Positions 1-64,000 of a DNA stretch of 64,000 nt are shown one piece after another. The notes beneath the pieces are model-generated. The model did not search any database, was not told the origin of the DNA, and saw nothing but the letters and a program-made list of their open reading frames with translations. Numbering within the stretch: the stretch's first letter is position 1; each line of letters opens with the position of its first letter. Position numbers and translations under genes: made by a program. Location of the stretch: positions 6,135-70,134 of the forward strand of contig CAZGGF010000276.1 in NCBI GenBank assembly GCA_964524715.1. The letters are read 5' to 3'. The DNA comes from an uncultured Verrucomicrobiota bacterium. Lineage in GTDB: Bacteria > Verrucomicrobiota > Verrucomicrobiia > CAIQCK01.

Positions 1-695
1 GACATGGGACCCGACGACAAATCGAGTTTGACGATGCGCGGCTCTTCGATCACGCGCCGGGACCGCTCCACGTGCGCAGCCAGCACGTTCATTGGGTTGT
101 TGCAAGCGAAGAACACTTCCGCGCCCGCTTCCAACGCCTGCCAAGCCGTGCCGATCACCGACGACGTTTCGCCGCCCTCCGTGATCGCCACCAGCACGTC
201 GCCGCGTCCAAGGCCCGCTTCCACGGCCTGCTGCCGGCCAAAGGTCACATAGTCTTCGAAGAATTCCACCGAACGCACCAGCGCGTAATCGCCGCCGGTC
301 ATGATGCTCAGCGCGGCGTTCTCAGCCTGAAACACACCTGAACCGAGTTTAGCGCGAGCCTCACGCCAGAAAGCGCGATAGGCCGCCTCCAGCAAAATGC
401 TCAGCCGTCCGGTCGCGCCACAACCGCTGAAACAAATGCGACCGCCCCGATTCAGCGCCCCCGTCAGCGTTTCGACGAGTTTTCGGAATTCCCCTGTCGC
501 GAACACGCGTTGCGCCGCTGCCGTGACGTCTTCATCCACCACTTGCAGCATCTTGATTCCCGCGCGCACATCCTTTGCGATCACCTCGGCCAATCCGCGC
601 GTCTTCGGATGCGACTGTTCGGTCGGCAGCACACCAAGGTGAAACTCGCCCTCGAACTTTACGAAATGTTCAGCTTCTTGTCTTGCGTCGTCCAT
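1..695 (-). CDS. SIS-domain sugar-phosphate etherase/isomerase, MurQ/GCKR-like (N-terminal ~231 aa; C-terminus lies beyond window start)
   Basis: Not in the supplied track because there is no stop in the window. Hand translation of the minus strand from ATG (CAT at 693-695) gives MDDARQEAEHFVKFEGEFHLGVLPTEQSHPKTRGLAEV...GGRICFSGCGATGRLSILLEAAY...DVLVAITEGGETSSVIG. The frame is open to nt 1. The TEQ.HP.T and G.G.TGRL motifs resemble the N-acetylmuramate-6-P etherase family. Confidence 0.65.
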   Translation of the reverse strand, partial: MDDARQEAEHFVKFEGEFHLGVLPTEQSHPKTRGLAEVIAKDVRAGIKMLQVVDEDVTAAAQRVFATGEFRKLVETLTGALNRGGRICFSGCGATGRLSILLEAAYRAFWREARAKLGSGVFQAENAALSIMTGGDYALVRSVEFFEDYVTFGRQQAVEAGLGRGDVLVAITEGGETSSVIGTAWQALEAGAEVFFACNNPMNVLAAHVERSRRVIEEPRIVKLDLSSGPM

Positions 696-718
696 GTCTG
701 TTCTCCGTGGTTGATGAT

Positions 719-2653
719 TCAAAATATCCGCGAGCCGGTCGCCAGCGATCGATACGGCAATGTGGATGATGGTGTGTAAGCGCCTTTCGCTCCTTCGTCC
801 AGTTCCGCAATCGCGGCAATCTTGCCATCAATGAGTTCGCCAAGCCGCTGCGCCAGTTCGCGATAACGCGCCGCCTGCCCGGCAAATCGAATTTGCAGCA
901 CCTCCAGCCCAAACGGCTCGCAACGGGCCAGCCACAAGGTCCGGAACGATTGTGCCAATTTCTCGATGAGCGCGACTGCTTGTGGAATTTCCTTGCGCAC
1001 CGCCGCCAGGGCGCGAGTGTCCTTCGCCGCGTAGGCGTCAAAGAGGCGTGCGGCAATGCCGACTTTGGCTGCCTGCACGCGGGCCACCAGCCACGCGTGG
1101 CCCACATCGCCGGCGGCGCGATCGTTGCGGTGCGATTCCAACGCGCGAGCCACCTCGAGATAGTGTTTCTCAGCATCGCGCAATGTGGGGCCTTTGCCGC
1201 GCGCGACCTTACGGAGATACATCGCCAGCAAGGGATCGTCCCACATCACGCTGCAACTTTGCAGTGGCTCGTTAATCCTGGAAGCCGTCCGGTGGACGGC
1301 GAGATCGGAGAAACAAACGGCACGAAAACGTTTGGCGAGTTTCTCTTCAGCCACGGTGCCATCGCCGAAGCACTTCTCGGCCGCGTAGGCCAGCCCGGCG
1401 AATGACGAGTCGAGTTCCCAGAAGGCGCCGTCGTCGGACCACAAGGTAAAGAGCATCTCCTTCAAGCCTGCCTCGCGGCATGCATCCACGCACGGGCTGG
1501 CGAATTTTTCGGTATTGTTCCAGTTGTGCCAGAAGTTGGGCCATGACCAGACGCCCGAGGCCATCACCGGCTCCGAACCCAGCGCGCGATGACTGCTGAT
1601 GCGATCGATGTAATGTTTCTTGTCGGCCTTGTAGTAGTCCCAATAAACCAGATCGAGATTCTTCGGCAGCGCGGCAACAACCTCGGCGGGGATCTTGCTG
1701 TTCTTGTCGTAATGGCTGCCGGAAACGTTGGCCAGTTTGAAAAGCACGTCCGACCAGATCATGGGCCGCAGACCGTGGCGTTCGCAGATCGCCGCGACCC
1801 GTTTGAGATGCTCGCTGTAGATGTCCAGCCCGCGACGGTAGCCGTTGCGGTCGAGGTAACGACCGCGGCCGAGGTCGTAGGTTTCGTCCATGCCAAGGTG
1901 AAACCGCCGGCTGCGAAACACGCCGGCCCAATGCGCGACCATTTTCTCGATGAGTTCATACGTGCGCGGCTCGCCAACCAACAGCACGTGCTCGGTGTCG
2001 CGCAGGCCGGCATACGGCGTCCACTTCAGAAGCTGTTCGAGGTGGCCGAGGGCCTGGATGGAGCCGATCATCTCGATGCCGAGCTGTGCCGCATACTGGT
2101 CGAGCGCCTTCAGGTCGTCGGGCTTGTAGTTGCCGCGCATGTAGCCGAAGCAAGGTTCGCCGGGCAATTGGTAGCCCGCTTCCGTATAGACCATCGCCAC
2201 ATCATAGCCCAACAGCGCAAGGCGCCGGAGCCACTTGCGGAAGTGGTCGGGCCGCACCGTGGCGTTGTGGCCGCAGTCGAGCACGATGCCGAGGGTTGAG
2301 AATGCCGGCCGGTCTTTGATCGTCGCACCGTCCTGCACCAATCCCGCCAGCAGCGTCCCCAACGCGCGACCAGCATGGGAGAGCTTGGCGTAGCGAATCA
2401 CCGCCTTGTCTCCATTCAAACGAACCGAGCAACCGGCTATACCGGCATCCTGTTCGACTTGGAGCGACACCTCACCGTCGCGTGGCGCACCATTCTGCAT
2501 TTCGCGGATGGGGTACTCTTCGCCAAGGCTCCTCAACATCGGACGGATGTCGGGTGGAACGGATTCAGCCCGCCAGCACAGCCGCGTGGCAGCGGGTGCC
2601 GTTTGAGCGAACACCAACAACAACACAACAACCAACATGGATGTCAGTTTCAT
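719..2653 (-). CDS. Glycoside hydrolase family 20-like beta-N-acetylhexosaminidase, secreted
   Basis: 644-aa ORF with signal peptide MKLTSMLVVVLLLVFAQTAPA. TIM-barrel core: LGIVLDCGHN...GYDVAMVYTE...IEMIGSIQALGHL...FHLGMDETYDLG. Confidence 0.7.
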   Translation of the reverse strand: MKLTSMLVVVLLLVFAQTAPAATRLCWRAESVPPDIRPMLRSLGEEYPIREMQNGAPRDGEVSLQVEQDAGIAGCSVRLNGDKAVIRYAKLSHAGRALGTLLAGLVQDGATIKDRPAFSTLGIVLDCGHNATVRPDHFRKWLRRLALLGYDVAMVYTEAGYQLPGEPCFGYMRGNYKPDDLKALDQYAAQLGIEMIGSIQALGHLEQLLKWTPYAGLRDTEHVLLVGEPRTYELIEKMVAHWAGVFRSRRFHLGMDETYDLGRGRYLDRNGYRRGLDIYSEHLKRVAAICERHGLRPMIWSDVLFKLANVSGSHYDKNSKIPAEVVAALPKNLDLVYWDYYKADKKHYIDRISSHRALGSEPVMASGVWSWPNFWHNWNNTEKFASPCVDACREAGLKEMLFTLWSDDGAFWELDSSFAGLAYAAEKCFGDGTVAEEKLAKRFRAVCFSDLAVHRTASRINEPLQSCSVMWDDPLLAMYLRKVARGKGPTLRDAEKHYLEVARALESHRNDRAAGDVGHAWLVARVQAAKVGIAARLFDAYAAKDTRALAAVRKEIPQAVALIEKLAQSFRTLWLARCEPFGLEVLQIRFAGQAARYRELAQRLGELIDGKIAAIAELDEGAKGAYTPSSTLPYRSLATGSRIF

Positions 2654-2835
2654 GTCTTCTTTCCTCGGGGTTTAATACAGCGTTGTATTCGTCGGCTATA
2701 CGACCAGAGCCGCGCTGCCAGGCAACGCTCCGCCGGCATTGAAGCGAACGCCCGCAAAGCAGTGGACCGCTTCACTACGTTGTAACAAATCGGGTACGGC
2801 GAGTTGGTAATAAGTGCTCTCTCCTTGTCTGTCGA

Positions 2836-4431
2836 TCAATCCATTTCCGTCGGCTGCTCGAACGTGTTCCAGCCGGCGCGCTCGAACTTGCCGTCGGCGG
2901 GCACAAGTTTGCGCAGGATGGAGGCGGTCACAGCGCGGGAAAGGGAACCTTCGGTTTGCCATAAGCCGAGCGCAGCCTGGTCCTTCGACCACACGCAGGC
3001 AGCGACATGATGCAGTACTGGGATGCTCTGGACAAGATGATGCCATGTTGTCATCAGCAGGCCGGCGCTGTTGTTCGCAATGGCGCCCTTCGCCAGCGCG
3101 CGGATGTTGGCTGCCGAGTTCCACGGACACGCGATTGTTTCCAGGCCACGCTCGCGGAAATGACTCAGCGTTGGAACCTCGCCTTTCACGCCGTAATGCC
3201 AGTCGGCAATCACAATCTTGCGGGAGATGTGGTCCAGCGCCAGATGCGTTGGCAGCGTCGGCGAGCCGTTGGCGGCGAAGCCCGACGGCCATTTCGCGCG
3301 CTCCAGCAACGCGTCGCCCCACATCATGGCGCGACGTCCGCGCTTCTCGATGTGCGCGGCAAGGTTGTTGATGTGATCGGCAAAAAGCTGCACACGGTCC
3401 GCTTGCCGGCAGCGGTCACAGGTTGCGTGCGAGTAAGCTTCGTCGCAACCCATGTGATAATACTGTCCCGGCCCGGCAAATTCGATCAGTTCGTCGCACA
3501 CGCGCCGCAGCAAATCTTGGGCACGCGGGTTGGTCAGACACCACGTCCAGCCGTCTGGCTCAAACAACGAAGCGAGCCGCGGGTTCTGGTCGAGCACGAC
3601 GTGCCGGCCGTACTTGATGCGGCAGGCGGTGGCGTGGCCCCACGAGTTGAACATCGGGATGACCTCCATCCCCATGTCGCGGGCGATGCCAACGAGTCTG
3701 CCCGCCTGCGCTTTCGTCCATGCCTCGGGCCATGATAATTCCTTCAGCGCATCGAGCTTCAGCATGCCCCAGAACTCCAGCACGACGTGTGTGAATTTGA
3801 AGAACGCGGCAAGCCGGATCGCCTTTTCAATCATCACCGGCGACGTCTCGTGGAAGATGCAGAGGTGCAACCCGCGGAATTTCATCGCCGGCCAATCCTG
3901 AATCTCGACATGCGGCAACGTAAACGCGAGGCCACCGCCCGCCGCGTCGTCGGCGTCGAGCAATTGAAGCATTGTAAACCATGCATGACGCATCGCCGCC
4001 GGATCGGTCGCACTCGCTCCGATGCCCGACGCGTCCACTTTGAGCGCGTAGGTGGCGTTCGGCTCCCGTTGTGGGGAGCGCGCGCCTGCGAGCGAGAATT
4101 CGCAAGCCTTCAACGCTGCGTCATGCGTGATCGCCAATTCCACCGTGTTGAATGTGAACCGCCGCCACATGTCTATCATCATCTTGACAATGCCCTCGTC
4201 GCAGTCACGGCCTACCGCGAGTGCCGCGCGTTTGCTGAGGCTCAGCGTCCCCGTGCCCCACGTAATCTTGTTCGGATAGGGATGGATGCTGCGCGGCAGC
4301 ACACCGGTTGTCGGTGGCGCGGCCGACTGTGCGTATGCTGCGCTGCCAAGCGCGAGCGTGCCGGCAATGGCTGCGGAGGTTTTCAGGAACTCGCGACGTG
4401 AAGTTGAGATGGGCTGAGTGGGTGTCTTCAT
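2836..4431 (-). CDS. GH20-like hexosaminidase-fold glycosidase with twin-arginine signal
   Basis: Start moved to the internal ATG at 4431 (MKTPTQPISTSRREFLKTSAAIAGTLALGSAAYA = TAT signal), 10 nt after the stop of the upstream gene. Core motifs: FRGLHLCIFH...VLEFWGM...VIPMFNSWGHA...HMGCDEA. Confidence 0.6.
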   Translation of the reverse strand: MKTPTQPISTSRREFLKTSAAIAGTLALGSAAYAQSAAPPTTGVLPRSIHPYPNKITWGTGTLSLSKRAALAVGRDCDEGIVKMMIDMWRRFTFNTVELAITHDAALKACEFSLAGARSPQREPNATYALKVDASGIGASATDPAAMRHAWFTMLQLLDADDAAGGGLAFTLPHVEIQDWPAMKFRGLHLCIFHETSPVMIEKAIRLAAFFKFTHVVLEFWGMLKLDALKELSWPEAWTKAQAGRLVGIARDMGMEVIPMFNSWGHATACRIKYGRHVVLDQNPRLASLFEPDGWTWCLTNPRAQDLLRRVCDELIEFAGPGQYYHMGCDEAYSHATCDRCRQADRVQLFADHINNLAAHIEKRGRRAMMWGDALLERAKWPSGFAANGSPTLPTHLALDHISRKIVIADWHYGVKGEVPTLSHFRERGLETIACPWNSAANIRALAKGAIANNSAGLLMTTWHHLVQSIPVLHHVAACVWSKDQAALGLWQTEGSLSRAVTASILRKLVPADGKFERAGWNTFEQPTEMD

Positions 4432-4441
4432 GGTTTGATGG

Positions 4442-5797
4442 TCATTCTGCGGTTGCTTTGCCGGTGATGGTGGCATGTTCGGCGATGTAGCGATAACTGT
4501 AAAGCCAGCCGTTGGCTACATACCAAACATCCTTGCGATTCGCGACGTGGCTCAAATGCTGCACCAGGGTCGAGCCTTGAACGCCATCCCGTCCCGGGCG
4601 CGGATCATGGATCGCGCTATTGAGATAGCGGTCAGGGTGCCACATGGCGTAGCAGATCCCGCCGGCGTCGTGCACGCGGTCGAACGCTGCATTCAATTCC
4701 GCAACGTCCGCGGCAAAGAAACGCCCTTTTGGAGTGCGCCCTGCAAAGACACGGTCATAGTCCTTGGGGTTCAGCCCGCCGACGCCGTAGAACTTGCGCG
4801 CGGCGTCCCACGCTGCGTAATCGGTGTTGGCAGGGGTATCACGACCATTGTAGCCCCGCACGAACAGGAATTCGGCGGCATCCGTGTCTAGGACGGCATC
4901 GTCTTTGTATCCGGAGGTGAGGATGTGCTCGAAGACATGCTGGCCGAAGGGAATGTGACGAAGGTGCTGAAGGATTTCGTCCCGGCAACCGAGAATCTCC
5001 GCCTTGCAGCCGTGAACGTTGTAGCCTTTTGCATTGCCGGGATGAGTTTGCGCGTGAACGGCCGGCTCCCAACTGAAATCGCGCCGGTCCAATTCCTGCT
5101 GCATCGCATTCCACATCGCGTTACTGCCGGCCATGTGCGTATTGATGGCGATCGAAACGGGCAGTTTGAAACTGCGGCAGACTCGCAGGGCCGCCTGGTA
5201 ATTATCACAAGGGTCGTCGTCTGCCGCGCGCCAAGCAGCGCCGGGATTTGCTGTCGCCTTGCGGCCCCAGTTGTCGAGCGAGAGAGTATAGGCCGCCTTG
5301 CGATCGTCATAATACCTGGCCACACCGACAAACCGCGCCGAGGTCACATTCGCAAACGACAGTTCGATGGAGTTGCTGGTCCCGAAACCCACTGAAACAA
5401 ATGCGCGCCCGCCGCTGTAGTCAAACCGCACACACTCAACACCGTTGAAGAAGTTGGTGGCGGTTTTTTTGGGCAGGACTTTCCATCCCTCAGACGGATT
5501 GTCCCGGCGACTGACCTTCGCGCCGAGAGACAAGCCCGAGATGTCAAAAATATACGTCACCGGATACTGAAAGCCCCACTTGCTCCACATCGCCCGATCC
5601 ACCGAGACGATGAACTCTTTTTCCGCCGAATCGGCGGCGGAACCAGCCGACAGACAGAAGGCTGCCAGGAACAGTAACGGGAGCAAAAACCTCGCGAGCC
5701 AGCGAGTCTGCACACGGATCACTGAGTCACGCCGCGAGGCCGCGATGGGTAAGATTGGCGCATTCATCATTTTGGGATTGTTGTGTTGTCGGAGCAT
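4442..5797 (-). CDS. Polysaccharide deacetylase (CE4/NodB-homology)-like secreted protein
   Basis: 451-aa ORF with an N-terminal hydrophobic anchor (LLPLLFLAAFCLSAGSA). LSLDNWG and HAQTHP resemble CE4 motif 1 and the H-x-x-H motif. The assignment is tentative. Confidence 0.45.
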   Translation of the reverse strand: MLRQHNNPKMMNAPILPIAASRRDSVIRVQTRWLARFLLPLLFLAAFCLSAGSAADSAEKEFIVSVDRAMWSKWGFQYPVTYIFDISGLSLGAKVSRRDNPSEGWKVLPKKTATNFFNGVECVRFDYSGGRAFVSVGFGTSNSIELSFANVTSARFVGVARYYDDRKAAYTLSLDNWGRKATANPGAAWRAADDDPCDNYQAALRVCRSFKLPVSIAINTHMAGSNAMWNAMQQELDRRDFSWEPAVHAQTHPGNAKGYNVHGCKAEILGCRDEILQHLRHIPFGQHVFEHILTSGYKDDAVLDTDAAEFLFVRGYNGRDTPANTDYAAWDAARKFYGVGGLNPKDYDRVFAGRTPKGRFFAADVAELNAAFDRVHDAGGICYAMWHPDRYLNSAIHDPRPGRDGVQGSTLVQHLSHVANRKDVWYVANGWLYSYRYIAEHATITGKATAE

Positions 5798-5805
5798 CGC
5801 ATTTG

Positions 5806-7005
5806 TCAGATAAAGTTCGCCAGCATCTCCAGAACTCCACGGTCAACCGTGCCGAATCGGTTGACGAGGTCACGCCGCATCATTTCCACATCCTGCGACG
5901 GGACAAAGTCAGACACATACCGAAACCGACCCATCCGTCTGCCTACGATGAAGGCCTCCTGATCGGATGGATTCATGTTCAGGAAGCGATTAATTGGCTC
6001 AAGCATCCGTTGCTTGCCCTCGGGCAGCTTCCCGGCCACATCCTCCAGAAGGTTCATGATGTGATCACTCTGCAGGGTGCTCGTAACGCCATTGAGGCGT
6101 TCAATACAGGTCTTGATTTCGCGTACCCTTCCTTCTTCCGAGACAGGCTCCCATCGTCCTTCGGTCATCATGCGATAGAGTGGAGTGCCCGGCACCGGCA
6201 CCGTGCTCCGGACCCGTATGAAGGTCGGGTTGACGGCAGAGAGCACGGCAGCCGACTCGACGGCATGTTCTTCGGACAACTCCCGTCCGCCGAGGCCCGG
6301 CATGAAATACTCCGAGAGTTCGATCCCTGCGGCCATCACATGGCGGCCCGACCGGATCTGCTCCTCCTGCGTGAGGCCTTTTTGGACGAGGGAAAGAACG
6401 GTGTTCGACCCTGATTCCATGCCGATGTGGATCCGGTTGAGGCCGGCAGCCCGCAGCGATTTCAATTCGTCCAGCGACTTGCGGCTGACCGTTTTGGCCC
6501 GTGCATAGCTGGTGATCCGTGTAAGGGTGGGAAAGGCCGCGCGCGCGTAATGCAGGATCTCCACCAACTGCTGCGTGCGCAGAACCAGCGCGTCGGCGTC
6601 CTGCAAGAAAAGGCTTTGCAGACCGTGGCACATCCAGAAAGCCATCTGCCGCGCACACTCGGGCGCCACCTCATCGTCATAGTCCAGGCTCCTGACGGCC
6701 TCAACAACCGCAGCGCGGTCTGTCGCGGCGCTGCGCGGGACGTTCATGCGGCGGCGAATCTTGTCCGCAATGGCAGCCATCGCGTCAATATCCCGTTTGA
6801 TTTCGCCAACCGTCCGGATTGAGAACCGCTCGTGTTTATATACGGGGCAGAAGGCACATTTGTTCCAGTGACAGTGACGAGTGATCCTGAGGAGGATGCT
6901 CTCGGCTTCGCTGGGGGGCCGTATGGGGCCGGTTTCAAAGGCGATCATGGTGTCGAAGTCAGTATTGTCCCCACCAGTTCCCGCATCTGCTCGATGGTCT
7001 GGCAC
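5806..7005 (-). CDS. Radical SAM enzyme with non-canonical Cx4Cx2C cluster motif
   Basis: 399-aa ORF. ITRHCHWNKCAFCPVY was confirmed by hand translation of 6847-6873. GPIRPPSEAESILLRIT lies upstream of the motif. The stop is 8 nt before the CE4-like start. Confidence 0.75.
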   Translation of the reverse strand: MPDHRADAGTGGDNTDFDTMIAFETGPIRPPSEAESILLRITRHCHWNKCAFCPVYKHERFSIRTVGEIKRDIDAMAAIADKIRRRMNVPRSAATDRAAVVEAVRSLDYDDEVAPECARQMAFWMCHGLQSLFLQDADALVLRTQQLVEILHYARAAFPTLTRITSYARAKTVSRKSLDELKSLRAAGLNRIHIGMESGSNTVLSLVQKGLTQEEQIRSGRHVMAAGIELSEYFMPGLGGRELSEEHAVESAAVLSAVNPTFIRVRSTVPVPGTPLYRMMTEGRWEPVSEEGRVREIKTCIERLNGVTSTLQSDHIMNLLEDVAGKLPEGKQRMLEPINRFLNMNPSDQEAFIVGRRMGRFRYVSDFVPSQDVEMMRRDLVNRFGTVDRGVLEMLANFI

Positions 7006-7132
7006 AGCCTTTCTGCAGGCACGAGTTTGTCCACTGCTCGCGTCTTCTTCACGTCAGTCCGGTTTGGGTCTTCGAGCCGCATGGGCGTCTCCAGATGAAT
7101 GTCGTTAAAGCTTTTCGAGGCGATTCTCGCGA

Positions 7133-8539
7133 TTACGGTTTCTTGCCAACGAAGAAACCGAAGGCTTCAAGTTCCAAAGCCAGCTTGCCCTGTGCCGGGA
7201 CGGTCTTGGCTCCGTCGGAAACCAACGCGTTGAACTTCCCCGGCAGCTCGATGTGCGCCTTGATCTTGCGGTTCGACAGGTTTGCGACGGTGATGATCTC
7301 CCCGCCGCCAGCGCGGCGGAGGAATGACAGCACGGCGCCGGACTGGTCGTTGTCGAGCCAGATGACTTCGCCGCCGGTCAATGCCGGTTCGGTGCGTCGC
7401 AACTGGCAGAGTTTCTGGTGAAACGTGAACTCCTTTTTCGCTTTCGGCAGACAGGCGGCCTCCCAGCGAACGGCCCAGCGCGCGTAAATGCTCTGCGCCG
7501 ACGTGTCGCCAATCTCCTGGCCGTTATAAAGCAACGGCACACCGTCGAGAGTGAAGTTGACGACGGACATGGCTGCCGCGCCGCGTTCGCCACACACCAC
7601 TTCTGCCCGGCGCATGTCGTTAACGATGTCATGATTCTCGGTGAAACGGATGAACCGCGCGCCGCGCGGGCGTTCGTTTCGTTGTTTCTCCCAAACCGTG
7701 CGCAAAGAGGACGCCTGCTGGCCGCGCGCGCACACGCCCAGCAACGCATGATACCAAGGGTAGCTGTAGTTCACGTCAAATGCTTTGAGTTGGTCGCTTG
7801 GACGGTTTCCCTCCGCCAGCATGGCGAGGTCGGGCCGGGTCGGGTTGAGCCGGCTGCGCGCTTCCTCCCAGAAATCCAGCGGCACCTTGTCGGACACATC
7901 ACACCGGAACCCGTCCACGTCGAAACGCTTTACCCAGTGCATCATGTTCGCCCAGAAATACTCGCGAAGTTCACGATTGCCCAAGTTCAGCATGGGAAAG
8001 TTGTAGTTGCCGATCAGCACCTTCCCGACCGCGTCCTGCTGGTAACACTCAGGGCGTTTCATCAACACGCACGTCGGCCCCGAGTGCATGTAAACCATGT
8101 CCATCAGCACGCGCAGGCCCAGCTTATGGGCGGTGGCGATAAACGCGCGCAGGTCGGCCTCGCTGCCGAACTCCGGGTCCACGCGGTTGTAATCCTTGAT
8201 GCGGTATGGGTTCCGCGGATTGTTGGCGCCGGAGGCCTTCTGACGCGGACTCCAGAACTCCTGCCGCATGTCGGCGTCCTGAAGACAAATCGGACTGAGG
8301 TAGATGATGTTCGCGCCAAGTTCCGCCACCTGCGGCAACCGCTTCGCCGCAGCGCGCAACGTGCCCTCCGGAGTGAACCCGCGCAGCCAGACTTGATACA
8401 TGACGCCGCGCGTCAGCCACTCCGGCGACGGGCGGGCTTGAAGCGACGCCAAATTCTGTGCCGGCTCACCAGCGTGGACACTCCCCCCCCACAACAAAAG
8501 CACTACCATCCATCGAGCGAGGAACTGTTTGGCTTTCAT
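7133..8539 (-). CDS. GH13 alpha-amylase-family glycosidase, secreted
   Basis: GH13 conserved regions: VLMDMVYMHSG, DGFRCDVSDKVPLDFW, MLAEG, FTENHD. The likely start is MKAKQFLARWMVVLLLWGGSVHA at 8539. The longer ORF start at 8614 is possible. Confidence 0.8.
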   Translation of the reverse strand: MKAKQFLARWMVVLLLWGGSVHAGEPAQNLASLQARPSPEWLTRGVMYQVWLRGFTPEGTLRAAAKRLPQVAELGANIIYLSPICLQDADMRQEFWSPRQKASGANNPRNPYRIKDYNRVDPEFGSEADLRAFIATAHKLGLRVLMDMVYMHSGPTCVLMKRPECYQQDAVGKVLIGNYNFPMLNLGNRELREYFWANMMHWVKRFDVDGFRCDVSDKVPLDFWEEARSRLNPTRPDLAMLAEGNRPSDQLKAFDVNYSYPWYHALLGVCARGQQASSLRTVWEKQRNERPRGARFIRFTENHDIVNDMRRAEVVCGERGAAAMSVVNFTLDGVPLLYNGQEIGDTSAQSIYARWAVRWEAACLPKAKKEFTFHQKLCQLRRTEPALTGGEVIWLDNDQSGAVLSFLRRAGGGEIITVANLSNRKIKAHIELPGKFNALVSDGAKTVPAQGKLALELEAFGFFVGKKP

Positions 8540-8651
8540 GAAAGAATCTCCGGCATCTGTCTTCCCGAACCCTGCGGAGGATTGAGGTTCGGTCTTGGAT
8601 GTAGTCACAGTCATGACAACTCCTTACGCCGTTGATTGGATGCGTGGGTTA

Positions 8652-11096
8652 TCATGGCGTGGTTTTCAGCAACGCCGCAACCAGCGTACGTGTCTGATCC
8701 AGAGTCTCGCGCAGGCTTTCGGCCGAGCGCGCCCGCTTGGGCGCCATCTCAGCCAACGGCGTGTCGTAGAAACGATCCTGGATCACCTTGCGCGACTCGG
8801 TAAACGACGCGGGGCGGGTCCATGGTTTCTTTTCCGAGGACTGCAACCGGCCACCGACCCACTTCCAGTATTCGTCCAACTCCGCCACGTACACGTGTCG
8901 CACCAGTTCGTATTGGTGGGCGCGGCAGTAGCTGTTTTCCGAATTGCCCTTCAACGTCTGCTCGCTGTGAGGATTGATTTGCGGTTTGACGCCGCCGAGT
9001 TCGCGAGCGCACTCCAGCCGTTTCATGGTCGCGTGGAGCGAGAAATCATCGCTGAGCGCCAGCAGATCGGCAAGCTGCTGCATGAGACCTTTGCTCACCG
9101 TTTCCATCTGGCGCACGACAGCCTCGTCACCGTTTCCCTTCCGCCACGCTTCCATCGCGGCACAGCCACGCATCAGTGATGCCTTCAGCGCGCGGTTGAT
9201 GACGGTGCGCGTGATGTCGATCGCGTCGCGCCGCCAGAGTTCGTTGGCGTAGCCGGCGTTTGCCGATTGCGCGATCTGGTCCAGAACCGCCGGCCCCTCG
9301 CGCAGCGGGGGAATCAACCGCCGGAGTTCTTCGCCTTGGTTGTGGATTCGATCCTCGGTCAGGTTTGTGTAGTCGGGATTGGTAAGAATTCGGAAGTGCG
9401 GGTCGAACTGCACCGCCAACCCCGACGGTTTTCGACCGACACCGACATGCGTCCAGTGATGTGTGGCCGCAATGGGCAAGAACGACCGCCAGACTTTTTC
9501 CATGCTCGTGGCGAGCGCAGGCGCGTAGCGGCCCGCGCAGAAACGACCCACGAATGCGTTCGCATCGAGTTGTTCCGGACGCCAGCCGTTGGCGGCGAGA
9601 TACTCCAGCAGCAGCGTGTTGTTGTGCGATATCTCCGGCCAAAGCACGAGGCCGAGGCATTGCGCGTCCTGCGCTGCTTCGCCGATGCGTTCCTGCAGGA
9701 TGCGGTAGTCCTCACGCATCTCACTGTCGGCGGCGAACGCATGGAACACACCAAAGATCCATGGGAACTTCTTATAGGCATCCCACTCCTGATACGTCTT
9801 CCTGTCGAGCAGGTCCGCGGTATAGTCGAGCAGGATCGTGCGCTGCGGATCGAACTCCTTCAGAAGATTCTGCACATCCGCATTCTTCCACTTGAACATC
9901 AAGTCCCAACTGGCGATCATCAGCGGCGCGTCCGGGTAATGCCGCCGCAGGACTTCCTGAATCTTGCGGTAGGCGTGGAGCTTGCGCTGGAGATCCTCGC
10001 GTTCATTGGCGCCAAAAGTCCGTTCGGCCAGGCCGATGGTGTGAAACAGCCGCGGCTCGCCAAACTCGCGGATGTGCGTTTCGGTCAGCTTCCAATACGC
10101 ATCCCACGTCCGCTCATGCTCGATGTCCCAGATGGCATGAGTGGAAAGCGTGTATCCGGTCTTCTGGTCGCGCGTCACCGGGAAGTCGGGATACTTCTTC
10201 ATGAACGAACTCGGCGTATGGGAATACCAGTGGGTAATGGTCCCGGTATCCTCCGGGTGCAACAAGCCGCGCTCGCGAGCGTAGGCGAGCACCCGCTTCC
10301 GCAGCTCGCCGCGATACTTCAGTGGCCAGAACGAAGTGCGGTCGTCGTAAGAGCGAGGCTTGGCGTCGGGGTCCACGCCGTCGGTCGGCGGATAAGGCAG
10401 GCCAAACGCGCGCTGAAAGAGATCGTCAATGCCCGTGCGCAGCATGAAGAGGTTGAGCCGTTTCTTGAGCATCCAATCCAACTCACGTTTCCAGTCCTCG
10501 AAATCCCATTGCTCGGCTTGAAACCGATGCGGCCCGCGATGCGCGAAATAGCGCAGCCCGCGATAGGTGAAACGCGGCTGCTCCAGGATGTCGCAGCCGC
10601 CGAGTTCGATGGACGCGCGCTTTGGAATCACATCGCCATCCCAGAAATATTCCGCGCCGGCCTTTTTGCGGAAGAAATCGTAAACCGCATAGATCGTCGA
10701 GCGTCCTGCGCCTCCACCGAGGATCAGTAGTGTCCTGCCTTCGTGCGGTAACGACAGGATACGGTAATCGTCCGTGCCGTAGCGGATGCCAAGGTTTTCG
10801 ATCCGCGCCTGGAGGATAAGGCGATGAACAACCGGATTCGCAGCGTCAGAGCCAATGAGGACGATGTCGCCCGCCGGCAGCTTCCCATCATCGGGGTCTG
10901 CGCACGCGACCGTGCGTAGCTTCGCCCCGGTGACCTTCTGCCACATGCTGCAAAAGGTGTCGCCAGCGATACGATAGGCAGGCTCACCCTTTGATGGGAC
11001 AACAACTGTGGGCGATGAGGATGCCGCAAAGGCGCTCGATGCCAGGGCGACACCAAGCCCGACCAGTGCGATTCGCAGAAAACGATGACCATTCAT
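8652..11096 (-). CDS. GH89 alpha-N-acetylglucosaminidase (NAGLU-like)
   Basis: 814 aa with signal peptide MNGHRFLRIALVGLGVALASSAFA. Segments recalled as similar to human NAGLU: DFEDWKRELDWMLKKRLNLFML (cf. [21 protein letters not shown]), ILLDYTADL...FPWIFGVFHAFAAD (cf. LLVLDLFAES...QPFIWCMLHNFGGN) and FVGRFCAGRYAP (cf. WVTSFAARRYGV). Confidence 0.7.
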   Translation of the reverse strand: MNGHRFLRIALVGLGVALASSAFAASSSPTVVVPSKGEPAYRIAGDTFCSMWQKVTGAKLRTVACADPDDGKLPAGDIVLIGSDAANPVVHRLILQARIENLGIRYGTDDYRILSLPHEGRTLLILGGGAGRSTIYAVYDFFRKKAGAEYFWDGDVIPKRASIELGGCDILEQPRFTYRGLRYFAHRGPHRFQAEQWDFEDWKRELDWMLKKRLNLFMLRTGIDDLFQRAFGLPYPPTDGVDPDAKPRSYDDRTSFWPLKYRGELRKRVLAYARERGLLHPEDTGTITHWYSHTPSSFMKKYPDFPVTRDQKTGYTLSTHAIWDIEHERTWDAYWKLTETHIREFGEPRLFHTIGLAERTFGANEREDLQRKLHAYRKIQEVLRRHYPDAPLMIASWDLMFKWKNADVQNLLKEFDPQRTILLDYTADLLDRKTYQEWDAYKKFPWIFGVFHAFAADSEMREDYRILQERIGEAAQDAQCLGLVLWPEISHNNTLLLEYLAANGWRPEQLDANAFVGRFCAGRYAPALATSMEKVWRSFLPIAATHHWTHVGVGRKPSGLAVQFDPHFRILTNPDYTNLTEDRIHNQGEELRRLIPPLREGPAVLDQIAQSANAGYANELWRRDAIDITRTVINRALKASLMRGCAAMEAWRKGNGDEAVVRQMETVSKGLMQQLADLLALSDDFSLHATMKRLECARELGGVKPQINPHSEQTLKGNSENSYCRAHQYELVRHVYVAELDEYWKWVGGRLQSSEKKPWTRPASFTESRKVIQDRFYDTPLAEMAPKRARSAESLRETLDQTRTLVAALLKTTP

Positions 11097-11154
11097 ATCA
11101 GACCTCCTTCTCTTGCTCAGACTGCGCCTTCGTCAAACACGGGAACGCGACGGA

Positions 11155-11685
11155 TTATTTGCCATCCTTCTTGAGCGACCGTTGCAGCAATGCCGTCGTG
11201 TAGAACTCGTAGGACGCCACCTTATCCGGCACGTCGATGACGTGGACTGTGAACCTTGCAGGCAAGCCGTGTTCCGGCAAATGGTCGCGGAAATAGGCGG
11301 CATACGCGCGGCCGTAGGCAGTCCGCAGCCGCTCCAATTCGGCGGCGTAGCCGGCGGGGTCGCTCAACGGGCTGGGCGTCTTTGGTTGGCAACCAAACAC
11401 GTGCATCTCAATGAAATCCAGCTCAGTGATCGAGTCGCACACGCCTGCTTCCTTCAGCCAGCTTTCCCATGTCTGGAACACACGCGGAATCTCTTTGTCG
11501 GGATCCATGACGGCCGTGTCAGACAGGCCGAGATTGCGCGTGGCCGATTCGCCGCCGGTGAGGCCCGCAAGATAAACCTTGAGGTCACCGTCTGCCAAAG
11601 CCTCGGTAACGACAAATGAAAAAACGGGCCGGCTGGCTCGATAATAATAAGTCAACTTGCCACGACGTTTGATGTCGAATGCCAT
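11155..11685 (-). CDS. Hypothetical protein (176 aa), no family recognised
   Basis: Clean ORF packed between the SDR and GH89 genes on the same strand. No motif recognised. Confidence 0.45.
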   Translation of the reverse strand: MAFDIKRRGKLTYYYRASRPVFSFVVTEALADGDLKVYLAGLTGGESATRNLGLSDTAVMDPDKEIPRVFQTWESWLKEAGVCDSITELDFIEMHVFGCQPKTPSPLSDPAGYAAELERLRTAYGRAYAAYFRDHLPEHGLPARFTVHVIDVPDKVASYEFYTTALLQRSLKKDGK

Positions 11686-11709
11686 GGGTTCTCCTTTCGA
11701 TAACTGCCA

Positions 11710-12477
11710 TTACAGCAACATGCCACCATCCACATAGAGCGTGGTGCCGGTGATGTAGTCCGATTCACGCGACGCCAACAGCAATACCGCGCCGACCACG
11801 TCCTCGGGCTCACCGACACGGCGGCTGGGAATCTTCGCCAGGACACGCGCGCGGTGTTCGGGGTCCGCCAGCCGATCACGTGTCTCGTCAGTCAGGATCG
11901 CTCCGGGCGAGACGCAGTTCACCTGAATGCCCTTCTCAGCCAGTTCGAGCGCGAGCGACTTCGTCAGCATCACGAGGCCGGCCTTGGTGATGTTGTAAAC
12001 GGAATTGTTCATCATCGCCCGCACGTCGTGGACGCTGGAGATGTTGATGATCTTGCCCGACCGTTGCTCCGTCATCACCCGCGCAACGGCTTGCGACAGG
12101 AAATAGACGCCCTTGAGGTTGACGCTCAGGGTCTCGTCCCATGCCCCGGCCGTGGCGTCGAGGAACGGTTGCCGGTGCGTTATGGCGGCGTTGTTGACGA
12201 GAATATCGATACGGCCAAAATGCTTGCGCGCCGCAGCGACAAGCCCCTCATGTTGCGCGAGATTGCCCACGTCGGTATGCACCGCGACCGCGTTCCCGCC
12301 GTCGACGCGAATATCGTTGACGACCTCCTCGGCAGCCGCAGCTTTGGAGACGTAGTTAACGACCACGGACGCGCCCTCGCGAGCAAGACCGACTGCGATG
12401 GCGCGGCCGATGCCACGAGACGCGCCGGTCACGATGGCGACGCGGCCTTTGAGTCTGGCTTCGTCTTTTGTTTTCAT
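11710..12477 (-). CDS. Short-chain dehydrogenase/reductase (SDR)
   Basis: TGASRGIGRAIA Rossmann motif, NNAAI, and the S...YNITKAG catalytic triad region. Confidence 0.85.
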   Translation of the reverse strand: MKTKDEARLKGRVAIVTGASRGIGRAIAVGLAREGASVVVNYVSKAAAAEEVVNDIRVDGGNAVAVHTDVGNLAQHEGLVAAARKHFGRIDILVNNAAITHRQPFLDATAGAWDETLSVNLKGVYFLSQAVARVMTEQRSGKIINISSVHDVRAMMNNSVYNITKAGLVMLTKSLALELAEKGIQVNCVSPGAILTDETRDRLADPEHRARVLAKIPSRRVGEPEDVVGAVLLLASRESDYITGTTLYVDGGMLL

Positions 12478-12539
12478 AGCTGCAACCGCAGTCCGTCACT
12501 CCGTGACGGCTTGTTTTGATTCCGCGATGGAATCGCGGG

Positions 12540-13730
12540 CTACATTCCGCCGACGATCGGATACCAGTCCGGGCGGCGCGGATCCTGATGGAAGCGGGCG
12601 TAGTAGTCGCCTTTCTCGGCGTAGTAGCGCTCGTATTTCGTCATCTTCTCCTCGTCGAGCACGACGCCGAGGCCCGGACCGGTCGGCACGCGCAGGCAAC
12701 CACCCTCATAACGCATCTTGCCGCCGACGATGATGTCGTCGGTGAGGTAGTTGTAGATGGCGTCGCCCGCAAAACGCATTTCTGGAATCGTGCAAGCCGT
12801 GTGGAGCATCGCCGACATCTCGATGCCGAACTCCGCGCCGCTGTGCATGCCGACGCCGAGGTTGAACGTCCGCAGCACGGCGCAGAGGTCCTTCACGCCG
12901 CGCGGGCCTTCCCAGTAGTGGAGGTCGGTCAACACGACATCCATCGCGCCGAGCCGGATCGCCGGGCCGAGATCGTCGAACTTCGCCGGATACATGTTGG
13001 TGGCAATCGGAATGCGCACCTGACGGCGCACCGCCGCAAGTCCCTCGATACCCCACGCGGGGTCTTCGAAGTATTCGAGGCCAAGCGGTTCGAGCCGGCG
13101 GCCAATGCGGACGGCGGTGGCCACGCTCCAGACGCCGTTGGCGTCAATCCGCAATCCGAAGTTTGGCCCCATGCGCTGGCGGCAAAGTTCCATCACGCGC
13201 ACTTCGACGTCGGGGTCCACAACGCCGCCTTTCATCTTCACGGTCTTCACGCCCAACTCGGCGTGGAGTTGCTCGCATTCTTCGACGAGGTCTTCGGCGC
13301 ACGTGTCATCGCCGCCGCCGGGCCGGTCGTAGCGCCAACTGATCTCGCCCATCAACGCCACACGGTCGCGCACCGCGCCGCCGAGCAGGTCGCACATCGG
13401 ACGGCCAAGCGCCTTGCCCTGAATGTCGAGACAGGCGATCTCGATCGCGCCGTAGAGCCGCGCGTTGGAGAGGTAATAGATGCTGCGCAGGACCTTGAGC
13501 TTGATCACTTCGAGATGGAATGGATCGAGACCAACGATGCGCGGCTTGAGCTTCATCAGCGCGCCGCGCTGGTCGCCGCCGCCAACCTCGCCGAGACCAA
13601 CGATGCCCTCGTCGGTGATCAGTTCGAGAATGTTGCGGATGAAATAGCCGGGATGGACGCCCGTATTGTGTCGCAACTGGCACGTGGTCGGGATCGCCAC
13701 CGTGCGCACTTTCATGTCAACGATCTTCAT
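12540..13730 (-). CDS. Enolase-superfamily enzyme, glucarate-dehydratase-like (paralogue 1)
   Basis: 396 aa. KxK (VKMKGG), LRIDANG, EYFEDP, PIATNM (Asn third metal ligand typical of the GlucD subgroup) and GMHS. The N-terminus RHNTGVHPGYFIRN...GLGEVGGG resembles GudD. Confidence 0.75.
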   Translation of the reverse strand: MKIVDMKVRTVAIPTTCQLRHNTGVHPGYFIRNILELITDEGIVGLGEVGGGDQRGALMKLKPRIVGLDPFHLEVIKLKVLRSIYYLSNARLYGAIEIACLDIQGKALGRPMCDLLGGAVRDRVALMGEISWRYDRPGGGDDTCAEDLVEECEQLHAELGVKTVKMKGGVVDPDVEVRVMELCRQRMGPNFGLRIDANGVWSVATAVRIGRRLEPLGLEYFEDPAWGIEGLAAVRRQVRIPIATNMYPAKFDDLGPAIRLGAMDVVLTDLHYWEGPRGVKDLCAVLRTFNLGVGMHSGAEFGIEMSAMLHTACTIPEMRFAGDAIYNYLTDDIIVGGKMRYEGGCLRVPTGPGLGVVLDEEKMTKYERYYAEKGDYYARFHQDPRRPDWYPIVGGM

Positions 13731-15265
13731 CGTGTTTCCTTCTGCATCGTTTCAGATGGCCGGCCCGGCCACCAGTCGGAGCGGTTTAATTCATGGGGAT
13801 ACGGTATCTCGCAAAATTGAGGCGGCTTCTGGTGAAAGTGAATGGCTCCCGTGGCATTTGAATATTCTTCCCGCAGTTCACCTTTGGGGTTCTTGCACTC
13901 GATGAAGCGATTGTCCCAGGTCCAGACGTCGTCAGACTTGCCGGCGCAAAAGATTCCCGGGACGCAGTTCTCGAACACATTGCGATAGAGCCACGCCGGA
14001 TTGCCTCGCATGTAAGCACCGCCGCCCATGAGGGCGTTGCGCATGACCACGTAGTTGTCGTGAGCGAAGATCCACTTGCAACCCGCATGGGCATCAATCT
14101 CGTGAGCATGGAGTTGGTTGATTGCATCCGCATTTTGGTTCCAATTTGCCAACACGGCAGCATCTTTGACCATGCGGTTGAAACGAGCAGTATAGGAAGC
14201 ACCGTCCCCGGCGGCGATCCCGTGCCGGTGGTTCTCGAAATTGTTGTCTTCGATGAAGAATTCCTTCGTGGCCGACGCACAGACGCCGTAGCCTTCGCCA
14301 TAGCAGAAGTTCTCGTGGAAAAAGCAGTGATCCACCAGATTGCCACTGCCGCCGTAGCACCATACCCCCGCGTGCCCAAACAGCTCGATTTCGCAGTGAT
14401 CGACTCGCGACCGCTGGCAATGCCGCAACTCAATCCCGGTGCCGTGGACCGATGGTTTGCCGACGTCACCGGGCAAGGCATACTTCCCCCGATTGCAACC
14501 GCGAAAATAGGTGATCGGCAGACTTCGCAGATGGAGCCGCGTCAAACGCAGGTTCTGCCGCTTTTCGGCCAGGATCAGGGCCTTGGTTTCGAACCAAGTG
14601 CCTTGGATGATGGTCTTCGACCCATCGCCGTAGAGGGTTACGTTGTCCGCCGGAATCTTGATCTGGTTTCGGATTACGTAAGTGCCAGCGGGAACGTAAA
14701 CCACACCACCGCGCGGGCCGAGTGCATCCAAGGCTTTCTGTATGGAACCATCATCGAACGCCCCCTGAACTGTGACGTCCGGTTTTGGTGGTGTCTCCTC
14801 CGTATGGAGCAATCGCAGACTGGCAACCTGGATCGGCCCGCCCTTGTAGTAAAGCCTCACGCCGCGAAGCAGCGACACGGGATGTCCGGCCTGTGCCATC
14901 TCCACACTGATTTCAGCTTCCTTGCCGGCCTGCAGCGTGTCCAACTTGCCGCGATATTCCCGCCGGAGCGCGTCCATAAAGGCCAAACCGGCCACAGTCT
15001 CCCCCTCTGCCCGGACTGTGGCTAACACGCGCACCCAATTGCGGGGAATCCTCTCCAGTTCATCCGAGAGACAGAGATCCACCGTCTTCTCTTCAGCAAC
15101 TGGAAGGCGCTGCACCTTGAAATCAGTGATTGCGCAAGTGGAAACCGGCAACTGTGGTGATTCAACAGCGCCCAGGCGCGCGACCAGCACCATAGCCACA
15201 CCAAGGCCGCAAAAGAAGTGGCGATGGTTTGGAAATTGGCGCTGGGCAACGATGTCCATGGGCAA
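13727..15265 (-). CDS. Right-handed parallel beta-helix (pectate-lyase-fold) protein
   Basis: GGVVYVPAGTYVIRNQIKIPADNVTLYGDG, followed by repeated G/N-rich coils (HCEIELFGHAGVWCYGGSGNLVDHCFFHEN...). Its stop overlaps the downstream enolase start (ATGA at 13727-13730). Confidence 0.55.
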   Translation of the reverse strand: MPMDIVAQRQFPNHRHFFCGLGVAMVLVARLGAVESPQLPVSTCAITDFKVQRLPVAEEKTVDLCLSDELERIPRNWVRVLATVRAEGETVAGLAFMDALRREYRGKLDTLQAGKEAEISVEMAQAGHPVSLLRGVRLYYKGGPIQVASLRLLHTEETPPKPDVTVQGAFDDGSIQKALDALGPRGGVVYVPAGTYVIRNQIKIPADNVTLYGDGSKTIIQGTWFETKALILAEKRQNLRLTRLHLRSLPITYFRGCNRGKYALPGDVGKPSVHGTGIELRHCQRSRVDHCEIELFGHAGVWCYGGSGNLVDHCFFHENFCYGEGYGVCASATKEFFIEDNNFENHRHGIAAGDGASYTARFNRMVKDAAVLANWNQNADAINQLHAHEIDAHAGCKWIFAHDNYVVMRNALMGGGAYMRGNPAWLYRNVFENCVPGIFCAGKSDDVWTWDNRFIECKNPKGELREEYSNATGAIHFHQKPPQFCEIPYPHELNRSDWWPGRPSETMQKETR

Positions 15266-15268
15266 ACC

Positions 15269-16618
15269 TCAGTGGCCAACGGACAACCGGATGACGTGAT
15301 TGTTGTCGCCGCCAGACTGCACACGCAACGTGCCCTCTACTTTCTTGCCGCCGACACGGGCGACGTAGCGATACGTGCCATGGAAGCCGCGGAACTTGGC
15401 GCGACCCTGTGCGTCGGTCAGCACCTCCGCGCGCGTTTTCCATTGCTTGTTGATCAACTGGTCGAGCGCACGGTAGGCAGCCTTCGGCTTGAGTTCCGCG
15501 TCAAGCAAGCCGCCCTTCGCTTCGTTCTCGCCTTTCACCGCGGTGCCGTCGCCGAGGTTCCACCACGTGATGCCCGCCATCTTCGGCGCGGCGAACCAGA
15601 GCCGGTAATGATCGCTCACAACCTCCGCCTGCAATGCATCACCGTCCTCGCCTGCCGACGGGATCGTGATCTCGGTGATATAGAGAGGCAGGTTGAACTC
15701 GGTGAACTTCTCGTAAAGGTCGAGCAGCTTGACGGGATCACACTTGGGATCGGTGAGATACGCATCCACCTTTTCGCGCCGGAAGAAATGATACTGCAAG
15801 CCGATACCGCGAATCTTCGCGCCCTGCGACAGCAGCGTCTTGATCTGCGCGACATAGGGGTTGGTTTCGTAAGGCTTGAAGTTGTATTCCGTCACCTCGT
15901 TGATCATCAGCGTCGTCTTCTCCGGGAAAAGCGGAGCGACTTCCTTGAAGGCCCAACGCACGTAATCGCGGTCTGGTGTCAGCAGCGGATACTTCTTCGA
16001 GCACACGAGCGACTCGTTGACCACGTCGAAGATCGGAATTTTGCCGCCGAACCGGCTGGCAATCTCGCGGAAACGCTTGCGATAGAGCTCGCGCAGTTGG
16101 TCGGCGTCCTTCGGCAGCCAGGATGGGTTGTAAGCGTGCCAGAGCAACGGATGGCCCTTGAGCGTGATGTTGTTCTTGGCGGCCCACGGCAGGAATCGGG
16201 CGGGGGGCGGACGGCGCCAGAAGTCGCTGGCGGGGTCCGAGTAACGCAGTTCACCCTGGGTCGGCTCGGTGCCTTCCCAATAGAACGGCACCGTGGCGAA
16301 GTTGCACAGTTTTACGAATGCATCCTCATATCGCCGCTCCTTCTCCGGCGTGTCGAGCTGGCCGAGTACGAACGCGTTGCAGCCGAACAGGAACTCGTGG
16401 CCCGTCTGACGCAGTTCGACTTTGACGCCGCTGACGGGTTTGCCGGCCGCATCCAACACCTCGATGCTGGCATCGCCTTTGCGGTATTTCTCGATGTTGC
16501 GCTCAATGCGCTCATTCACCGCCGGGTCGCGCCATAGCTTGCGATAAACATCCGGCGTCGCCGCCGTGACGGTCGTTGCGAGCAGACTGAGTGTGAGAAT
16601 GGGGCTGATGATTTTCAT
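15269..16618 (-). CDS. GH10 endo-beta-1,4-xylanase-family glycosidase (paralogue 1) with C-terminal Ig/CarboxypepD_reg-like domain
   Basis: Signal peptide present. FLFGCNAF, LKGHPLLWH, FDVVNES (acid/base Glu) and LYITEITIP (nucleophile Glu). Confidence 0.75.
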   Translation of the reverse strand: MKIISPILTLSLLATTVTAATPDVYRKLWRDPAVNERIERNIEKYRKGDASIEVLDAAGKPVSGVKVELRQTGHEFLFGCNAFVLGQLDTPEKERRYEDAFVKLCNFATVPFYWEGTEPTQGELRYSDPASDFWRRPPPARFLPWAAKNNITLKGHPLLWHAYNPSWLPKDADQLRELYRKRFREIASRFGGKIPIFDVVNESLVCSKKYPLLTPDRDYVRWAFKEVAPLFPEKTTLMINEVTEYNFKPYETNPYVAQIKTLLSQGAKIRGIGLQYHFFRREKVDAYLTDPKCDPVKLLDLYEKFTEFNLPLYITEITIPSAGEDGDALQAEVVSDHYRLWFAAPKMAGITWWNLGDGTAVKGENEAKGGLLDAELKPKAAYRALDQLINKQWKTRAEVLTDAQGRAKFRGFHGTYRYVARVGGKKVEGTLRVQSGGDNNHVIRLSVGH

Positions 16619-16636
16619 TAGTGATCCTTCTATTCT

Positions 16637-17974
16637 CTACTTGAGGGTCAGAGTCGCCCGGGCTGGGCCGGCCTTGCTCTTGAGTTCAAACGGAAATTCA
16701 CGTTTCTCTTCGCCGACGGCAATCCGCAGTGAATACTTGCCGTGGAAGCCACGGAATTTCGCCCTGCCCTTGGCATCGGTTGTCAGCTTCAGGTGGGTTC
16801 TCCAGTCGTGATTGATCAGCTGTTCGAGCGCCCGATATGCAGGCTTCGGGTTCATTTCCTTGTCGAGCAGGCCGCCCAACGCCTTGTTTTCGTTTTCGTA
16901 AGCAGTACCATCACCGAGATTCCACCACGTGATGCCTGCTATCATTGGTGTGCTGAACCATAGACGGTAGTAATTGGCCACAATCGCCGCTTGAAGCTCC
17001 GCGCCGTTCTCGCCAACGCCGGGAACGGTGATCTCCGTAATGTAGAGCGGCAGACCCAACCGGCCGAGGCTGCTATAGACATCCTGGAGATGGGCCGGCG
17101 GATAGAGCTTGCCGCTGAGTACGGAATTACGACTGACATGGAACTGGACGCCGATGCCTTCAACGCGCGCCCCGCTCTGCTGCAAATCCTTCACTAACGC
17201 CATGTAATCGTAGGTGTCATAGTGGCCTTGAAGCTGGCCGTCGTTGATCAGCAGCTTCGCACTTCGCGGGAACAGCCGGCCCGCCTCCTGGAAACACCAC
17301 GTAAGATAGTCGTCCGGTACCGCATGCCACGTTTTGAAGTGAATGCGGCGCGGCATCTCCTCGTTGACTGCATCCCAGATCGGAATATCGCGACCGTAGC
17401 GTTCGGCAATCCCGGCCATGTGAATGGCGCCCTGACGCCTCAACATCTCGGCATCGTTGCGGGCCGTCCAATCGGGCATGAACTGGTTCTTCACATACAT
17501 CAGGGCGTGACCCTTCGGTGTAATGCCGTGAGCCTTGCACCACTTCACCAGCCGGTCCGGCGGAGGGCGGCGCCAGATGGGTGGTGAATCTTCGGCAAAG
17601 CGCGGCTTGCCCTGTTGCGGCTCCAACTCACGCCAGTAGAACGGCACAGTGGCAAAGTTGAAAAGATTGGTGAACGCCGCCTCGTATTTGCGGTTGAGTT
17701 CCGGGGTCGCAAGCTGGTCAAGGGCAAACAGGTTACACCCAAAGAGAAACTCGTGCGTCTGCTGGCAGATTTCCACGGTTGCGTTCGCCAACGGCTTGCC
17801 GTCTTTGCCAACAACTTCGATGGTCGCGTCGCCTTTGCGGTGCTTTTCAATGCCTTGCTCGATGCGCCCGGACACGGCAGGGTCGTCCCAAAGCGCCCGG
17901 AACGTGTCAGGGACTTCTGCGCCAACAGTTGTGGCGACGAGACTCAGCACCAGGACGAATTTCAGGATCTCCAT
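16637..17974 (-). CDS. GH10-family glycosidase (paralogue 2)
   Basis: FLFGCNLF, PKGHALMYV, WDAVNEE and LYITEITVP. Same architecture as 15269-16618. Confidence 0.75.
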   Translation of the reverse strand: MEILKFVLVLSLVATTVGAEVPDTFRALWDDPAVSGRIEQGIEKHRKGDATIEVVGKDGKPLANATVEICQQTHEFLFGCNLFALDQLATPELNRKYEAAFTNLFNFATVPFYWRELEPQQGKPRFAEDSPPIWRRPPPDRLVKWCKAHGITPKGHALMYVKNQFMPDWTARNDAEMLRRQGAIHMAGIAERYGRDIPIWDAVNEEMPRRIHFKTWHAVPDDYLTWCFQEAGRLFPRSAKLLINDGQLQGHYDTYDYMALVKDLQQSGARVEGIGVQFHVSRNSVLSGKLYPPAHLQDVYSSLGRLGLPLYITEITVPGVGENGAELQAAIVANYYRLWFSTPMIAGITWWNLGDGTAYENENKALGGLLDKEMNPKPAYRALEQLINHDWRTHLKLTTDAKGRAKFRGFHGKYSLRIAVGEEKREFPFELKSKAGPARATLTLK

Positions 17975-17986
17975 GCGGGTCTCCGT

Positions 17987-18730
17987 TCACACTTGTTTCT
18001 TGCGAAGGGTCCGGATCACTTCGATGAGACGCACAACGATGGCATCGAGCAACCGCTCGCCCTTCTCCGCCGTCGCGAGTTCAGCGTAACCGATACCGCC
18101 GTGCTGGGTCTGCGCCTTCATATCGAGTGCGACATAGACACCACGCAATGCCTTCGGCTGCCGCGTGGCCAACAAGTCGTTGTGGATGGCGTCGCGCCGC
18201 ACCAAATCCGGACGGACCGCGAGCATCATCGCCGTCTCCGCCTCGCACGCATGCCCGATGCATTTCATCGGGCCTTCAACGATTTTCGCGATCTCCTCGG
18301 TAGCCACATCCCAATAGTTCGCGCCGCAGAGCTGCGCGCCGGGAAACTCCACCGCAAGCTGGCGTTGGGCGAGGTGGAATCCGTCCTTGTTGCCGCCGTG
18401 GCCATTGAGCACAAACTGGCGCTTGAACCCGTGCCGCAGCAGGCAACGCATCGGCTCAGCGATGAGCTTGATATACGTTTCGTTCTCCGCGCTCAACGAT
18501 CCCGCCATGCCGAGGTGATGCAGGGACGCGCCGAGCCATTGCACCGGCAGCAGCAACACGTCCTTAGGCAACGCCGCCTCGACGCGATCCGCAATGGCAC
18601 CGCACAGGATCGAATCAGTGAAGAACGGCAGGTGTCGACTGTGCTGCTCCAGCGCGCCGATGGGATGAACAACGACAACGTCGCGCTTGAGTTTGGCCAC
18701 ATCAGGCCACGTCAGGTCGGCTAGTTTCAT
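17987..18730 (-). CDS. Creatininase-family amidohydrolase
   Basis: PIGALEQHSRHLPFFTDS and VLNGHGGN motifs. The start was set at MKLADLTWPD (CAT 18728-18730), which overlaps the stop of the upstream DUF1080 gene (ATGA). Confidence 0.75.
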   Translation of the reverse strand: MKLADLTWPDVAKLKRDVVVVHPIGALEQHSRHLPFFTDSILCGAIADRVEAALPKDVLLLPVQWLGASLHHLGMAGSLSAENETYIKLIAEPMRCLLRHGFKRQFVLNGHGGNKDGFHLAQRQLAVEFPGAQLCGANYWDVATEEIAKIVEGPMKCIGHACEAETAMMLAVRPDLVRRDAIHNDLLATRQPKALRGVYVALDMKAQTQHGGIGYAELATAEKGERLLDAIVVRLIEVIRTLRKKQV

Positions 18731-19608
18731 GGGGTCGCCTTCAAGGGTTCGAGGTCCAGTTTCCGATACACAATCTCCGCCTCCTCCGTCTGGATCAGGA
18801 TTCGGCCCTCGGTCATGCTGCAATCCTTCGCTTCGTTGACCAGCGTGCCGTTAACGAAGTAGGTGAAATCGCCACCGCGCACAATCGCTTCAACGTGCGT
18901 CCACTCCCCCATCGGCGACTCGACATCCTGTTTGCCGCGGAAGCCAACTTCGTCCTTCCAGTCGGGGTCGCGTCCCCACCAGTTCAGGCGGAACGCCTCG
19001 AACGGCCGCAATTCGGCGTTCTTGTCAAAGACCGGCTCGCCGTCGCGGTCCTTGCTGTAGCGCGCGCGAAGTGTCGTGCGCGAGAACGTGCCGTCCTCCA
19101 TCCAGCCGCTCAACACGAGGATATCACCCACGCCACCCTCGATGACCTGCAACTCGATGCCCTTCATCCAAGGCGACTCGAGCTTGCCCGAGAACTTTGC
19201 CTTGGGGGACATGGCGCAGTTGCCCGGCCGGCCCGTGCAGTGCAGCAGCAGGCCGTTGTCGCGCGCCTTCTTCTCGCGCTTGCCCGACGTAGCCCCTGTC
19301 CAGCGAAACTCCATGACCAACCGGTAGTCGCGATAGCTGTTTTTCGTGATAAGCCCGCCATAACCATGGCCGGTGACGCGCAGCAATGGCCGGCCCGTGG
19401 CGTCCTTTTCCATGCGGAAAACCTTCTCCGGGTCGTTGTTCAGACCGAGCCCGGCGATCCACGTATCGAACTGCGCCAGACAATCCGGCGAGTCATTCAC
19501 CAGGTGGATCACCTGCTTTGGCGTGATGGCGGCGGACTGGCATTTGTCGGCGCCGAAGGCTGACAACGCCATTACTTGAAGAATGACTGCGATGACACAT
19601 GTTCTCAT
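18727..19608 (-). CDS. DUF1080 (3-keto-disaccharide hydrolase-like) domain protein, secreted
   Basis: Start set at MRTCVIAVILQVMALSAFG (19608). YRDYRLVMEFRW...NGLLLHC...GIELQVIE...WTHVEAIVRGGDFTYFVNGTLVN...GRILIQTEEAEIVYRKLDL matches the DUF1080 jelly-roll pattern. Confidence 0.7.
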   Translation of the reverse strand: MRTCVIAVILQVMALSAFGADKCQSAAITPKQVIHLVNDSPDCLAQFDTWIAGLGLNNDPEKVFRMEKDATGRPLLRVTGHGYGGLITKNSYRDYRLVMEFRWTGATSGKREKKARDNGLLLHCTGRPGNCAMSPKAKFSGKLESPWMKGIELQVIEGGVGDILVLSGWMEDGTFSRTTLRARYSKDRDGEPVFDKNAELRPFEAFRLNWWGRDPDWKDEVGFRGKQDVESPMGEWTHVEAIVRGGDFTYFVNGTLVNEAKDCSMTEGRILIQTEEAEIVYRKLDLEPLKATP

Positions 19609-19645
19609 GAGTGCTTTTCCTTGATCATACGTACTGCCGATTATT

Positions 19646-20836
19646 TCATGTCCCGCCAACAATCGGATACCATTCCGGCCGGCGCGGATCTTGATGGAAG
19701 CGGGCGTAGTAATCGCCCTTCTCTTCGAAGTACTTTTCATAGCGGCGCATCTTCTCCTCGTCGAGCTTTACTCCGAGGCCGGGACCCGTCGGCACGGCAA
19801 TCTTGCCGTCCACGTATTTCATCAGGCCGCCTTCGATGATGTCGTCGGTGAGGAAATGATAATGCGCGTCGCCGGCAAAGTGCATCTCCGGGATCGTCGA
19901 AGCCGTATGCAACATCGCGGCCAGTTCGATGCCAAACTCTGCCCCGCTGTGCATCGCCACGCCGAGGTTGAACGTGCGGCAAACCGCGACAAGGTCCTTC
20001 ACACCGCGCGGACCTTCCCAATAGTGCAGGTCGGTGAGCACGATGTCCACGGCGCCGAGACGAATCGCGGGACCGAGGTCATCGAACTTGTTCGGATACA
20101 TGTTCGTCGCGATGGGAATGCGGATGGCTTTGCGGACGGCTGCGTTGCCTTCAAGCCCCCACGCCGGGTCTTCGAAATACTCCATGTTTACCGGCTCCAA
20201 CCGGCGACCGATGCGCGTGGCGGTGGCAACGGACCACGTGCCGTTGGGGTCCATTCGCAGTCCAAACGACGGTCCCAATCGCTCGCGGCAAAGCTCGACG
20301 ACCCGCGCCTCCTCATCCGGCGGCATCACGCCCGCCTTGAGTTTCATCGAGTTCACGCCGAGCGTTTCGTGCAATTCCTCACAGAAATCGGCCATGTCTT
20401 CGGCGCATTTGTCGTCGCCGCCCTGCGGCCGGTCGTAACGCCAGAACAGGTAGGCAATCATCGGCACCGCGTCGCGCACGCGTCCGCCAATCAAGTCCGA
20501 CATCGGCCGGCCCAGCACCTTGCCCTGAATATCGAGGCATGCCATTTCAATGGCCGCGTAGAGCCGCGAGTTCGACAGGTAGTAGATGCTCCGCAGCACC
20601 TTGAGTTTGATGACCTCGAGATTGAACGGGTCGAGTCCCAGGATGCGCGGCTTCAATTTTGCCATCGCGCCGCGCTGGTCGCCGCCCCCCATCTCGCCGA
20701 GACCGACGATGCCCTCGTCAGTCATGATTTCGATGACGGTCCGCAAAAGATACCCCGGGTGGACACCCGTGTTGTGTCGCAACTGGGCGTTGAGTGGGAT
20801 GGCGACTGTGCGTGCCTTTAGATCAATGATTTTCAT
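19646..20836 (-). CDS. Enolase-superfamily enzyme, glucarate-dehydratase-like (paralogue 2)
   Basis: 396 aa, collinear with 12540-13730 and about 75% identical by eye. Same catalytic motifs: MKLKAG, LRMDPNG, EYFEDP, PIATNM, AMHS. Confidence 0.75.
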   Translation of the reverse strand: MKIIDLKARTVAIPLNAQLRHNTGVHPGYLLRTVIEIMTDEGIVGLGEMGGGDQRGAMAKLKPRILGLDPFNLEVIKLKVLRSIYYLSNSRLYAAIEMACLDIQGKVLGRPMSDLIGGRVRDAVPMIAYLFWRYDRPQGGDDKCAEDMADFCEELHETLGVNSMKLKAGVMPPDEEARVVELCRERLGPSFGLRMDPNGTWSVATATRIGRRLEPVNMEYFEDPAWGLEGNAAVRKAIRIPIATNMYPNKFDDLGPAIRLGAVDIVLTDLHYWEGPRGVKDLVAVCRTFNLGVAMHSGAEFGIELAAMLHTASTIPEMHFAGDAHYHFLTDDIIEGGLMKYVDGKIAVPTGPGLGVKLDEEKMRRYEKYFEEKGDYYARFHQDPRRPEWYPIVGGT

Positions 20837-21593
20837 TGCAAGTCCTGAGCGTGGCGTGTTGATTCAATTCGACGGCTTTGCGGGCCACGAGCCGCTGCCA
20901 TTCTTCAAGTTGTTGTTTGCCATGGCCGTGAATCAGCCCGGTAAGTGTCAGCGCGCCTTCGATTCGCCCCTCGTCGTCCAGCAACGGGGCAGCAATGCCG
21001 AAGATATCCGGACGGTAGGTTCCAAGATCAATGACCACGCCATGGCGGCGCACTTCCTTGACGCGTCGCAGCACGTCGGCCGGCTTCTGCCACTGCCAGC
21101 AGCTTTCGGGAGCGGCCCGAATAACTCGCGTTACTTCCGTGTCATCCAACCCACTGAGCAAAACCGAACCCGAAGCGCCCAGCGTAAGATGGAACCGTGA
21201 TCCCGCCCGCACCGCCAGCGCCATCGGCTCGGCCGAATCCTCCCGCAATACCGTCAGCGCATAGTCGTCTTCGCGGGTGGAAACCTTGCTGGCGACGCCA
21301 GTGCGAGCCGTCAATTCCTGCAATGCATCAGACACCTTGCGGCTCAATAGTTCATGGCGCTGGATACGATGCAGCAGCGGGAACAATCCCACACTCAACT
21401 CGCAGCGGCCATCTCCACCCACTCGAATCCATCCCGCTTGGGCGAAGGTCTGGACGATGCGGTAACAGGTGGCAGGGGCGATCCTGAGCGTGCGAGCCAG
21501 CGAGGTGGCCGTGGGTTCGCATTGCCCGTCCGCGAGAGCGTTCAGCACTTGAATCGCATTTCGCAGCATCGGAATTTGGTAGGCTCGCATCAT
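20823..21593 (-). CDS. IclR-family transcriptional regulator
   Basis: N-terminal wHTH (AIQVLNALADGQCEPTATSLARTLRIAPATCYRIVQTFAQAGWI) plus a C-terminal IclR effector domain. The 3' end overlaps the enolase start by 14 nt. Confidence 0.8.
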   Translation of the reverse strand: MMRAYQIPMLRNAIQVLNALADGQCEPTATSLARTLRIAPATCYRIVQTFAQAGWIRVGGDGRCELSVGLFPLLHRIQRHELLSRKVSDALQELTARTGVASKVSTREDDYALTVLREDSAEPMALAVRAGSRFHLTLGASGSVLLSGLDDTEVTRVIRAAPESCWQWQKPADVLRRVKEVRRHGVVIDLGTYRPDIFGIAAPLLDDEGRIEGALTLTGLIHGHGKQQLEEWQRLVARKAVELNQHATLRTCNENH

Positions 21594-21594
21594 T

Positions 21595-21626
21595 TCAATA
21601 GAGAATGTGTCATCTCAATACAGAAT
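21595..21626. promoter_or_regulatory. Direct repeat TCAATA(G/C)AGAAT x2, 20-bp register, abutting the iclR start codon; candidate operator
   Basis: tcaatagagaat (21595-21606) and tcaatacagaat (21615-21626) match at 11 of 12 positions, in an AT-rich patch of the iclR/ACT-gene divergent intergenic region. Confidence 0.3.
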
Positions 21627-21812
21627 ATACACCAACCCTGTCAACTGTTTTTCTGGACCCCGGCACCGCACCTCCCCTGTTTTCGCCGCCGGCTGGCATC
21701 GAGTATCCGCCAGACTCCTTTGCGCTCATAGTCCACGCAAAGCTTGCGCACGATTCACGGTACTGTAAGCTAACGTGAGTAAACCGAGTGAAATCAACAA
21801 TCAGGGAGCGAC

Positions 21813-22346
21813 ATGCGCCAATATCTTGTGCTTTCAGCCATCGGCCCGGATCGACCGGGCATCGTGAATGCCATCTCAAAGCTGATCTTTGACCACGGCT
21901 GCAACCTTGAAGACAGCCGCATGGCCATTCTGGGCGGCGAGTTTGCCATTGTCGTTCTGATATCCGGCAATCCTGATAAGACTGAGAAGCTCCGGAACGA
22001 TGTGCCGGCATTCGGCAACAAAGCCGGCTTGATCATCACCACCAAACCGACGAGCGCACCCGGTGCCCGCGAGCTGAAGAGCGCCCGGCGCTACACGGTC
22101 CACGCCGTTGGGCTGGACCACGAGGGCATTGTCCACCAGATCACACACGCGCTGGCTTCGCTCGGCGTGAACATTGAGACGCTGGAGAGCACCACCGCGC
22201 CCGCGCCGCACACCGGCGACCCGCAGTTCATCCTCGACATGCAGATTCAGCAACCCGCGCAGCTCACAGAAGAACAAATGCGCGAGAGACTCACCGAGGC
22301 GTGCGAGGCGGTGAATGTGGATGTCGAGATTCTGCCCGTCGAGTAG
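21813..22346 (+). CDS. Tandem ACT-domain protein, GcvR (glycine cleavage system transcriptional repressor)-like
   Basis: YLVLSAIGPDRPGIVNAISKLIFDHGCNLEDSRMAILGGEFAIVVLISG, then a second ACT (YTVHAVGLDHEGIVHQITHALASLGVNIE). A GGGAG Shine-Dalgarno sequence precedes the ATG. Confidence 0.75.
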   Translation: MRQYLVLSAIGPDRPGIVNAISKLIFDHGCNLEDSRMAILGGEFAIVVLISGNPDKTEKLRNDVPAFGNKAGLIITTKPTSAPGARELKSARRYTVHAVGLDHEGIVHQITHALASLGVNIETLESTTAPAPHTGDPQFILDMQIQQPAQLTEEQMRERLTEACEAVNVDVEILPVE

Positions 22347-22421
22347 CTGGCAGCCTTCGACCGTTGACTGTCTGCGGCGCATTCTCGGCTGAAAGCCAGA
22401 AGCTGCCAACCAGGAGCCTGC

Positions 22422-23228
22422 TCAAATCGTCTGCGACAGGAAGCCGCCGTCCACGCGAATGTCGGTGCCAGTAACAAAGCTGCTGGCCTTGGCGCTCGCC
22501 AGAAAGACGCACGCGCCAACCAACTCCTGTGACTCGCCGAAGCGGCCCATTGGCGTGTGTCCCCAGATCGCCTTGGTGCGCGCAGAGGGCGTGCCGTCGT
22601 CGTTGAAGAGCAACTTGCGGTTCTGTTCAGCAGGGAAGAATCCGGGCGTGATCGAATTCACACGCACACCCTTGGTGGCCCACTCACGGGCGAGGAACAA
22701 CGTCAGGCTCACAACGCCAGCCTTGGCAGCGCTGTAACTGATGACACGCGACAGTGGCAAATGAGCACTGACGCTCGCGATATTGATAATACTGCCCTTG
22801 CCGCGCTTGCACATCGCGGGACCAAACTCCTGGCACGGCAGCAACGTGCCGCCAACGAGATTGAGGTCAAAATTCGCGCGCCAATCATCCGTCGAGATGC
22901 TTTCGAAAGGATGATCATTCGTCACGGTGACTTTCGGGTCATTGCCGCCGGCGGCATTGATGAGAACCGTCGGCGCACCCAGCGTCGCGCTGATGCGCTC
23001 ATGCGCCTCCGTGAGGCTGCGCCGGGATACAGCGTCGGATGAGAAGAAACCCGCTTGGCCGCCCTGGTCGCGAATGGACTTCGCGCGCGCTTCGCCGCGT
23101 TCCTGATTGCGCCCCAGCACGGCGACCTTCGCCCCCGCCGCAGCCAGTCCTTCTGCCAGTGCGCCGCCCAAAACGCCCGTGCCGCCAATGACCACTGTGA
23201 CTTCGCCCGTAAGATCGAAAAGATTCAT
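22422..23228 (-). CDS. Short-chain dehydrogenase/reductase (SDR)
   Basis: Start set at MNLFDLTGEVTVVIGGTGVLGGALA (23228). NAAGGN, SSVSA...YSAAKAG. Confidence 0.8.
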   Translation of the reverse strand: MNLFDLTGEVTVVIGGTGVLGGALAEGLAAAGAKVAVLGRNQERGEARAKSIRDQGGQAGFFSSDAVSRRSLTEAHERISATLGAPTVLINAAGGNDPKVTVTNDHPFESISTDDWRANFDLNLVGGTLLPCQEFGPAMCKRGKGSIINIASVSAHLPLSRVISYSAAKAGVVSLTLFLAREWATKGVRVNSITPGFFPAEQNRKLLFNDDGTPSARTKAIWGHTPMGRFGESQELVGACVFLASAKASSFVTGTDIRVDGGFLSQTI

Positions 23229-23397
23229 ATTTATTGTTCCGTTGGTTTCTTGCAGCCACCGCGTTTCTGCGCCATTCACCCGCGCGTGTCAAGGCGCGTT
23301 GTAATCCCGCCGCCGCTTCAACGACAGTCCAGGCACTTCGCTCTTGTAACTCTTGTGCTAATTTTGAACAGTAAGCGCAGCAGCCAAAAAAGCAAAG

Positions 23398-24546
23398 ATG
23401 TCAGACGGAAGCCCCATCTTCTTAGCAACCGTGAAACAGGCGACAATCACCTTCGCCGCCCTCCTCCTTGCCGCCAACGTCTTGATCGGCGCGCCGGCAC
23501 GCGTGAACGTCGGGCCGGACACTGATGAGCCACCGGACGATTTGGTCTGCGAACTGGGCGCGGAACCGGGGGCGGAATCCGTGGACCCGAGCCGCTGGAG
23601 CGGGCGGTTCGGCGGCATCGGCATTCAAATCGGGTTCAACGGCGATGCCGTCACGGTCGATGAAACCATGAAGGATGGGCCGGCGGAGAAAGCCGGCATG
23701 CGCAAGGGCGACCAAATCACACGCATCAATGATGAAATTGCCACCGGCTTGAACGTGAACGAAGTTGTCCGCCGCCTGCGCGGCGAACCCGGTTCGACGT
23801 TGAAGTTGACGGTCTTTCGCGCCACCGGGGGCCAGACTCTCGAGTGCCGGGTGCTGCGTGGCCTCGTCAAAGTGGAATCCGTCCGCGACGTGCAGCAACT
23901 CGCTGGCAAGGTCGGCTACGCACGGCTGATTTCGCTCAACCGTTACACGGGCAGTGATTTGCGCGCCGCGCTAGCGCCGCTCGAACGCGCTGGCGCCCGC
24001 GCCTGGGTGCTCGACCTGCGGTACAATCGCGGCGGACTGTTGCGGGCGGTGCGTGACGTGGCGAGCCAGTTTCTCGAGCCGGCGCAGCCGGCGCTCGTCT
24101 TGCGCCCGGCGCAGGCAGAGGCGCATCAACAGTTTTTCGCAAGCCGTTACGGTCCCCGTCTGAATGGTCCCTTGTGTGTGCTCGTCAATCTCAACACCGC
24201 TGGCGCGGCGGAGGCGCTCGCCGCCGTGTTGCGCTGGCATCGGCGAGCGATCCTCATCGGCGCAAAAACCTGTGGGTTCAGCGACGTTGTCCGTCTTGTT
24301 ACAGACCCCAGTGGCACCGTGTCGCTCGCGCTGCACGGCAACATCACCTCCATGGATGGAAAACGATTTGGAGGCGGTGAAGGTCTTGTTCCCGACACCG
24401 AAATGACCGCGGCACCGGGCGAGGACGCGGCTGTTCAGCAACGCGTTCTGCCAGGCCGGCGCGAAGCTGCGGATCTCACCCACGATCGCATCGTCCAACG
24501 CGCCGTGGCAGTCTGCGTCGAGCAGCTTGAACGACGAAGCCAATAA
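23398..24546 (+). CDS. S41 (C-terminal processing peptidase)-family homologue with PDZ domain; catalytic Ser/Lys positions substituted
   Basis: PDZ: GIGIQIGFNGDAVTVDETMKDGPAEKAGMRKGDQITRIND. S41 core: VLDLRYNRGGLL. The expected GSASASE is NTAGAAE (24178-24213) and the expected TFGKG is TCGFS (24259-24282). Confidence 0.65.
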   Translation: MSDGSPIFLATVKQATITFAALLLAANVLIGAPARVNVGPDTDEPPDDLVCELGAEPGAESVDPSRWSGRFGGIGIQIGFNGDAVTVDETMKDGPAEKAGMRKGDQITRINDEIATGLNVNEVVRRLRGEPGSTLKLTVFRATGGQTLECRVLRGLVKVESVRDVQQLAGKVGYARLISLNRYTGSDLRAALAPLERAGARAWVLDLRYNRGGLLRAVRDVASQFLEPAQPALVLRPAQAEAHQQFFASRYGPRLNGPLCVLVNLNTAGAAEALAAVLRWHRRAILIGAKTCGFSDVVRLVTDPSGTVSLALHGNITSMDGKRFGGGEGLVPDTEMTAAPGEDAAVQQRVLPGRREAADLTHDRIVQRAVAVCVEQLERRSQ

Positions 24547-24566
24547 CGCCTTCCAAAAAGGATGGC

Positions 24567-25709
24567 CTAGAGGTACTCGCTGCCGAACTGCTCCCCCACG
24601 AGTTTGTGCATTTCCTTGATCGTCTCGGCCTGATCGGCGCGGCAAACGAGCGTGGCGTCGGGCGTGTGGATGACGATGAGGTCTTCGCAGCCTATCGTGG
24701 CAATGAGGTGTTTCGGATCGTTGGAAGCAACGAGCGAATTCTTCGTCCGGCGCAACAGATGACGCGCAGCGATGGCATTGCCATCCGCGTCGCGCTGGCA
24801 CGTCTGAGCAAAGAACGGCCACGAACCGACATCGAGCCACTTCAGCGGCATCGGCACCGCCGCGACGCGCACCTTCGGATCGCGCGAGGCCGGCTCCATG
24901 ACGGCAAAGTCCACACTGATCTTCTTCAACGTCGGATAGACTTCCGCAAGCACCGTGTTGCGTCGTCGCGTGTTCCACGCATCGGCAACGCGCATGATGC
25001 CGGCATGGTTCTCCGGCGAATAGCGGCGGATGCAATCGAGCAACGTGTCCGCACGCCAGATGAACATGCCGCTGTTCCAAAGATAACGGTTCGCGCCAGC
25101 CTCGAAGTAACTTTGCACGGTCTTGGCGTCCGGCTTTTCCTTGAACTGCTCGACGACACGCGCTGTAGGCCGCGTGCCCTCACGCGGCGCATCGGCTTCG
25201 CCCGGTGAGGGCACCGGGCCTACAAGCGGCGCGCCGAGCTGGAGATAACCATAGCCGGTCGCCGGCCCGGTTGGCGCGATGCCAAACGTGACGAGAGCGT
25301 TCGGAAATTTCTCAACGACTGCATAGCCGCTCGCGACGATCCGTTGGAACTGGTCCACCGGTTCGATGATGTGGTCGGCGGTGAAAACGGCAATGATGGC
25401 ATCCGGATCGCGCCGTGCGATGACAGCAGCGCTGAAACCTACTGCGTTTAGCGTATCGCGGCCGCAAGGCTCACCCAGAAAACGGTCTCCTTTGAACGCG
25501 GGCAGCGACTTCTGTATGACAGCGCGGTGCTTGCTGGCGGCGCAGACAAACCGCTGTGCCGGCGGCACGAGTCCGTCAAGACGCTCGGTGGCAATTTGCA
25601 GCAGGCTCTTGCCACCGATGAAGGGGATGAGTTGTTTCGGCAACGACTCGCGGCTCATTGGCCAGAGCCGCGTGCCTGATCCGCCTGCCATGATCATTGC
25701 GTGTCGCAT
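24567..25709 (-). CDS. manC: Mannose-1-phosphate guanylyltransferase
   Basis: Start set at MRHAMIMAGGSGTRLWPMSRESLPKQL (25709). GYGYLQLG...EQFKEKP. There is no C-terminal PMI cupin. Confidence 0.8.
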   Translation of the reverse strand: MRHAMIMAGGSGTRLWPMSRESLPKQLIPFIGGKSLLQIATERLDGLVPPAQRFVCAASKHRAVIQKSLPAFKGDRFLGEPCGRDTLNAVGFSAAVIARRDPDAIIAVFTADHIIEPVDQFQRIVASGYAVVEKFPNALVTFGIAPTGPATGYGYLQLGAPLVGPVPSPGEADAPREGTRPTARVVEQFKEKPDAKTVQSYFEAGANRYLWNSGMFIWRADTLLDCIRRYSPENHAGIMRVADAWNTRRRNTVLAEVYPTLKKISVDFAVMEPASRDPKVRVAAVPMPLKWLDVGSWPFFAQTCQRDADGNAIAARHLLRRTKNSLVASNDPKHLIATIGCEDLIVIHTPDATLVCRADQAETIKEMHKLVGEQFGSEYL

Positions 25710-25744
25710 AGTGTATGGTCCGTGACGCGTGATGGGTGACTTGT

Positions 25745-25877
25745 GATTCGCAACTCGTAATCCGTGATTTGCGAATCGAAACCTGCCAGCCACCGTTCCT
25801 TGGCAAACTAGTATACCCTATATCGAACCGCGAGTCACCAGTTACGAGTCAAAGTCACGAATCTCGGATTACGAATC
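25745..25877. repeat. Intergenic cluster of inverted/direct repeats built on CGTAATC/CGAATC words
   Basis: The 9-bp inverted repeat GATTCGCAA (25745-25753) / TTGCGAATC (25769-25777) has a 15-nt spacer. The 10-bp inverted repeat TCGTAATCCG (25755-25764) / CGGATTACGA (25865-25874) has arms about 100 bp apart. ACGAATC is repeated at 25857 and 25871. Confidence 0.5.
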
Positions 25878-25882
25878 CCAAT

Positions 25883-26704
25883 TCAAAACCCCCTCAAATT
25901 CGTACTGCTGCGGCGCGTCAGCCCCTCCTTCGGGACGCGCTTGAGCACGAGATATTGGATGCCGTTCTTCTCGCAGAACTCGCGTTTCTCCGGTTTGTCG
26001 CCGTCTTCGTTGACGGCGTAAATGTCGGGCTTGATCCGCCGCATCTCCGGCTCGGCATCGAGCCAGCCCCAACCGGTCGTAATGAGCGCCTGGTGGACGT
26101 AGCGGATGCAGGCGCAGAGGTAACGGCGCTCGTCCTCTTTGAACAACGGATGGCCCGCGCCTTTGAGATTCTCCACGTTCGCGTCGTTGCCGGCGATGAC
26201 ATAGAGATCGCCGTGCTCCGAAACTTCCTCAAAAAAACGGACGTGGCCTGAGTGGAACCAATCGTAGCAACCCGTGACAACGACTTTCTTACGACCCGAT
26301 GCCGGCGGCACGATGGCAAGGTCGGCTTTCGGAAAACCAGCACAGCTCTTGGCGGAAACGACATGATAACCAAGACCATGCGCCTCACAAAATGCCCGTT
26401 TGGCAGGCGTGTCATGCGGTTCATCCACGGCCCAGATGTCGGGCCGAATGTCGTCGCACAACGGCAGCGTGTCGGGATTGAATGCGCCGTTGATAATCTT
26501 GACATCCCGCACGTAACGAATGGCTCCGAGCAGATAAAGCCGCTCGGCTTGCGGAAACTTCGGGGCCTTGCCAGTGACGGCGCGGACCATGTCGTCGGAC
26601 CAGAGCAGGACGTTGACATCGCCGAGCTTGGCGGCTTCTTCGAGGAAGCGGACCTGCGGCGAGCGCAAGTCATCGAAGCTGGCAGAGATGGCAACGCGTT
26701 TCAT
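25883..26704 (-). CDS. Tandem cytidylyltransferase-fold protein (degenerate N-terminal domain + canonical HxGH C-terminal domain)
   Basis: Start set at MKRVAISASFDDLRSPQVRFL (26704). The second domain is VVVTGCYDWFHSGHVRFFEEVSEHGDLYVIAGND. In the first domain the HxGH position reads RSPQ. Confidence 0.7.
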   Translation of the reverse strand: MKRVAISASFDDLRSPQVRFLEEAAKLGDVNVLLWSDDMVRAVTGKAPKFPQAERLYLLGAIRYVRDVKIINGAFNPDTLPLCDDIRPDIWAVDEPHDTPAKRAFCEAHGLGYHVVSAKSCAGFPKADLAIVPPASGRKKVVVTGCYDWFHSGHVRFFEEVSEHGDLYVIAGNDANVENLKGAGHPLFKEDERRYLCACIRYVHQALITTGWGWLDAEPEMRRIKPDIYAVNEDGDKPEKREFCEKNGIQYLVLKRVPKEGLTRRSSTNLRGF

Positions 26705-26711
26705 CGTCGTA

Positions 26712-27512
26712 TCATTTCGCGATGCGGACATGGACGCGGAACGCGCCGGGCACGGGATTCTCGGACAACACGTAGAGATAACCGCCGCCACAACCCGAAT
26801 ACATCGCGCCGGGATACCGCGACTGATAGCGCTTCATCAACGCAACGAGATCGACTTTCAATGTCGGATGCCGGACGACGTGCGGCAGCAACGCTTCCCA
26901 GCACGCCATGCACTCGTTCATGGATGCGCCAAGAGCCTCAATGTCCCGCGCGAGAATGGCGTCGTAGCAATCCCTGCCCGACCGGCCGAGCCGTTGAATC
27001 CATTTCGGGTCGAGGTTCTTCACACCGAGCGGACTGTAGCCTTCGGGCCGCGGCTCGACGGGCAACACGTTGATCACCTTCTCCAACCAGCGGGCGATCT
27101 TCGGGTCGTTGTTGGACTCGATGTGCACGGGGAAGATGCCCCCCGCATGCGTGAACTCGTAATCGAGCCGGTTCACGCCAGGATAGATCAAGCCGATCAT
27201 ATCCTGGCTGCCCGAAGGTTCGGCTTTGCCTTTGTTCTCCTCGGCGTAGAGTTCCTCGACGAGCTTCGCCGGCTTGCCGGCTGGCAAACGGCCGCCCCAC
27301 AGCTTCAACGCGATCTTGCGTGTGCCGGTGGCCATGCCGGCGCGCTCCATCCAACGGAATGCCGGCTCCAAGCCGATCACCACCATCGAACCCGGCGGGG
27401 TTGGATTGAGTTTCGAGACGAACGGCTGGTCAATCCAGCCGCCCGCCAACGCGATGCGATACGGAATCCCGCCAATGACGTCCGTCAACTTGCCGCCTGG
27501 CTTTTTCGGCAC
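26712..27512 (-). CDS. Short GHMP-kinase-like protein (fucokinase/HddA-type motif I and III, degenerate motif II)
   Basis: IPYRIALAGGWIDQPF (motif I-like), PSGSQDMIG in place of GSGLGSSS, and YSGCGGGYLYVL (motif III-like). 266 aa. Confidence 0.5.
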   Translation of the reverse strand: MPKKPGGKLTDVIGGIPYRIALAGGWIDQPFVSKLNPTPPGSMVVIGLEPAFRWMERAGMATGTRKIALKLWGGRLPAGKPAKLVEELYAEENKGKAEPSGSQDMIGLIYPGVNRLDYEFTHAGGIFPVHIESNNDPKIARWLEKVINVLPVEPRPEGYSPLGVKNLDPKWIQRLGRSGRDCYDAILARDIEALGASMNECMACWEALLPHVVRHPTLKVDLVALMKRYQSRYPGAMYSGCGGGYLYVLSENPVPGAFRVHVRIAK

Positions 27513-27531
27513 GGTCGCGTCCTTTCGCGGA

Positions 27532-28548
27532 TCAGATGACGTCGCGCACCGTTGCCTTGCCGGCCTTGCGGTCGCGATATTGCTGTTCGATCCACTTGTA
27601 GGTGATGCCCAGACCTTTGCGGAACGGCATATTCGGCTCCCAGTTGAGCATCTTCTTGATGAAGGTGTTGTCGCTGTTGCGTCCGGCTACGCCACGAGGC
27701 GCGTTGAGGTCATACTGCCGCTTCAGCTTCACGCCGCCAATCTCCTCGGCGAGGCTGACCAAATCGTTGATGGAGATCAGTTCGCTCGTGCCAAGGTTGA
27801 TCGGCGTGGCAATCAGCTTGTCGCTGTGCATGATCATGTCAATGCCCTTGAGGCAATCGGCGATGTACATGAAGCTGCGCGTCTGGTGACCGTCACCCCA
27901 GATGACGATTTCTTTTTTGCCGGTGTCCTTCGCCTCGATCACCTTGCGGCAAATGGCGGCCGGCGCTTTTTCACGACCGCCGTCCCAAGTGCCCCACGGC
28001 CCATAGACATTGTGGAAGCGGGCAATGGCGGTTTTCATGCCGCGTTCGGCCCAGTATTCCTGGCAGAACATTTCCGAAAGCAGTTTCTCCCAGCCGTAGC
28101 CGCGCTCTGCGTAAGCCGGATAGGCGTCGCTCTCCTTGAGCGCACGGCAATTCGGGTCTTCCTGCAGCTTGACGTTATAGGCGCAAGCCGAGCTGGAATA
28201 GAAGTAACGTTCGCAGCCGGCGCGGTTGGCCGCCTCGATGAGATGCGTGTTAATGAGAATGCTGCGCAGGCACTCGATGCGAAACCGCTCGATGAAACCC
28301 ATGCCGCCCATGTCGGCGGCGAGGTTATAGACCTCCACCGCGTCCTTGACGGCGGCTTTGCAGTTGGCCTCGTCGCTGAGGTCCATGCACCAACTCTCCA
28401 CGCCGGGCGTGCGCTGATACCACAGCGGCAGCGGCTTCTTATCCACCGCGCGAATGCGGGTGAAGCCCTTGTCGTGAAAATGACGCACCAACGAACCTCC
28501 AATGAAACCACCGGCGCCGCCTACGAGGATCAGATCATTCTTGTTCAT
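27532..28548 (-). CDS. gme: GDP-mannose 3,5-epimerase
   Basis: ILVGGAGGFIGGSL, NLAADMGGMGFI, YSSSACAYN, FHNVYGPWGTWDGGREKAPAAICRK, WGDGHQTRSF and GRNSDN are near-identical to recalled plant GME blocks. Confidence 0.88.
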   Translation of the reverse strand: MNKNDLILVGGAGGFIGGSLVRHFHDKGFTRIRAVDKKPLPLWYQRTPGVESWCMDLSDEANCKAAVKDAVEVYNLAADMGGMGFIERFRIECLRSILINTHLIEAANRAGCERYFYSSSACAYNVKLQEDPNCRALKESDAYPAYAERGYGWEKLLSEMFCQEYWAERGMKTAIARFHNVYGPWGTWDGGREKAPAAICRKVIEAKDTGKKEIVIWGDGHQTRSFMYIADCLKGIDMIMHSDKLIATPINLGTSELISINDLVSLAEEIGGVKLKRQYDLNAPRGVAGRNSDNTFIKKMLNWEPNMPFRKGLGITYKWIEQQYRDRKAGKATVRDVI

Positions 28549-28630
28549 GTGTGCTTCCTTTCTACTTCAAAACTCTCGTCGCTTTCAAACCTCAACTGGG
28601 TTTCAGAAATCGAACACACGATACGCTTGA

Positions 28631-29569
28631 TTGCCACGTCTGCAAATGGATAGGGTTGACTCTTCGATGGATATTATTGACCGCAAATCCAAACCGGTCT
28701 CCCAGCCGAAGTTCATCTCCACGCAGGTCTCCGACGTGCGTTATTACTACCTGGATCTGCGTCCCACCCCAACGCGCGGCATTACTGTCGTCTGCGGCGG
28801 CCGCGAACGGTGCAATCCCGAATACGTCATCAGCCGGCGGGAATTCCCATTCCTCTCGATCGAATACGTCTCGCAAGGCCGCGGCGAAGTGAAGGTCGCG
28901 CGCCAGACATTCCGCCTGCAGGCCGGCTCGGTATTCTCCTATGCGCCCGGCGTGCCCCACACGATCCGCAACGACCCGAAAGACCCGATGGTGAAATACT
29001 TCGTGGACTTCACAGGCAGGGAAGCGGCACGGATGCTTCGGGACAGTCCGCTGCGGCACGGTGTTGTCCAGCTTTCGGCGCCCGGCGAAATCCTCGACAT
29101 CTTCGAAGACCTCCAACGCCAGGGCAGCCGCAACGCGCCAGGAAGCGCAGCCATCTGCGCGGCCCTTGTGCGACTGCTCATCCTGAAGATCCTCGCGTTC
29201 GCCGTGCCGGAGCGGGAAGCCGACGCGCGGGCGCTGGCTACCTACCAGCGTTGCAAGCGGCAGATTGAACAGCACTTCCTCGGTTTGCGCTCGCTGGCGC
29301 AAGCCGCACGCGCATGCCACGTGGACCAGGCGTATCTCTGCCGGCTCTTCCGGCGCTTCGACCACCAGACGCCCTATCGTTATCTCGTGCGGCTGAAGAT
29401 GAACCGCGCTGCCGAGCTGCTGCTCGGCACTGGCAGGCTGATCAAACAGGTGGCGGAGGAACTCGGCTTCTCTGATCCCTATCACTTCTCCCGCGTCTTC
29501 AAATCGGTCCACCGCGTCGCGCCGGCGCGGTTCATTCAAGCGGGCCATCGGCGAATGGATCGACGCTGA
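28631..29569 (+). CDS. AraC-family transcriptional regulator (cupin + HTH)
   Basis: C-terminal AraC HTH: YLCRLFRRFDHQTPYRYLVRLKMNRAAELL...IKQVAEELGFSDPYHFSRVFKSVHRVAPARF. The start may be an internal Met. Confidence 0.85.
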   Translation: MPRLQMDRVDSSMDIIDRKSKPVSQPKFISTQVSDVRYYYLDLRPTPTRGITVVCGGRERCNPEYVISRREFPFLSIEYVSQGRGEVKVARQTFRLQAGSVFSYAPGVPHTIRNDPKDPMVKYFVDFTGREAARMLRDSPLRHGVVQLSAPGEILDIFEDLQRQGSRNAPGSAAICAALVRLLILKILAFAVPEREADARALATYQRCKRQIEQHFLGLRSLAQAARACHVDQAYLCRLFRRFDHQTPYRYLVRLKMNRAAELLLGTGRLIKQVAEELGFSDPYHFSRVFKSVHRVAPARFIQAGHRRMDRR

Positions 29570-29589
29570 CGGCGTGTCGCGGTTGTTTC

Positions 29590-32496
29590 TTACTGCGGAT
29601 TTGTCAGCACGACATCCTTCTGGCGCGACTTCGGCGTAACGACGAGGTCCACCAGCTTCCCGCCGCGAAAGCGACCCTCGACGGTCGTGCGACGCGGTGC
29701 GTGGAGTTTGAAGTGGAGGTTCCAATCCTTTGGCCATGCGGGCAGAACGTAAATCTTCCCGCCGTCGGCGTTCATGATCATGTGTTGGAGCGTGAGCAGG
29801 ATGTTGCCGCCATGGTCCTGGTCGGGCAGCCAGTCAAAGTTCGGCCCCCACATCGCCGGGAAACGGAAGTTGCGATGCGAGTTGCGAACCTTGTGGAGGA
29901 TCTGCTTTTTCGCCTCGTCGGTCATGCCGAGCAGGGCGGCGCACTGGCCATCGTAGCACCAGCCGGTCATGATCTTCGCACCGCGGCGGTTGAATGTCTC
30001 GATGCCCGTTTCCAATCCAGGCCGACCCACGGCGAACAGTCGGAAAGGCCACATCGCGTAAAGCTCCGGGTTCTCACAGTTGTTGCGTTTCGGATCGAAC
30101 TTCTCCGCGGGCAGCACAAAACTCCTGCCGTCTTCAGAGCGCACCGGCACGGACGGCGCGGCAGCCTTCATCTTCACCCACAGTTCGCGATCCGCGGCGG
30201 GCGCGGCGTCCTTCGGCAGCGCAAGCAACCTGTCGAGCACGGACTGCAAACCCGCAACGGTCGGCGTGTCGTTGACCACGTTGAACCAGTAGGTCTCGAC
30301 GGCTTGCGTCGGACTGATGATGAGCTTGCCGTTCGCGTCGCGCTGGAACCGCGTATCGAAGTAGCGCAACACTTCCCGCGCCATGGGCACGAGTTCATCA
30401 GCAAGGAACTTCGCGTCGAGCGTGCGCTCGTGGCAGTCGAGCATGAGTTGTACCAGTTCCCATCCCTGCTGCCACGCGTAGCACCAGTACTTGCCGGCCA
30501 CATCGCCCGGTTGCTTGCCCGTCCGGTCCCAGCCGTAGTCGCGGTTTGCATAGGTGCCGAAGCTCGTCATGGTCTCAGGAAAATACACACCCTCGGCTCC
30601 GTAATAGAGCTTCGCGCGCGCCTTACAGATCGGCAGCACGTCGCGGTACATACGGAATACCGCGGCGCACAGGTCGTAGTCGCCGTTCGCGACCGCGGAC
30701 CACGCCGGGAAACGCGTGTTCTGCCACCAGAAACAATCACCCCACCGCCGCCAGTCCGGGTTGAACTTCTGCTTTGGGTCGGTGAGTTCCGGGTCCACCG
30801 TAAAGATCGAGCCATTGAACTTGGTGGGGAAACTGCCCCGTCCGGCGCACGCTGCCATCCAGCGTTGGAGCACATAGGCGCGCGTCACCATCGAGGGCGT
30901 CGGCTGCTCCATGCCACCACCGCCCTCAGCTTTCAGCAACTTGCCGTTGAGATACAACCGTCTGCCATCCGCCGCCGCGTCAAACACCGCCACGACGTGG
31001 TTCCACGCGCCAAGCTGCAGCACATCGTTGACTGCCATCGCGTGCTGACCGGTTATGAACCGCAGGCTGCGGCCCGGATGTGTATCGAAAAGAAACCCGT
31101 CACCCTTGCCGGCGGTGAGCTTGTCAAAAATGCGCGCGCTCCCCGCCTTTGCATCGGGCCGAATCCAGGCTTCGATCGTGAAGCTGTTTGTGAACGCGAG
31201 GCACATCTCGTTTGGCACCTCGATGTGTCCGCCGCCAAACGCCGCCACCCTTGCGCCATCTGACTCCTCAAACTTCACCGCGCCGACCACTTTCGCGCCA
31301 TCCGGCGCAGTGTTGAATCTCCATCCGACCAGCCTGCCATCCGCAACGGCTGCCGCATCGCCCGGCTTTCCCGACGCTAGCGACGCGATCTCCGCATCAC
31401 TGAGCGGGCGGTGATAGACCGTCGCGCGACTCATCGCGCCGCGGAACTTGCTGCCGCCGTTGCTATCGGCTCCGATACGCAGCGGGTGCGGATTCGCCAG
31501 CAATGCCGCGACGGCAACGTTATCCCCCTCGACGAAAATCCAGCTGCGATTCCAGAACGCATTCCACCAAGTTCTTGTTGCGTTTTCGGCGGCAGTACTA
31601 TTGCCCGACGACACGGCAACGGCGGCCAGTCCCTTCTCCCAAGTCGTCAGGGTGTCAGCCACCGCCGAGTGCGTCGCGACTCGAATCGCGAACCGCTTCA
31701 TGGGCGCGGATGATTTCAGCGCGGTTGCGCCGTCTTTTACGAAACCCGGCGCTGATATCGAACCGCCGAAGGTGCGGCGCAAGATTGGGTCTTTCACCAA
31801 ATCGGCAAACTTCTCCAGACTCTGGTGCTTCAGCGTCAGCGGCACGCAGGAATGTTCATTGCGGTGATACCACGTCACAGCACCGCCCGTGTCTTTGACC
31901 ACGTCTGCCGATTCCCACACCTCGATCTCCGGTGGTCCAGCCTGCATGGTCCAGCTTGAGCCAAGCTCGCCGCCTGTGAGCACCTTCTTCTCCGTCCGCC
32001 AGCATTCCAGTTGTGTCCTCACGCTGAGCGGCTGCCTGCTCTCACCCACGACGTGGATCACCGGCGCGTTTGCATCCACGAAGATGCGTATCTTGGATGT
32101 GGGACGCTGAGTGTTGGATTGCGGCCCGGCGGTATCGCCCGTGGTGATTTCAATGCACCCTTCTCGCAGCTTGAGTTCCTGGCGGAACGGCACACCCTTC
32201 GAGAACGGGTTCGGCGTCAGCGACACGCGCACACCACCGAGCTTGAGCAACCGCGACGCCTCGCTCCAAGCGTCGGTGCGGCCGATATAGAAGCGAAGGT
32301 CGCCGTCCTTTTCGACCCAGACGTTAAGGCCGACCTCGCCATTGCCAATGGGCATTGAGCCCGCGGCGGTTTCGCTGGGCGTTTCCCAAACAACATTGTA
32401 ACGATCCAATTCAGCAGGCGCGCTGGCTGATATTGTCGTGGATGCGAGAGCGGCAACAACGCAGAGGATGGAGAATCGGTTCATGACGGGCAGCAT
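29590..32496 (-). CDS. DUF5703-N/six-hairpin glycosidase-like protein with inserted LamG (concanavalin-like) domain
   Basis: 968 aa with a signal peptide. YNVVWETPSETAAGSMPIGNGEVGLNVWVEKDGDLRFYIGRTDAWSE is typical of DUF5703/GH95-like N-termini. LamG core: FTIEAWIRPD...GFLFDT...WNHVVAVFDAAADGRRLYLNGKLL. Confidence 0.6.
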   Translation of the reverse strand: MLPVMNRFSILCVVAALASTTISASAPAELDRYNVVWETPSETAAGSMPIGNGEVGLNVWVEKDGDLRFYIGRTDAWSEASRLLKLGGVRVSLTPNPFSKGVPFRQELKLREGCIEITTGDTAGPQSNTQRPTSKIRIFVDANAPVIHVVGESRQPLSVRTQLECWRTEKKVLTGGELGSSWTMQAGPPEIEVWESADVVKDTGGAVTWYHRNEHSCVPLTLKHQSLEKFADLVKDPILRRTFGGSISAPGFVKDGATALKSSAPMKRFAIRVATHSAVADTLTTWEKGLAAVAVSSGNSTAAENATRTWWNAFWNRSWIFVEGDNVAVAALLANPHPLRIGADSNGGSKFRGAMSRATVYHRPLSDAEIASLASGKPGDAAAVADGRLVGWRFNTAPDGAKVVGAVKFEESDGARVAAFGGGHIEVPNEMCLAFTNSFTIEAWIRPDAKAGSARIFDKLTAGKGDGFLFDTHPGRSLRFITGQHAMAVNDVLQLGAWNHVVAVFDAAADGRRLYLNGKLLKAEGGGGMEQPTPSMVTRAYVLQRWMAACAGRGSFPTKFNGSIFTVDPELTDPKQKFNPDWRRWGDCFWWQNTRFPAWSAVANGDYDLCAAVFRMYRDVLPICKARAKLYYGAEGVYFPETMTSFGTYANRDYGWDRTGKQPGDVAGKYWCYAWQQGWELVQLMLDCHERTLDAKFLADELVPMAREVLRYFDTRFQRDANGKLIISPTQAVETYWFNVVNDTPTVAGLQSVLDRLLALPKDAAPAADRELWVKMKAAAPSVPVRSEDGRSFVLPAEKFDPKRNNCENPELYAMWPFRLFAVGRPGLETGIETFNRRGAKIMTGWCYDGQCAALLGMTDEAKKQILHKVRNSHRNFRFPAMWGPNFDWLPDQDHGGNILLTLQHMIMNADGGKIYVLPAWPKDWNLHFKLHAPRRTTVEGRFRGGKLVDLVVTPKSRQKDVVLTNPQ

Positions 32497-32636
32497 TCTA
32501 CACGCACCATCGCTGCGGGCAAAGCAACGATTCCAAGCACTTTAACGCCAGCTATCCCCCAGTGTGCTGACTGGCGTATTCGTCTTGGTGCAAGCGGCTA
32601 AAACCAGCCAAGACATATTCACAACTGCACCACAGC

Positions 32637-32831
32637 CTATGAACTGGCGGCCTTCGGTGAACCACCCGATACACCTTGCGTTACCATCTGGCTCTGGGCG
32701 GTGTCAAAAGTGCACGTGGTCCTGACACCCACGGCCTTGATGACCAGAATGGCCAGCACGCCGATCAACGCCACCACGAGGCCGTATTCCACCATAGATT
32801 GCCCGCGCCTGTCAGGCTTTGTCATGTTCAT
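32637..32831 (-). CDS. flp: Flp-family type IVb pilin
   Basis: 64 aa. RRGQSMVEYGLVVALIGVLAILVI matches the G/xxxxEY prepilin peptidase motif followed by a hydrophobic helix. Confidence 0.8.
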   Translation of the reverse strand: MNMTKPDRRGQSMVEYGLVVALIGVLAILVIKAVGVRTTCTFDTAQSQMVTQGVSGGSPKAASS

Positions 32832-33302
32832 GGCTGCTCTGCCTTGTCATCTATATCGCAGTCTGTTCGCAAATCCTGTGTGCGGGTTCGAGTCTTTGCA
32901 CGACTTCTCAGGCGAAACCGCTTTCTGTTGCTACACCACAGTCCTACAGCTGTAAAATTCGCGTAACGTTAGGGACACCAAAAGGTGTTGTCAAATCTCT
33001 CCCGTCCAAAACACTCGTTGTCTCGGTCCCACAGATGCGTCGCGACACGCAACCACAACGTATCTTGAAAGAGTATAACGCTGTCGCGCGTCGCAAAGCC
33101 AGCCAAATAGTGTTTCGCCGTTGTTTTGACACATTTCCAAAGCCCTTTCCCCAACGACGCCTGCCCGTACTCACACCGTTTGGTATGCAAGCTGCTTTAC
33201 GGCTTGTGCGATACATCCAGTCAACGTCAACTATCCGAGTCTACCCCGCCGTCCTTCATCTGCACGCCAGCCTTCCGAAACGTGCTATCCGATGAGGTTC
33301 GT

Positions 33303-33683
33303 CTAGCCGGTGTTGAAGTCCCCGCTCAATACCAACTGTTTCTTGCGCTCCCTGGCAAAGTACATCATGGCTTTGAGTTCCTGCCCGTTGTCCAGAATCA
33401 CGTCCACCCATTCCCGGAAATGCCAGCACGGACACTGCTCAAAGAAATCCAGTCGTCGCAGTGTCCGCTTATCCACCTCGTAGACTTCGCCAACAATCCA
33501 GGAGACCTTTTCACTCTTCACCACATAAGGAGAAGCTCCGATGTACAAAGCGAACTGATCCTTGGTCCTTCCTTTGCCTAGGAATTTTGCCTTTTCAATG
33601 TGTTGGTGATGGCTGTTGCCGGAACGCAGAACCCCGTGAACGAATACACACTGCTTTGTTGGCTCGAACATCTCGGTTTTCAT
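33303..33683 (-). CDS. Gamma-glutamylcyclotransferase (AIG2/GGCT-fold) protein
   Basis: Start set at MKTEMFEPTKQCVFVHGVLRSG (33683). VGEVYEVDKRTLRRLDFFE... matches the AIG2-like pattern. Confidence 0.6.
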   Translation of the reverse strand: MKTEMFEPTKQCVFVHGVLRSGNSHHQHIEKAKFLGKGRTKDQFALYIGASPYVVKSEKVSWIVGEVYEVDKRTLRRLDFFEQCPCWHFREWVDVILDNGQELKAMMYFARERKKQLVLSGDFNTG

Positions 33684-33824
33684 GTTGGTACAAACAGGAA
33701 AAGCGCGCCTAAACCGGGCACGACATATGCTGCTGGTTCGATGGTTTCGATGCCTGCTTCCGGCATGCCATCGTTGTCGGGTTTTGCGTGGTGTGCCCAT
33801 ACAACCGTCCCTTTGAAGCAGGTC

Positions 33825-33897
33825 GGGCCTCGGCGGCGCGTGAGCCGCCGAGGCCCTGGGCGGGCTGTTGTGGGGGGTGAGGTAGGCCAGCCCGCCT
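33825..33897. other. Two adjacent GC-rich hairpins (13-bp perfect stem; 9-bp stem)
   Basis: GGGCCTCGGCGGC (33825-33837) / GCCGCCGAGGCCC (33844-33856) with a 6-nt loop. GGCGGGCTG (33859-33867) / CAGCCCGCC (33889-33897). They lie between the receiver gene stop and the GGCT start. No U-tract follows. Confidence 0.5.
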
Positions 33898-34002
33898 AAA
33901 CTCGCCCAACGATTGACCAGAAGTCGCGTTTTCTCCCGTTGTCATTACAGCCATCCATCTTACTCAGTGGGTCATGCAAGAAACGAGAGGGAGTCCTGCT
34001 AC

Positions 34003-34494
34003 TCAGGACGTCTGCGCATGAACCGCAGTGGACACGCCACTGGTGTTCGTCGAAGCCCCAGGTTTGGGCTCCGTTTCATGAAGCAGACGCTCAACAATAT
34101 GATGCGCGGTTTCACACGTGAATGGTTTGGTGAGAAACGCACTGGCTCCCGCTGCCTCCATCTCAGCCTCCTTGTTGTTCAGAACATAGCCGCTCATCAA
34201 GACGATCTTCAGCTTCGGGTTCATCTCGTGCATCTTCCGCGCGACTTCTGCACCATTGACTGCATTCAGAAAATAGTCCACGACCACCAGATCAAAATTC
34301 TGCGTTGCGACCAGTTGTAACGCGGTCTTGTCATTCGACGCCACAGCGACCGTATAATCCGGCGGCGGAAAAATGGCCGCAAAGAACCGAAGGATACAGG
34401 GCTCATCGTCGACGACGAGAATCCGAGAAGAAGTCCCGGTCCTCCGATCATCTGCGTGATCCTCTTTACCTTCTGTTTTCCATTGATCAGGCAT
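34003..34494 (-). CDS. Stand-alone response-regulator receiver (CheY-like) protein
   Basis: RILVVDDEPCILRFF...FDLVVVDYFL...KIVLMSGY...AFLTKPF. No output domain. Confidence 0.8.
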   Translation of the reverse strand: MPDQWKTEGKEDHADDRRTGTSSRILVVDDEPCILRFFAAIFPPPDYTVAVASNDKTALQLVATQNFDLVVVDYFLNAVNGAEVARKMHEMNPKLKIVLMSGYVLNNKEAEMEAAGASAFLTKPFTCETAHHIVERLLHETEPKPGASTNTSGVSTAVHAQTS

Positions 34495-35221
34495 GCGAAA
34501 GCTCCTTGTCCGCGTTCATTGCTACTGCTCCATCGCTCATCTTGCCTACGTCCTTAACTTAATCCGCCACATATAATCTGTGTGGTCGAATTTCGCATGT
34601 CAGGGGGATGCGCTTGGGGAGTCAGGAATTACCCTGCTCGAATCTTCCGCTCTTCCTGACGTGACGGAGGCCGCTATTGTGCCGAAAGTTGTTTGGTGAG
34701 CCATGGAATGTCACATATAAATGAGGATCACGGCGGAACCAAATCCGGCGGTGCTGTACTATTGAATCGTCCCCTGCCACCCGTATCCTCTTCCTGCCAC
34801 GCCAGACACATGATCAACAGCGATCAAGTTGAGTGCCTGTCACCCCAAGGCAAAGGATGCAAGTTCGTTCTGAGTTTTGGCAGGGCTCGGATCTGCCTTC
34901 ATCCACAACGGCAGGCGATCGCTGCGCGCAAATGAATCCAGAGGGATCGAGGAAGCGGTTTTGCTCCAGCGGAAAAGGTCAACAGATTGCAGGGCCATGT
35001 TGCGATTCGGACTCAAACGAATCGCCCTTCGCAGGATACTGATAACTTAGTCGCGGGGCCGGGGTCAGAAGGCTGTTGCCCAACAGCCACACCCTCCTTT
35101 CTGCCCCCTCCCCGCGGCGACTCCAGTCCGCACCTCGTGCCGCGTCACACGAGCAAGGCTGGCACCGCCGCGTGAGGGTCGTCACTTGATTCAAATCATG
35201 CTCCAGCGAGCCAACGGCACG

Positions 35222-36202
35222 TCAGTGCAAAACTCCTCCTTGGATCGCATCACCGGGCACATCAAGCAACTGGATGCTGGAAATAGTCTTCATCGTCTTG
35301 TGATCAGCGAAAGTCCACACAACCTGCTTGTCTGGCGTCACTTCGATGAGATGCGGTCCTTTGCCAAACTGGCCATGCCCCAACCAGTTGCTCATGACCG
35401 TATTGCCATTGGGCAGGCGCTGGAGACCCGCCATGAACTTCAGGCTGATGCCCGGCAACTCGTCGTCTTTGACTTCCCATACTGTTTTGCCAGCAGCATC
35501 CACTTCGAACACACGATGACCACCAACCCGGTCGCCACATGCGATGAGTGTATTGCCGTTGGGCAGGCGGATGGCGCTGTGCGGACCGCCGACTGCAGGT
35601 ATCTCCCGCACCAGTTTACCCTGCGGATCGTATTCGCGAACAGCCTGTTCACCATAGTGGGCGACGAGGTAATTGCCATTGGCGAGCAGGCGCGCATTGC
35701 GGATGTAGGCGTGGCCTCCGTCTTTGCCTTCAGGCAGCAACCGCACTTCCTTGACGATTCTGCCGTCCGACGTGACTACCAACAGACGGCCTGTGTTGCA
35801 CTCGCCAACAAACGTGTTGCCGTTGGGCAACCGTTGGCAGGCATAAATTTCACTCGGCCCCTCCACCTGTTTCGTCGTGCCATCCTTCTGCTTGACGACA
35901 CGCTTGAACGGCGAGCCTTTGTAGTCAAAGACCACCTTCTTGTCGCGGGTGACTTCCTGTACGCCTGTGCCTGTGTTGAAGAGGAGGTTGCCGTTGGGCA
36001 ATACCCAGAGATCGTTGCATGAGCCGGTCTTGTACTCCCATTCCACGTTGCCGGCAGCACTGACAATGAACACCTTGCCACCACTGTAGTCGGTGCATGC
36101 GAAGTGGTGGCCTTTGCCGGTTTGGAGTGGCATGTCGCCAGCCAGAAGATGCGAGGCCAACAGGGATGAGAGAATGCAGATCAGGAGTGTCGTTGATTTC
36201 AT
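35222..36202 (-). CDS. Secreted beta-propeller protein with reiterated LPNGN blade motif
   Basis: Signal peptide MKSTTLLICILSSLLASHLLA. Five spaced copies: LPNGNLLF, LPNGNTFV, LANGNYLV, LPNGNTLI, LPNGNTVM. Confidence 0.55.
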   Translation of the reverse strand: MKSTTLLICILSSLLASHLLAGDMPLQTGKGHHFACTDYSGGKVFIVSAAGNVEWEYKTGSCNDLWVLPNGNLLFNTGTGVQEVTRDKKVVFDYKGSPFKRVVKQKDGTTKQVEGPSEIYACQRLPNGNTFVGECNTGRLLVVTSDGRIVKEVRLLPEGKDGGHAYIRNARLLANGNYLVAHYGEQAVREYDPQGKLVREIPAVGGPHSAIRLPNGNTLIACGDRVGGHRVFEVDAAGKTVWEVKDDELPGISLKFMAGLQRLPNGNTVMSNWLGHGQFGKGPHLIEVTPDKQVVWTFADHKTMKTISSIQLLDVPGDAIQGGVLH

Positions 36203-36205
36203 GTA

Positions 36206-37399
36206 TTACAGTTCCAGTTTCCACCGCGCTTGACGCAGCACGGCGCGCGACGAGCCTTTCATCAGCTCATACCATACTGACAACAGTGTGCCATCGGCCA
36301 ACTCGACGGTGCTTGGGTAGCCAAGGTCGCCACCCGCGCCGTCTCCAGAAATGATCACCGGCTCCGACCACGTCTTGCCACCGTCGTCGCTGATGCGAGC
36401 CTGATTGCCAAATGGCGGACGACGGTGACCGTAGGTCATCAACAGTTTGCCGCTACGCAGCCGCAACAAATGCGACGGCAAGCCCCAGCAGCCGATGGGA
36501 TGCGGCACTGACCACGTCTTGCCGCCATCGGCGGATTCAGTCTGGAGCGTCTCGCCCGCATTGGCTTTGTTGTGGTTGCGAATCTGGACGATGACACGAC
36601 CTTCAACCGTCTCGACAGCATGCAACTCGTGATAACCTTTTTGCACGTCGTCGCCTTCGCGAGCGGGAATGGCGGCGAGCCAGCGCCACGTCTGGCCGTC
36701 GTCCAATGATTCGCAAACACCCATCCGTTTCCCACCGGTCCAAAGCTCCTTGCCGGCGTAGAGCAGCCGGCCGTCGCTGAGTTGGATGGGCCCATGCGGA
36801 CTGTTCACGATGCTCGAGTAACGCGCCGACCACGTTACACCGCCGTCGGTGGATCGTATCATCCACTGACCGAGCTCCGCCTGGCGTTTTTCGGCATCAA
36901 TGCGGTTGTGCGCGGCCTGCCATGCCTTGAGTTTTTCGGCCGCCCATGCACCCTTCGTGCCGGCTGCTTTCTTCCCGGCAGCGAGCAGAATCTTCTCGTA
37001 AGCGAGCGATGTAAACGTCGTCACGAGGATGCTGCCTTTCGCTGTCTCCAGCACACCGCTGTCCCGATCATCGATGGGGCCGTCGAGCAACACCTGTGGC
37101 CAGCACCACGTCTCGCCGTTGTCGTGCGATACCATCAACTCAACGCGGCCGAACGGGCAGACATGGCTCTCTCGTCCGCCGGACCAACTCACCAGCAAGT
37201 CGCCGTTACGCCGGCGCGCCACGGTCGGCCAGCCGCAATAGTATTGCGGCTGCTGGCTGATGATTTTCGTTTCCGCGACCTTGATCACCGGCGCAGCGTG
37301 AGCCGGGCGTCCGATGCTGAATGCAGCTCCGGATGCGGCCACAATGGTCGTCCGGGCAAATTGCCGGCGGGTCATCGCGAGGGACAGGGCTGGGTTCAT
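36206..37399 (-). CDS. BNR/Asp-box repeat glycosidase, sialidase (GH33)-like, TAT signal
   Basis: TRRQFARTTIVAASGAAF. Asp-boxes: SHDNGETW, STDGGVTW, SLDDGQTW, SADGGKTW, SDDGGKTW. Confidence 0.65.
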   Translation of the reverse strand: MNPALSLAMTRRQFARTTIVAASGAAFSIGRPAHAAPVIKVAETKIISQQPQYYCGWPTVARRRNGDLLVSWSGGRESHVCPFGRVELMVSHDNGETWCWPQVLLDGPIDDRDSGVLETAKGSILVTTFTSLAYEKILLAAGKKAAGTKGAWAAEKLKAWQAAHNRIDAEKRQAELGQWMIRSTDGGVTWSARYSSIVNSPHGPIQLSDGRLLYAGKELWTGGKRMGVCESLDDGQTWRWLAAIPAREGDDVQKGYHELHAVETVEGRVIVQIRNHNKANAGETLQTESADGGKTWSVPHPIGCWGLPSHLLRLRSGKLLMTYGHRRPPFGNQARISDDGGKTWSEPVIISGDGAGGDLGYPSTVELADGTLLSVWYELMKGSSRAVLRQARWKLEL

Positions 37400-37436
37400 G
37401 GAGACTCCTTGTTTTCTGGGCGTAACAACTGCGTGT

Positions 37437-38558
37437 CTATGGACGGTCGGCTTTCAACCAGTCCAGGCTCAATCGGCGCATGCGCAACCGGTTCAAGCCG
37501 CCGACCTTCGTATCGCCGGCGCAGTAGGCCAGCAAGACAGCGTCTTTCGTGAAATGGATGGCGGTATAGCAATACCAACCACCGGGGTCATTCTCAACGA
37601 GTCTGCGATGCGACCAGGTCTTGCCGCCATCGGAAGAGATCGCGGTCACCAGCGGCGTGCGCTTGCCTTTCGGGAACTCAAACGCGCCCGAGTGATCGTT
37701 GTAAACCGCGAGCAGGTCCGGTGAGTCAGGCAGGCGTTCGATGCTCGCAGGCGACACCGGTGATTTGAGCGAGGTGGCTTCCGGAACCGGCCAGTTCTTT
37801 CCCCGATCAGTGGAGTAACAACCCATCTGCGCGCCTTGGTCGGTGCGCATCCAGGAAAAGAGCCTGCCATCAGCCAGTTCCACCACGCCGGGTTCCTGCA
37901 AACCACTGCCCGTGCGCGCCGGCAACGCCCACCATGTGTTGGCCTCGCGCCAGGAGCGGCCTTCATCGTCGGAGAAATACCACATTGCGATCGCCCGGCC
38001 GTCGAACGAACGCGAGCTTTTCGGGTCGGCAGCCCGGGAGCGATGGAAAGCCACTGCTGCCACGAGCCGGCCATCCTTGAGCTGGATGACACGGTCGTTG
38101 TTGAGGACGAAATAACCCGGCGCTTCGATCATGGAAACCGGCTCAGACCACGTCTCCGCCTCGTCGCTGGAAAACCGAACGACAGGACGACAATCGAGCC
38201 AGCTATCCTTCAGCAAATAAAACAACGCAATGCGCCCGCTGCGCAATCGCAACAATGAGACGCTCATCACGTTGGCGCCGGCCTTGTTCTCCACCACCAC
38301 CTTTGGCCGGCTGCTCCATGTTCGACCGCCATCGTCGGAATGGATGCCAACGATACTCGCGGGACTCTCATCCGCTGCGCCGCCATAGAACCGGGTGTAG
38401 CAAAATAGAATCCGTCCCGACTTGAGCGTAACGAAGGAGCCTTCAGAGTTTCGCGAATTCTCCCTGGACGGCTCGATGTTGAGTACGACGGCGTTCTCCG
38501 CTGCCGACGACACAGCAACCGTCAGCAGCAACATCAGCAGCATGCGGAGGAAGGTCAT
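37437..38558 (-). CDS. BNR/Asp-box repeat glycosidase, sialidase (GH33)-like (second copy)
   Basis: Signal peptide present. Asp-boxes: SDDGGRTW, SSDEAETW, SDDEGRSW, STDRGKNW, SSDGGKTW. Confidence 0.65.
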   Translation of the reverse strand: MTFLRMLLMLLLTVAVSSAAENAVVLNIEPSRENSRNSEGSFVTLKSGRILFCYTRFYGGAADESPASIVGIHSDDGGRTWSSRPKVVVENKAGANVMSVSLLRLRSGRIALFYLLKDSWLDCRPVVRFSSDEAETWSEPVSMIEAPGYFVLNNDRVIQLKDGRLVAAVAFHRSRAADPKSSRSFDGRAIAMWYFSDDEGRSWREANTWWALPARTGSGLQEPGVVELADGRLFSWMRTDQGAQMGCYSTDRGKNWPVPEATSLKSPVSPASIERLPDSPDLLAVYNDHSGAFEFPKGKRTPLVTAISSDGGKTWSHRRLVENDPGGWYCYTAIHFTKDAVLLAYCAGDTKVGGLNRLRMRRLSLDWLKADRP

Positions 38559-38676
38559 GATGCCCCGCCTTATAACCGCGCAACAGCCCCTTGGCCAAGC
38601 TTTTCGTCATCCCACCCAAGAACCAAGATGCCACTGGCAGGAATGCTGTTGTCGCGACAGCGAAGGATGGCCGGAC

Positions 38677-41600
38677 TTAGTTCTGCGACGGGTGCGCGCG
38701 CCGGCGGCGGAAGTTCCAGGCGAAACCCACTCCCGCCAGCAGCAGTGCAGCACTGGATGGCTCGGGGACAAAGACAATCTGGCCACCGTTGGTCAGATAA
38801 ACATTCATCAAGCCGTAGCTGTCTTTGTTGGCTGCATTGATCGTTTCGCCCGCGGCGCCTTTCAGCACTTTGGTACCGTTGCTGTCCTCGTAGATGAATT
38901 CGATCCCCACGTAGATCGTCAACTGGCTCAACTTCAATGTTGCCCCGTTAAACAAATGCAGGACATCCACGTACAGCGCCTCATTGGTACCAAGTCCGCC
39001 ACCGTTGTTGATGTTGTTCACGAACTCGATGTGGTTGGTGATGTTGAGCGTGCCGACGGCGAAATTCCTATCGAAGCCCAGGAACGACACGCCCCGGTTG
39101 GTGCTGGCCACCTCGAAGGTGTTCGTCGTCACACCCACACCGGTCAGGGGGGTTGTGCCACCGACGTAGATCGTCCCGTAACGCGTGTTGTAATCCATCC
39201 TGTTGGTGCTGCCGTTCAGGAAGTTCCCGCGCAGGATCAATACGTTGTTGGTCTGCGGCATGGAGAGCACGCCGCTTGGTCCCAACATCAGAGTGCCAGT
39301 AATGATCGCTGTGGAAGGATTGACGAACGCCAGCGTGCCGTGATTCGTGACGCTGCCGTTGAATCGAATCAAGCTCTGGTTGGACACGCGAATGGATGCG
39401 CCGGCCGCGTTGGTCACAGTGCCATTGAAAGTGGCTGTGCTCTGATTGTCAATCCGCACAATGTTCTGGTTGAACAAGCCCAGGCCAGTGAAGGCGGCGT
39501 TCGTGATGGCGATGGTGCCGGTGTTGATGAACGATTGCGTCACGTCGAGCGTCGCCCCCGCTCCGAGCGCGCGCAACACGCCCGCGTTGACGGGCGTGCC
39601 GAGCGCATCGCCGTAGAAACCAGCCGTAAGCCGCAGCGTGCCGCCGGTGGCCGTGATGATGCCATCATTGCGGATCAATGCGGCTATGACGCCGTTGCCA
39701 ATGATGGAGCCGGTACTGCTGTTGGTAAGCACGCCACCTGCAACGAAGTTGGTGAACACGCCGCCAGCCAGAAGATTCACGATGCCGGCGTTGATGAAAG
39801 CATTGGAGAATTGAAGGACACTGCCGTTGCCAACAAGGATCGTGCCGGCGTTGGTGAATGTGTTGACCACGTCGAGCCGCGTCACGATACCCGTCGCATT
39901 TGCATTGGTTTGCAGGATCGTGCCGGCATTGCTGAGGTTCCAGATGAAGCTCGTCCGGTTGTTGAGATCGAGAACGGACTGTGCCAGCGCGATGATCACG
40001 TTGCTGGCGCCGAAGGTCTCGTTGCCACTGCCCGTCCTGTTGACCTGACGGTCCACCAGGCGAACCCACGCGTTGCTGCCCGACGCAGCATCGCCTATCA
40101 GGACCGTGCCAAAATAGAAGTTGGTGGCTCCGCCAAGACCGGCGGTCGCAAACACGCTGGCAACCTCAAGCTCCTGAATAGTCCATGTACCGCCGGTCGA
40201 AGAACCGTTGAAAATGTTGGTGCCGGAGAAAACGTTGAGCGATTGATTGGTGGCTGCGTTCTGGAAATCTCCGCCGATATAGAGCGTGCCGCTATTCAAG
40301 AATGAGGCATTGGTGCCAAGCCTGAAATCACCCAGCGTTCGCACGACGCCGCCGTTGGTGATGACCAACTGGTTGCCGACTGTTGCGTAGCCAATCGTCA
40401 TGTCGCCGCGATTGCTCCAAACCGAACCGGAACCGGTCACCACCACCACGTTGCTGTTGGCTCCCGTGTTTTCTCCCATGGAAACATCGGCCGTCACCAG
40501 CAAGCCACCGGCATTGACGGTCACCCGGTTGCCCACACCATAGAGCCCCACCGCGAATCCACCGCCATTGCTCCAGACTGAGCCGCTGCCACTGATCAAC
40601 GCCGTATTGTAGTTGGCGCCAGGCAGGACACCCACGCCACCCGTAGTAGAGTTGATGACCTGGCCGCCGTTGGTAACAATCAACGAGTTGTATGAACCGC
40701 CGTAACCCACGCCAAGACCGTTGGTGTTTCTCCAGACTGCATTGTTGATCAACACGCTGTTGCTATTCGCGCCGAGACCGTAACCGATGAATCCCATGCT
40801 GCTCATCACAGTGCCACCGTTGGTGATGATGAGTTGATTGCCACTGCTGACAGCGCCCACCCGCAAATCGCCAGAGTTGCTCCACACCGTGCCAGCGCCC
40901 GTTACGCTCACGATGCTCGTAAGGCCCGCCACGCCGCCGAGGATGGTCGCATAGGAAGCGCTGACCGTCACTGTGTTGGTGCCACCGAGGATGTTCCATG
41001 TCGCGGTCTGGTTGGTCGTGGCGCCAACGAAGAAGTTGCTGCCGTTTGGCGCGACAATCCGCGAACCACCGCGCGTGGTCAACGTGCCGTAGTTGAAACG
41101 GAAATATGAGTTTGCGGCGCTGGCATTGTTGTTGGTGGCAATGATCTGGTCAACAACGATGACGCCGCCGCTGAAGTTCAATGCACCCCGGGCGATTTCC
41201 AGCGTGGCGGTAGCTGCCCCGTTTGTCACATAGAGGTTGCCACCGTAGATGTTGATGGAGTTGCCCGTGGAGGTCGATCCGTTGCCGACAACCATCCAGG
41301 GAGCTGTCACCGTGCCATTGCTGCTGATAATCAGCTGCGCCTGCGGGCCATTGTAACCCACATAGATATTGCTGAGGCTGCTCCAAAGCGATCCACTGCC
41401 AGTGACCAACACGAGGTTGTTGGACGCCTGCGCGTCATAGTAGCCGATATAGCCGTAACGATTGTTGAGGACCTGGCCTCCGGCCGCAATCGTCAGACTG
41501 TTCGAAGGCCCCCAGGAACCCGCATATAGATCACCGTCGGCGAGTCTGTTGAGATTCCAAACGGAGCCTGTGCCGGTGACCAATACGCTGTTGTTGCAGC

Positions 41601-44600
41601 CACGCTGATCAGCGATGGTGCCACCCCAGGAAGTGACTGTGGCTCCATTCTCGATCATCAGGCTGTTGCCAGACCCGTGAGAGCCAACGATCACCTGGCG
41701 AGAAACAGTCAATGTCGAACCTGCGCCGCTTACCAACACGCTGTTGTTGCTCGCCGACGCCAGGAACCCGATGAAAGTGTAGAAGTCAGAAACCTGGCCT
41801 CCGTTGGAAATGTTCAAACGATTTGATGAACCGCTATTGCCAACGTAAATGGTGCTGGTGGCACCCTGCCAACTCGAGTTCGTGCCGGTCACAATGACGC
41901 TGTTGCCTCTTGAGCCCGCCGCATCACCAATGACCATGTCGATGGTCTCAACCTTTACCTTGCCCCCATCTGCAATCGTCAGGTTGTTCGAGGAGCCGGA
42001 ACCTCCAACCTGAAAATAGCTGCCGGAAACCCAAGTGCCCTTGCCCAGCTCCCACGTCGAATTCGTGCCGGTCACCAGCACACTGTTGTTGTTCGCGACG
42101 TCGTTATAGCCGATGTACGCGCCCTTCACGCTGGAAACATAGCCGCTATTGGCAATCGTCAGGCTGTTGCCGGAGCCGCTGTTGCCGACATAGAGATTAC
42201 TATTGTTGTACCAAGCCGAGCCGCTGCCCGTAACCACCACGCTGTTGTTGCTCGATCCGATCTGGCTGACAATGGAGCTATTCGTGCTCATCACCTGACC
42301 GCCGGCGGAGATGGTCAGACTGTTGCCGGAACCGTTCTCGCCAATATTCAAGTAGCCGCTGCCATTCGTGAGGCACCACAGCGAACCGCTGCCGGTCACG
42401 ACTACCGTGTTGTTGGTCGCACCACTTTCCCCGCCGATGCTGGTATCGCCAGTCAGCAGCCGGCCACCGTTATTGATCGTCAACCGGTTGCCCAAGCCAT
42501 ACAGACCCACACAAAAGTCCGCGCCATTGCTCCAGACCGAACCGCTGCCGCTGATCAGCACGGTATTGTTGTTTGCACCGAGGAAGACGCCCACACCGCC
42601 GGTCGTTGTGTTGATGACCACACCACCATTGGTAATGATCAACGAGTTGTATGAGCCGCCGTAACCCACGGCAAAACCGTTGGTGCTGCGCCAGACTGAA
42701 CCCGTGCCACTCACCAGCACGCTGTTGTAGTTCGCACTGGCATCGTAGCCGATGTAGCCCATGCTGTTCACCACCCTGCCGGTGTTGATAATCTCCAGGT
42801 AATTGTAAGAACCCGTCGCGCCGACCATAAGATCGCCACTGTTGGTCCACAACGATCCCGTGCTGACCCAAGCGCGGTTATTGGTCGAAATCTGCGAATT
42901 TCCAACAACACCCGCGCTGGAAATGAGCACCCCTGTATTCGTGATGATCAGGCCGTTGGCCGCGCCATTGGTGCCCACCATATAGGAGCCCGGGTAGTTC
43001 ACCGTGATGTTATTGATGATATTCGTGAGCGGGGTGCTGCCGTTGGCGTCGACATAGATCTCACCGATGCTGTAGAGGAGGCTGGTGTTCCAGAACAAGG
43101 CCCCACTCAAGGCCGGCAGATTGGTTGTGCTGAAAGCTCCCGTGCTTCCGCTGAAATCGAACAAATCAAACCGGTCGCCCATCAGCGGAACGTAGCCATC
43201 GAGCAAGACCGTCAGGGTGCCTCCGAAGTTGAACGTGCCGGTGATATTTATTTGGTCGAACAGCGACGCATTGGTGCCGGCCAACTGCATCTGCAAAAGC
43301 GCAGCGCTGAGCAGAGTCATGTCACCGCTGACCGTGATGGTGCCTGCCGAATCGCCAGGAGCGATGGAACCCGCGACTGTGATGGCCCCCGTGATCGCAC
43401 CCGTGCCAGTCAGCCAGGCGTTGGTGTTGATGAACAACCCGTTGGCGAAAGAGTGACCGCCGCCCAACAGATGCAGTGTTGCACTGCTGAGACCGTTGCC
43501 GACGCGGAACAACGAACTGTTGTTGATGGTGCTCCCGCCACTGTTGAGCATGCCACCGTTGAAGTTGATCACGCTGTTGGCGAGATTGGTAACGACGAGT
43601 CGGTTCACGGTGACGGTGCCACTGTTGAACGTCAGCGAACCGCGCCGGATTTCGAGCGTGCCGGTGCCAGCCGCGTTGGTGGCGTGAAGATTACCGCCTG
43701 AGACCGTGATGGTATTGCCGGTGGAGGTTGCGCTGTTGCCCACGAAGATGTAGGGGGCAAAAACAGTGCCATTGTCGTTGATGGTCAGTGAGGAACCGGG
43801 ACCAGACTCGCCCACGACGAAACTGTTGGCGTTGCTCCACAACGAACCGATGCCACTGACCAGCGCGCTGTTGTTGCTCGCGCTGGCGGTGGCGCCAATG
43901 ATGCCATTGCTGGTCAGGGCCATGCCGCCGTTAGTAATTATCAGGCGATTGAACGAACCATCAGAGCCCACGGCAATATGGTCGCTGCTGATCCAAGCCG
44001 AGCCCGTGTCTCTGATAACAACCTGGTTATTACTCGCACTGGATTCACTGCCAATGTCACCGTAAATGCTCATCACATGGCCGCTGTTGGCAATGGTCAA
44101 CTTGTTGTAAGAACCGTATTCGCCAATGTTTATGCTGCCGTAGCCAACAGCTCCATTCCAGAGTGCGCTGCTGCCGGTCACCTGTACGACGTTATTGGTC
44201 GCGTTCGCGTCTCCGCCGATGGTGGCCTCAGTAGTCACCAGCAAGCCACCGTTGTTGACCATCAACTGGTTATCCGAACCGTAGTACCCCACCGCGAAAC
44301 CGCTCACGTTGGACCAGATCGAACCGCTGCCGCTGACGAGCGCAATGTTGTTGCTGGCAGTGGAAAGGACACCGACGCCGCCGGTGGTAACGCTGATGAC
44401 CACGCCGCCGTTGGTAATGAGCAACCAGTTGAAAGCCCCGGCGTAACCCACCGCGAAACCGTTGGTGCTGATCCAAGTGCTGCCGCCTTTAACCACCGCG
44501 CCGTTGTTGCTTGCGCCGTCCACGGCGCCGATGTAGCCGAAACCGTTCACCACCCGTCCGCTGTTAGCGATGGTCAAACTGTTGCCGCTGCCGAAGTCGC

Positions 44601-46059
44601 CCACGCGAAGATCGAGGTTGTTGGTCAAAAGCGAGCCACTGCCGCTGACCAGCACGCTGTTGTTGCTCGCGTAAGCCGTGCGACCAATATAGGTGTCGGT
44701 GTAAAATACCTGGCCCCCGTTGGTGATGGCCAAGCTATTGTAGGAGCCATTGTTGCCAACATACAGACCGCCACCGCCCCAGATGGCGCCACCTGTCACC
44801 ACCACGGCATTGTTACTGGCAACAATGCCATCGCCAATGTAGCCATTGGCATTCACCACCCAACCGCTGCTGGCAAGGGTCAGGCTGTTGGAAGATCCAT
44901 TCCAGCCGACCCACAGGTCACCACTGTTGGTCCATCCGGATCCGGTCCCGGTGACCAGCACCCTGTTGTTGTTGGCATTGGCGTCGCTACCGATTACAGC
45001 ATTGGCGCTGTAAACCATGCCACCGCTGGAAATGGTCAGGTTATTGAAGCAACCCGTCTCACCGACATACAGATCCAGAACATTGGACCAAATTGAGCCG
45101 CTGCCAGTAACCAACACCGAGTTGTAGTTGGCGGTGTAATCCTTGCCGATGGTGCCGTAGTTGTTGTAAACGACACCCCCGGCCGAGATGATCAGGTTGT
45201 TGCTGGTGGAACCGTTACCGAAGCCAATGACCAAATCCGCGGCATTGCTCCAAATCGAACCAGAACCGGTCACCACCACCAAGTTACTGCTCGAAGCACA
45301 AGTTCCATCATCGAAGCCAATAAAGCCGAAGTTATTGGACACCATGCCGCCATTTTCAATGATCAGGGTATTGCTGGACCCGTAACACCCCACGTAAAGG
45401 TCGGCGCTATTGCCCCAGATCGACCCGCTGCCACTGACGCGCACGGAGTTGTTGCTTGCTCCACCAGTGATCGGATCGGTGATGCCGATGTAGGCGTTAC
45501 CGCTATAGACCTGACCCCCGCTGTCAATCGTCAAGCTGTTGGCATAACCACAGTTGCCCACAAACAAGTCACCGCCGCTGTTGTCCCAAATCGAACCGGT
45601 GCCGGTGACCACCACGCGGTTGTTGTGGGACGAGACGTCGTTACCGATGATGCCGTTGTAATTGGTGACTGAGGCCCCGTTGGTGATGACCAGGCTGTTG
45701 TGTGACCCAACATTGCCAATGAACAAATATGAACTGAGATTCCACGTCGCACCCGAACCTCTCACAGTAACCAGGTTGTTGTCGGATCCACTCGCATTGC
45801 CGATGTACCCCATGATGACACCCACCAGCGTACCGGGCGCAGCAATGGTCAACCGGTTGTTGCTGTTAACATCGCCGATGTAAGCATCGGCAGTACCGTT
45901 ATCCAGCGCAGAGGTAATGGAATAAGAGCCGCTGTCGTCGATATTAACAGGAACGCTTGGCGTCGCGGCTTGCGCGGGCAAGGCGCAAACAAGCGCTGCC
46001 AGCAAGCCTCCCAGGGCCAGCCAGCACCAACCCCTTAAATGGATGCTTCTGACTTCCAT
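38677..46059 (-). CDS. Giant (2460 aa) PEP-CTERM-anchored surface repeat protein (autotransporter-associated beta-strand/PATR-like repeats)
   Basis: One uninterrupted 7.4-kb ORF with signal peptide MEVRSIHLRGWCWLALGGLLAALVCALPAQA. About 27 copies (eye count) of a 52-58-aa unit: NNsVlVtGsGSiWsN..dLyVG..GssNsLtI.nGG.V......IG. The C-terminus VPEPSSAALLLAGVGFAWNFRRRR is a PEP-CTERM sorting signal. Confidence 0.85.
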   Translation of the reverse strand: MEVRSIHLRGWCWLALGGLLAALVCALPAQAATPSVPVNIDDSGSYSITSALDNGTADAYIGDVNSNNRLTIAAPGTLVGVIMGYIGNASGSDNNLVTVRGSGATWNLSSYLFIGNVGSHNSLVITNGASVTNYNGIIGNDVSSHNNRVVVTGTGSIWDNSGGDLFVGNCGYANSLTIDSGGQVYSGNAYIGITDPITGGASNNSVRVSGSGSIWGNSADLYVGCYGSSNTLIIENGGMVSNNFGFIGFDDGTCASSSNLVVVTGSGSIWSNAADLVIGFGNGSTSNNLIISAGGVVYNNYGTIGKDYTANYNSVLVTGSGSIWSNVLDLYVGETGCFNNLTISSGGMVYSANAVIGSDANANNNRVLVTGTGSGWTNSGDLWVGWNGSSNSLTLASSGWVVNANGYIGDGIVASNNAVVVTGGAIWGGGGLYVGNNGSYNSLAITNGGQVFYTDTYIGRTAYASNNSVLVSGSGSLLTNNLDLRVGDFGSGNSLTIANSGRVVNGFGYIGAVDGASNNGAVVKGGSTWISTNGFAVGYAGAFNWLLITNGGVVISVTTGGVGVLSTASNNIALVSGSGSIWSNVSGFAVGYYGSDNQLMVNNGGLLVTTEATIGGDANATNNVVQVTGSSALWNGAVGYGSINIGEYGSYNKLTIANSGHVMSIYGDIGSESSASNNQVVIRDTGSAWISSDHIAVGSDGSFNRLIITNGGMALTSNGIIGATASASNNSALVSGIGSLWSNANSFVVGESGPGSSLTINDNGTVFAPYIFVGNSATSTGNTITVSGGNLHATNAAGTGTLEIRRGSLTFNSGTVTVNRLVVTNLANSVINFNGGMLNSGGSTINNSSLFRVGNGLSSATLHLLGGGHSFANGLFINTNAWLTGTGAITGAITVAGSIAPGDSAGTITVSGDMTLLSAALLQMQLAGTNASLFDQINITGTFNFGGTLTVLLDGYVPLMGDRFDLFDFSGSTGAFSTTNLPALSGALFWNTSLLYSIGEIYVDANGSTPLTNIINNITVNYPGSYMVGTNGAANGLIITNTGVLISSAGVVGNSQISTNNRAWVSTGSLWTNSGDLMVGATGSYNYLEIINTGRVVNSMGYIGYDASANYNSVLVSGTGSVWRSTNGFAVGYGGSYNSLIITNGGVVINTTTGGVGVFLGANNNTVLISGSGSVWSNGADFCVGLYGLGNRLTINNGGRLLTGDTSIGGESGATNNTVVVTGSGSLWCLTNGSGYLNIGENGSGNSLTISAGGQVMSTNSSIVSQIGSSNNSVVVTGSGSAWYNNSNLYVGNSGSGNSLTIANSGYVSSVKGAYIGYNDVANNNSVLVTGTNSTWELGKGTWVSGSYFQVGGSGSSNNLTIADGGKVKVETIDMVIGDAAGSRGNSVIVTGTNSSWQGATSTIYVGNSGSSNRLNISNGGQVSDFYTFIGFLASASNNSVLVSGAGSTLTVSRQVIVGSHGSGNSLMIENGATVTSWGGTIADQRGCNNSVLVTGTGSVWNLNRLADGDLYAGSWGPSNSLTIAAGGQVLNNRYGYIGYYDAQASNNLVLVTGSGSLWSSLSNIYVGYNGPQAQLIISSNGTVTAPWMVVGNGSTSTGNSINIYGGNLYVTNGAATATLEIARGALNFSGGVIVVDQIIATNNNASAANSYFRFNYGTLTTRGGSRIVAPNGSNFFVGATTNQTATWNILGGTNTVTVSASYATILGGVAGLTSIVSVTGAGTVWSNSGDLRVGAVSSGNQLIITNGGTVMSSMGFIGYGLGANSNSVLINNAVWRNTNGLGVGYGGSYNSLIVTNGGQVINSTTGGVGVLPGANYNTALISGSGSVWSNGGGFAVGLYGVGNRVTVNAGGLLVTADVSMGENTGANSNVVVVTGSGSVWSNRGDMTIGYATVGNQLVITNGGVVRTLGDFRLGTNASFLNSGTLYIGGDFQNAATNQSLNVFSGTNIFNGSSTGGTWTIQELEVASVFATAGLGGATNFYFGTVLIGDAASGSNAWVRLVDRQVNRTGSGNETFGASNVIIALAQSVLDLNNRTSFIWNLSNAGTILQTNANATGIVTRLDVVNTFTNAGTILVGNGSVLQFSNAFINAGIVNLLAGGVFTNFVAGGVLTNSSTGSIIGNGVIAALIRNDGIITATGGTLRLTAGFYGDALGTPVNAGVLRALGAGATLDVTQSFINTGTIAITNAAFTGLGLFNQNIVRIDNQSTATFNGTVTNAAGASIRVSNQSLIRFNGSVTNHGTLAFVNPSTAIITGTLMLGPSGVLSMPQTNNVLILRGNFLNGSTNRMDYNTRYGTIYVGGTTPLTGVGVTTNTFEVASTNRGVSFLGFDRNFAVGTLNITNHIEFVNNINNGGGLGTNEALYVDVLHLFNGATLKLSQLTIYVGIEFIYEDSNGTKVLKGAAGETINAANKDSYGLMNVYLTNGGQIVFVPEPSSAALLLAGVGFAWNFRRRRAHPSQN

Positions 46060-46090
46060 GTGTCGCTATCTGACTATTCCCGCCAAATCA

Positions 46091-46133
46091 CTCTAAAAAT
46101 AAGTCAAACGCCGAAACCCGGATGTTTCGGCGT
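46091..46133 (-). terminator. Intrinsic-terminator-like hairpin + U-tract in the 5' leader of the giant gene (candidate attenuator)
   Basis: Minus-sense RNA is ACGCCGAAAC-AUCCGG-GUUUCGGCGU (perfect 10-bp stem, 46108-46133) followed by UUGACUUAUUUUUAG (46107-46093). It ends about 31 nt upstream of the ATG at 46059. No upstream co-directional gene exists for it to terminate. Confidence 0.4.
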
Positions 46134-46277
46134 CCATGTAGTTCTATGCATTTGCTCGGGCGCGTTTTGGTTAAATACGAAAGGGCTTGTACACCCCCCC
46201 GGCGTGAATCGCAAGCCTCTAATAGATTACAAAATCGTGCGTTGACCACGCCGCTGCCTCCGGTATCATCCAGCACT

Positions 46278-47111
46278 ATGACCAAGGTTTCATCCAGCAG
46301 CACATCGTTGGCTATTGCCGTCATCGGTGGCGGCAAGATGGGAGCCGCTCTCGTCCAAGGCATTATCCGCGCCGGCGTGGCGGCGGCCAGGCATATTTGG
46401 GTGGCAGAACCCGCAGATGCCCTGCGCAATGCCCTCGCCAAGGATGCCAGTGTCAACGTCACCGCCGATAACGCCGCCGCAGCCAAAAACGCCAGCGTAG
46501 TCATCCTCGCCGTCAAGCCCGACATCATCCCGGCCGCGCTGGCACAGATCAAACCGGTTCTCACCAAGGACCACCTGCTGCTAAGCATCGCCGCCGGTGT
46601 CACGCTCTCCAAACTCGAAGCGGCGCTCCCGGCGGGCATGCGTGTCATCCGCGTCATGCCCAACACCCCCTCGCTGGTCGGCGCAGGGGCGGCTGGCTTT
46701 GCTCTCGGCGGCGCCGCCACGGCCACGGATGCTGCGCTCGCGCAGAAAATCCTCGGGGCGGTCGGCATCGCCGTTCAATTGCCGGAGAAGCTGCTCGATG
46801 CCGTCACCGGCCTCAGCGGCAGCGGACCCGCCTACATTTACATGGTGATCGAATCGCTCAGCGACGGCGGCGTGGCGATGGGCTTGCCGCGCGACGTTGC
46901 TACCCGGCTGGCGGCCCAGACAGTCCTTGGCGCAGCCAAAATGGTACTCGAAACCGGCCTGCACCCGGGCGTGCTCAAAGACCAGGTCACCTCGCCCGGC
47001 GGCACCACCATCGAAGGCATCCACGCGCTCGAAACCGGCAGCCTGCGCGCTACGTTCATGAAGGCCGTCAAAGCTGCCACAGAGAAATCGAAGCTCCTCG
47101 GCGCGAAGTAA
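46278..47111 (+). CDS. proC: Pyrroline-5-carboxylate reductase
   Basis: Start set at MTKVSSSSTSLAIAVIGGGKMGAALVQGI (46278). VILAVKP, RVMPNTP, SGSGPAY, SPGGTT. Confidence 0.88.
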   Translation: MTKVSSSSTSLAIAVIGGGKMGAALVQGIIRAGVAAARHIWVAEPADALRNALAKDASVNVTADNAAAAKNASVVILAVKPDIIPAALAQIKPVLTKDHLLLSIAAGVTLSKLEAALPAGMRVIRVMPNTPSLVGAGAAGFALGGAATATDAALAQKILGAVGIAVQLPEKLLDAVTGLSGSGPAYIYMVIESLSDGGVAMGLPRDVATRLAAQTVLGAAKMVLETGLHPGVLKDQVTSPGGTTIEGIHALETGSLRATFMKAVKAATEKSKLLGAK

Positions 47112-47139
47112 TCGCCGATTCGCGCGATACCGCAGGATA

Positions 47140-48873
47140 ATGAACTTCCGGCATTTCGCACACGCCGCCAGCCGCATCATCACGACCGAACGGGTCGGGC
47201 CGACGATTTACGACCTGTGCGACGAGCTGCTGCTGACGCCGTCGCCGTCGGTGGGAGATGCCCATCTGCGCCGTTTCTACAAAACCGCGATAGCCAACAT
47301 CGCGCTGCGTCCGGTCTTGAGCTGCGCCGGCTTGCCGCAACTGCAGGACCCAGCCCGCTTCCGCGCGTTGCAGGATGCGTTGCGGTCGGCGCGCGACGAC
47401 GCGTCGCCAGACTGGCGCGCCATCGGCCAGCCGCTTGCCGAGTTGCTCGATGAGTTTCCCCAATCGCATCCCAAACCGCCGTCAGTGCCGCCCCCAACCA
47501 AACCGGTTTCCCGCGAACGCGTGGATGGCATCATCCATGGCTGCGCGGCACACCTGCTCGGCTCGTTCGAGGCAAACGGTTTCATCCCCACTTACGCCGC
47601 GTTCAATCTCGTCGGCGACCCGGATGTGCGCGGGCGCGACCTGCTTGTGGCGCTCGACGGCCTGAATGCGCGCACCTACAAGAACGCGACGTTGATCTTC
47701 AACCTCGCCCGGGTCTTCTTCCTCGCCAATCCGCATGTGGCTGCGCTCATCAATCCGCCGTGGCACGGCATCGCCGAGATCATGTGGGCGCCGGTGCAAA
47801 TCCGCCACCGTGCCGCCTACTACGACGCGTTCTTCGCCGAGACGTTGATGGATTACCTCGACAGCGGTCTTGCCTCAACCGAAGAGGCAAAACAGGCGCG
47901 CGATGTGACCGACCAGATGATCAAGTTCTGCCTCGACATCAGCCAGGAACGCGTCCGGCTGCCAGGCGGCAAGGAATTCGACGTCGTCACTGCGCTCGTG
48001 CCGCCACCGCATTGCCGGATGAGCCGGTTCTTCTGGAAGATCAAGAGCGACCTCGGGTTCGGACTCTACGTACCGGATTGCGACACGACAGCGTGTTCGC
48101 TCTCGGCGGCCACACAGTTCGGGGCAAAACATCGGCTGCTTGACCAGCCGATGCCGGACTTCTACGCCGCGCACCAACTCGGCCATCTGAACCACCATCA
48201 TCCGGCAACCGTTCCCCTCAATGACAACATTGATTTCGATGGCGGCGTGGTGACGTGGATCGCGAATCTCGCGGGCGACAAGCCATTTGGCAACGACGTG
48301 GACCCGACGTTGAACCTCGACGTGCTGGAGGCCAGCTTCCGCAATCATGAGCGCTGGCAGATCGTCGAAAACCCGCAGCGGCTGGAAACACTGCGGCGCA
48401 TCATCCGTTTCCAAGACCGCCTCGCCGACACCGGCGCGTTCGCCAACCCACGCTCTCACATTTACTATCTGCCGGAACTCTACTGCGCCTACTTTGGCCG
48501 CTGCTACGCCGCGTTTCGCGCGCTGCCCGAGCCGAAGCGCAAGGCACTCGATCCCACCGACAGCTTCGAAATGATCCGCCGACAGGTGCTCGCTTACGTG
48601 CAGGACGAGCTGCTCACCATTGAAATCAACGCCTTCGACGCCGCACTGGCGTTGTTGGCGCTGGCGAAGCTCGGCGCGGAGCCGGCATCGTTTGAGCCCG
48701 CCCTGGCGTGCGTGGATCGTAGCTTTGGGGAAGGCGGTCGGCGCGCACCGTTCAAGGCCTACGAGTGGAACAAGATGAAGACGCCGACGCGCATCCTCGT
48801 CGGCAGTCCTGAGGTGACATCGGCGTTCGTGCTATCGGCGCTGGTCCATGCGCGGAAGCTAATGAAGAAGTGA
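47140..48873 (+). CDS. Hypothetical 577-aa protein; possible alpha/alpha-toroid (terpene cyclase/prenyltransferase-like) fold with DCDTTA motif
   Basis: Clean ORF 28 nt after proC. VPDCDTTACSLSAA (48076-48093) resembles the class II terpene cyclase DxDDTA and OSC DCTAE motifs. The rest is helix-rich. The fold call is a weak inference. Confidence 0.5.
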   Translation: MNFRHFAHAASRIITTERVGPTIYDLCDELLLTPSPSVGDAHLRRFYKTAIANIALRPVLSCAGLPQLQDPARFRALQDALRSARDDASPDWRAIGQPLAELLDEFPQSHPKPPSVPPPTKPVSRERVDGIIHGCAAHLLGSFEANGFIPTYAAFNLVGDPDVRGRDLLVALDGLNARTYKNATLIFNLARVFFLANPHVAALINPPWHGIAEIMWAPVQIRHRAAYYDAFFAETLMDYLDSGLASTEEAKQARDVTDQMIKFCLDISQERVRLPGGKEFDVVTALVPPPHCRMSRFFWKIKSDLGFGLYVPDCDTTACSLSAATQFGAKHRLLDQPMPDFYAAHQLGHLNHHHPATVPLNDNIDFDGGVVTWIANLAGDKPFGNDVDPTLNLDVLEASFRNHERWQIVENPQRLETLRRIIRFQDRLADTGAFANPRSHIYYLPELYCAYFGRCYAAFRALPEPKRKALDPTDSFEMIRRQVLAYVQDELLTIEINAFDAALALLALAKLGAEPASFEPALACVDRSFGEGGRRAPFKAYEWNKMKTPTRILVGSPEVTSAFVLSALVHARKLMKK

Positions 48874-49188
48874 AGGCCGCCCGCAGTCTCGTCGAAGCGT
48901 GCGTAGCTGGCGGCGCAAGAGATGGAGTTTGGACCGACGGTCAATCTCCACCGCGACATTGTTATCCTTGGTCGCGTGCGAGGTGAAGACCGCTGTGTCC
49001 TGCTGAACCACAAGGATACGTTCACATTGGACATGAACTGGAGCACCGGCATCGCCCGCTGCAACGGCACCACAGCGGTTGTTTCCACCTGCCGCCTCAG
49101 CCCCGCCTTTTGGGGATTCTTCCGGAAACTTCGTGGGTTTGCGGGCATCGGTTCTAGGGCGCATGGGCAAGGCGAGGCCAACAACGTA

Positions 49189-49244
49189 GGACAGGCGTCT
49201 CGCCTGTCCCATCAGCCATCGCGGGACAGGCAGGATGCCTGTCC
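49189..49244. repeat. Pair of REP-like palindromic hairpins (GGACAGGC-N3-GCCTGTCC type)
   Basis: GGACAGGCG-TCT-CGCCTGTCC (49189-49209) and GGACAGGCA-GGA-TGCCTGTCC (49224-49244) lie in a 590-bp non-coding gap. Confidence 0.6.
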
Positions 49245-49464
49245 TACTTCGCCGATCCCGCCAGCCGCGCGGCGTAAGTGAAAAATGAAGCGAGAGGAGG
49301 ACTGTCGCAGGCTTCTGGGGTAAGGCAAACCGACCCGGTGAGTCGGGGCGTTTGTTGTGAGAGACGCGTGCGGCTCGGCGGGACGCCTCGTCCCACGCCA
49401 CTTAAAATCCAAGCTGCTCGATTATCTTTCGCGTCTTTGGCGTGTCTCGCGGACGCATCGCCGC

Positions 49465-50220
49465 TCAGTTCCCCTTGTCGAGCCGCTTGACGCGGATATT
49501 GCGGTAGCGGACAAACTGCTTCGTAAAGTCACCGCCGCCGTGGACCTGCACACCGATGCTTCCTTTGTCGCCCAGCCGCTTCTCGGTTTCAGTCCACTCC
49601 ATGAATTTCACGCCCTTGATCCACGTGACGATGTGTGGCGGATTGCCAGTGATGCGGGCGCGCAGTTCCTGCCATGTGCCGTGACGCCAAAACTTCGCCC
49701 ATTCCTCCAACGCCATCGGAAACGCCACCGGCACCGGCACGCCTTTGTTCTCCGTCAGGATCGCGATCTTGTCCGGCGCGTTGATGAAACTGAAGTTGCG
49801 CACGCTCGGCTTGCCGCCGAGGCCTTCGCCGTAGATACCCATCAGGTTGCCGCCACCGTGATAATCAATCATCGCCTGATAACACTTGCCGTCCTCGGTG
49901 CTGCGCAGGAACAGGCCGCTGTCGGGGCCGAAATCGTTCTTCATCTCCAGCGCCACCTCGAAATCGCCAAATTGCTCGTCCGTGAGCAGGATGCCGCCGT
50001 TGCCGGGAATGTCCTGGCTGCCGGTGATCGCACCATCCTCCACCACCCATCGGCCGCCGGATTTGTTCTCGCTCTTGCGGCTGTGGCCCGTCTTCGCGCT
50101 CGCATGCCAACCCTTGAGCGTCTGGCCGTCAAAGAGGCTCTCAAACCCGGCATCCTCTGCCCTCGTCCAAACTGCCATGCAACAAATTGCCGCCACCAAG
50201 ATTGTCATTTGGCTTTTCAT
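49465..50220 (-). CDS. DUF1080 (3-keto-disaccharide hydrolase-like) domain protein, secreted
   Basis: Signal peptide present. FESLFDGQTLKGWH...GGRWVVEDGAITG...GGILLTDEQFGDFEVALEMK...DSGLFLRS...GSIGVQVHGGG...VRYRNIRVKRL. Confidence 0.8.
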   Translation of the reverse strand: MKSQMTILVAAICCMAVWTRAEDAGFESLFDGQTLKGWHASAKTGHSRKSENKSGGRWVVEDGAITGSQDIPGNGGILLTDEQFGDFEVALEMKNDFGPDSGLFLRSTEDGKCYQAMIDYHGGGNLMGIYGEGLGGKPSVRNFSFINAPDKIAILTENKGVPVPVAFPMALEEWAKFWRHGTWQELRARITGNPPHIVTWIKGVKFMEWTETEKRLGDKGSIGVQVHGGGDFTKQFVRYRNIRVKRLDKGN

Positions 50221-50303
50221 CTTCAGCCCGTCCTTTCTGTTCGTTGAAGAACTCTCAGTTTCATGATGCTAGCAGATTAATTGCTGCGTGAAAATGACAC
50301 TGT

Positions 50304-50313
50304 GTGACGTCAC
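50304..50313. promoter_or_regulatory. Perfect 10-bp palindrome GTGACGTCAC flanked by ATGACA/TGTCAT arms in divergent intergenic region
   Basis: GTGACGTCAC at 50304-50313, nested within aaATGACAc...aATGTCATcc (50293-50332). It lies between the DUF1080 (minus) and LamG (plus) genes. Confidence 0.25.
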
Positions 50314-50528
50314 CGACGTGGCGAATGTCATCCTTACGTCCGACGAGGGCATCGGACCGACAACGCTGGTCGAAATTAAACCTGCGTGTTCCCGCAAGGA
50401 ATCGCGGTTCCCGAAAAGGTTTGGAGGTATCAACCCACCTTCATCGGCTTGCCACGGTTTCCCCCTTGCGCCCCGCAACCTCATGGCGCAGAATCCCGGC
50501 CGAGGAACGAACAACTGAAAGGGGTTGT

Positions 50529-51623
50529 ATGAAGCGATTCATGTTGACGGTTGTTGCGGTGGTGCTGCTGGCAGCGGGTGGGCTGACGGGAGCAACAGAG
50601 AAACCCGCCGTGGAGAAGATTCTCACTGAAAGTGATACGCTATGGAAGGCGTTGTGGTCAATGACGCCCAGGCGCCAGGCCCCAAGCTGCACTCCCATCA
50701 CTTCCGCGGACCTGAAAACGCTGCCTGGGACGTGGGAGGGTATCGGCCATTGTTTTGGCGAGCCGAAAAAGGTGACGTTGAACATGAAATCGGACGGCAG
50801 TTGGACGTCGAGCTTTCGGCCCAGCGTAAAACGCGGTTACTGGTATCTGCGGAACGGCAAGATACAACTGTGGGAAGACGATGCGTTGAAAGGAGGAATG
50901 CCGGAAACATTCCTGTATCTTTGCGGAAAGGAATTGCGGCTTTTCACGGTCGATGAGCCGCGCTGCTATGTCCCGCTGGCTCGAACCGGATTGGTTCCCA
51001 CCAGCCGAATCGCGGCCAAGCAGAGCGTGCCCGCGCGAGAGATCCTTGTCCATCTGCCGTTGACGCAGGACATCGCGGACGCTTCGCGCAACCACGTGCC
51101 AGTGACCATCAAAGAAGTGACGATCCGCCATGGCGCGGCGTGGTTCTCGGGCAAGGGATCCTACATCACCCTGCCACATCAGCCGCTAAACGATCGGTCG
51201 TTTGCCATCGCCATGTGGGTAAAGCTTGAAGGCGATTCCCCCACATGCGGTTTGCTGGAGCAGAAAGCGGCGAACAAACCCCGCCAGCATCTGCATCTGA
51301 TGATTCGTGAAGGTCATCCTTATCTGGGATTTTACAATGGCGACCTCCGTGCTGATTCATACCTGAAACCCGCCGATGGCTGGACTCACCTCGTCTTTCA
51401 GTTCACCGGCAAGGAACAAGAAATCTGGGTCAATGACAAGTGTGTCGCCAGTTGTCCAGCCAGGACATTCGCCGGAACGACCGGCGATTTCGTCATCGGC
51501 AAGTCACCGCGATGGAGCAATGTACCCTCCGCCGATTTCCAAGGCGCTATGCGCCACATTCGAATCTACGGACGCGCCCTCAGCCCGGTGGAAATTGACA
51601 GCCTCGTCCGGGACCGGCGGTGA
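50529..51623 (+). CDS. Secreted LamG-like jelly-roll domain protein
   Basis: Start set at MKRFMLTVVAVVLLAAGGLTG (50529). FAIAMWVKLEG...WTHLVFQFTGKEQEIWVNDKCV...FQGAMRHIRIYGRALSPVEIDSL. Confidence 0.7.
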   Translation: MKRFMLTVVAVVLLAAGGLTGATEKPAVEKILTESDTLWKALWSMTPRRQAPSCTPITSADLKTLPGTWEGIGHCFGEPKKVTLNMKSDGSWTSSFRPSVKRGYWYLRNGKIQLWEDDALKGGMPETFLYLCGKELRLFTVDEPRCYVPLARTGLVPTSRIAAKQSVPAREILVHLPLTQDIADASRNHVPVTIKEVTIRHGAAWFSGKGSYITLPHQPLNDRSFAIAMWVKLEGDSPTCGLLEQKAANKPRQHLHLMIREGHPYLGFYNGDLRADSYLKPADGWTHLVFQFTGKEQEIWVNDKCVASCPARTFAGTTGDFVIGKSPRWSNVPSADFQGAMRHIRIYGRALSPVEIDSLVRDRR

Positions 51624-51663
51624 ACCGACGCATTCGTGGAACCAGTGATGGCGGAGGTCGTTG

Positions 51664-51735
51664 CCGGGAGCGCGGGTATCTTGCCCGCCGGTGTTGTTAA
51701 GGACACGTCGAGACAGGCACGATGCCCATGCTGCA
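51664..51735. repeat. Degenerate REP-like hairpins related to 49189-49244
   Basis: GCGGG-TATCTTG-CCCGC (51672-51688) and gACAGGCAcGATGCC (51712-51725) have the same word structure (GGCA-N3-TGCC) as the 49.2-kb elements. Confidence 0.3.
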
Positions 51736-51847
51736 AGGGCTGGTGAAAACCGCTTGTCGTCGCGTCCGCAGGTCGAAGGAAAGCTCGACAGAATCCCGCC
51801 TCACCACGTTTGCTTCTGTGTTCTCCGCGCCTCTGCGTTGAAATCCT

Positions 51848-52606
51848 CTACCGCTGCAACTCCAACCACAGGGCGCGGTAGTATTTCATCAGGCGCACCG
51901 GGTCGGTCGTCTCGGCGATCTCGCAGAGGGTGAAGCGGTCGTAGTTGATCTGCTTGAAGCACGCAAACAACTCGCGCCACGGATAGGCGGGGTTGCAAAG
52001 TTCGTTGATGTGGCAACTCTTGATGTCCTTGGCGAGAAGGTGGAAGTACTCCTTCACGGAGCCGTTGACGATGTCACCGGCATTGGAATTCCAGCAAGCA
52101 CCGACGGCAGGATGTTTGCAGTGGTCGAGAATCTCACGGATATGCGGCGGGTGGGAGCTGTCCTTGCCGTGAACCTCCAGCCAGATTTCAACGCCGAGAT
52201 CGCCTGCCACCTTGCCGCACTCGGCGAGGGACTTGCCGATCTGCTCCAGGGTCTTGTGGACGGGCACATCCTTGGGGATGCCGTTGGGACGAACCTTGAC
52301 GCCGCGCGCGCCGATGTCGGCGGCAAGCTTGGCGAACTCCGCGCAGGTGGCGATATTCTTGCGAACGACAGCCGGGTCAGGCGAGTGAAACTCGCATGTG
52401 GAGCCAAGCCCCCAGATGGTAAGGCCGCCATCGGCGCAGCGTTTTTTCACTTCCTTGCGCTGCTCCGCGGTGAGCGACGGCTCGACGCCGTGGGCGTGTG
52501 TGGTGCGGAACTCCACACCCTCAAAGCCGGTGGCCTTGCAGTTCTTGATGATGGTGGCGAGCTCCCACTTGGGAGCGAGATTGTAGGTGACGAGTCCGAG
52601 TTTCAT
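51848..52606 (-). CDS. Sugar phosphate isomerase/epimerase (xylose-isomerase-like TIM barrel)
   Basis: Start set at MKLGLVTYNLAPKW (CAT 52604-52606). GFEGVEFR...GLTIWGLGS...GARGVKVRPNG...IWLEVHG. Confidence 0.75.
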   Translation of the reverse strand: MKLGLVTYNLAPKWELATIIKNCKATGFEGVEFRTTHAHGVEPSLTAEQRKEVKKRCADGGLTIWGLGSTCEFHSPDPAVVRKNIATCAEFAKLAADIGARGVKVRPNGIPKDVPVHKTLEQIGKSLAECGKVAGDLGVEIWLEVHGKDSSHPPHIREILDHCKHPAVGACWNSNAGDIVNGSVKEYFHLLAKDIKSCHINELCNPAYPWRELFACFKQINYDRFTLCEIAETTDPVRLMKYYRALWLELQR

Positions 52607-52757
52607 CGCGCTGTCGGGTTCCTTTCTGTTGACGCGGGAGTGTGACACGACGCGGGGAATTTTCAAGAGCGGGGACAACGGTAGTTTTTCCTTTCCATCC
52701 TGCCGGGTTGCCCCACTATACGGAACGATACTTCTCATACGAGGAAAGGACACGACC

Positions 52758-53147
52758 ATGTTGAAGCAAGGCATTCTGAATCCGGCGATCAATTCGCTGC
52801 TCAGCCGCGTGCGCCACACCAACACGCTGGTCATCGCCGACCGCGGCTTTCCGTTCTGGCCGGAGATCGAAACGGTCGATATCTCGCTGGTGGACGGCGT
52901 GCCGACGGTATTGCAGGTGCTCGCCGCCATACGGTCCAACTTCGTCATCGGCCGCGTGTTCATGGCGGAGGAGTTCATCCGCAACAACTCGAAGGCGGTG
53001 CAGAACGCCTTTACCAGGACGCTGGCCGGCGTGCCATTCGCGTTTGAGGCGCACATTGAATTCAAGAAACGCGTGCCGCGCGCCATCGGCCTTATCCGCA
53101 CCGGCGACACGATCCAATATGCCAACACGATCATCGAATCCGCCTGA
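52758..53147 (+). CDS. RbsD/FucU-family sugar mutarotase/pyranase
   Basis: Start set at MLKQGILNPAINSLLSRVRHTNTLVIADRGFPFW (52758). 129 aa, typical size and N-terminal pattern. Confidence 0.7.
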   Translation: MLKQGILNPAINSLLSRVRHTNTLVIADRGFPFWPEIETVDISLVDGVPTVLQVLAAIRSNFVIGRVFMAEEFIRNNSKAVQNAFTRTLAGVPFAFEAHIEFKKRVPRAIGLIRTGDTIQYANTIIESA

Positions 53148-53160
53148 CAAATCCGCACCT

Positions 53161-54252
53161 ATGACCGAACAACTTTTCCATAAAACCGCCGCGCAGCTCG
53201 ACGCGCGCAACCTGAAGGAACGTCTGGCCGCGCTGGTCAAACTGCGCGGACTGGAGCAACGCGGCGCCATCAGTTCCGCAATGCCAAAGATCGGTCCTGC
53301 GCTGCCTTCCTACGATCACGTTCACACCAACGCCTCCTACGGCAACGCCGCGCCCGGTGTTTTCTCGGTGGCGCGCATGGTTTGGGCCGCGCACGAAGCG
53401 CGGGCGTTTTCCATCCTCAGCGTCGAGCACGAATCAGTGGCGCACATGGACGAGGCGATCCAGGCGGCGACCATCGTCAACCGCGGCATGGAGCAGCCGT
53501 TGCGGCTGGCGCTGGCCGTCGAGTTCAAGGCGCCCATCGCTCTGAATGACGCCGTCTCGAAGAAATTCAGCGACGCCATCCTGAAGACGTGGGGCCAGGG
53601 CGAGGCAGCGTGGGTTGTCGCAGTGGGCGCGCGCCGCACGCCGGAACTGGAGCGGCTCGTCCGCCGGTTCCAGGAAGCGAAGCGCGTGCGTTCGGAACAA
53701 CAACTGGAAAAGTTGAACAAGCACTTGAAGCTCAAGCGGTCACTGAAACTCTCCGATATCCTCACGTCCGAAGGCAACGTCACGGACCGGCAGTTGACGC
53801 TGGCGGTGGCACGCGCCGAGTTGGGCGACGTGGACGAGAAGGCTCTCGCGCGCCGCGGCGGCGAGGTGCGACGGATGCTGAACCCGGGCGGCCCGGCGTA
53901 CGCGCCGTTTCCGCCGGGACTGCCGACATATCAGGAACTGGTTGGCCAGCTTGCGCGTTGGGGCTCATTGCCCACATTTACCGCGCAGCTTCGCGAGCAG
54001 ACGCTGGAGGAATTTCTTCCAACGTTGAAATCGTGGGGCATGGCGGCGCTGGACACGGCGGGCATCGAGCCCTACGAACCCAACGCAGCGCGCGATATTG
54101 CGACATTCGTCCGGCTGGCGGAGCAGTACCAACTGGCGTTCTTTGGCGGCTCCGACTACCGCGGTGTCGGCACCGGATGGCAGGAGCACGCTCCGTGGAT
54201 GGACCATCCGCTGATCCGCGCCTCCATTGAGCGCGTGGCGCACCGGTTTTAG
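53161..54252 (+). CDS. PHP-domain metal-dependent phosphoesterase-like protein
   Basis: Start set at MTEQLFHK (53161). YDHVHTNASYG, ILSVEHES and FFGGSDYRG resemble PHP motifs. Confidence 0.55.
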   Translation: MTEQLFHKTAAQLDARNLKERLAALVKLRGLEQRGAISSAMPKIGPALPSYDHVHTNASYGNAAPGVFSVARMVWAAHEARAFSILSVEHESVAHMDEAIQAATIVNRGMEQPLRLALAVEFKAPIALNDAVSKKFSDAILKTWGQGEAAWVVAVGARRTPELERLVRRFQEAKRVRSEQQLEKLNKHLKLKRSLKLSDILTSEGNVTDRQLTLAVARAELGDVDEKALARRGGEVRRMLNPGGPAYAPFPPGLPTYQELVGQLARWGSLPTFTAQLREQTLEEFLPTLKSWGMAALDTAGIEPYEPNAARDIATFVRLAEQYQLAFFGGSDYRGVGTGWQEHAPWMDHPLIRASIERVAHRF

Positions 54253-54360
54253 ACTTCGCTGATCGTGGATCAGGACCGGACGCCAGCGGATCATCGTGCA
54301 GATGCAGGATTGCAACCGCGGTGGCAGGCAGTTAGAATCGATTACAAGAGTTTTGGAAAA

Positions 54361-54681
54361 ATGAAGACGCTCTCTCTGATGGTTTTGCTGGCGACCGTGT
54401 GCGTGATTGCAGTCGCAGACGACGTGAAGCCCCCCGTAATGCCCAAAAAGAACAAGATCGTCTTCGAGTATTCCTACCCGCCCCCGGCAACACAAAAGCC
54501 ACCGACTTCAGCCGAGACTGCTCCGATTCCGCGCACCGGTTCAAAAGAATGGCTGCAGCGCGTGGACCAGCGCGACCGAAAGCTGATGGCGCCTTGGGAA
54601 TGGCAGCGCCTGAGCTCCTGGCGGGAAGCATACTCCTTTGCCGAACTGCCGCCGTCGGTGAACGGATTCACCAGCCGGTGA
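54361..54681 (+). CDS. Small secreted hypothetical protein (106 aa)
   Basis: MKTLSLMVLLATVCVIAVADD signal peptide. No family recognised. Confidence 0.5.
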   Translation: MKTLSLMVLLATVCVIAVADDVKPPVMPKKNKIVFEYSYPPPATQKPPTSAETAPIPRTGSKEWLQRVDQRDRKLMAPWEWQRLSSWREAYSFAELPPSVNGFTSR

Positions 54682-54688
54682 CCGTTTC

Positions 54689-55516
54689 TTACTCCTCGCC
54701 GATTGTCCGCCGACCATCTGCCGGCGGCAAGGGCGGTTCCACTCGTTTCACTTTTCCCGCGGCAAATTTCGCCACTTGGTGCGCGACGCGGTGCAACACT
54801 CGCACATCGCGGTTCTCCAACACGGCACGGGTGAAGACGCGCCGCAGCGGACGGGCAAACGATTCCGGGTCGTCGTGGTGCGGTCGAAACCCCACCTGCA
54901 TCATTGCGCTGACGAAATGCTGGATGGCGCGCTCGACTTCAAGGTCAGGGGCAAGGTCGAGCTTGGGGCCGGCGATCTTGCCGAAGCTGCCAAGGAAGAT
55001 TTCGTAGGCAACCACCTGCACGGCTTGCGCAAGGTTCAACGACGGCACGCGGTGGACCGCCGGCACCGTGGTGCAGAGATGGCACCGCCCCAGTTCATTG
55101 TCGTAGAGCCCCTTGTCCTCGCGACCGAACACGATGCCCACACGGAACTTCTGCGATACCTCAACGAGGTGCGGCACGATTTCGCGAATGGGCTGCACCT
55201 GCGGAACGCCAGCGTCACGCGAGCGATGCGTGGTGCCGACGATTCGATGGATTCCTTCAAATGCCTCATCGAGCGAACCGACAATGCGCGCGCCCTGCAA
55301 TACGTCATCCGCACCGTGGGCAAACGCCTGCGCCTGACGGTTGTCCTTGAACCTGCACCCGCCAACTACGATCAGCTCGGTGAAGCCCATCGTCTTGATG
55401 GCGCGCGCAGCGCTGCCGACGTTGCCGGGCGTCTGTGGCTCAACGATGATGAACGCTACGTTGGCCAGATTGCGCGGCACCGTCAGGTCGAGGACTTTGT
55501 GCGAAGGTCTTTTCAT
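54689..55516 (-). CDS. trmJ: SpoU/TrmH-class tRNA (cytidine/uridine-2'-O)-methyltransferase, TrmJ-like
   Basis: VAFIIVEPQTPGNVGSAARAIKTMGF, VGIVFGREDKGLYDNEL and SLNLAQAVQVVAYE align block-for-block with recalled E. coli TrmJ. Confidence 0.82.
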   Translation of the reverse strand: MKRPSHKVLDLTVPRNLANVAFIIVEPQTPGNVGSAARAIKTMGFTELIVVGGCRFKDNRQAQAFAHGADDVLQGARIVGSLDEAFEGIHRIVGTTHRSRDAGVPQVQPIREIVPHLVEVSQKFRVGIVFGREDKGLYDNELGRCHLCTTVPAVHRVPSLNLAQAVQVVAYEIFLGSFGKIAGPKLDLAPDLEVERAIQHFVSAMMQVGFRPHHDDPESFARPLRRVFTRAVLENRDVRVLHRVAHQVAKFAAGKVKRVEPPLPPADGRRTIGEE

Positions 55517-55723
55517 TAAAGCAGCAACCAGTTACCAGGTACAATTGGGGCAGGACGATAGAGAGTCCGCAGGGGCTTGACGAGTGGTTTTTCGCCAGCA
55601 TCCGGTGAAGAGAAACAACTTCGCGCTCTCCTCTGGTGAAGCAGAATCAGACGGAATGATCCGCGCCCTGCCCCATGCGTCCATGGGCGTCAGCCGGTCG
55701 CAGCACCCATTGCCACAATGCGA

Positions 55724-56476
55724 CTATTGGTTGGGAGAAGAAGGAGGCGGGGGCGCGCCGTCGCCACCCGGCGCTGGCGTCGAGCCAGGTTTGATGTGGA
55801 TGGTGAATCCCTGTTTGCTGACGACCTCGCGAAGTTTCTCGTCTTCCCGCATCTTGCGGAAGAAATCCCGCACCTGGTCGCCGGTGACTTTCTGCTCCTT
55901 GCCATCGGCATCGGTGTAGGTAAGCGTGGAAGTGCCCCCACCAAAGGGACCGCGTCCGCCAGGACCGCCACGACCACCCGGCCCGCCACGAAAACCGGTC
56001 GCCAACCCCGCCTCGCCCTCGGGCTTCTCCAACACCAGAGTATAGATGGTCTTGGGCATGCCTTCGTGGATAATCTCAAGCCGCGCGGTTGTGGCAAAGT
56101 TCCGTTTATCGAGGGCTTCCTGGAGTGTTTCCACACTCGTCAACGGTTGGCCGTCAGCACGAAGCAGCACGTCGTAGCGTTCGACGCCAGCCACGGCGGC
56201 AGGACCTTCGTTGGAGACATCCACGACCGTCAAGCCGGCGTTTTCAGGCAAGCCCTGTAAGTATTTCTTCAGGTGCACCCGCGTCGAACCCATCAGCGGC
56301 ATGACGCGCAAGCCAATCCACTTCTGGGGCCCCTTGTCCTTCGTCGCGGTAGTATTGGAGGATCGCCTCGATTGAGCCTTCGGCTGCGTGGGCGTGGTCG
56401 TCTCCGCCTGGCCAAACCCGGAGGTCGGAAGAAGTGCGAGCACACATCCGGCAAGAATAGTTTGCATCAGTTTCAT
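55724..56476 (-). CDS. Secreted PDZ-domain protein with Gly/Pro-rich linker
   Basis: Start set at MKLMQTILAGCVLALLPTSGFG (56476). The PDZ-like segment is GLTVVDVSNEGPAAVAGVERYDVLLRADGQPL. Low-complexity stretch: GFRGGPGGRGGPGGRGPFGGG. Confidence 0.6.
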   Translation of the reverse strand: MKLMQTILAGCVLALLPTSGFGQAETTTPTQPKAQSRRSSNTTATKDKGPQKWIGLRVMPLMGSTRVHLKKYLQGLPENAGLTVVDVSNEGPAAVAGVERYDVLLRADGQPLTSVETLQEALDKRNFATTARLEIIHEGMPKTIYTLVLEKPEGEAGLATGFRGGPGGRGGPGGRGPFGGGTSTLTYTDADGKEQKVTGDQVRDFFRKMREDEKLREVVSKQGFTIHIKPGSTPAPGGDGAPPPPSSPNQ

Positions 56477-56622
56477 GTTCAGTTCTTTCCTCAATTCAAA
56501 CGCCGCTAATGAGCCGATTCCATTACACAACCTCTCGTACCCGGCGCGTATTCTGCGACCCATTTGGGACAAAGCATGTATTTTGGGGGATAGACTCACA
56601 AACAACCGCGACGGATATTCGT

Positions 56623-57399
56623 TCAGGCGAACCGCAGTTTTTCCTCCAATTCGCGGATACCACGAGTCATCGGCAACTGCTTCCCGTCGTTCAGGACGAC
56701 GACATATTCACCCTTGAAAAGCGGTTGAAGCTCACGAACTTGGTCGAAGTTGACCAGGACGGAGCGGCTGATGCGCAGGAACAGTTTCGGGTCAAGCTGC
56801 GCCTCCAGCGAGGCCAGTGTTTCACGGAGGACATGGTTCTGCTTGCCGACATGCAACACAACGTAATTGCCCGCCGACTCGATCCATTCGATCTGATCGA
56901 CTTTCACCAGCACGACACGCTCGTTCTCCCTCACGGTCAGTCGATGGAGATAGACTGGCGGGGTCTTGCGATCACCCAATAACTGCATCAACCGCTTTGA
57001 GACGTCGTCCGTCTGCCGCCGCGCAATCTGCTCGCGCACACGCTGCACAGCCTCCTTGAGGCGCACCTGCTTGAAAGGCTTCAGCAGATAGTCCAGCGCA
57101 TGGACCTCGAACGCCTTCACAGCATGCTGATCGTAAGCCGTCACAAAGATGACCACCGGCAACTCATCCTTGCCAAGCCGGCTCAACAACTCAAAACCGT
57201 CCATTTCCGGCATCTGCACGTCCAGGAACAGCAGATTCACCGGCTGTCTCCTGATGGCTGCAAGCGCCTCGTCGCCATTGGCGCACTCGCCAACAACTTC
57301 GATGTCCGTTTCCTTGGCAAGAAGGGTCCGGATACGCTCGCGAGCGAGAGGCTCGTCATCCACGATAAGTGTTTTGATTTTCAAGTGGCTTCCTTCCAC
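56623..57399 (-). CDS. LytR/AlgR-family response regulator (receiver + LytTR DNA-binding domain)
   Basis: LIVDDEPLARERI...LLFLDVQMPEMDGFEL...FVTAYD, then LytTR (IEWIESAGNYVVLHV...RISRSVLVN). Confidence 0.88.
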   Translation of the reverse strand: MEGSHLKIKTLIVDDEPLARERIRTLLAKETDIEVVGECANGDEALAAIRRQPVNLLFLDVQMPEMDGFELLSRLGKDELPVVIFVTAYDQHAVKAFEVHALDYLLKPFKQVRLKEAVQRVREQIARRQTDDVSKRLMQLLGDRKTPPVYLHRLTVRENERVVLVKVDQIEWIESAGNYVVLHVGKQNHVLRETLASLEAQLDPKLFLRISRSVLVNFDQVRELQPLFKGEYVVVLNDGKQLPMTRGIRELEEKLRFA

Positions 57400-58817
57400 T
57401 CCGGTTCGGGCTCCAAAGGTTCAAACCGAAGCGGCATTTGCAGATTGACGGAAAAACCACCATCCGCCGAGGGCTGCACGATCAGTTGCGCATTAGTCCC
57501 GTAAAGCTCCTGGAGCCGTGCACGGGTGTTGGCCAAACCGATGCCGGGCCGGCGGGCAGGCGGGGTCGCGGTGAACACGCCCGTACCACTGTTGCTGACG
57601 GTCAGTTTCAGAAACGCGCCTTCGCGCTCGGCACAGATCGTGACGAGGCCCGGATTACGCATAGGTTCGATGCCGTGCCGGATGGCATTCTCCGCCAGCG
57701 GCTGCAAGATCATGACCGGAACTTGCGCGTTGATCACAGCCGGATTGATCTTCTTTTCGACGCGCAACCGGTCGCCCAGCCGCATCTGCTCGATCTCCAG
57801 ATAGCAGTCCAGGAATTCCAGTTCTTTTCGCAGCGGCACCTCCTGCAATTCGGAATGGTCAAGCGCCAACCGCAGCAGGTTGCTGAGATTGGCGATCATG
57901 TCATCGGCAACATGCGGGTCCTTGTGAATCAGCGTTGCGATGGCATTCAGTGTGTTGAAAAGAAAATGCGGGTGTAGTTGCATCTTCAGTGCCTGCAATC
58001 TCGCCTGTGCCAGACTCGCCGACAGCTCCAGCGCCTTGCGTTCGCGCTCTTGCGAGCGGCGAAAATAGGTCAGCGCATGGACGGCGCAAACGATCGCCCA
58101 GTAAACAGGCACATGCGACCGCGCCCGCAACCAAAACCATGAGGAAGGCTGAGGCCTGCGCCCGCGGCGATCCACCAGCCCGCCCCGCGCCCCGTCATCT
58201 CTCGACTCCGTGCGATCCCCCATGGAGGACGAAGACACGTTGGCGCCACCACCCCCAGAGGCCGGTGTCGTATCGGACGGAAAACCAAAACCACGGTCGG
58301 TTTCGGTTCTCGGTCCGGAAGAAGACTGGCGCCACTGCTGCCAATCGCTCCTCCATGTCGTCGGCGGCAACATCCAGTCCGCGATGTAACTGCAAGCCAC
58401 CACGGCCAGCGCGCAGCCCGCCACGTGACCAGGCGCGCTCAGCCACAACATCTTTCTCTCAAAAGGCAACCGCCGCGTAACCCAGACAACCGCGGGCGAC
58501 AGCAATATCCACGGAACCCAATCACGCACGGAAATCCGCAGCGACTGTTCCCAACTGAACCCGGCAGCGAGCATAAAATAACCGGCCATCGCCACCGTCA
58601 GCAGCGTCCAGAACGCAAGACACGCGCTGCAAACGACGAAGATTTGGGTTCGATGCTCTCGCACGTTCGATAATATAACCCGTTCCATCCGATGCGTACA
58701 AAGGCTAAAACCACCCGCACCGTCGAACAACGACACCGGGACGAAAGCTGCCCTTCCCAAGACCGAATGGGAAAAACCGGTGATGAATAACGAAAAACGA
58801 CAACGTCCGGTTGACAT
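57381..58817 (-). CDS. LytS/YehU-type sensor histidine kinase
   Basis: The His_kinase signature HPHFLFNTLNAIATLI plus a HATPase_c domain (LQPLAENAIRHG...GIGLANTRARL). It overlaps the regulator by 19 nt. The start is uncertain (an alternative is MERVILSNV near 58688). An Ser/Gly/Arg-rich low-complexity segment of about 80 aa lies between the TM region and the kinase. Confidence 0.82.
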   Translation of the reverse strand: MSTGRCRFSLFITGFSHSVLGRAAFVPVSLFDGAGGFSLCTHRMERVILSNVREHRTQIFVVCSACLAFWTLLTVAMAGYFMLAAGFSWEQSLRISVRDWVPWILLSPAVVWVTRRLPFERKMLWLSAPGHVAGCALAVVACSYIADWMLPPTTWRSDWQQWRQSSSGPRTETDRGFGFPSDTTPASGGGGANVSSSSMGDRTESRDDGARGGLVDRRGRRPQPSSWFWLRARSHVPVYWAIVCAVHALTYFRRSQERERKALELSASLAQARLQALKMQLHPHFLFNTLNAIATLIHKDPHVADDMIANLSNLLRLALDHSELQEVPLRKELEFLDCYLEIEQMRLGDRLRVEKKINPAVINAQVPVMILQPLAENAIRHGIEPMRNPGLVTICAEREGAFLKLTVSNSGTGVFTATPPARRPGIGLANTRARLQELYGTNAQLIVQPSADGGFSVNLQMPLRFEPLEPEPEWKEAT

Positions 58818-58891
58818 CGCCGACCCGCCTGATTACAGGCTAGGACACGCGGCAAATCGCACCCCCCAGCCTAGCGCGCACAAGCTGGCGT

Positions 58892-59824
58892 TCACTGCTG
58901 ACGCAGAACCATCGGCTGGAAGGTCTTATGGATGTACTCGATGTCGGCCTGCACTTGCGGATAAACCGCAGCAGGCGCCCATGAGATCACCCGATAGGCG
59001 CATTCGTTCTCTTTGCTGATATAAACCGTGCAACAATATCGCCGTTCCGTCCCATCCTGAGTGGCCCGGGCCTCCAACCGCATGGCTTCGAGCTTGTTGA
59101 TGGTCTTCTTCTCCTCTTTTTCAACCACCACGTCGGGGTTCAAGGCGCGCACGTCGGCCAGACAACGGTCCCGCAGCGCCAGTAGCGACGGCATGCCCCG
59201 CTCAACATAAATGCGGGTCTGGGCGCGCAACGAGTGCTGGTTCAATACGGCCACAGTGTCTGTGGGACGAACAGCCGGCAAATCCTCCAACCACTCGCGC
59301 GCAGGTACAATGAAACCAAACCTCCACTGTTTGTTGATGTAATAACGTCCGCCGCGAGCCCCGGGGCTGTCAGGAACCTCCCGAACATGCGGCGCACTCT
59401 CGATCTTCCAGAGTTGCTGCGTGTAGGTAAAAACACCCACCAACATGCCAAGCACTAAACCAATCGCGCCGGCCAGATGGCCGCTCACAGTTCGATGGCG
59501 GCCCGGAAAAAAAATGCGAAAAAAACCCGTCAGCGCCAGCAGCACCGCCACGCCGCTGCACCCGTAACGCGCATAGTGAGTCAAGCGTGTCAGCCGGTAA
59601 ACTTGCGGGGCCGTCAACGACGGCCCCAGAAGTTGCTCCATCGGCAGAAATGCAACCAGCGCGACCGCCACCGACGCGTACACGTAATGATTTTTTCCTG
59701 CTCCTTGCGACCGCCAGACCCACACCAACCATCCGCTGCCCAAGACGACGAAAGCCATGTAGATCAACGCTTGTAACAGCGCGCTTTCGTAATCCTCAGG
59801 CGTTGTCGTGCGAAACGGGTTCAC
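58892..59824 (-). CDS. Integral membrane protein, unknown function
   Basis: 310-aa ORF with four or more hydrophobic helices followed by a soluble C-terminal domain. It contains T7 and T8 homopolymer tracts. Confidence 0.55.
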   Translation of the reverse strand: MNPFRTTTPEDYESALLQALIYMAFVVLGSGWLVWVWRSQGAGKNHYVYASVAVALVAFLPMEQLLGPSLTAPQVYRLTRLTHYARYGCSGVAVLLALTGFFRIFFPGRHRTVSGHLAGAIGLVLGMLVGVFTYTQQLWKIESAPHVREVPDSPGARGGRYYINKQWRFGFIVPAREWLEDLPAVRPTDTVAVLNQHSLRAQTRIYVERGMPSLLALRDRCLADVRALNPDVVVEKEEKKTINKLEAMRLEARATQDGTERRYCCTVYISKENECAYRVISWAPAAVYPQVQADIEYIHKTFQPMVLRQQ

Positions 59825-59851
59825 GATGTGCAGAATGGGGGTCGGCGCGGT

Positions 59852-60952
59852 TTACGATTGGATCAGCGGCAACCGGTATTGCTCGGCAATCTTGCCAAAC
59901 CTAATGCCACCTTCGACCATGTTGAGACCTGACCGAATTGCGGGATTTTCGTCTGCCGCGCGCTCCCAGCCCTTGCTAGCTATCTCCTGCACGTAGGGAA
60001 ACGTCGCATTGGTCAGAGCAGAGGTCGAGGTACGCGCCACTGCACCAGGCATGTTCGTCACGCAATAATGAACGACGCCATGCTTGATGAACGTCGGCGC
60101 GTCGTGCGTCGTCGGGCGCGACGTGGCAATGCTGCCGCCCTGGTCAATCGCCACGTCCACGATCACCGCGCCGTGCTTCATGCGCTTTACCAACTCCTCG
60201 CTCACCAACACCGGCGCCTTCGCGCCCGGCACCAGTACCGCGCCAATGAGCAGGTCGGCCTGCTGCACAACATCGCGGATGTTGTAGGTGTTGCTCATCA
60301 AAGTCTTGACGTTCTTCGGCATGACATCGTCCAAATAACGCAGCCTCGGCAATGACACGTCGAGGATCGTCACGTCCGCACCCAGTCCCGCTGCCATCTT
60401 CGCCGCGTTGGCGCCAACGACGCCACCGCCGATTACAACCACCTTGGCCGGCGCCACACCCGGCACGCCTGCCAGCAGCAGTCCCCGCCCCTTGAAAGGC
60501 TCCTCAAGGTACTTGGCCCCTTCATGCACCGCCATCCGGCCCGCGATTTCGCTCATCGGCACCAACAGCGGCAACGAGCCATCCGCCGCTTGTACCGTCT
60601 CGTAGGCGATCGCCACAATGCGCGCCTTTATGGCCGCCTCGACCAGAGCCCGGCTGGATGCGAAATGAAAATAGGTGAAAATGACTTGTTTCGGTTGTAG
60701 CTGCCGGAACTCCGACGGTTGCGGCTCCTTCACCTTTACAATCATCCCGGCTCGCGAATACACCTCTTTCGCCGAACCCACTACCGTCGCACCGGCCTCG
60801 CGATAATCCTCGTCGCGCGCACCGCTGCCCACTCCTGCGTCGCGTTGCACCAGCACTTGATGTCCCGCCTTGCGCAAGACGTGTGCATGAACCGGCAGGA
60901 GCCCCACTCGATACTCGTGATTTTTGATTTCCCGAGGAATGCCGATGATCAT
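59852..60952 (-). CDS. ald: Alanine dehydrogenase
   Basis: Start set at MIIGIPREIKNHEYRVGLLP (60952). VVVIGGGVVGANAAKMAAGLGA is the Rossmann motif. Confidence 0.9.
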   Translation of the reverse strand: MIIGIPREIKNHEYRVGLLPVHAHVLRKAGHQVLVQRDAGVGSGARDEDYREAGATVVGSAKEVYSRAGMIVKVKEPQPSEFRQLQPKQVIFTYFHFASSRALVEAAIKARIVAIAYETVQAADGSLPLLVPMSEIAGRMAVHEGAKYLEEPFKGRGLLLAGVPGVAPAKVVVIGGGVVGANAAKMAAGLGADVTILDVSLPRLRYLDDVMPKNVKTLMSNTYNIRDVVQQADLLIGAVLVPGAKAPVLVSEELVKRMKHGAVIVDVAIDQGGSIATSRPTTHDAPTFIKHGVVHYCVTNMPGAVARTSTSALTNATFPYVQEIASKGWERAADENPAIRSGLNMVEGGIRFGKIAEQYRLPLIQS

Positions 60953-61312
60953 GGGCCAAGAATAAAAGCCGCGGGGCATCGCTGCAAGACAGAACCATTG
61001 GCCCTTGCCAGCACAAAAAAGAAAAGCTGTCGAGTGAACGATGGCAGGTGATTTCCGCCTGCCGACGTTTCACGCGCCAGCTTTGTTGTCTTCTGCGACG
61101 AAGAAAGTAGTGGGAGGCCCCCTGATGCCAGGGGGAACGACCAGACCGCCGAGTCGGTTGATCGCCTGAGGAATCACCTCCCACAAAAATCAATTGTCAA
61201 ATACCGCCATCGGACATCACTCACACTATCGACAACGCAAAATGGTCTCTTCAGAATAAAATGCAAGTGAAACTTTCTTCATACGCTTTCAGATTTTTCT
61301 GCAAGGGCGATT

Positions 61313-61987
61313 TTAGCGCTCATCGCGGGCCACTGCGTCGAGCAGCGCCTTGACCTGGCTCATCGCACGTGCCCGGTGGCTGAGGGTGTTCTTCACGTCC
61401 TCGCCGAGTTCGGCAAACGTCAACTCGCAACCTTCAGCCACGAAAAGCGGATCGTAACCAAATCCACCCACGCCGCGCGGCTCAAACAGGAGGCGGCCTT
61501 CGCATGTTCCCGCGCACAATGCCACCATTCGATCGTCGCGTCGTTCGCACGGCACCCCCGTTTGCTTCGCCGCGGCCACCAATGCGGGCGAGGCGCCGGC
61601 AATGGCGATTACACATTGAAAGCGTGCGGTACGTTTCTCAGCCGGCACACCGGCCAGTGCGCGCAGGAGTTTTGCGTTATTCTGCTGGTCATTGGGTCGC
61701 GGGCCGCCAGGCTCCTGCGCGTAACGCGCCGACATCACGCCCGGCGCACCGCCAAGCGCATCCACTTCAAGTCCTGAGTCGTCGGCAAGCGTGAACATGC
61801 CATGTGGCGCAATTCGTGCCGCCCAGACCGCTTTCTTGGCCGCGTTGCCGGCGAATGTCGGCTCGTCCTCAACAACGTCAGTGGCTGATGGCATGGCATC
61901 CAAACCAATCACTTCGAACCCGGAGCCGAGGATGGCGCGGAGTTCGACAAGTTTATGCCGGTTGCGTGTCGCTGCGAGTAATTGCAT
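61313..61987 (-). CDS. rdgB: RdgB/HAM1 non-canonical purine NTP pyrophosphatase
   Basis: Start set at MQLLAATRNRHKLVELRAIL (61987). ADDSGLEVDALGGAPGVMSARYA, GFGYDPLF and SHRARA. Confidence 0.88.
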   Translation of the reverse strand: MQLLAATRNRHKLVELRAILGSGFEVIGLDAMPSATDVVEDEPTFAGNAAKKAVWAARIAPHGMFTLADDSGLEVDALGGAPGVMSARYAQEPGGPRPNDQQNNAKLLRALAGVPAEKRTARFQCVIAIAGASPALVAAAKQTGVPCERRDDRMVALCAGTCEGRLLFEPRGVGGFGYDPLFVAEGCELTFAELGEDVKNTLSHRARAMSQVKALLDAVARDER

Positions 61988-62114
61988 AAGCGGGGAAAGT
62001 GCGGACTGCTTCTGTGGAAGGCAAACAAAAACTCCGCACGAAAATGATAGACGTCCGCCGTGATATTCTGGCGTTCGCCACGCCTGAACCCGCATGCAAG
62101 TTTCAGCAAGACAG

Positions 62115-63101
62115 ATGAAACCGGTGGATATGCACGTGCATATTGTGGGCAACGGTTCCAGAGGTAGTGGTTGTTGGGTGCACCCCCGTGGTCTGCACCG
62201 ATTGCTAGCGGCATACATGCTCCATCACAACGGTCTGCCACACGACGCGATCGAAGGTGATCTCGATCGGCTTTACCTTGAGATGTTGCTTCGGTCCCTG
62301 CGCACTTCCTCGCTGGGCGCAGCCCTGATTCTGGCGCATGACGACGTGTATGACGAATCCGGCCGACGGATGGAAGGTGCGGGGGCACTCTACGTCCCGA
62401 ACGATTACGTCCTCGACCTCGCGCGCCAGCATCCGGAGTTTCTGCCGGGGGTTTCGATTCATCCGGCCCGGCCCGATGCAATGGAAGAACTCGACCGTTG
62501 TCTCGCCTCAGGGGCCGTCATGATGAAGCTGTTGCCAAACTCGCAGAACATCGATTGCAATGATCGGCGCTATACCAGGTTTTGGGAACGCCTCGTTGAG
62601 ACCGGCATGCCGCTGCTCATGCACACCGGCGGTGAGCACACTGTGCCAATCATCCGGCGTGAATGGGCCGATCCACGCGTGCTGGAGTGGCCACTGCAAT
62701 GCGGCGTCACCGTCATTGCCGCGCACGTTGCGGGCAGAGGTGGCGTATTTGATCGCGACTATTTCGATGCGTTCACTGAAATGACCGGCCAATATCCGCG
62801 TCTCTATGGCGACCTCAGCGCGCTGAACATTCCGTTTCGCAGCAAACACTTCCGAGCCTGTTTGCGTGAACCGCTGGTCCATCGGCTTTTGCACGGCAGC
62901 GATTTTCCCGTGCCGGTCATGGGCCATTGGGCGTGGATGCGCGGGATGGTGGACTGGAAGACGTTTCGGCGTCTGGAGCACGAGCCAAATCCATTGGAAC
63001 GCGACTACCAACTCAAGCGCGCGATGGGTTTTCCTATGGAAACCTTCACGCACATCTGGCAACTTCTCCGCCAACCAACTGGCAGGTTTCTTGAACCATG
63101 A
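62115..63101 (+). CDS. Amidohydrolase-superfamily (TIM-barrel metal hydrolase) protein
   Basis: MKPVDMHVHIVG (HxH metal motif), LLMHTGG and HGSDFP. The ORF could start at 62094. Confidence 0.65.
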   Translation: MKPVDMHVHIVGNGSRGSGCWVHPRGLHRLLAAYMLHHNGLPHDAIEGDLDRLYLEMLLRSLRTSSLGAALILAHDDVYDESGRRMEGAGALYVPNDYVLDLARQHPEFLPGVSIHPARPDAMEELDRCLASGAVMMKLLPNSQNIDCNDRRYTRFWERLVETGMPLLMHTGGEHTVPIIRREWADPRVLEWPLQCGVTVIAAHVAGRGGVFDRDYFDAFTEMTGQYPRLYGDLSALNIPFRSKHFRACLREPLVHRLLHGSDFPVPVMGHWAWMRGMVDWKTFRRLEHEPNPLERDYQLKRAMGFPMETFTHIWQLLRQPTGRFLEP

Positions 63102-64000
63102 AATATCAACTCGCTCTTCTCCTCGCACTCGCGCAAGCCATCGCCGCCGATACGCAGCGGCCCGGCAACAACCTTGCGCTCGGCAAGCCTTGCACGTTCG
63201 ATCCGAGGCCGAACTACAGTTACTGCACCGACCCCGGCGACAAGACGCAACTCACTGACAGAGTTAACACGAAAGGCCATTTCTGGACGCAGAAGAGCAC
63301 GGTTGGTTGGAGCGGCGCGGCGGGCATCACCATCACGGTTGACCTCGGTTCCGTGCAGCCGATTCGCGGTGTGTCGTTCAACACCGCCGCAGGCGCAGCG
63401 CAGGTCACGTGGCCGGCTAGCATCGTCATCCTCACCAGCGACGATGGCAAAAGCTTTTACCCAGCCGGCGAGTTGATCAACCTCAGCATGAAGCACGGCG
63501 CCGCGCCATGTGACAAGTATGCCGTGCATCGGTTCTGGACCGATGAGTTGCGCACACACGGCCGCTTCGTGTCCTTCCTAGTGATGCCGGGCGGACCTTA
63601 CACGTTCGTGGACGAAATCGAAATCCATCGAGGCGAGCCGGACTGGTTGAAGCTGCCGTTCAGCGGCGAAGGCGTGACGAATGCGAAAGCCTACCAACTC
63701 CATGCGGCATTCGAGCAGCGCATCCGCAAGGACCTGACCGCTGTGCGCGAGGCCGCCGCGAAGCTGAAAGGCGACGCGTCGAGGAATATTCTGGCTGAAC
63801 TTGACGCCGTCGAGCGCGAGTTACCGTCCATGCCACGGCGGCATGACCCAGCGTCGCGCGTCACGTTGCCGTTGAATCCGCTCCATGAGCGCGTCTTTCG
63901 CGCACAAGCGATGGTCTGGCGCGCACAGAAGGCCGCCATGCTCGCTGCTTCGGCCGCAAATCCCTGGGATCCACTCGACATTACCGGCAAGCCATCGAAA
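63098..64000 (+). CDS. Secreted protein with discoidin/F5-8-type-C-like N-terminal domain (5' part only; runs off window end)
   Basis: Not in the supplied track. Hand translation from ATG 63098 (ATGA overlap with the upstream stop) gives MKYQLALLLALAQAIAADTQRPGNNLALGKPCTFDP...ITITVDLGSVQPIRGVSFNTAAG...FVDEIEIHRG.... The frame is open to nt 64000. Confidence 0.6.
   Translation, partial: MKYQLALLLALAQAIAADTQRPGNNLALGKPCTFDPRPNYSYCTDPGDKTQLTDRVNTKGHFWTQKSTVGWSGAAGITITVDLGSVQPIRGVSFNTAAGAAQVTWPASIVILTSDDGKSFYPAGELINLSMKHGAAPCDKYAVHRFWTDELRTHGRFVSFLVMPGGPYTFVDEIEIHRGEPDWLKLPFSGEGVTNAKAYQLHAAFEQRIRKDLTAVREAAAKLKGDASRNILAELDAVERELPSMPRRHDPASRVTLPLNPLHERVFRAQAMVWRAQKAAMLAASAANPWDPLDITGKPSK

Follow-up and report, generated by a model that had tools for sequence, protein, structure and literature searches.

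The pyrophosphorylase (Isselbacher) form of the Leloir pathway consists of GalM, GalK, UDP-sugar pyrophosphorylase and GalE. Fkp in Bacteroides and FKGP in plants are bifunctional L-fucokinase/GDP-L-fucose pyrophosphorylases, and HldE and HddA-HddC act on heptose phosphates destined for LPS or capsule. GDP-mannose 3,5-epimerase (GM35E), defined by six residues of the Arabidopsis enzyme (S143, C145, Y174, K178, K217 and R306) (PMC8787198), has been placed in biosynthesis in plants and Methylacidiphilum, supplying ascorbate, cell wall and LPS; the sole characterised bacterial enzyme was attributed to LPS synthesis, and the equilibrium of the epimerase reaction was reported in plant work to be unfavourable towards GDP-L-Gal (PMC8787198). 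L-galactose (L-Gal) itself is catabolised oxidatively in Phocaeicola vulgatus and in the verrucomicrobium Luteolibacter sp. LG18, whose lgu cluster has been experimentally proven (PMC12632266); this route runs from L-Gal through L-galactonate and D-tagaturonate to KDG and involves no nucleotide sugars.

Here we describe a four-gene module in the window, i.e. the whole 64-kb stretch of DNA that was analysed, which on balance we read, at slightly better than even confidence, as an inducible route from L-Gal via L-Gal-1-P, GDP-L-Gal and GDP-mannose (GDP-Man) to Man-1-P. The genes of the module and the features associated with it are as follows.

27532-28548, minus strand: GME, GDP-mannose 3,5-epimerase, 338 aa from ATG, first gene of the operon.
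26712-27512, minus strand: KIN, predicted miniature GHMP-fold sugar kinase, 266 aa from GTG, without a Pfam family.
25883-26704, minus strand: CT, tandem cytidylyltransferase-fold protein, 273 aa from MKRVAIS.
25710-25882, minus strand: CT-manC spacer, 173 nt, with GATTCG/GTGACT words and a promoter-like site.
24567-25709, minus strand: ManC, mannose-1-phosphate guanylyltransferase without a PMI domain, 380 aa from MRHAMIMAGG.
28631-29569, plus strand: AraC-family regulator with a cupin sugar-binding domain (AraC_binding and HTH_18), divergent from GME.
29590-32496, minus strand: secreted DUF5703/LamG/GH95-like glycosidase (Pfam), 968 aa.
52758-53141, plus strand: RbsD/FucU-family mutarotase (PF05025, 90.7 bits).

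An initial annotation had described four co-directional genes with gaps of 7-170 nt. All four ORFs are indeed present on the minus strand at the coordinates given above, with measured gaps of 19 nt (GME-KIN), 7 nt (KIN-CT) and 173 nt (CT-ManC), and domain, fold and sequence matches bear out its gene identifications. The ManC ORF could be extended to a GTG at 25793. For CT, a 302-aa ORF starting with GTG was rejected, as it overlaps KIN and lacks homologue support.

GME matches the Arabidopsis enzyme 2c59 over its full length (254 bits, E 2e-74) as well as 8sg0, and carries the Pfam domains Epimerase and GDP_Man_Dehyd. In the alignment, its residues S120, C122, Y151, K155, K194 and R290 correspond to the six defining Arabidopsis positions, in the order listed above; with all catalytic residues of the plant enzyme kept, GME is, by sequence, a bona fide GM35E. 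Identity to its orthologues in other phyla ranges from 58 to 98%, with a median of 77%. The earlier statement that bacterial GMEs are rare is misleading for the present clade, since the databases contain over 7,500 homologues of its partner KIN alone, every one of them named 'hypothetical'.

KIN has no Pfam or NCBIfam match and is found at least 571 times in species-representative genomes. Its AF2 model (pLDDT 89.6), compared with the PDB by Foldseek, retrieves anomeric GHMP sugar kinases as best matches: the heptokinase WcbL ranks first (E 6e-8), HddA-like 3k85 is also matched, and the fucokinase part of Fkp (9iip) gives the highest TMq (0.63). Fkp is also the only, weak, sequence match, and one distant KIN homologue matches GHMP_kinases_C. 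The modelled fold of KIN is thus that of a miniature GHMP sugar kinase, nearest to heptose and fucose anomeric kinases, and we propose that it serves as an L-galactose 1-kinase. The family conserves the motifs AGGWIDQP, G(M)AT(G/S)TR, SGSQD and SGCGGGY; its motif II departs from the GHMP consensus, which counts against the assimilation scheme.

CT consists of two halves with 39% mutual identity (E 2e-26). In all 56 orthologues the C-terminal half retains H151-x-G153-H154 and R265-x-S-T, while the N-terminal half shows R/K-S-R/P-D/H/Q where HxGH is expected. CTP_transf_like (PF01467) scores 46 bits over residues 172-266 of the 302-aa ORF, and the best NCBIfam match is rfaE_dom_II (heptose-1-P adenylyltransferase), with resemblance to glycerol-3-P cytidylyltransferase as well. 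Judged by its motifs, CT is an HxGH nucleotidyltransferase; we propose that it acts as an L-Gal-1-P nucleotidyl (guanylyl) transferase, and we infer GTP to be its nucleotide.

To place the module in its genomic context, 81 non-redundant related loci from at least seven phyla were surveyed, with loci having enough flank as denominators. GME lies directly upstream of KIN at 66 of 72 loci and CT directly downstream of KIN at 57 of 72, an arrangement far from chance; the order GME>KIN(>CT) recurs, with identities of 67-98%, across Verrucomicrobiota, Planctomycetota, Chloroflexota, Lentisphaerota, Acidobacteriota, Latescibacterota and further groups. Among distant relatives of KIN, fusion to CT domains is frequent (CT-KIN, CT-CT-KIN), and in one case the L-rhamnose mutarotase rhaM is joined on as well (rhaM-CT-KIN). 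Together with the near-invariant KIN>CT adjacency and the predicted GHMP fold of KIN, these fusions support the salvage arm of kinase and nucleotidyltransferase suggested earlier. It could be argued that four unrelated sugar-nucleotide genes, for example of heptose or CDP-glycerol metabolism, are adjacent by accident, given the curated families that CT resembles and the heptokinase-like fold of KIN. The conservation of gene order across seven phyla makes such a coincidence very unlikely; the KIN-CT fusions also speak against it, and no accompanying heptose or teichoic-acid genes occur beside the module among the neighbour families listed.

The surrounding genes bear on the purpose of the module. 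A divergent AraC orthologue (41-98% identical) adjoins GME at 32 of 65 loci, ManC or NUDIX lies downstream at 19 of 56, and FucU is nearby at 10 of 49. In locus L010, SSF<FucU<AraC< diverge from GME>KIN>CT>NUDIX, the NUDIX protein being of the NDP-sugar pyrophosphatase type and rhamnose catabolism genes adjoining; in L097, FucU< diverges from GME>KIN>CT>PMI>ManC>SSF; and L073 reads GH31-GH29<ABC<, LacI>GME>KIN>CT>ManC-like>FucU>..>FucI>FGGY kinase>class II aldolase. Recurrent neighbours include GH29 fucosidases, sulfatases, GFO/IDH/MocA oxidoreductases, GH43 and FucI, with RmlD- or Polysacc_synt-type genes at a few loci, and the majority of neighbours outside the core bear no relation to sugars; these last two points count against the assimilation scheme. 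The genes most closely associated with the module are nevertheless those usual in sugar utilisation and not in glycan synthesis: the regulators, mutarotase, importers, pyrophosphatase, PMI and fucose genes suggest that free L-galactose is assimilated in the direction of GDP-mannose and mannose phosphate.

Within the window, the module is flanked by the GH95-like glycosidase and by GH10, pectinase-like and sugar-acid genes. GH95 is a family with alpha-L-fucosidases and alpha-L-galactosidases. The glycosidase, with matches to DUF5703_N (276 bits) and Laminin_G_3, reaches only 22.8 bits against the GH95 catalytic domain (cut-off 27); its gene also adjoins the module in L011-L013, the three nearest relatives, and it possibly supplies the free sugar. 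The window mutarotase, an orthologue of the one linked to the module elsewhere (70% identity to that of L010), lies 24 kb from the module and has uninformative neighbours of its own.

A different purpose, the one put forward in the initial annotation, which we regard as possible though clearly less probable, is the supply of GDP-L-galactose or GDP-L-gulose for a glycan, with ManC and GME acting de novo, KIN and CT topping up by salvage, and a glycosyltransferase (GT) encoded elsewhere; the salvage would then resemble the role of Fkp for GDP-fucose in Bacteroides. ManC (NTP_transferase and ManC_GMP_beta-helix; TIGR01479, 244 bits) is the only copy found in the source genome (74% complete), and of 12 other genomes in which ManC follows the module, 8 have no further copy, so its presence is equally compatible with biosynthesis. 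It probably doubles as a housekeeping enzyme; the reiterated GATTCG/GTGACT words of the CT-manC spacer are accompanied by a sigma-70-like match at 25838-25810, which suggests independent transcription of manC. The pairing of PMI with ManC in the L097 operon fits biosynthesis equally well, L098 carries a GHMP kinase, a sulfotransferase and three glycosyltransferases 304 nt 3' of GME>KIN, GT2 or TcdA-like GT domains occur in fusion with some distant homologues of KIN, and the attribution of the characterised bacterial GME to LPS synthesis leans the same way. Against glycan supply, only 2 matches to glycosyltransferases occur among the 25 commonest families listed per batch for 286 neighbour proteins within 5.5 kb of 69 loci, and none was seen among the 31 annotated window ORFs (13.7-58.8 kb). 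An NDP-sugar pyrophosphatase in the same operon would, moreover, destroy the product, and sugar-responsive AraC/LacI regulators, importers, mutarotases, FucIKA and GH29 are the usual genes of utilisation loci. The context does not support the decoration of a surface glycan envisaged in the initial annotation, and its other suggested acceptor, a giant ORF 10 kb from the cluster, has no recognisable domain and no link to the module that could be found.

It is also conceivable, at a still lower probability, that the same architecture serves another substrate (L-fucose, L-gulose, D-altrose or a modified L-hexose), with CT using ATP or CTP and the GME-like enzyme acting on the resulting NDP-sugar, or that GME>KIN catalyses a reaction without a nucleotidyltransferase. 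Neighbour annotations (GH29, FucI, FucU) point to fucose and not to L-galactose specifically, and the best-matching family of CT is an adenylyltransferase. About a fifth of the loci have GME>KIN without CT, and 9 of 12 such genomes contain no CT orthologue anywhere, so that either another enzyme transfers the nucleotidyl group or the scheme is incomplete. However, the nearly unchanged catalytic and WGDGxQTRSF/GRNSDN blocks of GME, about 50% identical to the plant enzyme, favour GDP-hexose substrates, and an operonic PMI is meaningful only for mannose phosphates. As for L-fucose, 3,5-epimerisation of GDP-L-fucose would yield GDP-D-rhamnose, which has no obvious fate, and the L073 operon already has FucI, FucK and FucA.

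Under the preferred assimilation scheme, GH95- or GH29-type enzymes would free L-Gal extracellularly before its import, and an RbsD/FucU mutarotase, where present, would equilibrate its anomers. KIN would phosphorylate C1 to give beta-L-Gal-1-P, to which the active C-terminal half of CT would transfer GMP from GTP, and GME, running in reverse and in its thermodynamically favoured direction, would convert GDP-L-Gal to GDP-D-mannose. ManC is proposed as the exit step, releasing Man-1-P by pyrophosphorolysis with regeneration of GTP (GDP-Man + PPi -> Man-1-P + GTP); an NDP-sugar pyrophosphatase would take its place in other genomes. Man-1-P would then reach fructose-6-P via PMM and PMI, both encoded in the source genome, and the divergent AraC regulator would sense the sugar and turn the operon on. 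L-Gal as the sugar, GTP as the nucleotide of CT and the direction of flux are all read from context. If the scheme is true, a rare sugar would be turned into ordinary mannose phosphate through GDP intermediates in at least seven phyla, by a route employing two so far uncharacterised enzyme families.

Set against the described systems, the module shares with HldE and HddA-HddC a sugar kinase coupled to a nucleotidyltransferase, the curated family closest to CT being domain II of HldE and the best structural match of KIN being WcbL; unlike them, it is accompanied by neither heptose genes nor an isomerase (GmhA) or phosphatase (GmhB). With oxidative L-galactose catabolism it shares the proposed substrate and no enzymes, although the LG18 cluster, from the same phylum, likewise has an AraC-type activator and 'rbsD' (PMC12632266). 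The plant and Methylacidiphilum GM35Es belong to the same family as GME, with about 50% identity and identical catalytic residues, whereas the gene for GME comes first in a sugar-regulated operon that includes a kinase, and the enzyme probably works in the direction of GDP-mannose. In Fkp/FKGP, as in the proposed module, a GHMP kinase and then a guanylyltransferase act on a sugar of the beta-L-6-deoxygalactose type; the Fkp transferase is an NTP_transferase (GlmU-like) domain, in contrast to the cytidylyltransferase fold of CT, the fucokinase domain exceeds KIN by about 100 residues, and Fkp feeds glycan synthesis without epimerase coupling. With the Leloir pathway the module has in common a mutarotase, a GHMP anomeric kinase, a nucleotidyltransferase, an SDR NDP-sugar epimerase and a sugar-responsive regulator, as well as the proposed logic of converting an unusable epimer into a mainstream hexose phosphate. 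Unlike the UDP-based Leloir pathway, the module, as read from sequence and context, is GDP-based, requires a double epimerisation at C3 and C5 from an L-hexose to a D-hexose, employs a kinase from a 266-aa family without a Pfam model and an HxGH cytidylyltransferase-fold transferase with a dead duplicate domain, and exits by ManC or NUDIX instead of GalT. We lean, by a narrow measure, towards viewing it as a GDP-based analogue of the Leloir/Isselbacher pathway that serves free L-galactose.

Four consecutive genes encoding a nucleotide-sugar cluster, proposed in the initial annotation for positions 24567-28548 of the window, were found there, all on the minus strand. They encode a GDP-mannose 3,5-epimerase (GME), a GHMP-fold protein without a Pfam model (KIN), a tandem cytidylyltransferase-fold protein (CT) and a mannose-1-phosphate guanylyltransferase (ManC), separated from GME to ManC by gaps of 19, 7 and 173 nt.

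Genes of the cluster and associated features in the window
27532-28548, minus strand: GME, 338 aa
26712-27512, minus strand: KIN, 266 aa
25883-26704, minus strand: CT, 273 aa counted from MKRVAIS
24567-25709, minus strand: ManC, 380 aa counted from MRHAMIMAGG
28631-29569, plus strand: AraC-family gene, divergent from GME with 82 nt between them
29590-32496, minus strand: secreted DUF5703/LamG/GH95-like glycosidase, 968 aa, past the AraC gene
52758-53141, plus strand: RbsD/FucU mutarotase, 70% identical to the module-linked orthologue of other genomes

The GME-KIN(-CT) gene set, hereafter the module, is flanked by the GH95-like enzyme on one side and by a polysaccharide/sugar-acid block on the other. 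The latter, downstream of the module at 13727-23279, encodes a pectinase-like beta-helix protein, two GH10 proteins, a 3-keto-disaccharide-hydrolase-like protein, an enolase-superfamily dehydratase, an IclR regulator and a mannonate-oxidoreductase-like SDR; a 396-aa ORF at 12540-13730 is equal in length to this dehydratase. The spacer between CT and manC (25710-25882) carries reiterated GATTCG, GTGACT and TCACG words and a sigma-70-like site (25838-25810), and may represent a candidate operator/promoter from which manC could be transcribed apart from the genes under AraC control. The mutarotase gene lies 24 kb from the module amid ORFs without Pfam matches, and NCBIfam labels its clade 'D-ribose pyranase' with a score just at the cut-off. 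Both PMI and PMM are encoded in the source verrucomicrobial genome, which is 74% complete. Sequencing runs located by a search were all of DNA type or unclassified. A tie between the cluster and the neighbouring giant protein (2460 aa, 38677-46059, minus strand) had also been suggested; no sign of a link to the module was found, nor any Pfam domain in this protein at E<=1e-4. Two BNR/sialidase-like genes, a beta-propeller gene and a lower-G+C islet lie between the two.

Alignment of the window GME with the Arabidopsis enzyme places the catalytic triad S143/Y174/K178 at S120/Y151/K155, and the acid/base pair C145/K217 together with the cysteine-acidifying R306 at C122/K194/R290, with K194 lying within GGREKAP and R290 within GRNSDN. 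These six residues are diagnostic of GM35E versus GalE and GDP-fucose synthase, and C145, K217 and R306 in particular set it apart from GalE and also from GMER, where His and Lys are found instead (PMC8787198). Over its full length, the window protein scores 254 bits against plant GME and 83 bits against the next family, GDP-fucose synthase. By both residues and similarity, it is assigned to GM35E, an extended SDR. To our knowledge, GME is the only known means of interconverting D- and L-hexoses at C3 and C5, and it acts on GDP-sugars only.

ManC matches PF00483 (NTP_transferase, 102 bits) and PF22640 (ManC beta-helix, 55 bits), carries the GGxGTRLWP loop in its NTP_transferase domain, and scores 244 bits against TIGR01479, falling under the cut-off only through the missing PMI half. 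These profile matches identify it as an ordinary GDP-mannose pyrophosphorylase that lacks the PMI domain. A test for a dedicated paralogue showed it to be the sole ManC found in the source genome; the same held for 8 of 12 other genomes in which ManC follows the module. CT matches PF01467 in its C-terminal half (46 bits, cut-off 21 bits), and heptose-1-P adenylyltransferase is the curated family it fits best. The halves share 39% identity, the N-terminal one being a true duplicate, and the tandem fold is assigned from the Pfam match and this internal repeat. HxGH and R-x-S-T are confined to the C-terminal half, where H151-S-G153-H154 and R265-x-S267-T268 are kept in 53-56 of 56 orthologues. 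In the N-terminal half, LRSPQ stands where FHSGH would be expected, and HxGH is restored in none of the 56. Rather than being catalytic as in ECT/PCYT2, the N-terminal domain is, judged by its motifs, a dead duplicate.

KIN matched no Pfam or NCBIfam model, and a sequence search against the PDB returned a lone sub-threshold match, the fucokinase part of Fkp. An AlphaFold model built from a 32-sequence alignment (pLDDT 89.6) gave 82 Foldseek matches in the PDB at E<=0.001, and the top 50 listed were all GHMP members (TMq 0.42-0.63). Anomeric sugar kinases ranked high, including the heptokinase WcbL (E 6e-8), the Fkp fucokinase (TMq 0.63) and an HddA-like enzyme. As modelled, KIN has the two-domain fold of GHMP kinases, although it is some 60-100 residues shorter than the matched enzymes. 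Its invariant motifs are GGWxDQP, SGSQD and GCGGGY. The counterpart of GHMP motif II (P-x-G-S-G-L-G-S-S-A) is the related but deviating R-A-G-M-A-T-G-T-R, in which G59, T64 and R65 of the phosphate loop are invariant across the 32 sequences, and motif III (G-x-G-G-G) may correspond to an invariant SGCGGGY.

An exhaustive HMMER search for KIN relatives returned 681 representative clusters. For ten relatives that are longer and more divergent (35-46% identity), Pfam scans revealed fusions of the types CT-KIN (~385 aa), CT-CT-KIN (~540 aa), rhamnose-mutarotase-CT-KIN and phosphorylase-CT-KIN; two of the ten are fused to glycosyltransferase domains, and one, P0218, matches GHMP_kinases_C, the match being seen in the phosphorylase-CT-KIN fusion. 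In addition, a Chloroflexia MAG (locus L064) encodes at 5563-6717 on the minus strand a CT-KIN fusion paralogue of 384 aa that shares 39% identity with KIN and has an intact HSGH and SGMASSTR as motif II. It is convergent to a complete GME-KIN-CT-ManC-like-FucU module, and this genome therefore holds two adjoining kinase/transferase sets, perhaps for two different sugars. The fusions and this paralogue support a predicted role of KIN as a kinase of the free sugar whose product would be passed to a CT-type nucleotidyltransferase, and with it the previously suggested salvage arm of kinase followed by NTP-transferase.

More than 7,500 database homologues of KIN exist, every one named 'hypothetical'. 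Relatives occur in at least 571 stretches of species-representative genomes, and the best 80 of these, 67-97% identical, carry the NCBI phylum labels Verrucomicrobiota, Planctomycetota, Chloroflexota, Lentisphaerota, Acidobacteriota, Latescibacterota and Hydrogenedentes, together with one gammaproteobacterium. Distribution within Verrucomicrobiota is patchy, with a KIN match at >=54% identity in 5 of 300 sampled genomes besides the window's own. About 6% of the sampled genomes (G180, G207, G184 and ~16 others) contain a KIN paralogue, 34-39% identical, in an open frame of ~390 aa, the length typical of CT-KIN fusions. The KIN tree gave no firm sign of inter-phylum transfer: phylum labels require 14 changes where 6 would be the minimum, but well-supported branches force one change only. 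Gene order was counted at 81 non-redundant loci, with denominators restricted to loci with enough flank; neighbouring ORFs in this 60% G+C DNA were called by composition log-odds and by tblastn of the core proteins.

Gene order around KIN
GME directly upstream of KIN: 66/72 loci
CT directly downstream of KIN: 57/72 loci
Divergent AraC orthologue: 32/65 loci
ManC or NUDIX downstream: 19/56 loci
RbsD/FucU mutarotase nearby: 10/49 loci

Against such counts, chance adjacency of the genes is highly improbable. The association with CT is less uniform: among 12 genomes with GME-KIN and no adjacent CT, 9 contain no CT orthologue at all (E<=1e-10; loci L016, L017, L028, L057, L069, L074, L077, L080 and L084 in genomes G001-G004, G007-G009, G011 and G012). 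The absence of CT from most such genomes weakens a strict three-enzyme scheme, and in these nine either another transferase must be at work or the scheme must be incomplete. At another locus, L079, only a weak CT-like match is located elsewhere in the genome, and the last 14 nt of KIN are shared with the gene for an HD-domain protein.

A neighbourhood scan covered 286 proteins within 5.5 kb at 69 loci, with the 25 commonest families listed per batch. Most of these proteins share no relationship; families seen repeatedly are GFO/IDH/MocA oxidoreductases, GH29 fucosidases, sulfatases, GH43 and sugar transporters, and glycosyltransferase family 1 occurs twice among the families listed. At three loci the gene set resembles a complete utilisation unit. 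In L010, genes for AraC, FucU (the RbsD/FucU-family mutarotase) and an SSF importer diverge from GME, KIN, CT and a NUDIX protein of the NDP-sugar pyrophosphatase type, with rhamnose catabolism genes adjoining. In L097, FucU diverges from GME, KIN, CT, PMI, ManC and an SSF importer. In L073, from Chloroflexia, genes for a GH31-GH29 glycosidase and for an ABC importer lie ahead of a run on one strand that encodes LacI, GME, KIN, CT, a ManC-like protein, FucU, a TIM-barrel isomerase, FucI, an FGGY kinase and a class II aldolase. L-Fucose is unlikely as the main substrate, given that its product would be GDP-D-rhamnose, that FucIKA already serve fucose in the same operon and that PMI co-occurs with the module.

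The route proposed from these contexts would run from L-galactose (L-Gal) through L-Gal-1-P, GDP-L-Gal, GDP-Man and Man-1-P to Fru-6-P; exit by ManC would regenerate GTP, and exit by NUDIX would render the step irreversible. The arrangement would mirror Leloir logic: GME is followed by a kinase and a nucleotidyltransferase in an operon under sugar regulation, and the importer, the mutarotase and the sugar-1-phosphate-releasing enzyme fit the same pattern. All Leloir-type roles (mutarotase, anomeric kinase, nucleotidyltransferase, NDP-sugar epimerase and exit to a hexose phosphate) can be assigned in L010, L097 and L073, the mutarotase of the window being the distant one. The proposed direction also agrees with a report that the GME equilibrium does not favour GDP-L-Gal (PMC8787198). 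We lean towards inducible L-Gal assimilation towards mannose phosphate, with activities and direction predicted from context. The broader proposal stands at about even chances: a GDP-based, non-oxidative 'Leloir pathway for L-galactose' in at least seven phyla, comprising a mini-GHMP L-Gal-1-kinase, a GTP:L-Gal-1-P guanylyltransferase of the cytidylyltransferase fold that keeps a conserved pseudo-enzyme domain, and a catabolic GME.

The combined biosynthesis and salvage of an L-hexose nucleotide, as initially envisaged, appears less probable, at perhaps one chance in four. ManC, and PMI in L097, would fit it equally well, and since the module-linked ManC mostly has no second copy in the genome, it does not tell the direction of flux. 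L098 (7968-17481) is the single clearly biosynthetic-looking context encountered: here GME-KIN lacks CT, and 304 nt further on come genes for a canonical GHMP kinase, a sulfotransferase and three glycosyltransferases. Another substrate or nucleotide is more doubtful still. CT does resemble heptose-1-P adenylyltransferase most closely among curated families; the heptose and CDP-glycerol readings, which the initial annotation had named as examples of a refuting case, are rejected because no companion gene of either accompanies the module.

L-Galactose is a constituent of pectin RG-II, of some xyloglucans, of red-algal galactans and of glycans from animals and microbes. If L-Gal assimilation through the module is correct, an L-hexose would be turned into a D-hexose phosphate wholly at the nucleotide-sugar level, and GME would be shown running in reverse, in a catabolic role opposite to that of textbooks. 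Two new enzyme activities would be added, with KIN founding a family that lacks a Pfam model and a function being given to thousands of 'hypothetical' proteins. A pathway would be gained in carbon-cycle models for those Verrucomicrobiota, Planctomycetota and Chloroflexota that degrade polysaccharides, and annotation would be corrected in that such GMEs would no longer imply cell-envelope L-galactose. The compact L-Gal kinase and L-Gal-1-P guanylyltransferase could also be used to make GDP-L-galactose and other rare GDP-L-sugars.

A literature search found neither a nucleotide-sugar route for L-galactose nor a link of GME to PVC bacteria, and the bacterial L-Gal pathways known so far are oxidative (PMC12632266). 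The proven oxidative cluster of the verrucomicrobium Luteolibacter LG18 includes an AraC-type activator and an rbsD gene, and in both respects provides an independent parallel to the module (PMC12632266). As predicted, the module would work like the Leloir/Isselbacher pathway and Fkp-type salvage, but it would differ from them in its nucleotide (GDP), in the double epimerisation from L- to D-sugar, in its exit, and in both activating enzymes, one being a mini-GHMP kinase with no Pfam model and the other an HxGH-fold transferase whose duplicate domain is dead.

What the first reader, a model, noticed from the sequence alone, without database searches (positions are those of the whole stretch)
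38677..46059. 2460-aa PEP-CTERM repeat protein that looks like three protein-sized modules fused in frame
Seen in sequence:
- One 7.4-kb ORF with a signal peptide and a terminal VPEP-TM-RRRR sorting signal.
- By eye I count 13 copies of a 52-58-aa unit (NNsVlVtGsGSiWsN..dLyVG..GssNsLtI.nGG.V).
- A cap module follows (GNTITVSGGNLHATNAAGTGTLEIRRGSLTFNSG ... FDLFDFSGSTGAFSTTNLPALSGALFWNTSLLYSIGEIYVD, nt ~43740-43048). It resembles the usual C-terminal end of PATR-type proteins.
- Ten more units follow, then a second cap (GNSINIYGGNLYVTNGAATATLEIARGALNFSGG, nt ~41270-41160).
- Four more units follow, then a divergent ~600-aa tail.
- A ~100-aa sub-block (NGFAVGY.G..N.LIITNGG.VI..TTGGVGV....NN.ALISGSGS.WSN) recurs once in each module.

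Established knowledge: PEP-CTERM proteins are exosortase substrates, and PATR repeats form beta-helical surface fibres.

Inference: the gene arose by in-frame concatenation or triplication of a 700-1000-aa ancestor and encodes a very long adhesin or sheath fibre. No exosortase gene is in the window. It sits directly downstream of two sialidase-like genes and a propeller gene on the same strand.
Basis: partly seen in the sequence, partly recalled or inferred. Interest (0 to 1): 0.7.

Follow-up and report, generated by a model that had tools for sequence, protein, structure and literature searches.

The report
Giant PEP-CTERM beta-helix repeat surface protein
This is a real 2460-residue secreted repeat protein of a Verrucomicrobiia bacterium, an ordinary member of a large catalogued family of beta-helical cell-surface proteins, and its only unusual trait is that two complete "passenger" cassettes are joined end to start in one reading frame.

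Summary
It has a signal peptide, then 13 + 10 + 4 repeat units, two "caps", a 524-aa tail and a PEP-CTERM anchor.

The repeat is TIGR04393 (T5SS/PEP-CTERM-associated repeat; 26 stretches, E 1.4e-152), not PATR.

It is not an assembly artefact. Five other sequences from separate contigs show the same architecture: three full-length (2456-2466 aa) and two truncated. The internal DNA repeats are at most 74-80% identical.

The "three fused modules" reading is half right:
- The A|B boundary looks like a protein end joined to a protein start. capN+capC normally sits just before the anchor, and it is followed here by the family's canonical mature N-terminus.
- The B|C boundary is only a ~100-aa capN element. 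At least one capN occurs in 88 of the 120 best homologues, and two or more in 65.

Orthologues at the same locus carry one, two or three modules. Both breakpoints of the 653-aa difference lie in the recurring ~100-aa sub-block.

AlphaFold models of the cap region and of the tail are confident and all-beta. They resemble autotransporter passenger beta-helices only weakly.

Verdict: a new member of a known kind, of modest interest.

The parts
45967..46059 (-). Signal peptide (aa 1-31, MEVRSIHLRGWCWLALGGLLAALVCALPAQA|A)
   Evidence: Read directly from the translation. The same N-terminus is conserved in orthologues P0006, P0010, P0144 and in the upstream-extended P0004. No predictor was run.
45805..45966 (-). 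Mature N-terminal start segment of module A (aa 32-85). It is a diverged variant of the family start motif and includes one partial unit.
   Evidence: Partial unit hit at aa 38-78. It does not match the start-motif HMM significantly.
43744..45804 (-). Module A: 13 TIGR04393 units of ~52 aa each (aa 86-772)
   Evidence: Own HMM. TIGR04393 gives 26 stretches over the whole protein, E 1.4e-152.
43450..43743 (-). capN1 (aa 773-870), a ~100-aa punctuation element (GN.I.VSGGNL.ATN....LE+RRG.L.FNSG...)
   Evidence: Aligns with capN2. It recurs between unit runs in 88 of 120 homologues. No Pfam or NCBIfam model covers it.
43024..43449 (-). capC (aa 871-1012), the usual pre-anchor C-terminal module of the family
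   Evidence: It is followed directly by a PEP-CTERM anchor in P0039, P0050, P0057, P0060 and P0069. 97 of 135 copies lie within 120 aa of the C-terminus in 136 representatives. capN+capC has 9565 relatives at E <= 1e-3.
42907..43023 (-). Internal start motif (aa ~1008-1051, LTNIINNITVNYPGSYMVGTNGAANGLIITNTGVL). It equals the canonical mature N-terminus of family proteins.
   Evidence: An HMM of the post-capC linkers hits aa ~20-95 of 33 of 120 homologues, right after their signal peptides, with E of about 1e-15 to 1e-20 for the best hits listed.
41293..42906 (-). Module B: 10 TIGR04393 units (aa 1052-1589)
40960..41292 (-). capN2 (aa 1590-1700), with no capC and no start motif after it
40342..40959 (-). 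Module C: 4 TIGR04393 units (aa ~1706-1906)
38770..40341 (-). TAIL (aa 1907-2430). It is predicted as beta-helix and is specific to a small Verrucomicrobia subfamily.
   Evidence: There are 19 hits at E <= 1e-5, and those named by their source are Verrucomicrobia PEP-CTERM proteins. AF2 gives pLDDT 80.7 and pTM 0.79, all-beta. Foldseek matches to Ag43, IgA1 protease, Hbp and EspC are weak. No Pfam model covers it.
38677..38769 (-). PEP-CTERM sorting signal (VPEP, TM helix, RRRR) plus the stop codon
   Evidence: TIGR02595 E 3e-5. PF07589 E 1.2e-4. AF2 predicts a helix at aa 2436-2452 of the protein.
44155..44454 (-). Sub-block copy A (aa 536-635; NGFAVGY...TTGGVGV...)
   Evidence: the repeat finder family D3, 69% nt identity to the C copy. 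60-64% aa identity to the other two copies.
42373..42672 (-). Sub-block copy B (aa 1130-1229). It holds one breakpoint of the 653-aa difference from the two-module orthologues.
40414..40713 (-). Sub-block copy C (aa 1783-1882). It holds the other breakpoint.
46105..46136 (-). Conserved hairpin or palindrome in the 5' leader (GACGCCGAAAC-loop-GTTTCGGCGT), 45-75 nt upstream of the ATG
   Evidence: Flagged. It is invariant in four orthologous loci even though the upstream genes differ. It is unique in the window. There is no Rfam match.
35222..38558 (-). Conserved downstream genes: BNR_2 (37437-38558), BNR_2 (36206-37399) and a Mala_s_1-like beta-propeller (35222-36202). All three have signal peptides.
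   Evidence: Pfam. The same order and spacing are seen behind P0002 and P0004. No terminator-like site lies in the 118-nt gap.

Best explanation
**What it is.** The gene encodes a Sec-exported, PEP-CTERM-tagged cell-surface protein of a Verrucomicrobiia bacterium. It belongs to the TIGR04393 "T5SS/PEP-CTERM-associated repeat" family.

**Predicted shape (inferred).**
- Both modelled segments (about 45% of the chain) are predicted as right-handed beta-helix of the autotransporter-passenger type. The rest consists of the same repeat units, so almost the whole chain is probably beta-helix.
- Each ~52-aa unit makes roughly two rungs. The whole protein would then be a rod several tens of nm long.
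- An exosortase encoded elsewhere in the genome would process or anchor it at the C-terminal VPEP-TM-RRRR signal.

**How it is built.** It consists of capped cassettes:
- Cassette 1 is signal peptide, start segment, 13 units, capN and capC. This is a complete family "passenger" lacking only its anchor.
- Cassette 2 begins with the family's canonical mature N-terminus. It runs through 10 units, a capN punctuation, 4 units and a subfamily-specific 524-aa beta-helical tail to the anchor.
- The protein is therefore best read as an in-frame end-to-start join of two passengers, plus the internal capN punctuation typical of the family.

**How its length varies.**
- Length differs among close orthologues at the same locus: one module (1420 aa), two modules (~1814 aa) and three modules (2456-2466 aa).
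- Both breakpoints of the 653-aa difference fall in the repeated ~100-aa sub-block. This points to recombination between sub-block copies.
- I favour deletion from a three-module form.

**Likely role (inferred).** An extended adhesive or glycan-contacting surface fibre, probably co-expressed with the secreted BNR/BNR/propeller proteins encoded immediately downstream.
For: **Shown**
- TIGR04393 matches in 26 stretches (495.6 bits against a cutoff of 23). PEP-CTERM HMMs score above cutoff.
- Unit map.
- The same three-module architecture occurs in P0002 (84% identity, 100% coverage), P0142, P0144, P0141 and P0003, each on a separate contig.
- DNA repeats are at most 74-80% identical, and TRF finds no arrays. 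Synonymous sites between sub-block copies are at background level.
- capC is normally pre-anchor and C-terminal.
- The segment after capC equals the canonical mature N-terminus.
- Single-cassette proteins of the form SP-start-units-capN-capC-PEP-CTERM exist: P0039, P0050, P0060.
- capN is a common internal element.
- P0004 and P0008 are collinear with the query apart from a 653-aa gap. P0006 is collinear apart from a 1035-aa gap.
- The single unit run of the shorter orthologues reads B1 (73-77% in P0004/P0008; this unit is diverged in P0006), then B2 (75-79%), C3 (71-73%), C4 (74-77%). It is a B|C hybrid.
- AF2 of aa 613-1112 gives pLDDT 87.3 and pTM 0.77, all-beta. The top Foldseek hit is a beta-helix domain (7jvi, E 4.8e-4), followed by Ag43, TibA, Ssp, IgA1 protease, IcsA and pertactin.
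- AF2 of aa 1861-2460 gives pLDDT 80.7 and pTM 0.79, all-beta plus a terminal TM helix.
- The BNR-BNR-propeller genes are syntenic behind P0002 and P0004 even though the upstream flanks differ.

**Established knowledge**
- PEP-CTERM has a tripartite signal, always accompanies an N-terminal signal peptide, and exosortase is its proposed sorting enzyme (PMC3237569).
Against: - No exosortase is in the window, and the rest of the genome could not be searched.
- Foldseek TM-scores are low (0.2-0.4), and only one hit reaches E < 1e-3. The fold class is supported, but no specific structural relative is.
I could not verify that the helix runs unbroken through capN, capC and the start motif. pLDDT drops to 61-77 there.
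- The direction of module change (loss or gain) is not settled. The tail tree is mosaic, and more distant single-module relatives (P0010, P0015, P0022) sit at other loci.
- The function (adhesin, sheath or glycan contact) has no direct evidence. No paper on TIGR04393 was found.
- The link to the BNR genes holds only in the close clade.
Confidence: 0.8

Rival explanations
1. One reading: the gene is an in-frame triplication of one complete 700-1000-aa ancestral protein, giving three equivalent modules.
For: - The three sub-block copies are in the same relative order.
- A13+capN1 resembles B10+capN2 (about 52%), and A11 and B4 share an insertion.
Against: - The modules are unequal: 13 units+capN+capC, 10 units+capN, and 4 units+524-aa tail.
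- Only module B starts with the canonical start motif, and only module A ends with capC.
- Most units have their best match within their own module or scattered, not at collinear positions.
- capN punctuation is general in the family.
Confidence: 0.12
2. Assembly artefact: the repeat number or the fusion of modules results from mis-assembly of a metagenomic repeat region.
For: The source is probably a MAG contig. Repeat proteins are a classic trap for short-read assembly.
Against: - Five other sequences, each on a separate contig, have the same architecture. Three are full-length (P0002 2456 aa, P0142 2466 aa on a 538-kb contig, P0144 2456 aa) and two are partial.
- The longest internal DNA repeats are 300 nt at 69-74% identity.
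- There are no TRF arrays.
Confidence: 0.03
3. The beta-helix is catalytic or substrate-binding, like a polysaccharide lyase, glycosidase or tailspike, and not a passive adhesin fibre. The protein would be a surface-tethered glycan-processing scaffold that works with the downstream BNR (sialidase-like) and propeller proteins.
For: - The neighbourhood is rich in carbohydrate-active enzyme genes: GH20 x2, GH10 x2, NAGLU, an amylase, a GH95-like gene and a pectate-lyase-like beta-helix.
- The BNR-BNR-propeller cluster is conserved.
- PL6 lyases and tailspikes appear among weak Foldseek hits.
Against: - No catalytic-domain HMM hits anywhere in the 2460 aa.
- The best structural matches are adhesin-type autotransporter passengers.
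- More distant homologues with the same tail are not linked to BNR genes.
Confidence: 0.15

Closest known systems
TIGR04393 T5SS/PEP-CTERM-associated repeat proteins (NCBIfam repeat model)
   Same: - There are 26 above-threshold repeat stretches.
- A C-terminal PEP-CTERM anchor is present, one of the two C-terminal endings named in the family's title.
- JGI names several of the best homologues "T5SS/PEP-CTERM-associated repeat protein".
   Different: - It carries an internal capN+capC followed by a canonical start motif, so two passengers sit in one ORF.
- That arrangement is rare: 13 of the 120 best homologues, and 2 of 136 representatives found with the cap as query.
- It also has a subfamily-specific 524-aa tail.
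PEP-CTERM / exosortase substrates (TIGR02595, PF07589; Haft and co-workers)
   Same: - The tripartite VPEP-TM-basic C-terminus is present.
- An N-terminal signal peptide is present.
- It occurs in a Verrucomicrobia lineage (PMC3237569).
   Different: - The cognate exosortase was not seen; none is in the 64-kb window.
- Sorting has not been demonstrated for this protein or for its family.
Self-associating autotransporter passengers (Ag43, TibA) and other T5SS beta-helical passengers (pertactin, IgA1 protease, Hbp, EspC, IcsA)
   Same: - It is predicted as an all-beta solenoid.
- These are the main Foldseek matches for both modelled segments.
- Homologues of the same repeat family do carry the autotransporter beta-domain PF03797.
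   Different: - This protein has no beta-barrel translocator domain.
- It has a PEP-CTERM anchor instead.
- There is no sequence similarity to any PDB chain.
- TM-scores are only 0.2-0.4.
   Same: - It is a glycine- and asparagine-rich beta-strand repeat protein of the PVC group of bacteria.
- Some homologues combine PF12951 with TIGR04393 units.
   Different: There is no PATR hit in this protein at E <= 1. The unit is ~52 aa and belongs to a different model.

Membership tests
TIGR04393 T5SS/PEP-CTERM-associated repeat protein | Tandem ~50-aa repeats scoring above the curated cutoff of the TIGR04393 model | tested here: met
   495.6 bits against a cutoff of 23, in 26 stretches, E 1.4e-152. My own HMM finds 27 full units.
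TIGR04393 T5SS/PEP-CTERM-associated repeat protein | C-terminal autotransporter beta-domain or PEP-CTERM domain | tested here: met
   PEP-CTERM at aa 2431-2454. There is no PF03797.
PEP-CTERM / exosortase substrate | C-terminal tripartite signal (PEP motif, TM helix, basic cluster) scoring above the TIGR02595 and PF07589 cutoffs | tested here: met
   TIGR02595 gives 24.6 bits against 16. PF07589 gives 22.4 bits against 20.7. The sequence is VPEPSSAALLLAGVGFAWNFRRRR.
PEP-CTERM / exosortase substrate | N-terminal signal peptide | tested here: met
   By inspection only: MEVRSIHLRGWCWLALGGLLAALVCALPAQA|A. It is conserved in orthologues. No SignalP-type tool was available.
PEP-CTERM / exosortase substrate | An exosortase (EpsH/Xrt) is encoded in the same genome | not testable with these tools
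   None was found among about 40 window ORFs.
PATR protein (TIGR02601 / PF12951) | Hits to the PATR repeat model | tested here: not met
   There is no TIGR02601 or PF12951 hit at E <= 1.
Classical autotransporter (T5SS, type Va) | C-terminal 12-stranded beta-barrel translocator (PF03797) | tested here: not met
   Pfam finds none. The C-terminus is a single TM helix.
Classical autotransporter (T5SS, type Va) | Right-handed beta-helical passenger | tested here: inconclusive
   The AF2 models are all-beta with high confidence. The best PDB matches are beta-helices and autotransporter passengers, but TM-scores are 0.2-0.4 and only one E-value is below 1e-3.

The most novel reading that the evidence does not exclude
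- The repeat passengers of exosortase substrates may be built from autonomous beta-helix cassettes, each with its own N-terminal start cap and its own C-terminal capN/capC.
- Whole cassettes could then be joined end to start, or excised, by recombination at a conserved ~100-aa sub-block.
- Closely related Verrucomicrobia would in this way tune the length of a surface fibre to one, two or three modules at one conserved locus.
- The fibre would be the first gene of a conserved unit with two secreted BNR (sialidase-like) proteins and a propeller protein, under a conserved 5' leader hairpin. It would hold out, or recruit, glycan-processing enzymes.
Probability: 0.2. Interest if true: 0.5.

Novelty: new member of a known kind. 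Interest (0 to 1): 0.25.

Why it matters
- PEP-CTERM proteins are abundant in environmental Gram-negative bacteria, yet within the searchable literature I found no experimental paper on the TIGR04393 repeat family.
- This locus gives a clean natural series of one-, two- and three-module orthologues. It also gives a clear "C-cap | N-start" junction that marks the boundaries of a folding cassette.
- capN, capC and the tail have no Pfam or NCBIfam model, although capN+capC alone has about 9,500 relatives among cluster representatives. These modules could be turned into domain models that improve annotation of thousands of giant "hypothetical" proteins.
- Beyond that, the finding is ordinary. Giant repeat surface proteins with this repeat and this anchor are common in Verrucomicrobia.

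Tried and rejected
- **Self-BLASTP** returned only the identity hit. I replaced it with a windowed-identity dot-plot and an iterated unit HMM.
- **PDB sequence search:** no hit.
- **Rfam on the 5' leader:** no hit.
- **Literature search for TIGR04393 or the repeat name:** nothing. The first call was rejected because the search term was malformed.
- **The look-up of encoding contigs for the query protein itself:** not on record, so the source genome and its exosortase could not be examined.
- **Stand-alone tail proteins.** I considered that the short hits to the tail (P0121-P0139) were independent "tail-only" proteins. I rejected this because nearly all are fragments without signal peptides from short contigs.
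- **BNR linkage as a family trait.** I rejected this because P0010, P0015 and P0022 sit in unrelated neighbourhoods.
- **Unequal-crossover duplication.** I considered a crossover between the A and the B/C sub-block as the origin of module B. It explains B4~A11, B10~A13 and capN2~capN1. But it predicts B3~A10, whereas B3 is closest to C3 (71% against 53%). I therefore rank it below the deletion model.
- **Recent gene conversion between sub-block copies.** I rejected this because third-position and synonymous-codon identity is at background level.
- **The terminator-like call for the leader hairpin.** I did not adopt it because the T-run is present only in this window's copy.
Full report
**1. 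The observation**

The ORF 38677..46059 (-) is the longest in the region: 2460 aa with an ATG start. NCBIfam finds TIGR04393, the "T5SS/PEP-CTERM-associated repeat", in 26 stretches (495.6 bits against a cutoff of 23, E 1.4e-152). It also finds TIGR02595 PEP_CTERM at aa 2431-2454. Pfam finds PF07589 at the same place. Neither library reports PATR (TIGR02601 / PF12951) at E <= 1.

An HMM iterated on the protein itself maps the parts as follows:

| Part | aa |
|---|---|
| Partial unit plus 13 full units | 86-772 |
| Cap 1 | 773-1012 |
| Linker plus 10 full units | 1052-1589 |
| Cap 2 | 1590-1700 |
| 4 units | ~1706-1906 |
| Tail (524 aa) | 1907-2430 |
| Anchor | 2431-2460 |

A windowed-identity dot-plot shows the ~100-aa sub-block three times:
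- aa 1126 against 1779: 73% identity;
- aa 531 against 1125: 64%;
- aa 531 against 1778: 60%.

It also shows that the last unit plus cap of module A matches that of module B (aa 719 against 1537, 53%). At the DNA level the sub-block is the only long three-copy family: 300 nt at 44155, 42373 and 40414, with 69-74% identity.

**2. It is not an artefact**

The orthologue P0002 (2456 aa, 84% identity, 100% coverage) lies on a separate contig and has the same domain string. So do P0142 (2466 aa, on a 538-kb contig), P0144 (2456 aa) and the partial sequences P0141 and P0003.

No internal DNA repeat exceeds about 80% identity, and TRF finds no arrays. Between sub-block copies, third-codon-position identity (0.61) and identical-codon use among identical residues (0.58-0.66) are the same as for an arbitrary unit pair. 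The copies are therefore old. Their similarity is kept at the protein level. Collapse during assembly is unlikely.

**3. What the "caps" are**

capN1 and capN2 align over about 100 aa. I mapped unit, capN, capC, tail and anchor HMMs on the 120 best homologues. This gave three results:
- capN is a common punctuation element between unit runs. 88 of 120 proteins have at least one, 65 of 120 have two or more, and one has nine.
- capC usually occurs once, at the end of the last unit run.
- An internal capC followed by further units occurs in 13 of 120.

I then used capN1+capC as the query against 1.84 billion cluster representatives. This gave 9565 proteins at E <= 1e-3 and 2053 at E <= 1e-10. Among 136 newly returned proteins:
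- 97 of 135 capC copies lie within 120 aa of the C-terminus;
- 40 are followed by a PEP-CTERM-like end;
- only 2 proteins have an internal capC followed by units.

In P0039, P0050, P0057, P0060 and P0069 the anchor follows capC directly.

**4. The A|B boundary is an end|start junction**

I built an HMM from the ~58 aa spanning the end of each internal capC and the sequence after it. In the query this region contains LTNIINNITVNYPGSYMVGTNGAANGLIITNTGVL..GVVGNS. The HMM hits the N-terminal 140 aa of 33 of 120 homologues at aa ~20-95, immediately after their signal peptides, with E of about 1e-15 to 1e-20 for the best hits listed.

Complete single-cassette proteins of the form signal peptide - start motif - units - capN - capC - PEP-CTERM exist: P0039, P0050 and P0060.

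In the query, cassette 1 (aa 1-1012) is therefore a complete passenger that lacks only its anchor. Cassette 2 (aa ~1008-2460) is a complete mature protein that lacks only its signal peptide. Only about 5 residues separate the two.

The B|C boundary is different. It has capN only, which is the family's ordinary punctuation.

**5. Orthologue series**

Windowed-identity paths give the following:
- P0004 is annotated at 1730 aa. Its true start is 84 aa further upstream, with a signal peptide. P0004 and P0008 are collinear with the query up to aa ~1158 and again from aa ~1811. They lack 653 aa, which equals the strongest internal self-offset of the query.
- P0006 (1420 aa, complete) is collinear with aa 1-700 and with aa ~1786-2460. 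It lacks 1035 aa.

Unit by unit, the single run of the shorter proteins matches the query as shown below. The first unit of the P0006 run is too diverged to assign (best match B1 or A8, 52%).

| Unit in the shorter orthologue | Best match in the query | Alternative |
|---|---|---|
| 1st (P0004, P0008) | B1, 73-77% | C1, 50-52% |
| 2nd | B2, 75-79% | C2, 62-68% |
| 3rd | C3, 71-73% | B3, 67-69% |
| 4th | C4, 74-77% | B4, 38% |

This B|C hybrid is what recombination between the B and C sub-block copies would leave behind. I therefore favour deletion from a three-module form.

The alternative is gain by unequal crossover with the A sub-block. It explains B4~A11, B10~A13 and capN2~capN1, but it mispredicts B3. 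The tail tree is mosaic and cannot polarise the change. The direction is an inference, not a demonstrated result.

**6. Structure**

| Segment modelled | Content | Alignment | pLDDT | pTM | Fold |
|---|---|---|---|---|---|
| aa 613-1112 | A11-A13, capN1, capC, start motif, B1 | 15 sequences | 87.3 | 0.77 | all-beta |
| aa 1861-2460 | C4, tail, anchor | 12 sequences | 80.7 | 0.79 | all-beta plus a terminal TM helix |

Foldseek against the PDB returns a metagenomic beta-helix domain (7jvi, E 4.8e-4), followed by Ag43, TibA, Ssp, IgA1 protease, IcsA and pertactin.

For the second model, the Foldseek matches are weak and go to Ag43, IgA1 protease, Hbp and EspC.

TM-scores are only 0.2-0.4. The fold class (right-handed beta-helix of the passenger type) is supported, but no specific structural relative is. 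No PDB chain matches by sequence.

Each 52-aa unit carries four to six strands, which suggests about two rungs per unit. Taken over the whole protein, that would give a rod of several tens of nm. This is my rough inference.

**7. Context**

The gene is the first of a same-strand cluster:
- BNR_2 at 37437-38558;
- BNR_2 at 36206-37399;
- a Mala_s_1-like propeller at 35222-36202.

All three have signal peptides. They follow the giant gene after a 118-nt gap that contains no terminator-like site. The same three genes, with the same spacing, follow P0002 and P0004, although the upstream neighbour differs (proC in one case, cbiQ in the other). More distant tail-bearing homologues are not linked to BNR genes.

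The window is rich in glycoside hydrolase genes. It contains no exosortase among about 40 ORFs scanned. No other ORF in the window has a convincing PEP-CTERM end; a second regex match lies in an ORF antisense to the amylase gene.

PEP-CTERM is a tripartite signal that is always paired with an N-terminal signal peptide. Exosortase is its proposed sorting enzyme (PMC3237569).

**8. Verdict**

The protein is a new member of a known kind: a TIGR04393-repeat PEP-CTERM protein of Verrucomicrobiia. Orthologues are already annotated as "PEP-CTERM sorting domain-containing protein".

The noteworthy points are modest:
- an end-to-start join of two passengers within one ORF, which is uncommon in the family;
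- a natural series of one, two and three modules, in which both breakpoints of the 653-aa step lie in a conserved sub-block;
- three widespread modules that no domain library models (capN, capC and the tail);
- a conserved 5' leader hairpin.

Noticed in passing
window 46060-46260 (-), hairpin at 46105-46136: About 200 nt of the giant gene's 5' leader is conserved in four orthologous loci even though the upstream genes differ (proC or cbiQ). It contains an invariant 10-bp-arm palindrome or hairpin, GACGCCGAAAC-(8 nt)-GTTTCGGCGT, 45-75 nt before the ATG. The motif is unique in the window and has no Rfam match. It could be a UTR stem-loop or an operator.
   Followed up: partly
L002 9750-10001 (P0004 locus, GCA_026397915.1 JAPLTX010000021.1): The deposited start of orthologue P0004 is 84 codons too far downstream. 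The in-frame upstream sequence encodes MEIRSSHFRS... with a signal peptide matching that of the query.
   Followed up: yes
window 38770-40341 (tail) compared with P0002, P0004, P0006, P0008, P0011, P0122: The tail is a mosaic of two variant blocks that do not co-segregate.
- Mid-tail variant ('SFINTGTIAITNAAF..'): P0001, P0002, P0006, P0011. The alternative ('SFTNTGTILASNAAAFTTTASAP..') is in P0004, P0008, P0122.
- C-end variant ('IEFIYEDSNGTKVLKG..'): P0001, P0002, P0004. The alternative ('SFVDD..GQTF..') is in P0006, P0008, P0011, P0122.

This suggests recombination among alleles (sequences).
   Followed up: partly
P0004 aa 426-575 and P0006 aa 501-650 compared with window aa 510-668 and 1103-1262: In the orthologues, parts of the positional A9-A11 sub-block match the query's B2-B4 as well as, or better than, its own A9-A11. 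By 50-aa windows this holds across much of the block; by whole units it holds only for A11 against B4 in P0006 (65% against 60%). This hints at past exchange between sub-block copies.
   Followed up: partly
window 38422-40305 (+) and 43978-45096 (+): Long antisense ORFs of 627 aa and 372 aa lie entirely inside the giant gene. They look like by-products of its G+C-rich repetitive composition and not like genes.
   Followed up: no
window 719-20836 and 29590-32496: The window is dense in carbohydrate-active enzyme genes:
- two GH20;
- two GH10;
- NAGLU;
- an alpha-amylase;
- a pectate-lyase-like beta-helix;
- a 3-keto-disaccharide hydrolase;
- a DUF5703/LamG/GH95-like gene.

It also holds two 396-aa enolase-superfamily (MR_MLE) ORFs, at 12540-13730 and 19646-20836, with identical domain coordinates. 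They may be paralogues.
   Followed up: no
window 36206-37399 (-): The N-terminus of the second BNR_2 protein (MNPALSLAMTRRQFARTTIVAASGAAFSIGRPAHA) looks like a twin-arginine (Tat) signal. The first BNR protein and the propeller protein have Sec-type signals.
   Followed up: no
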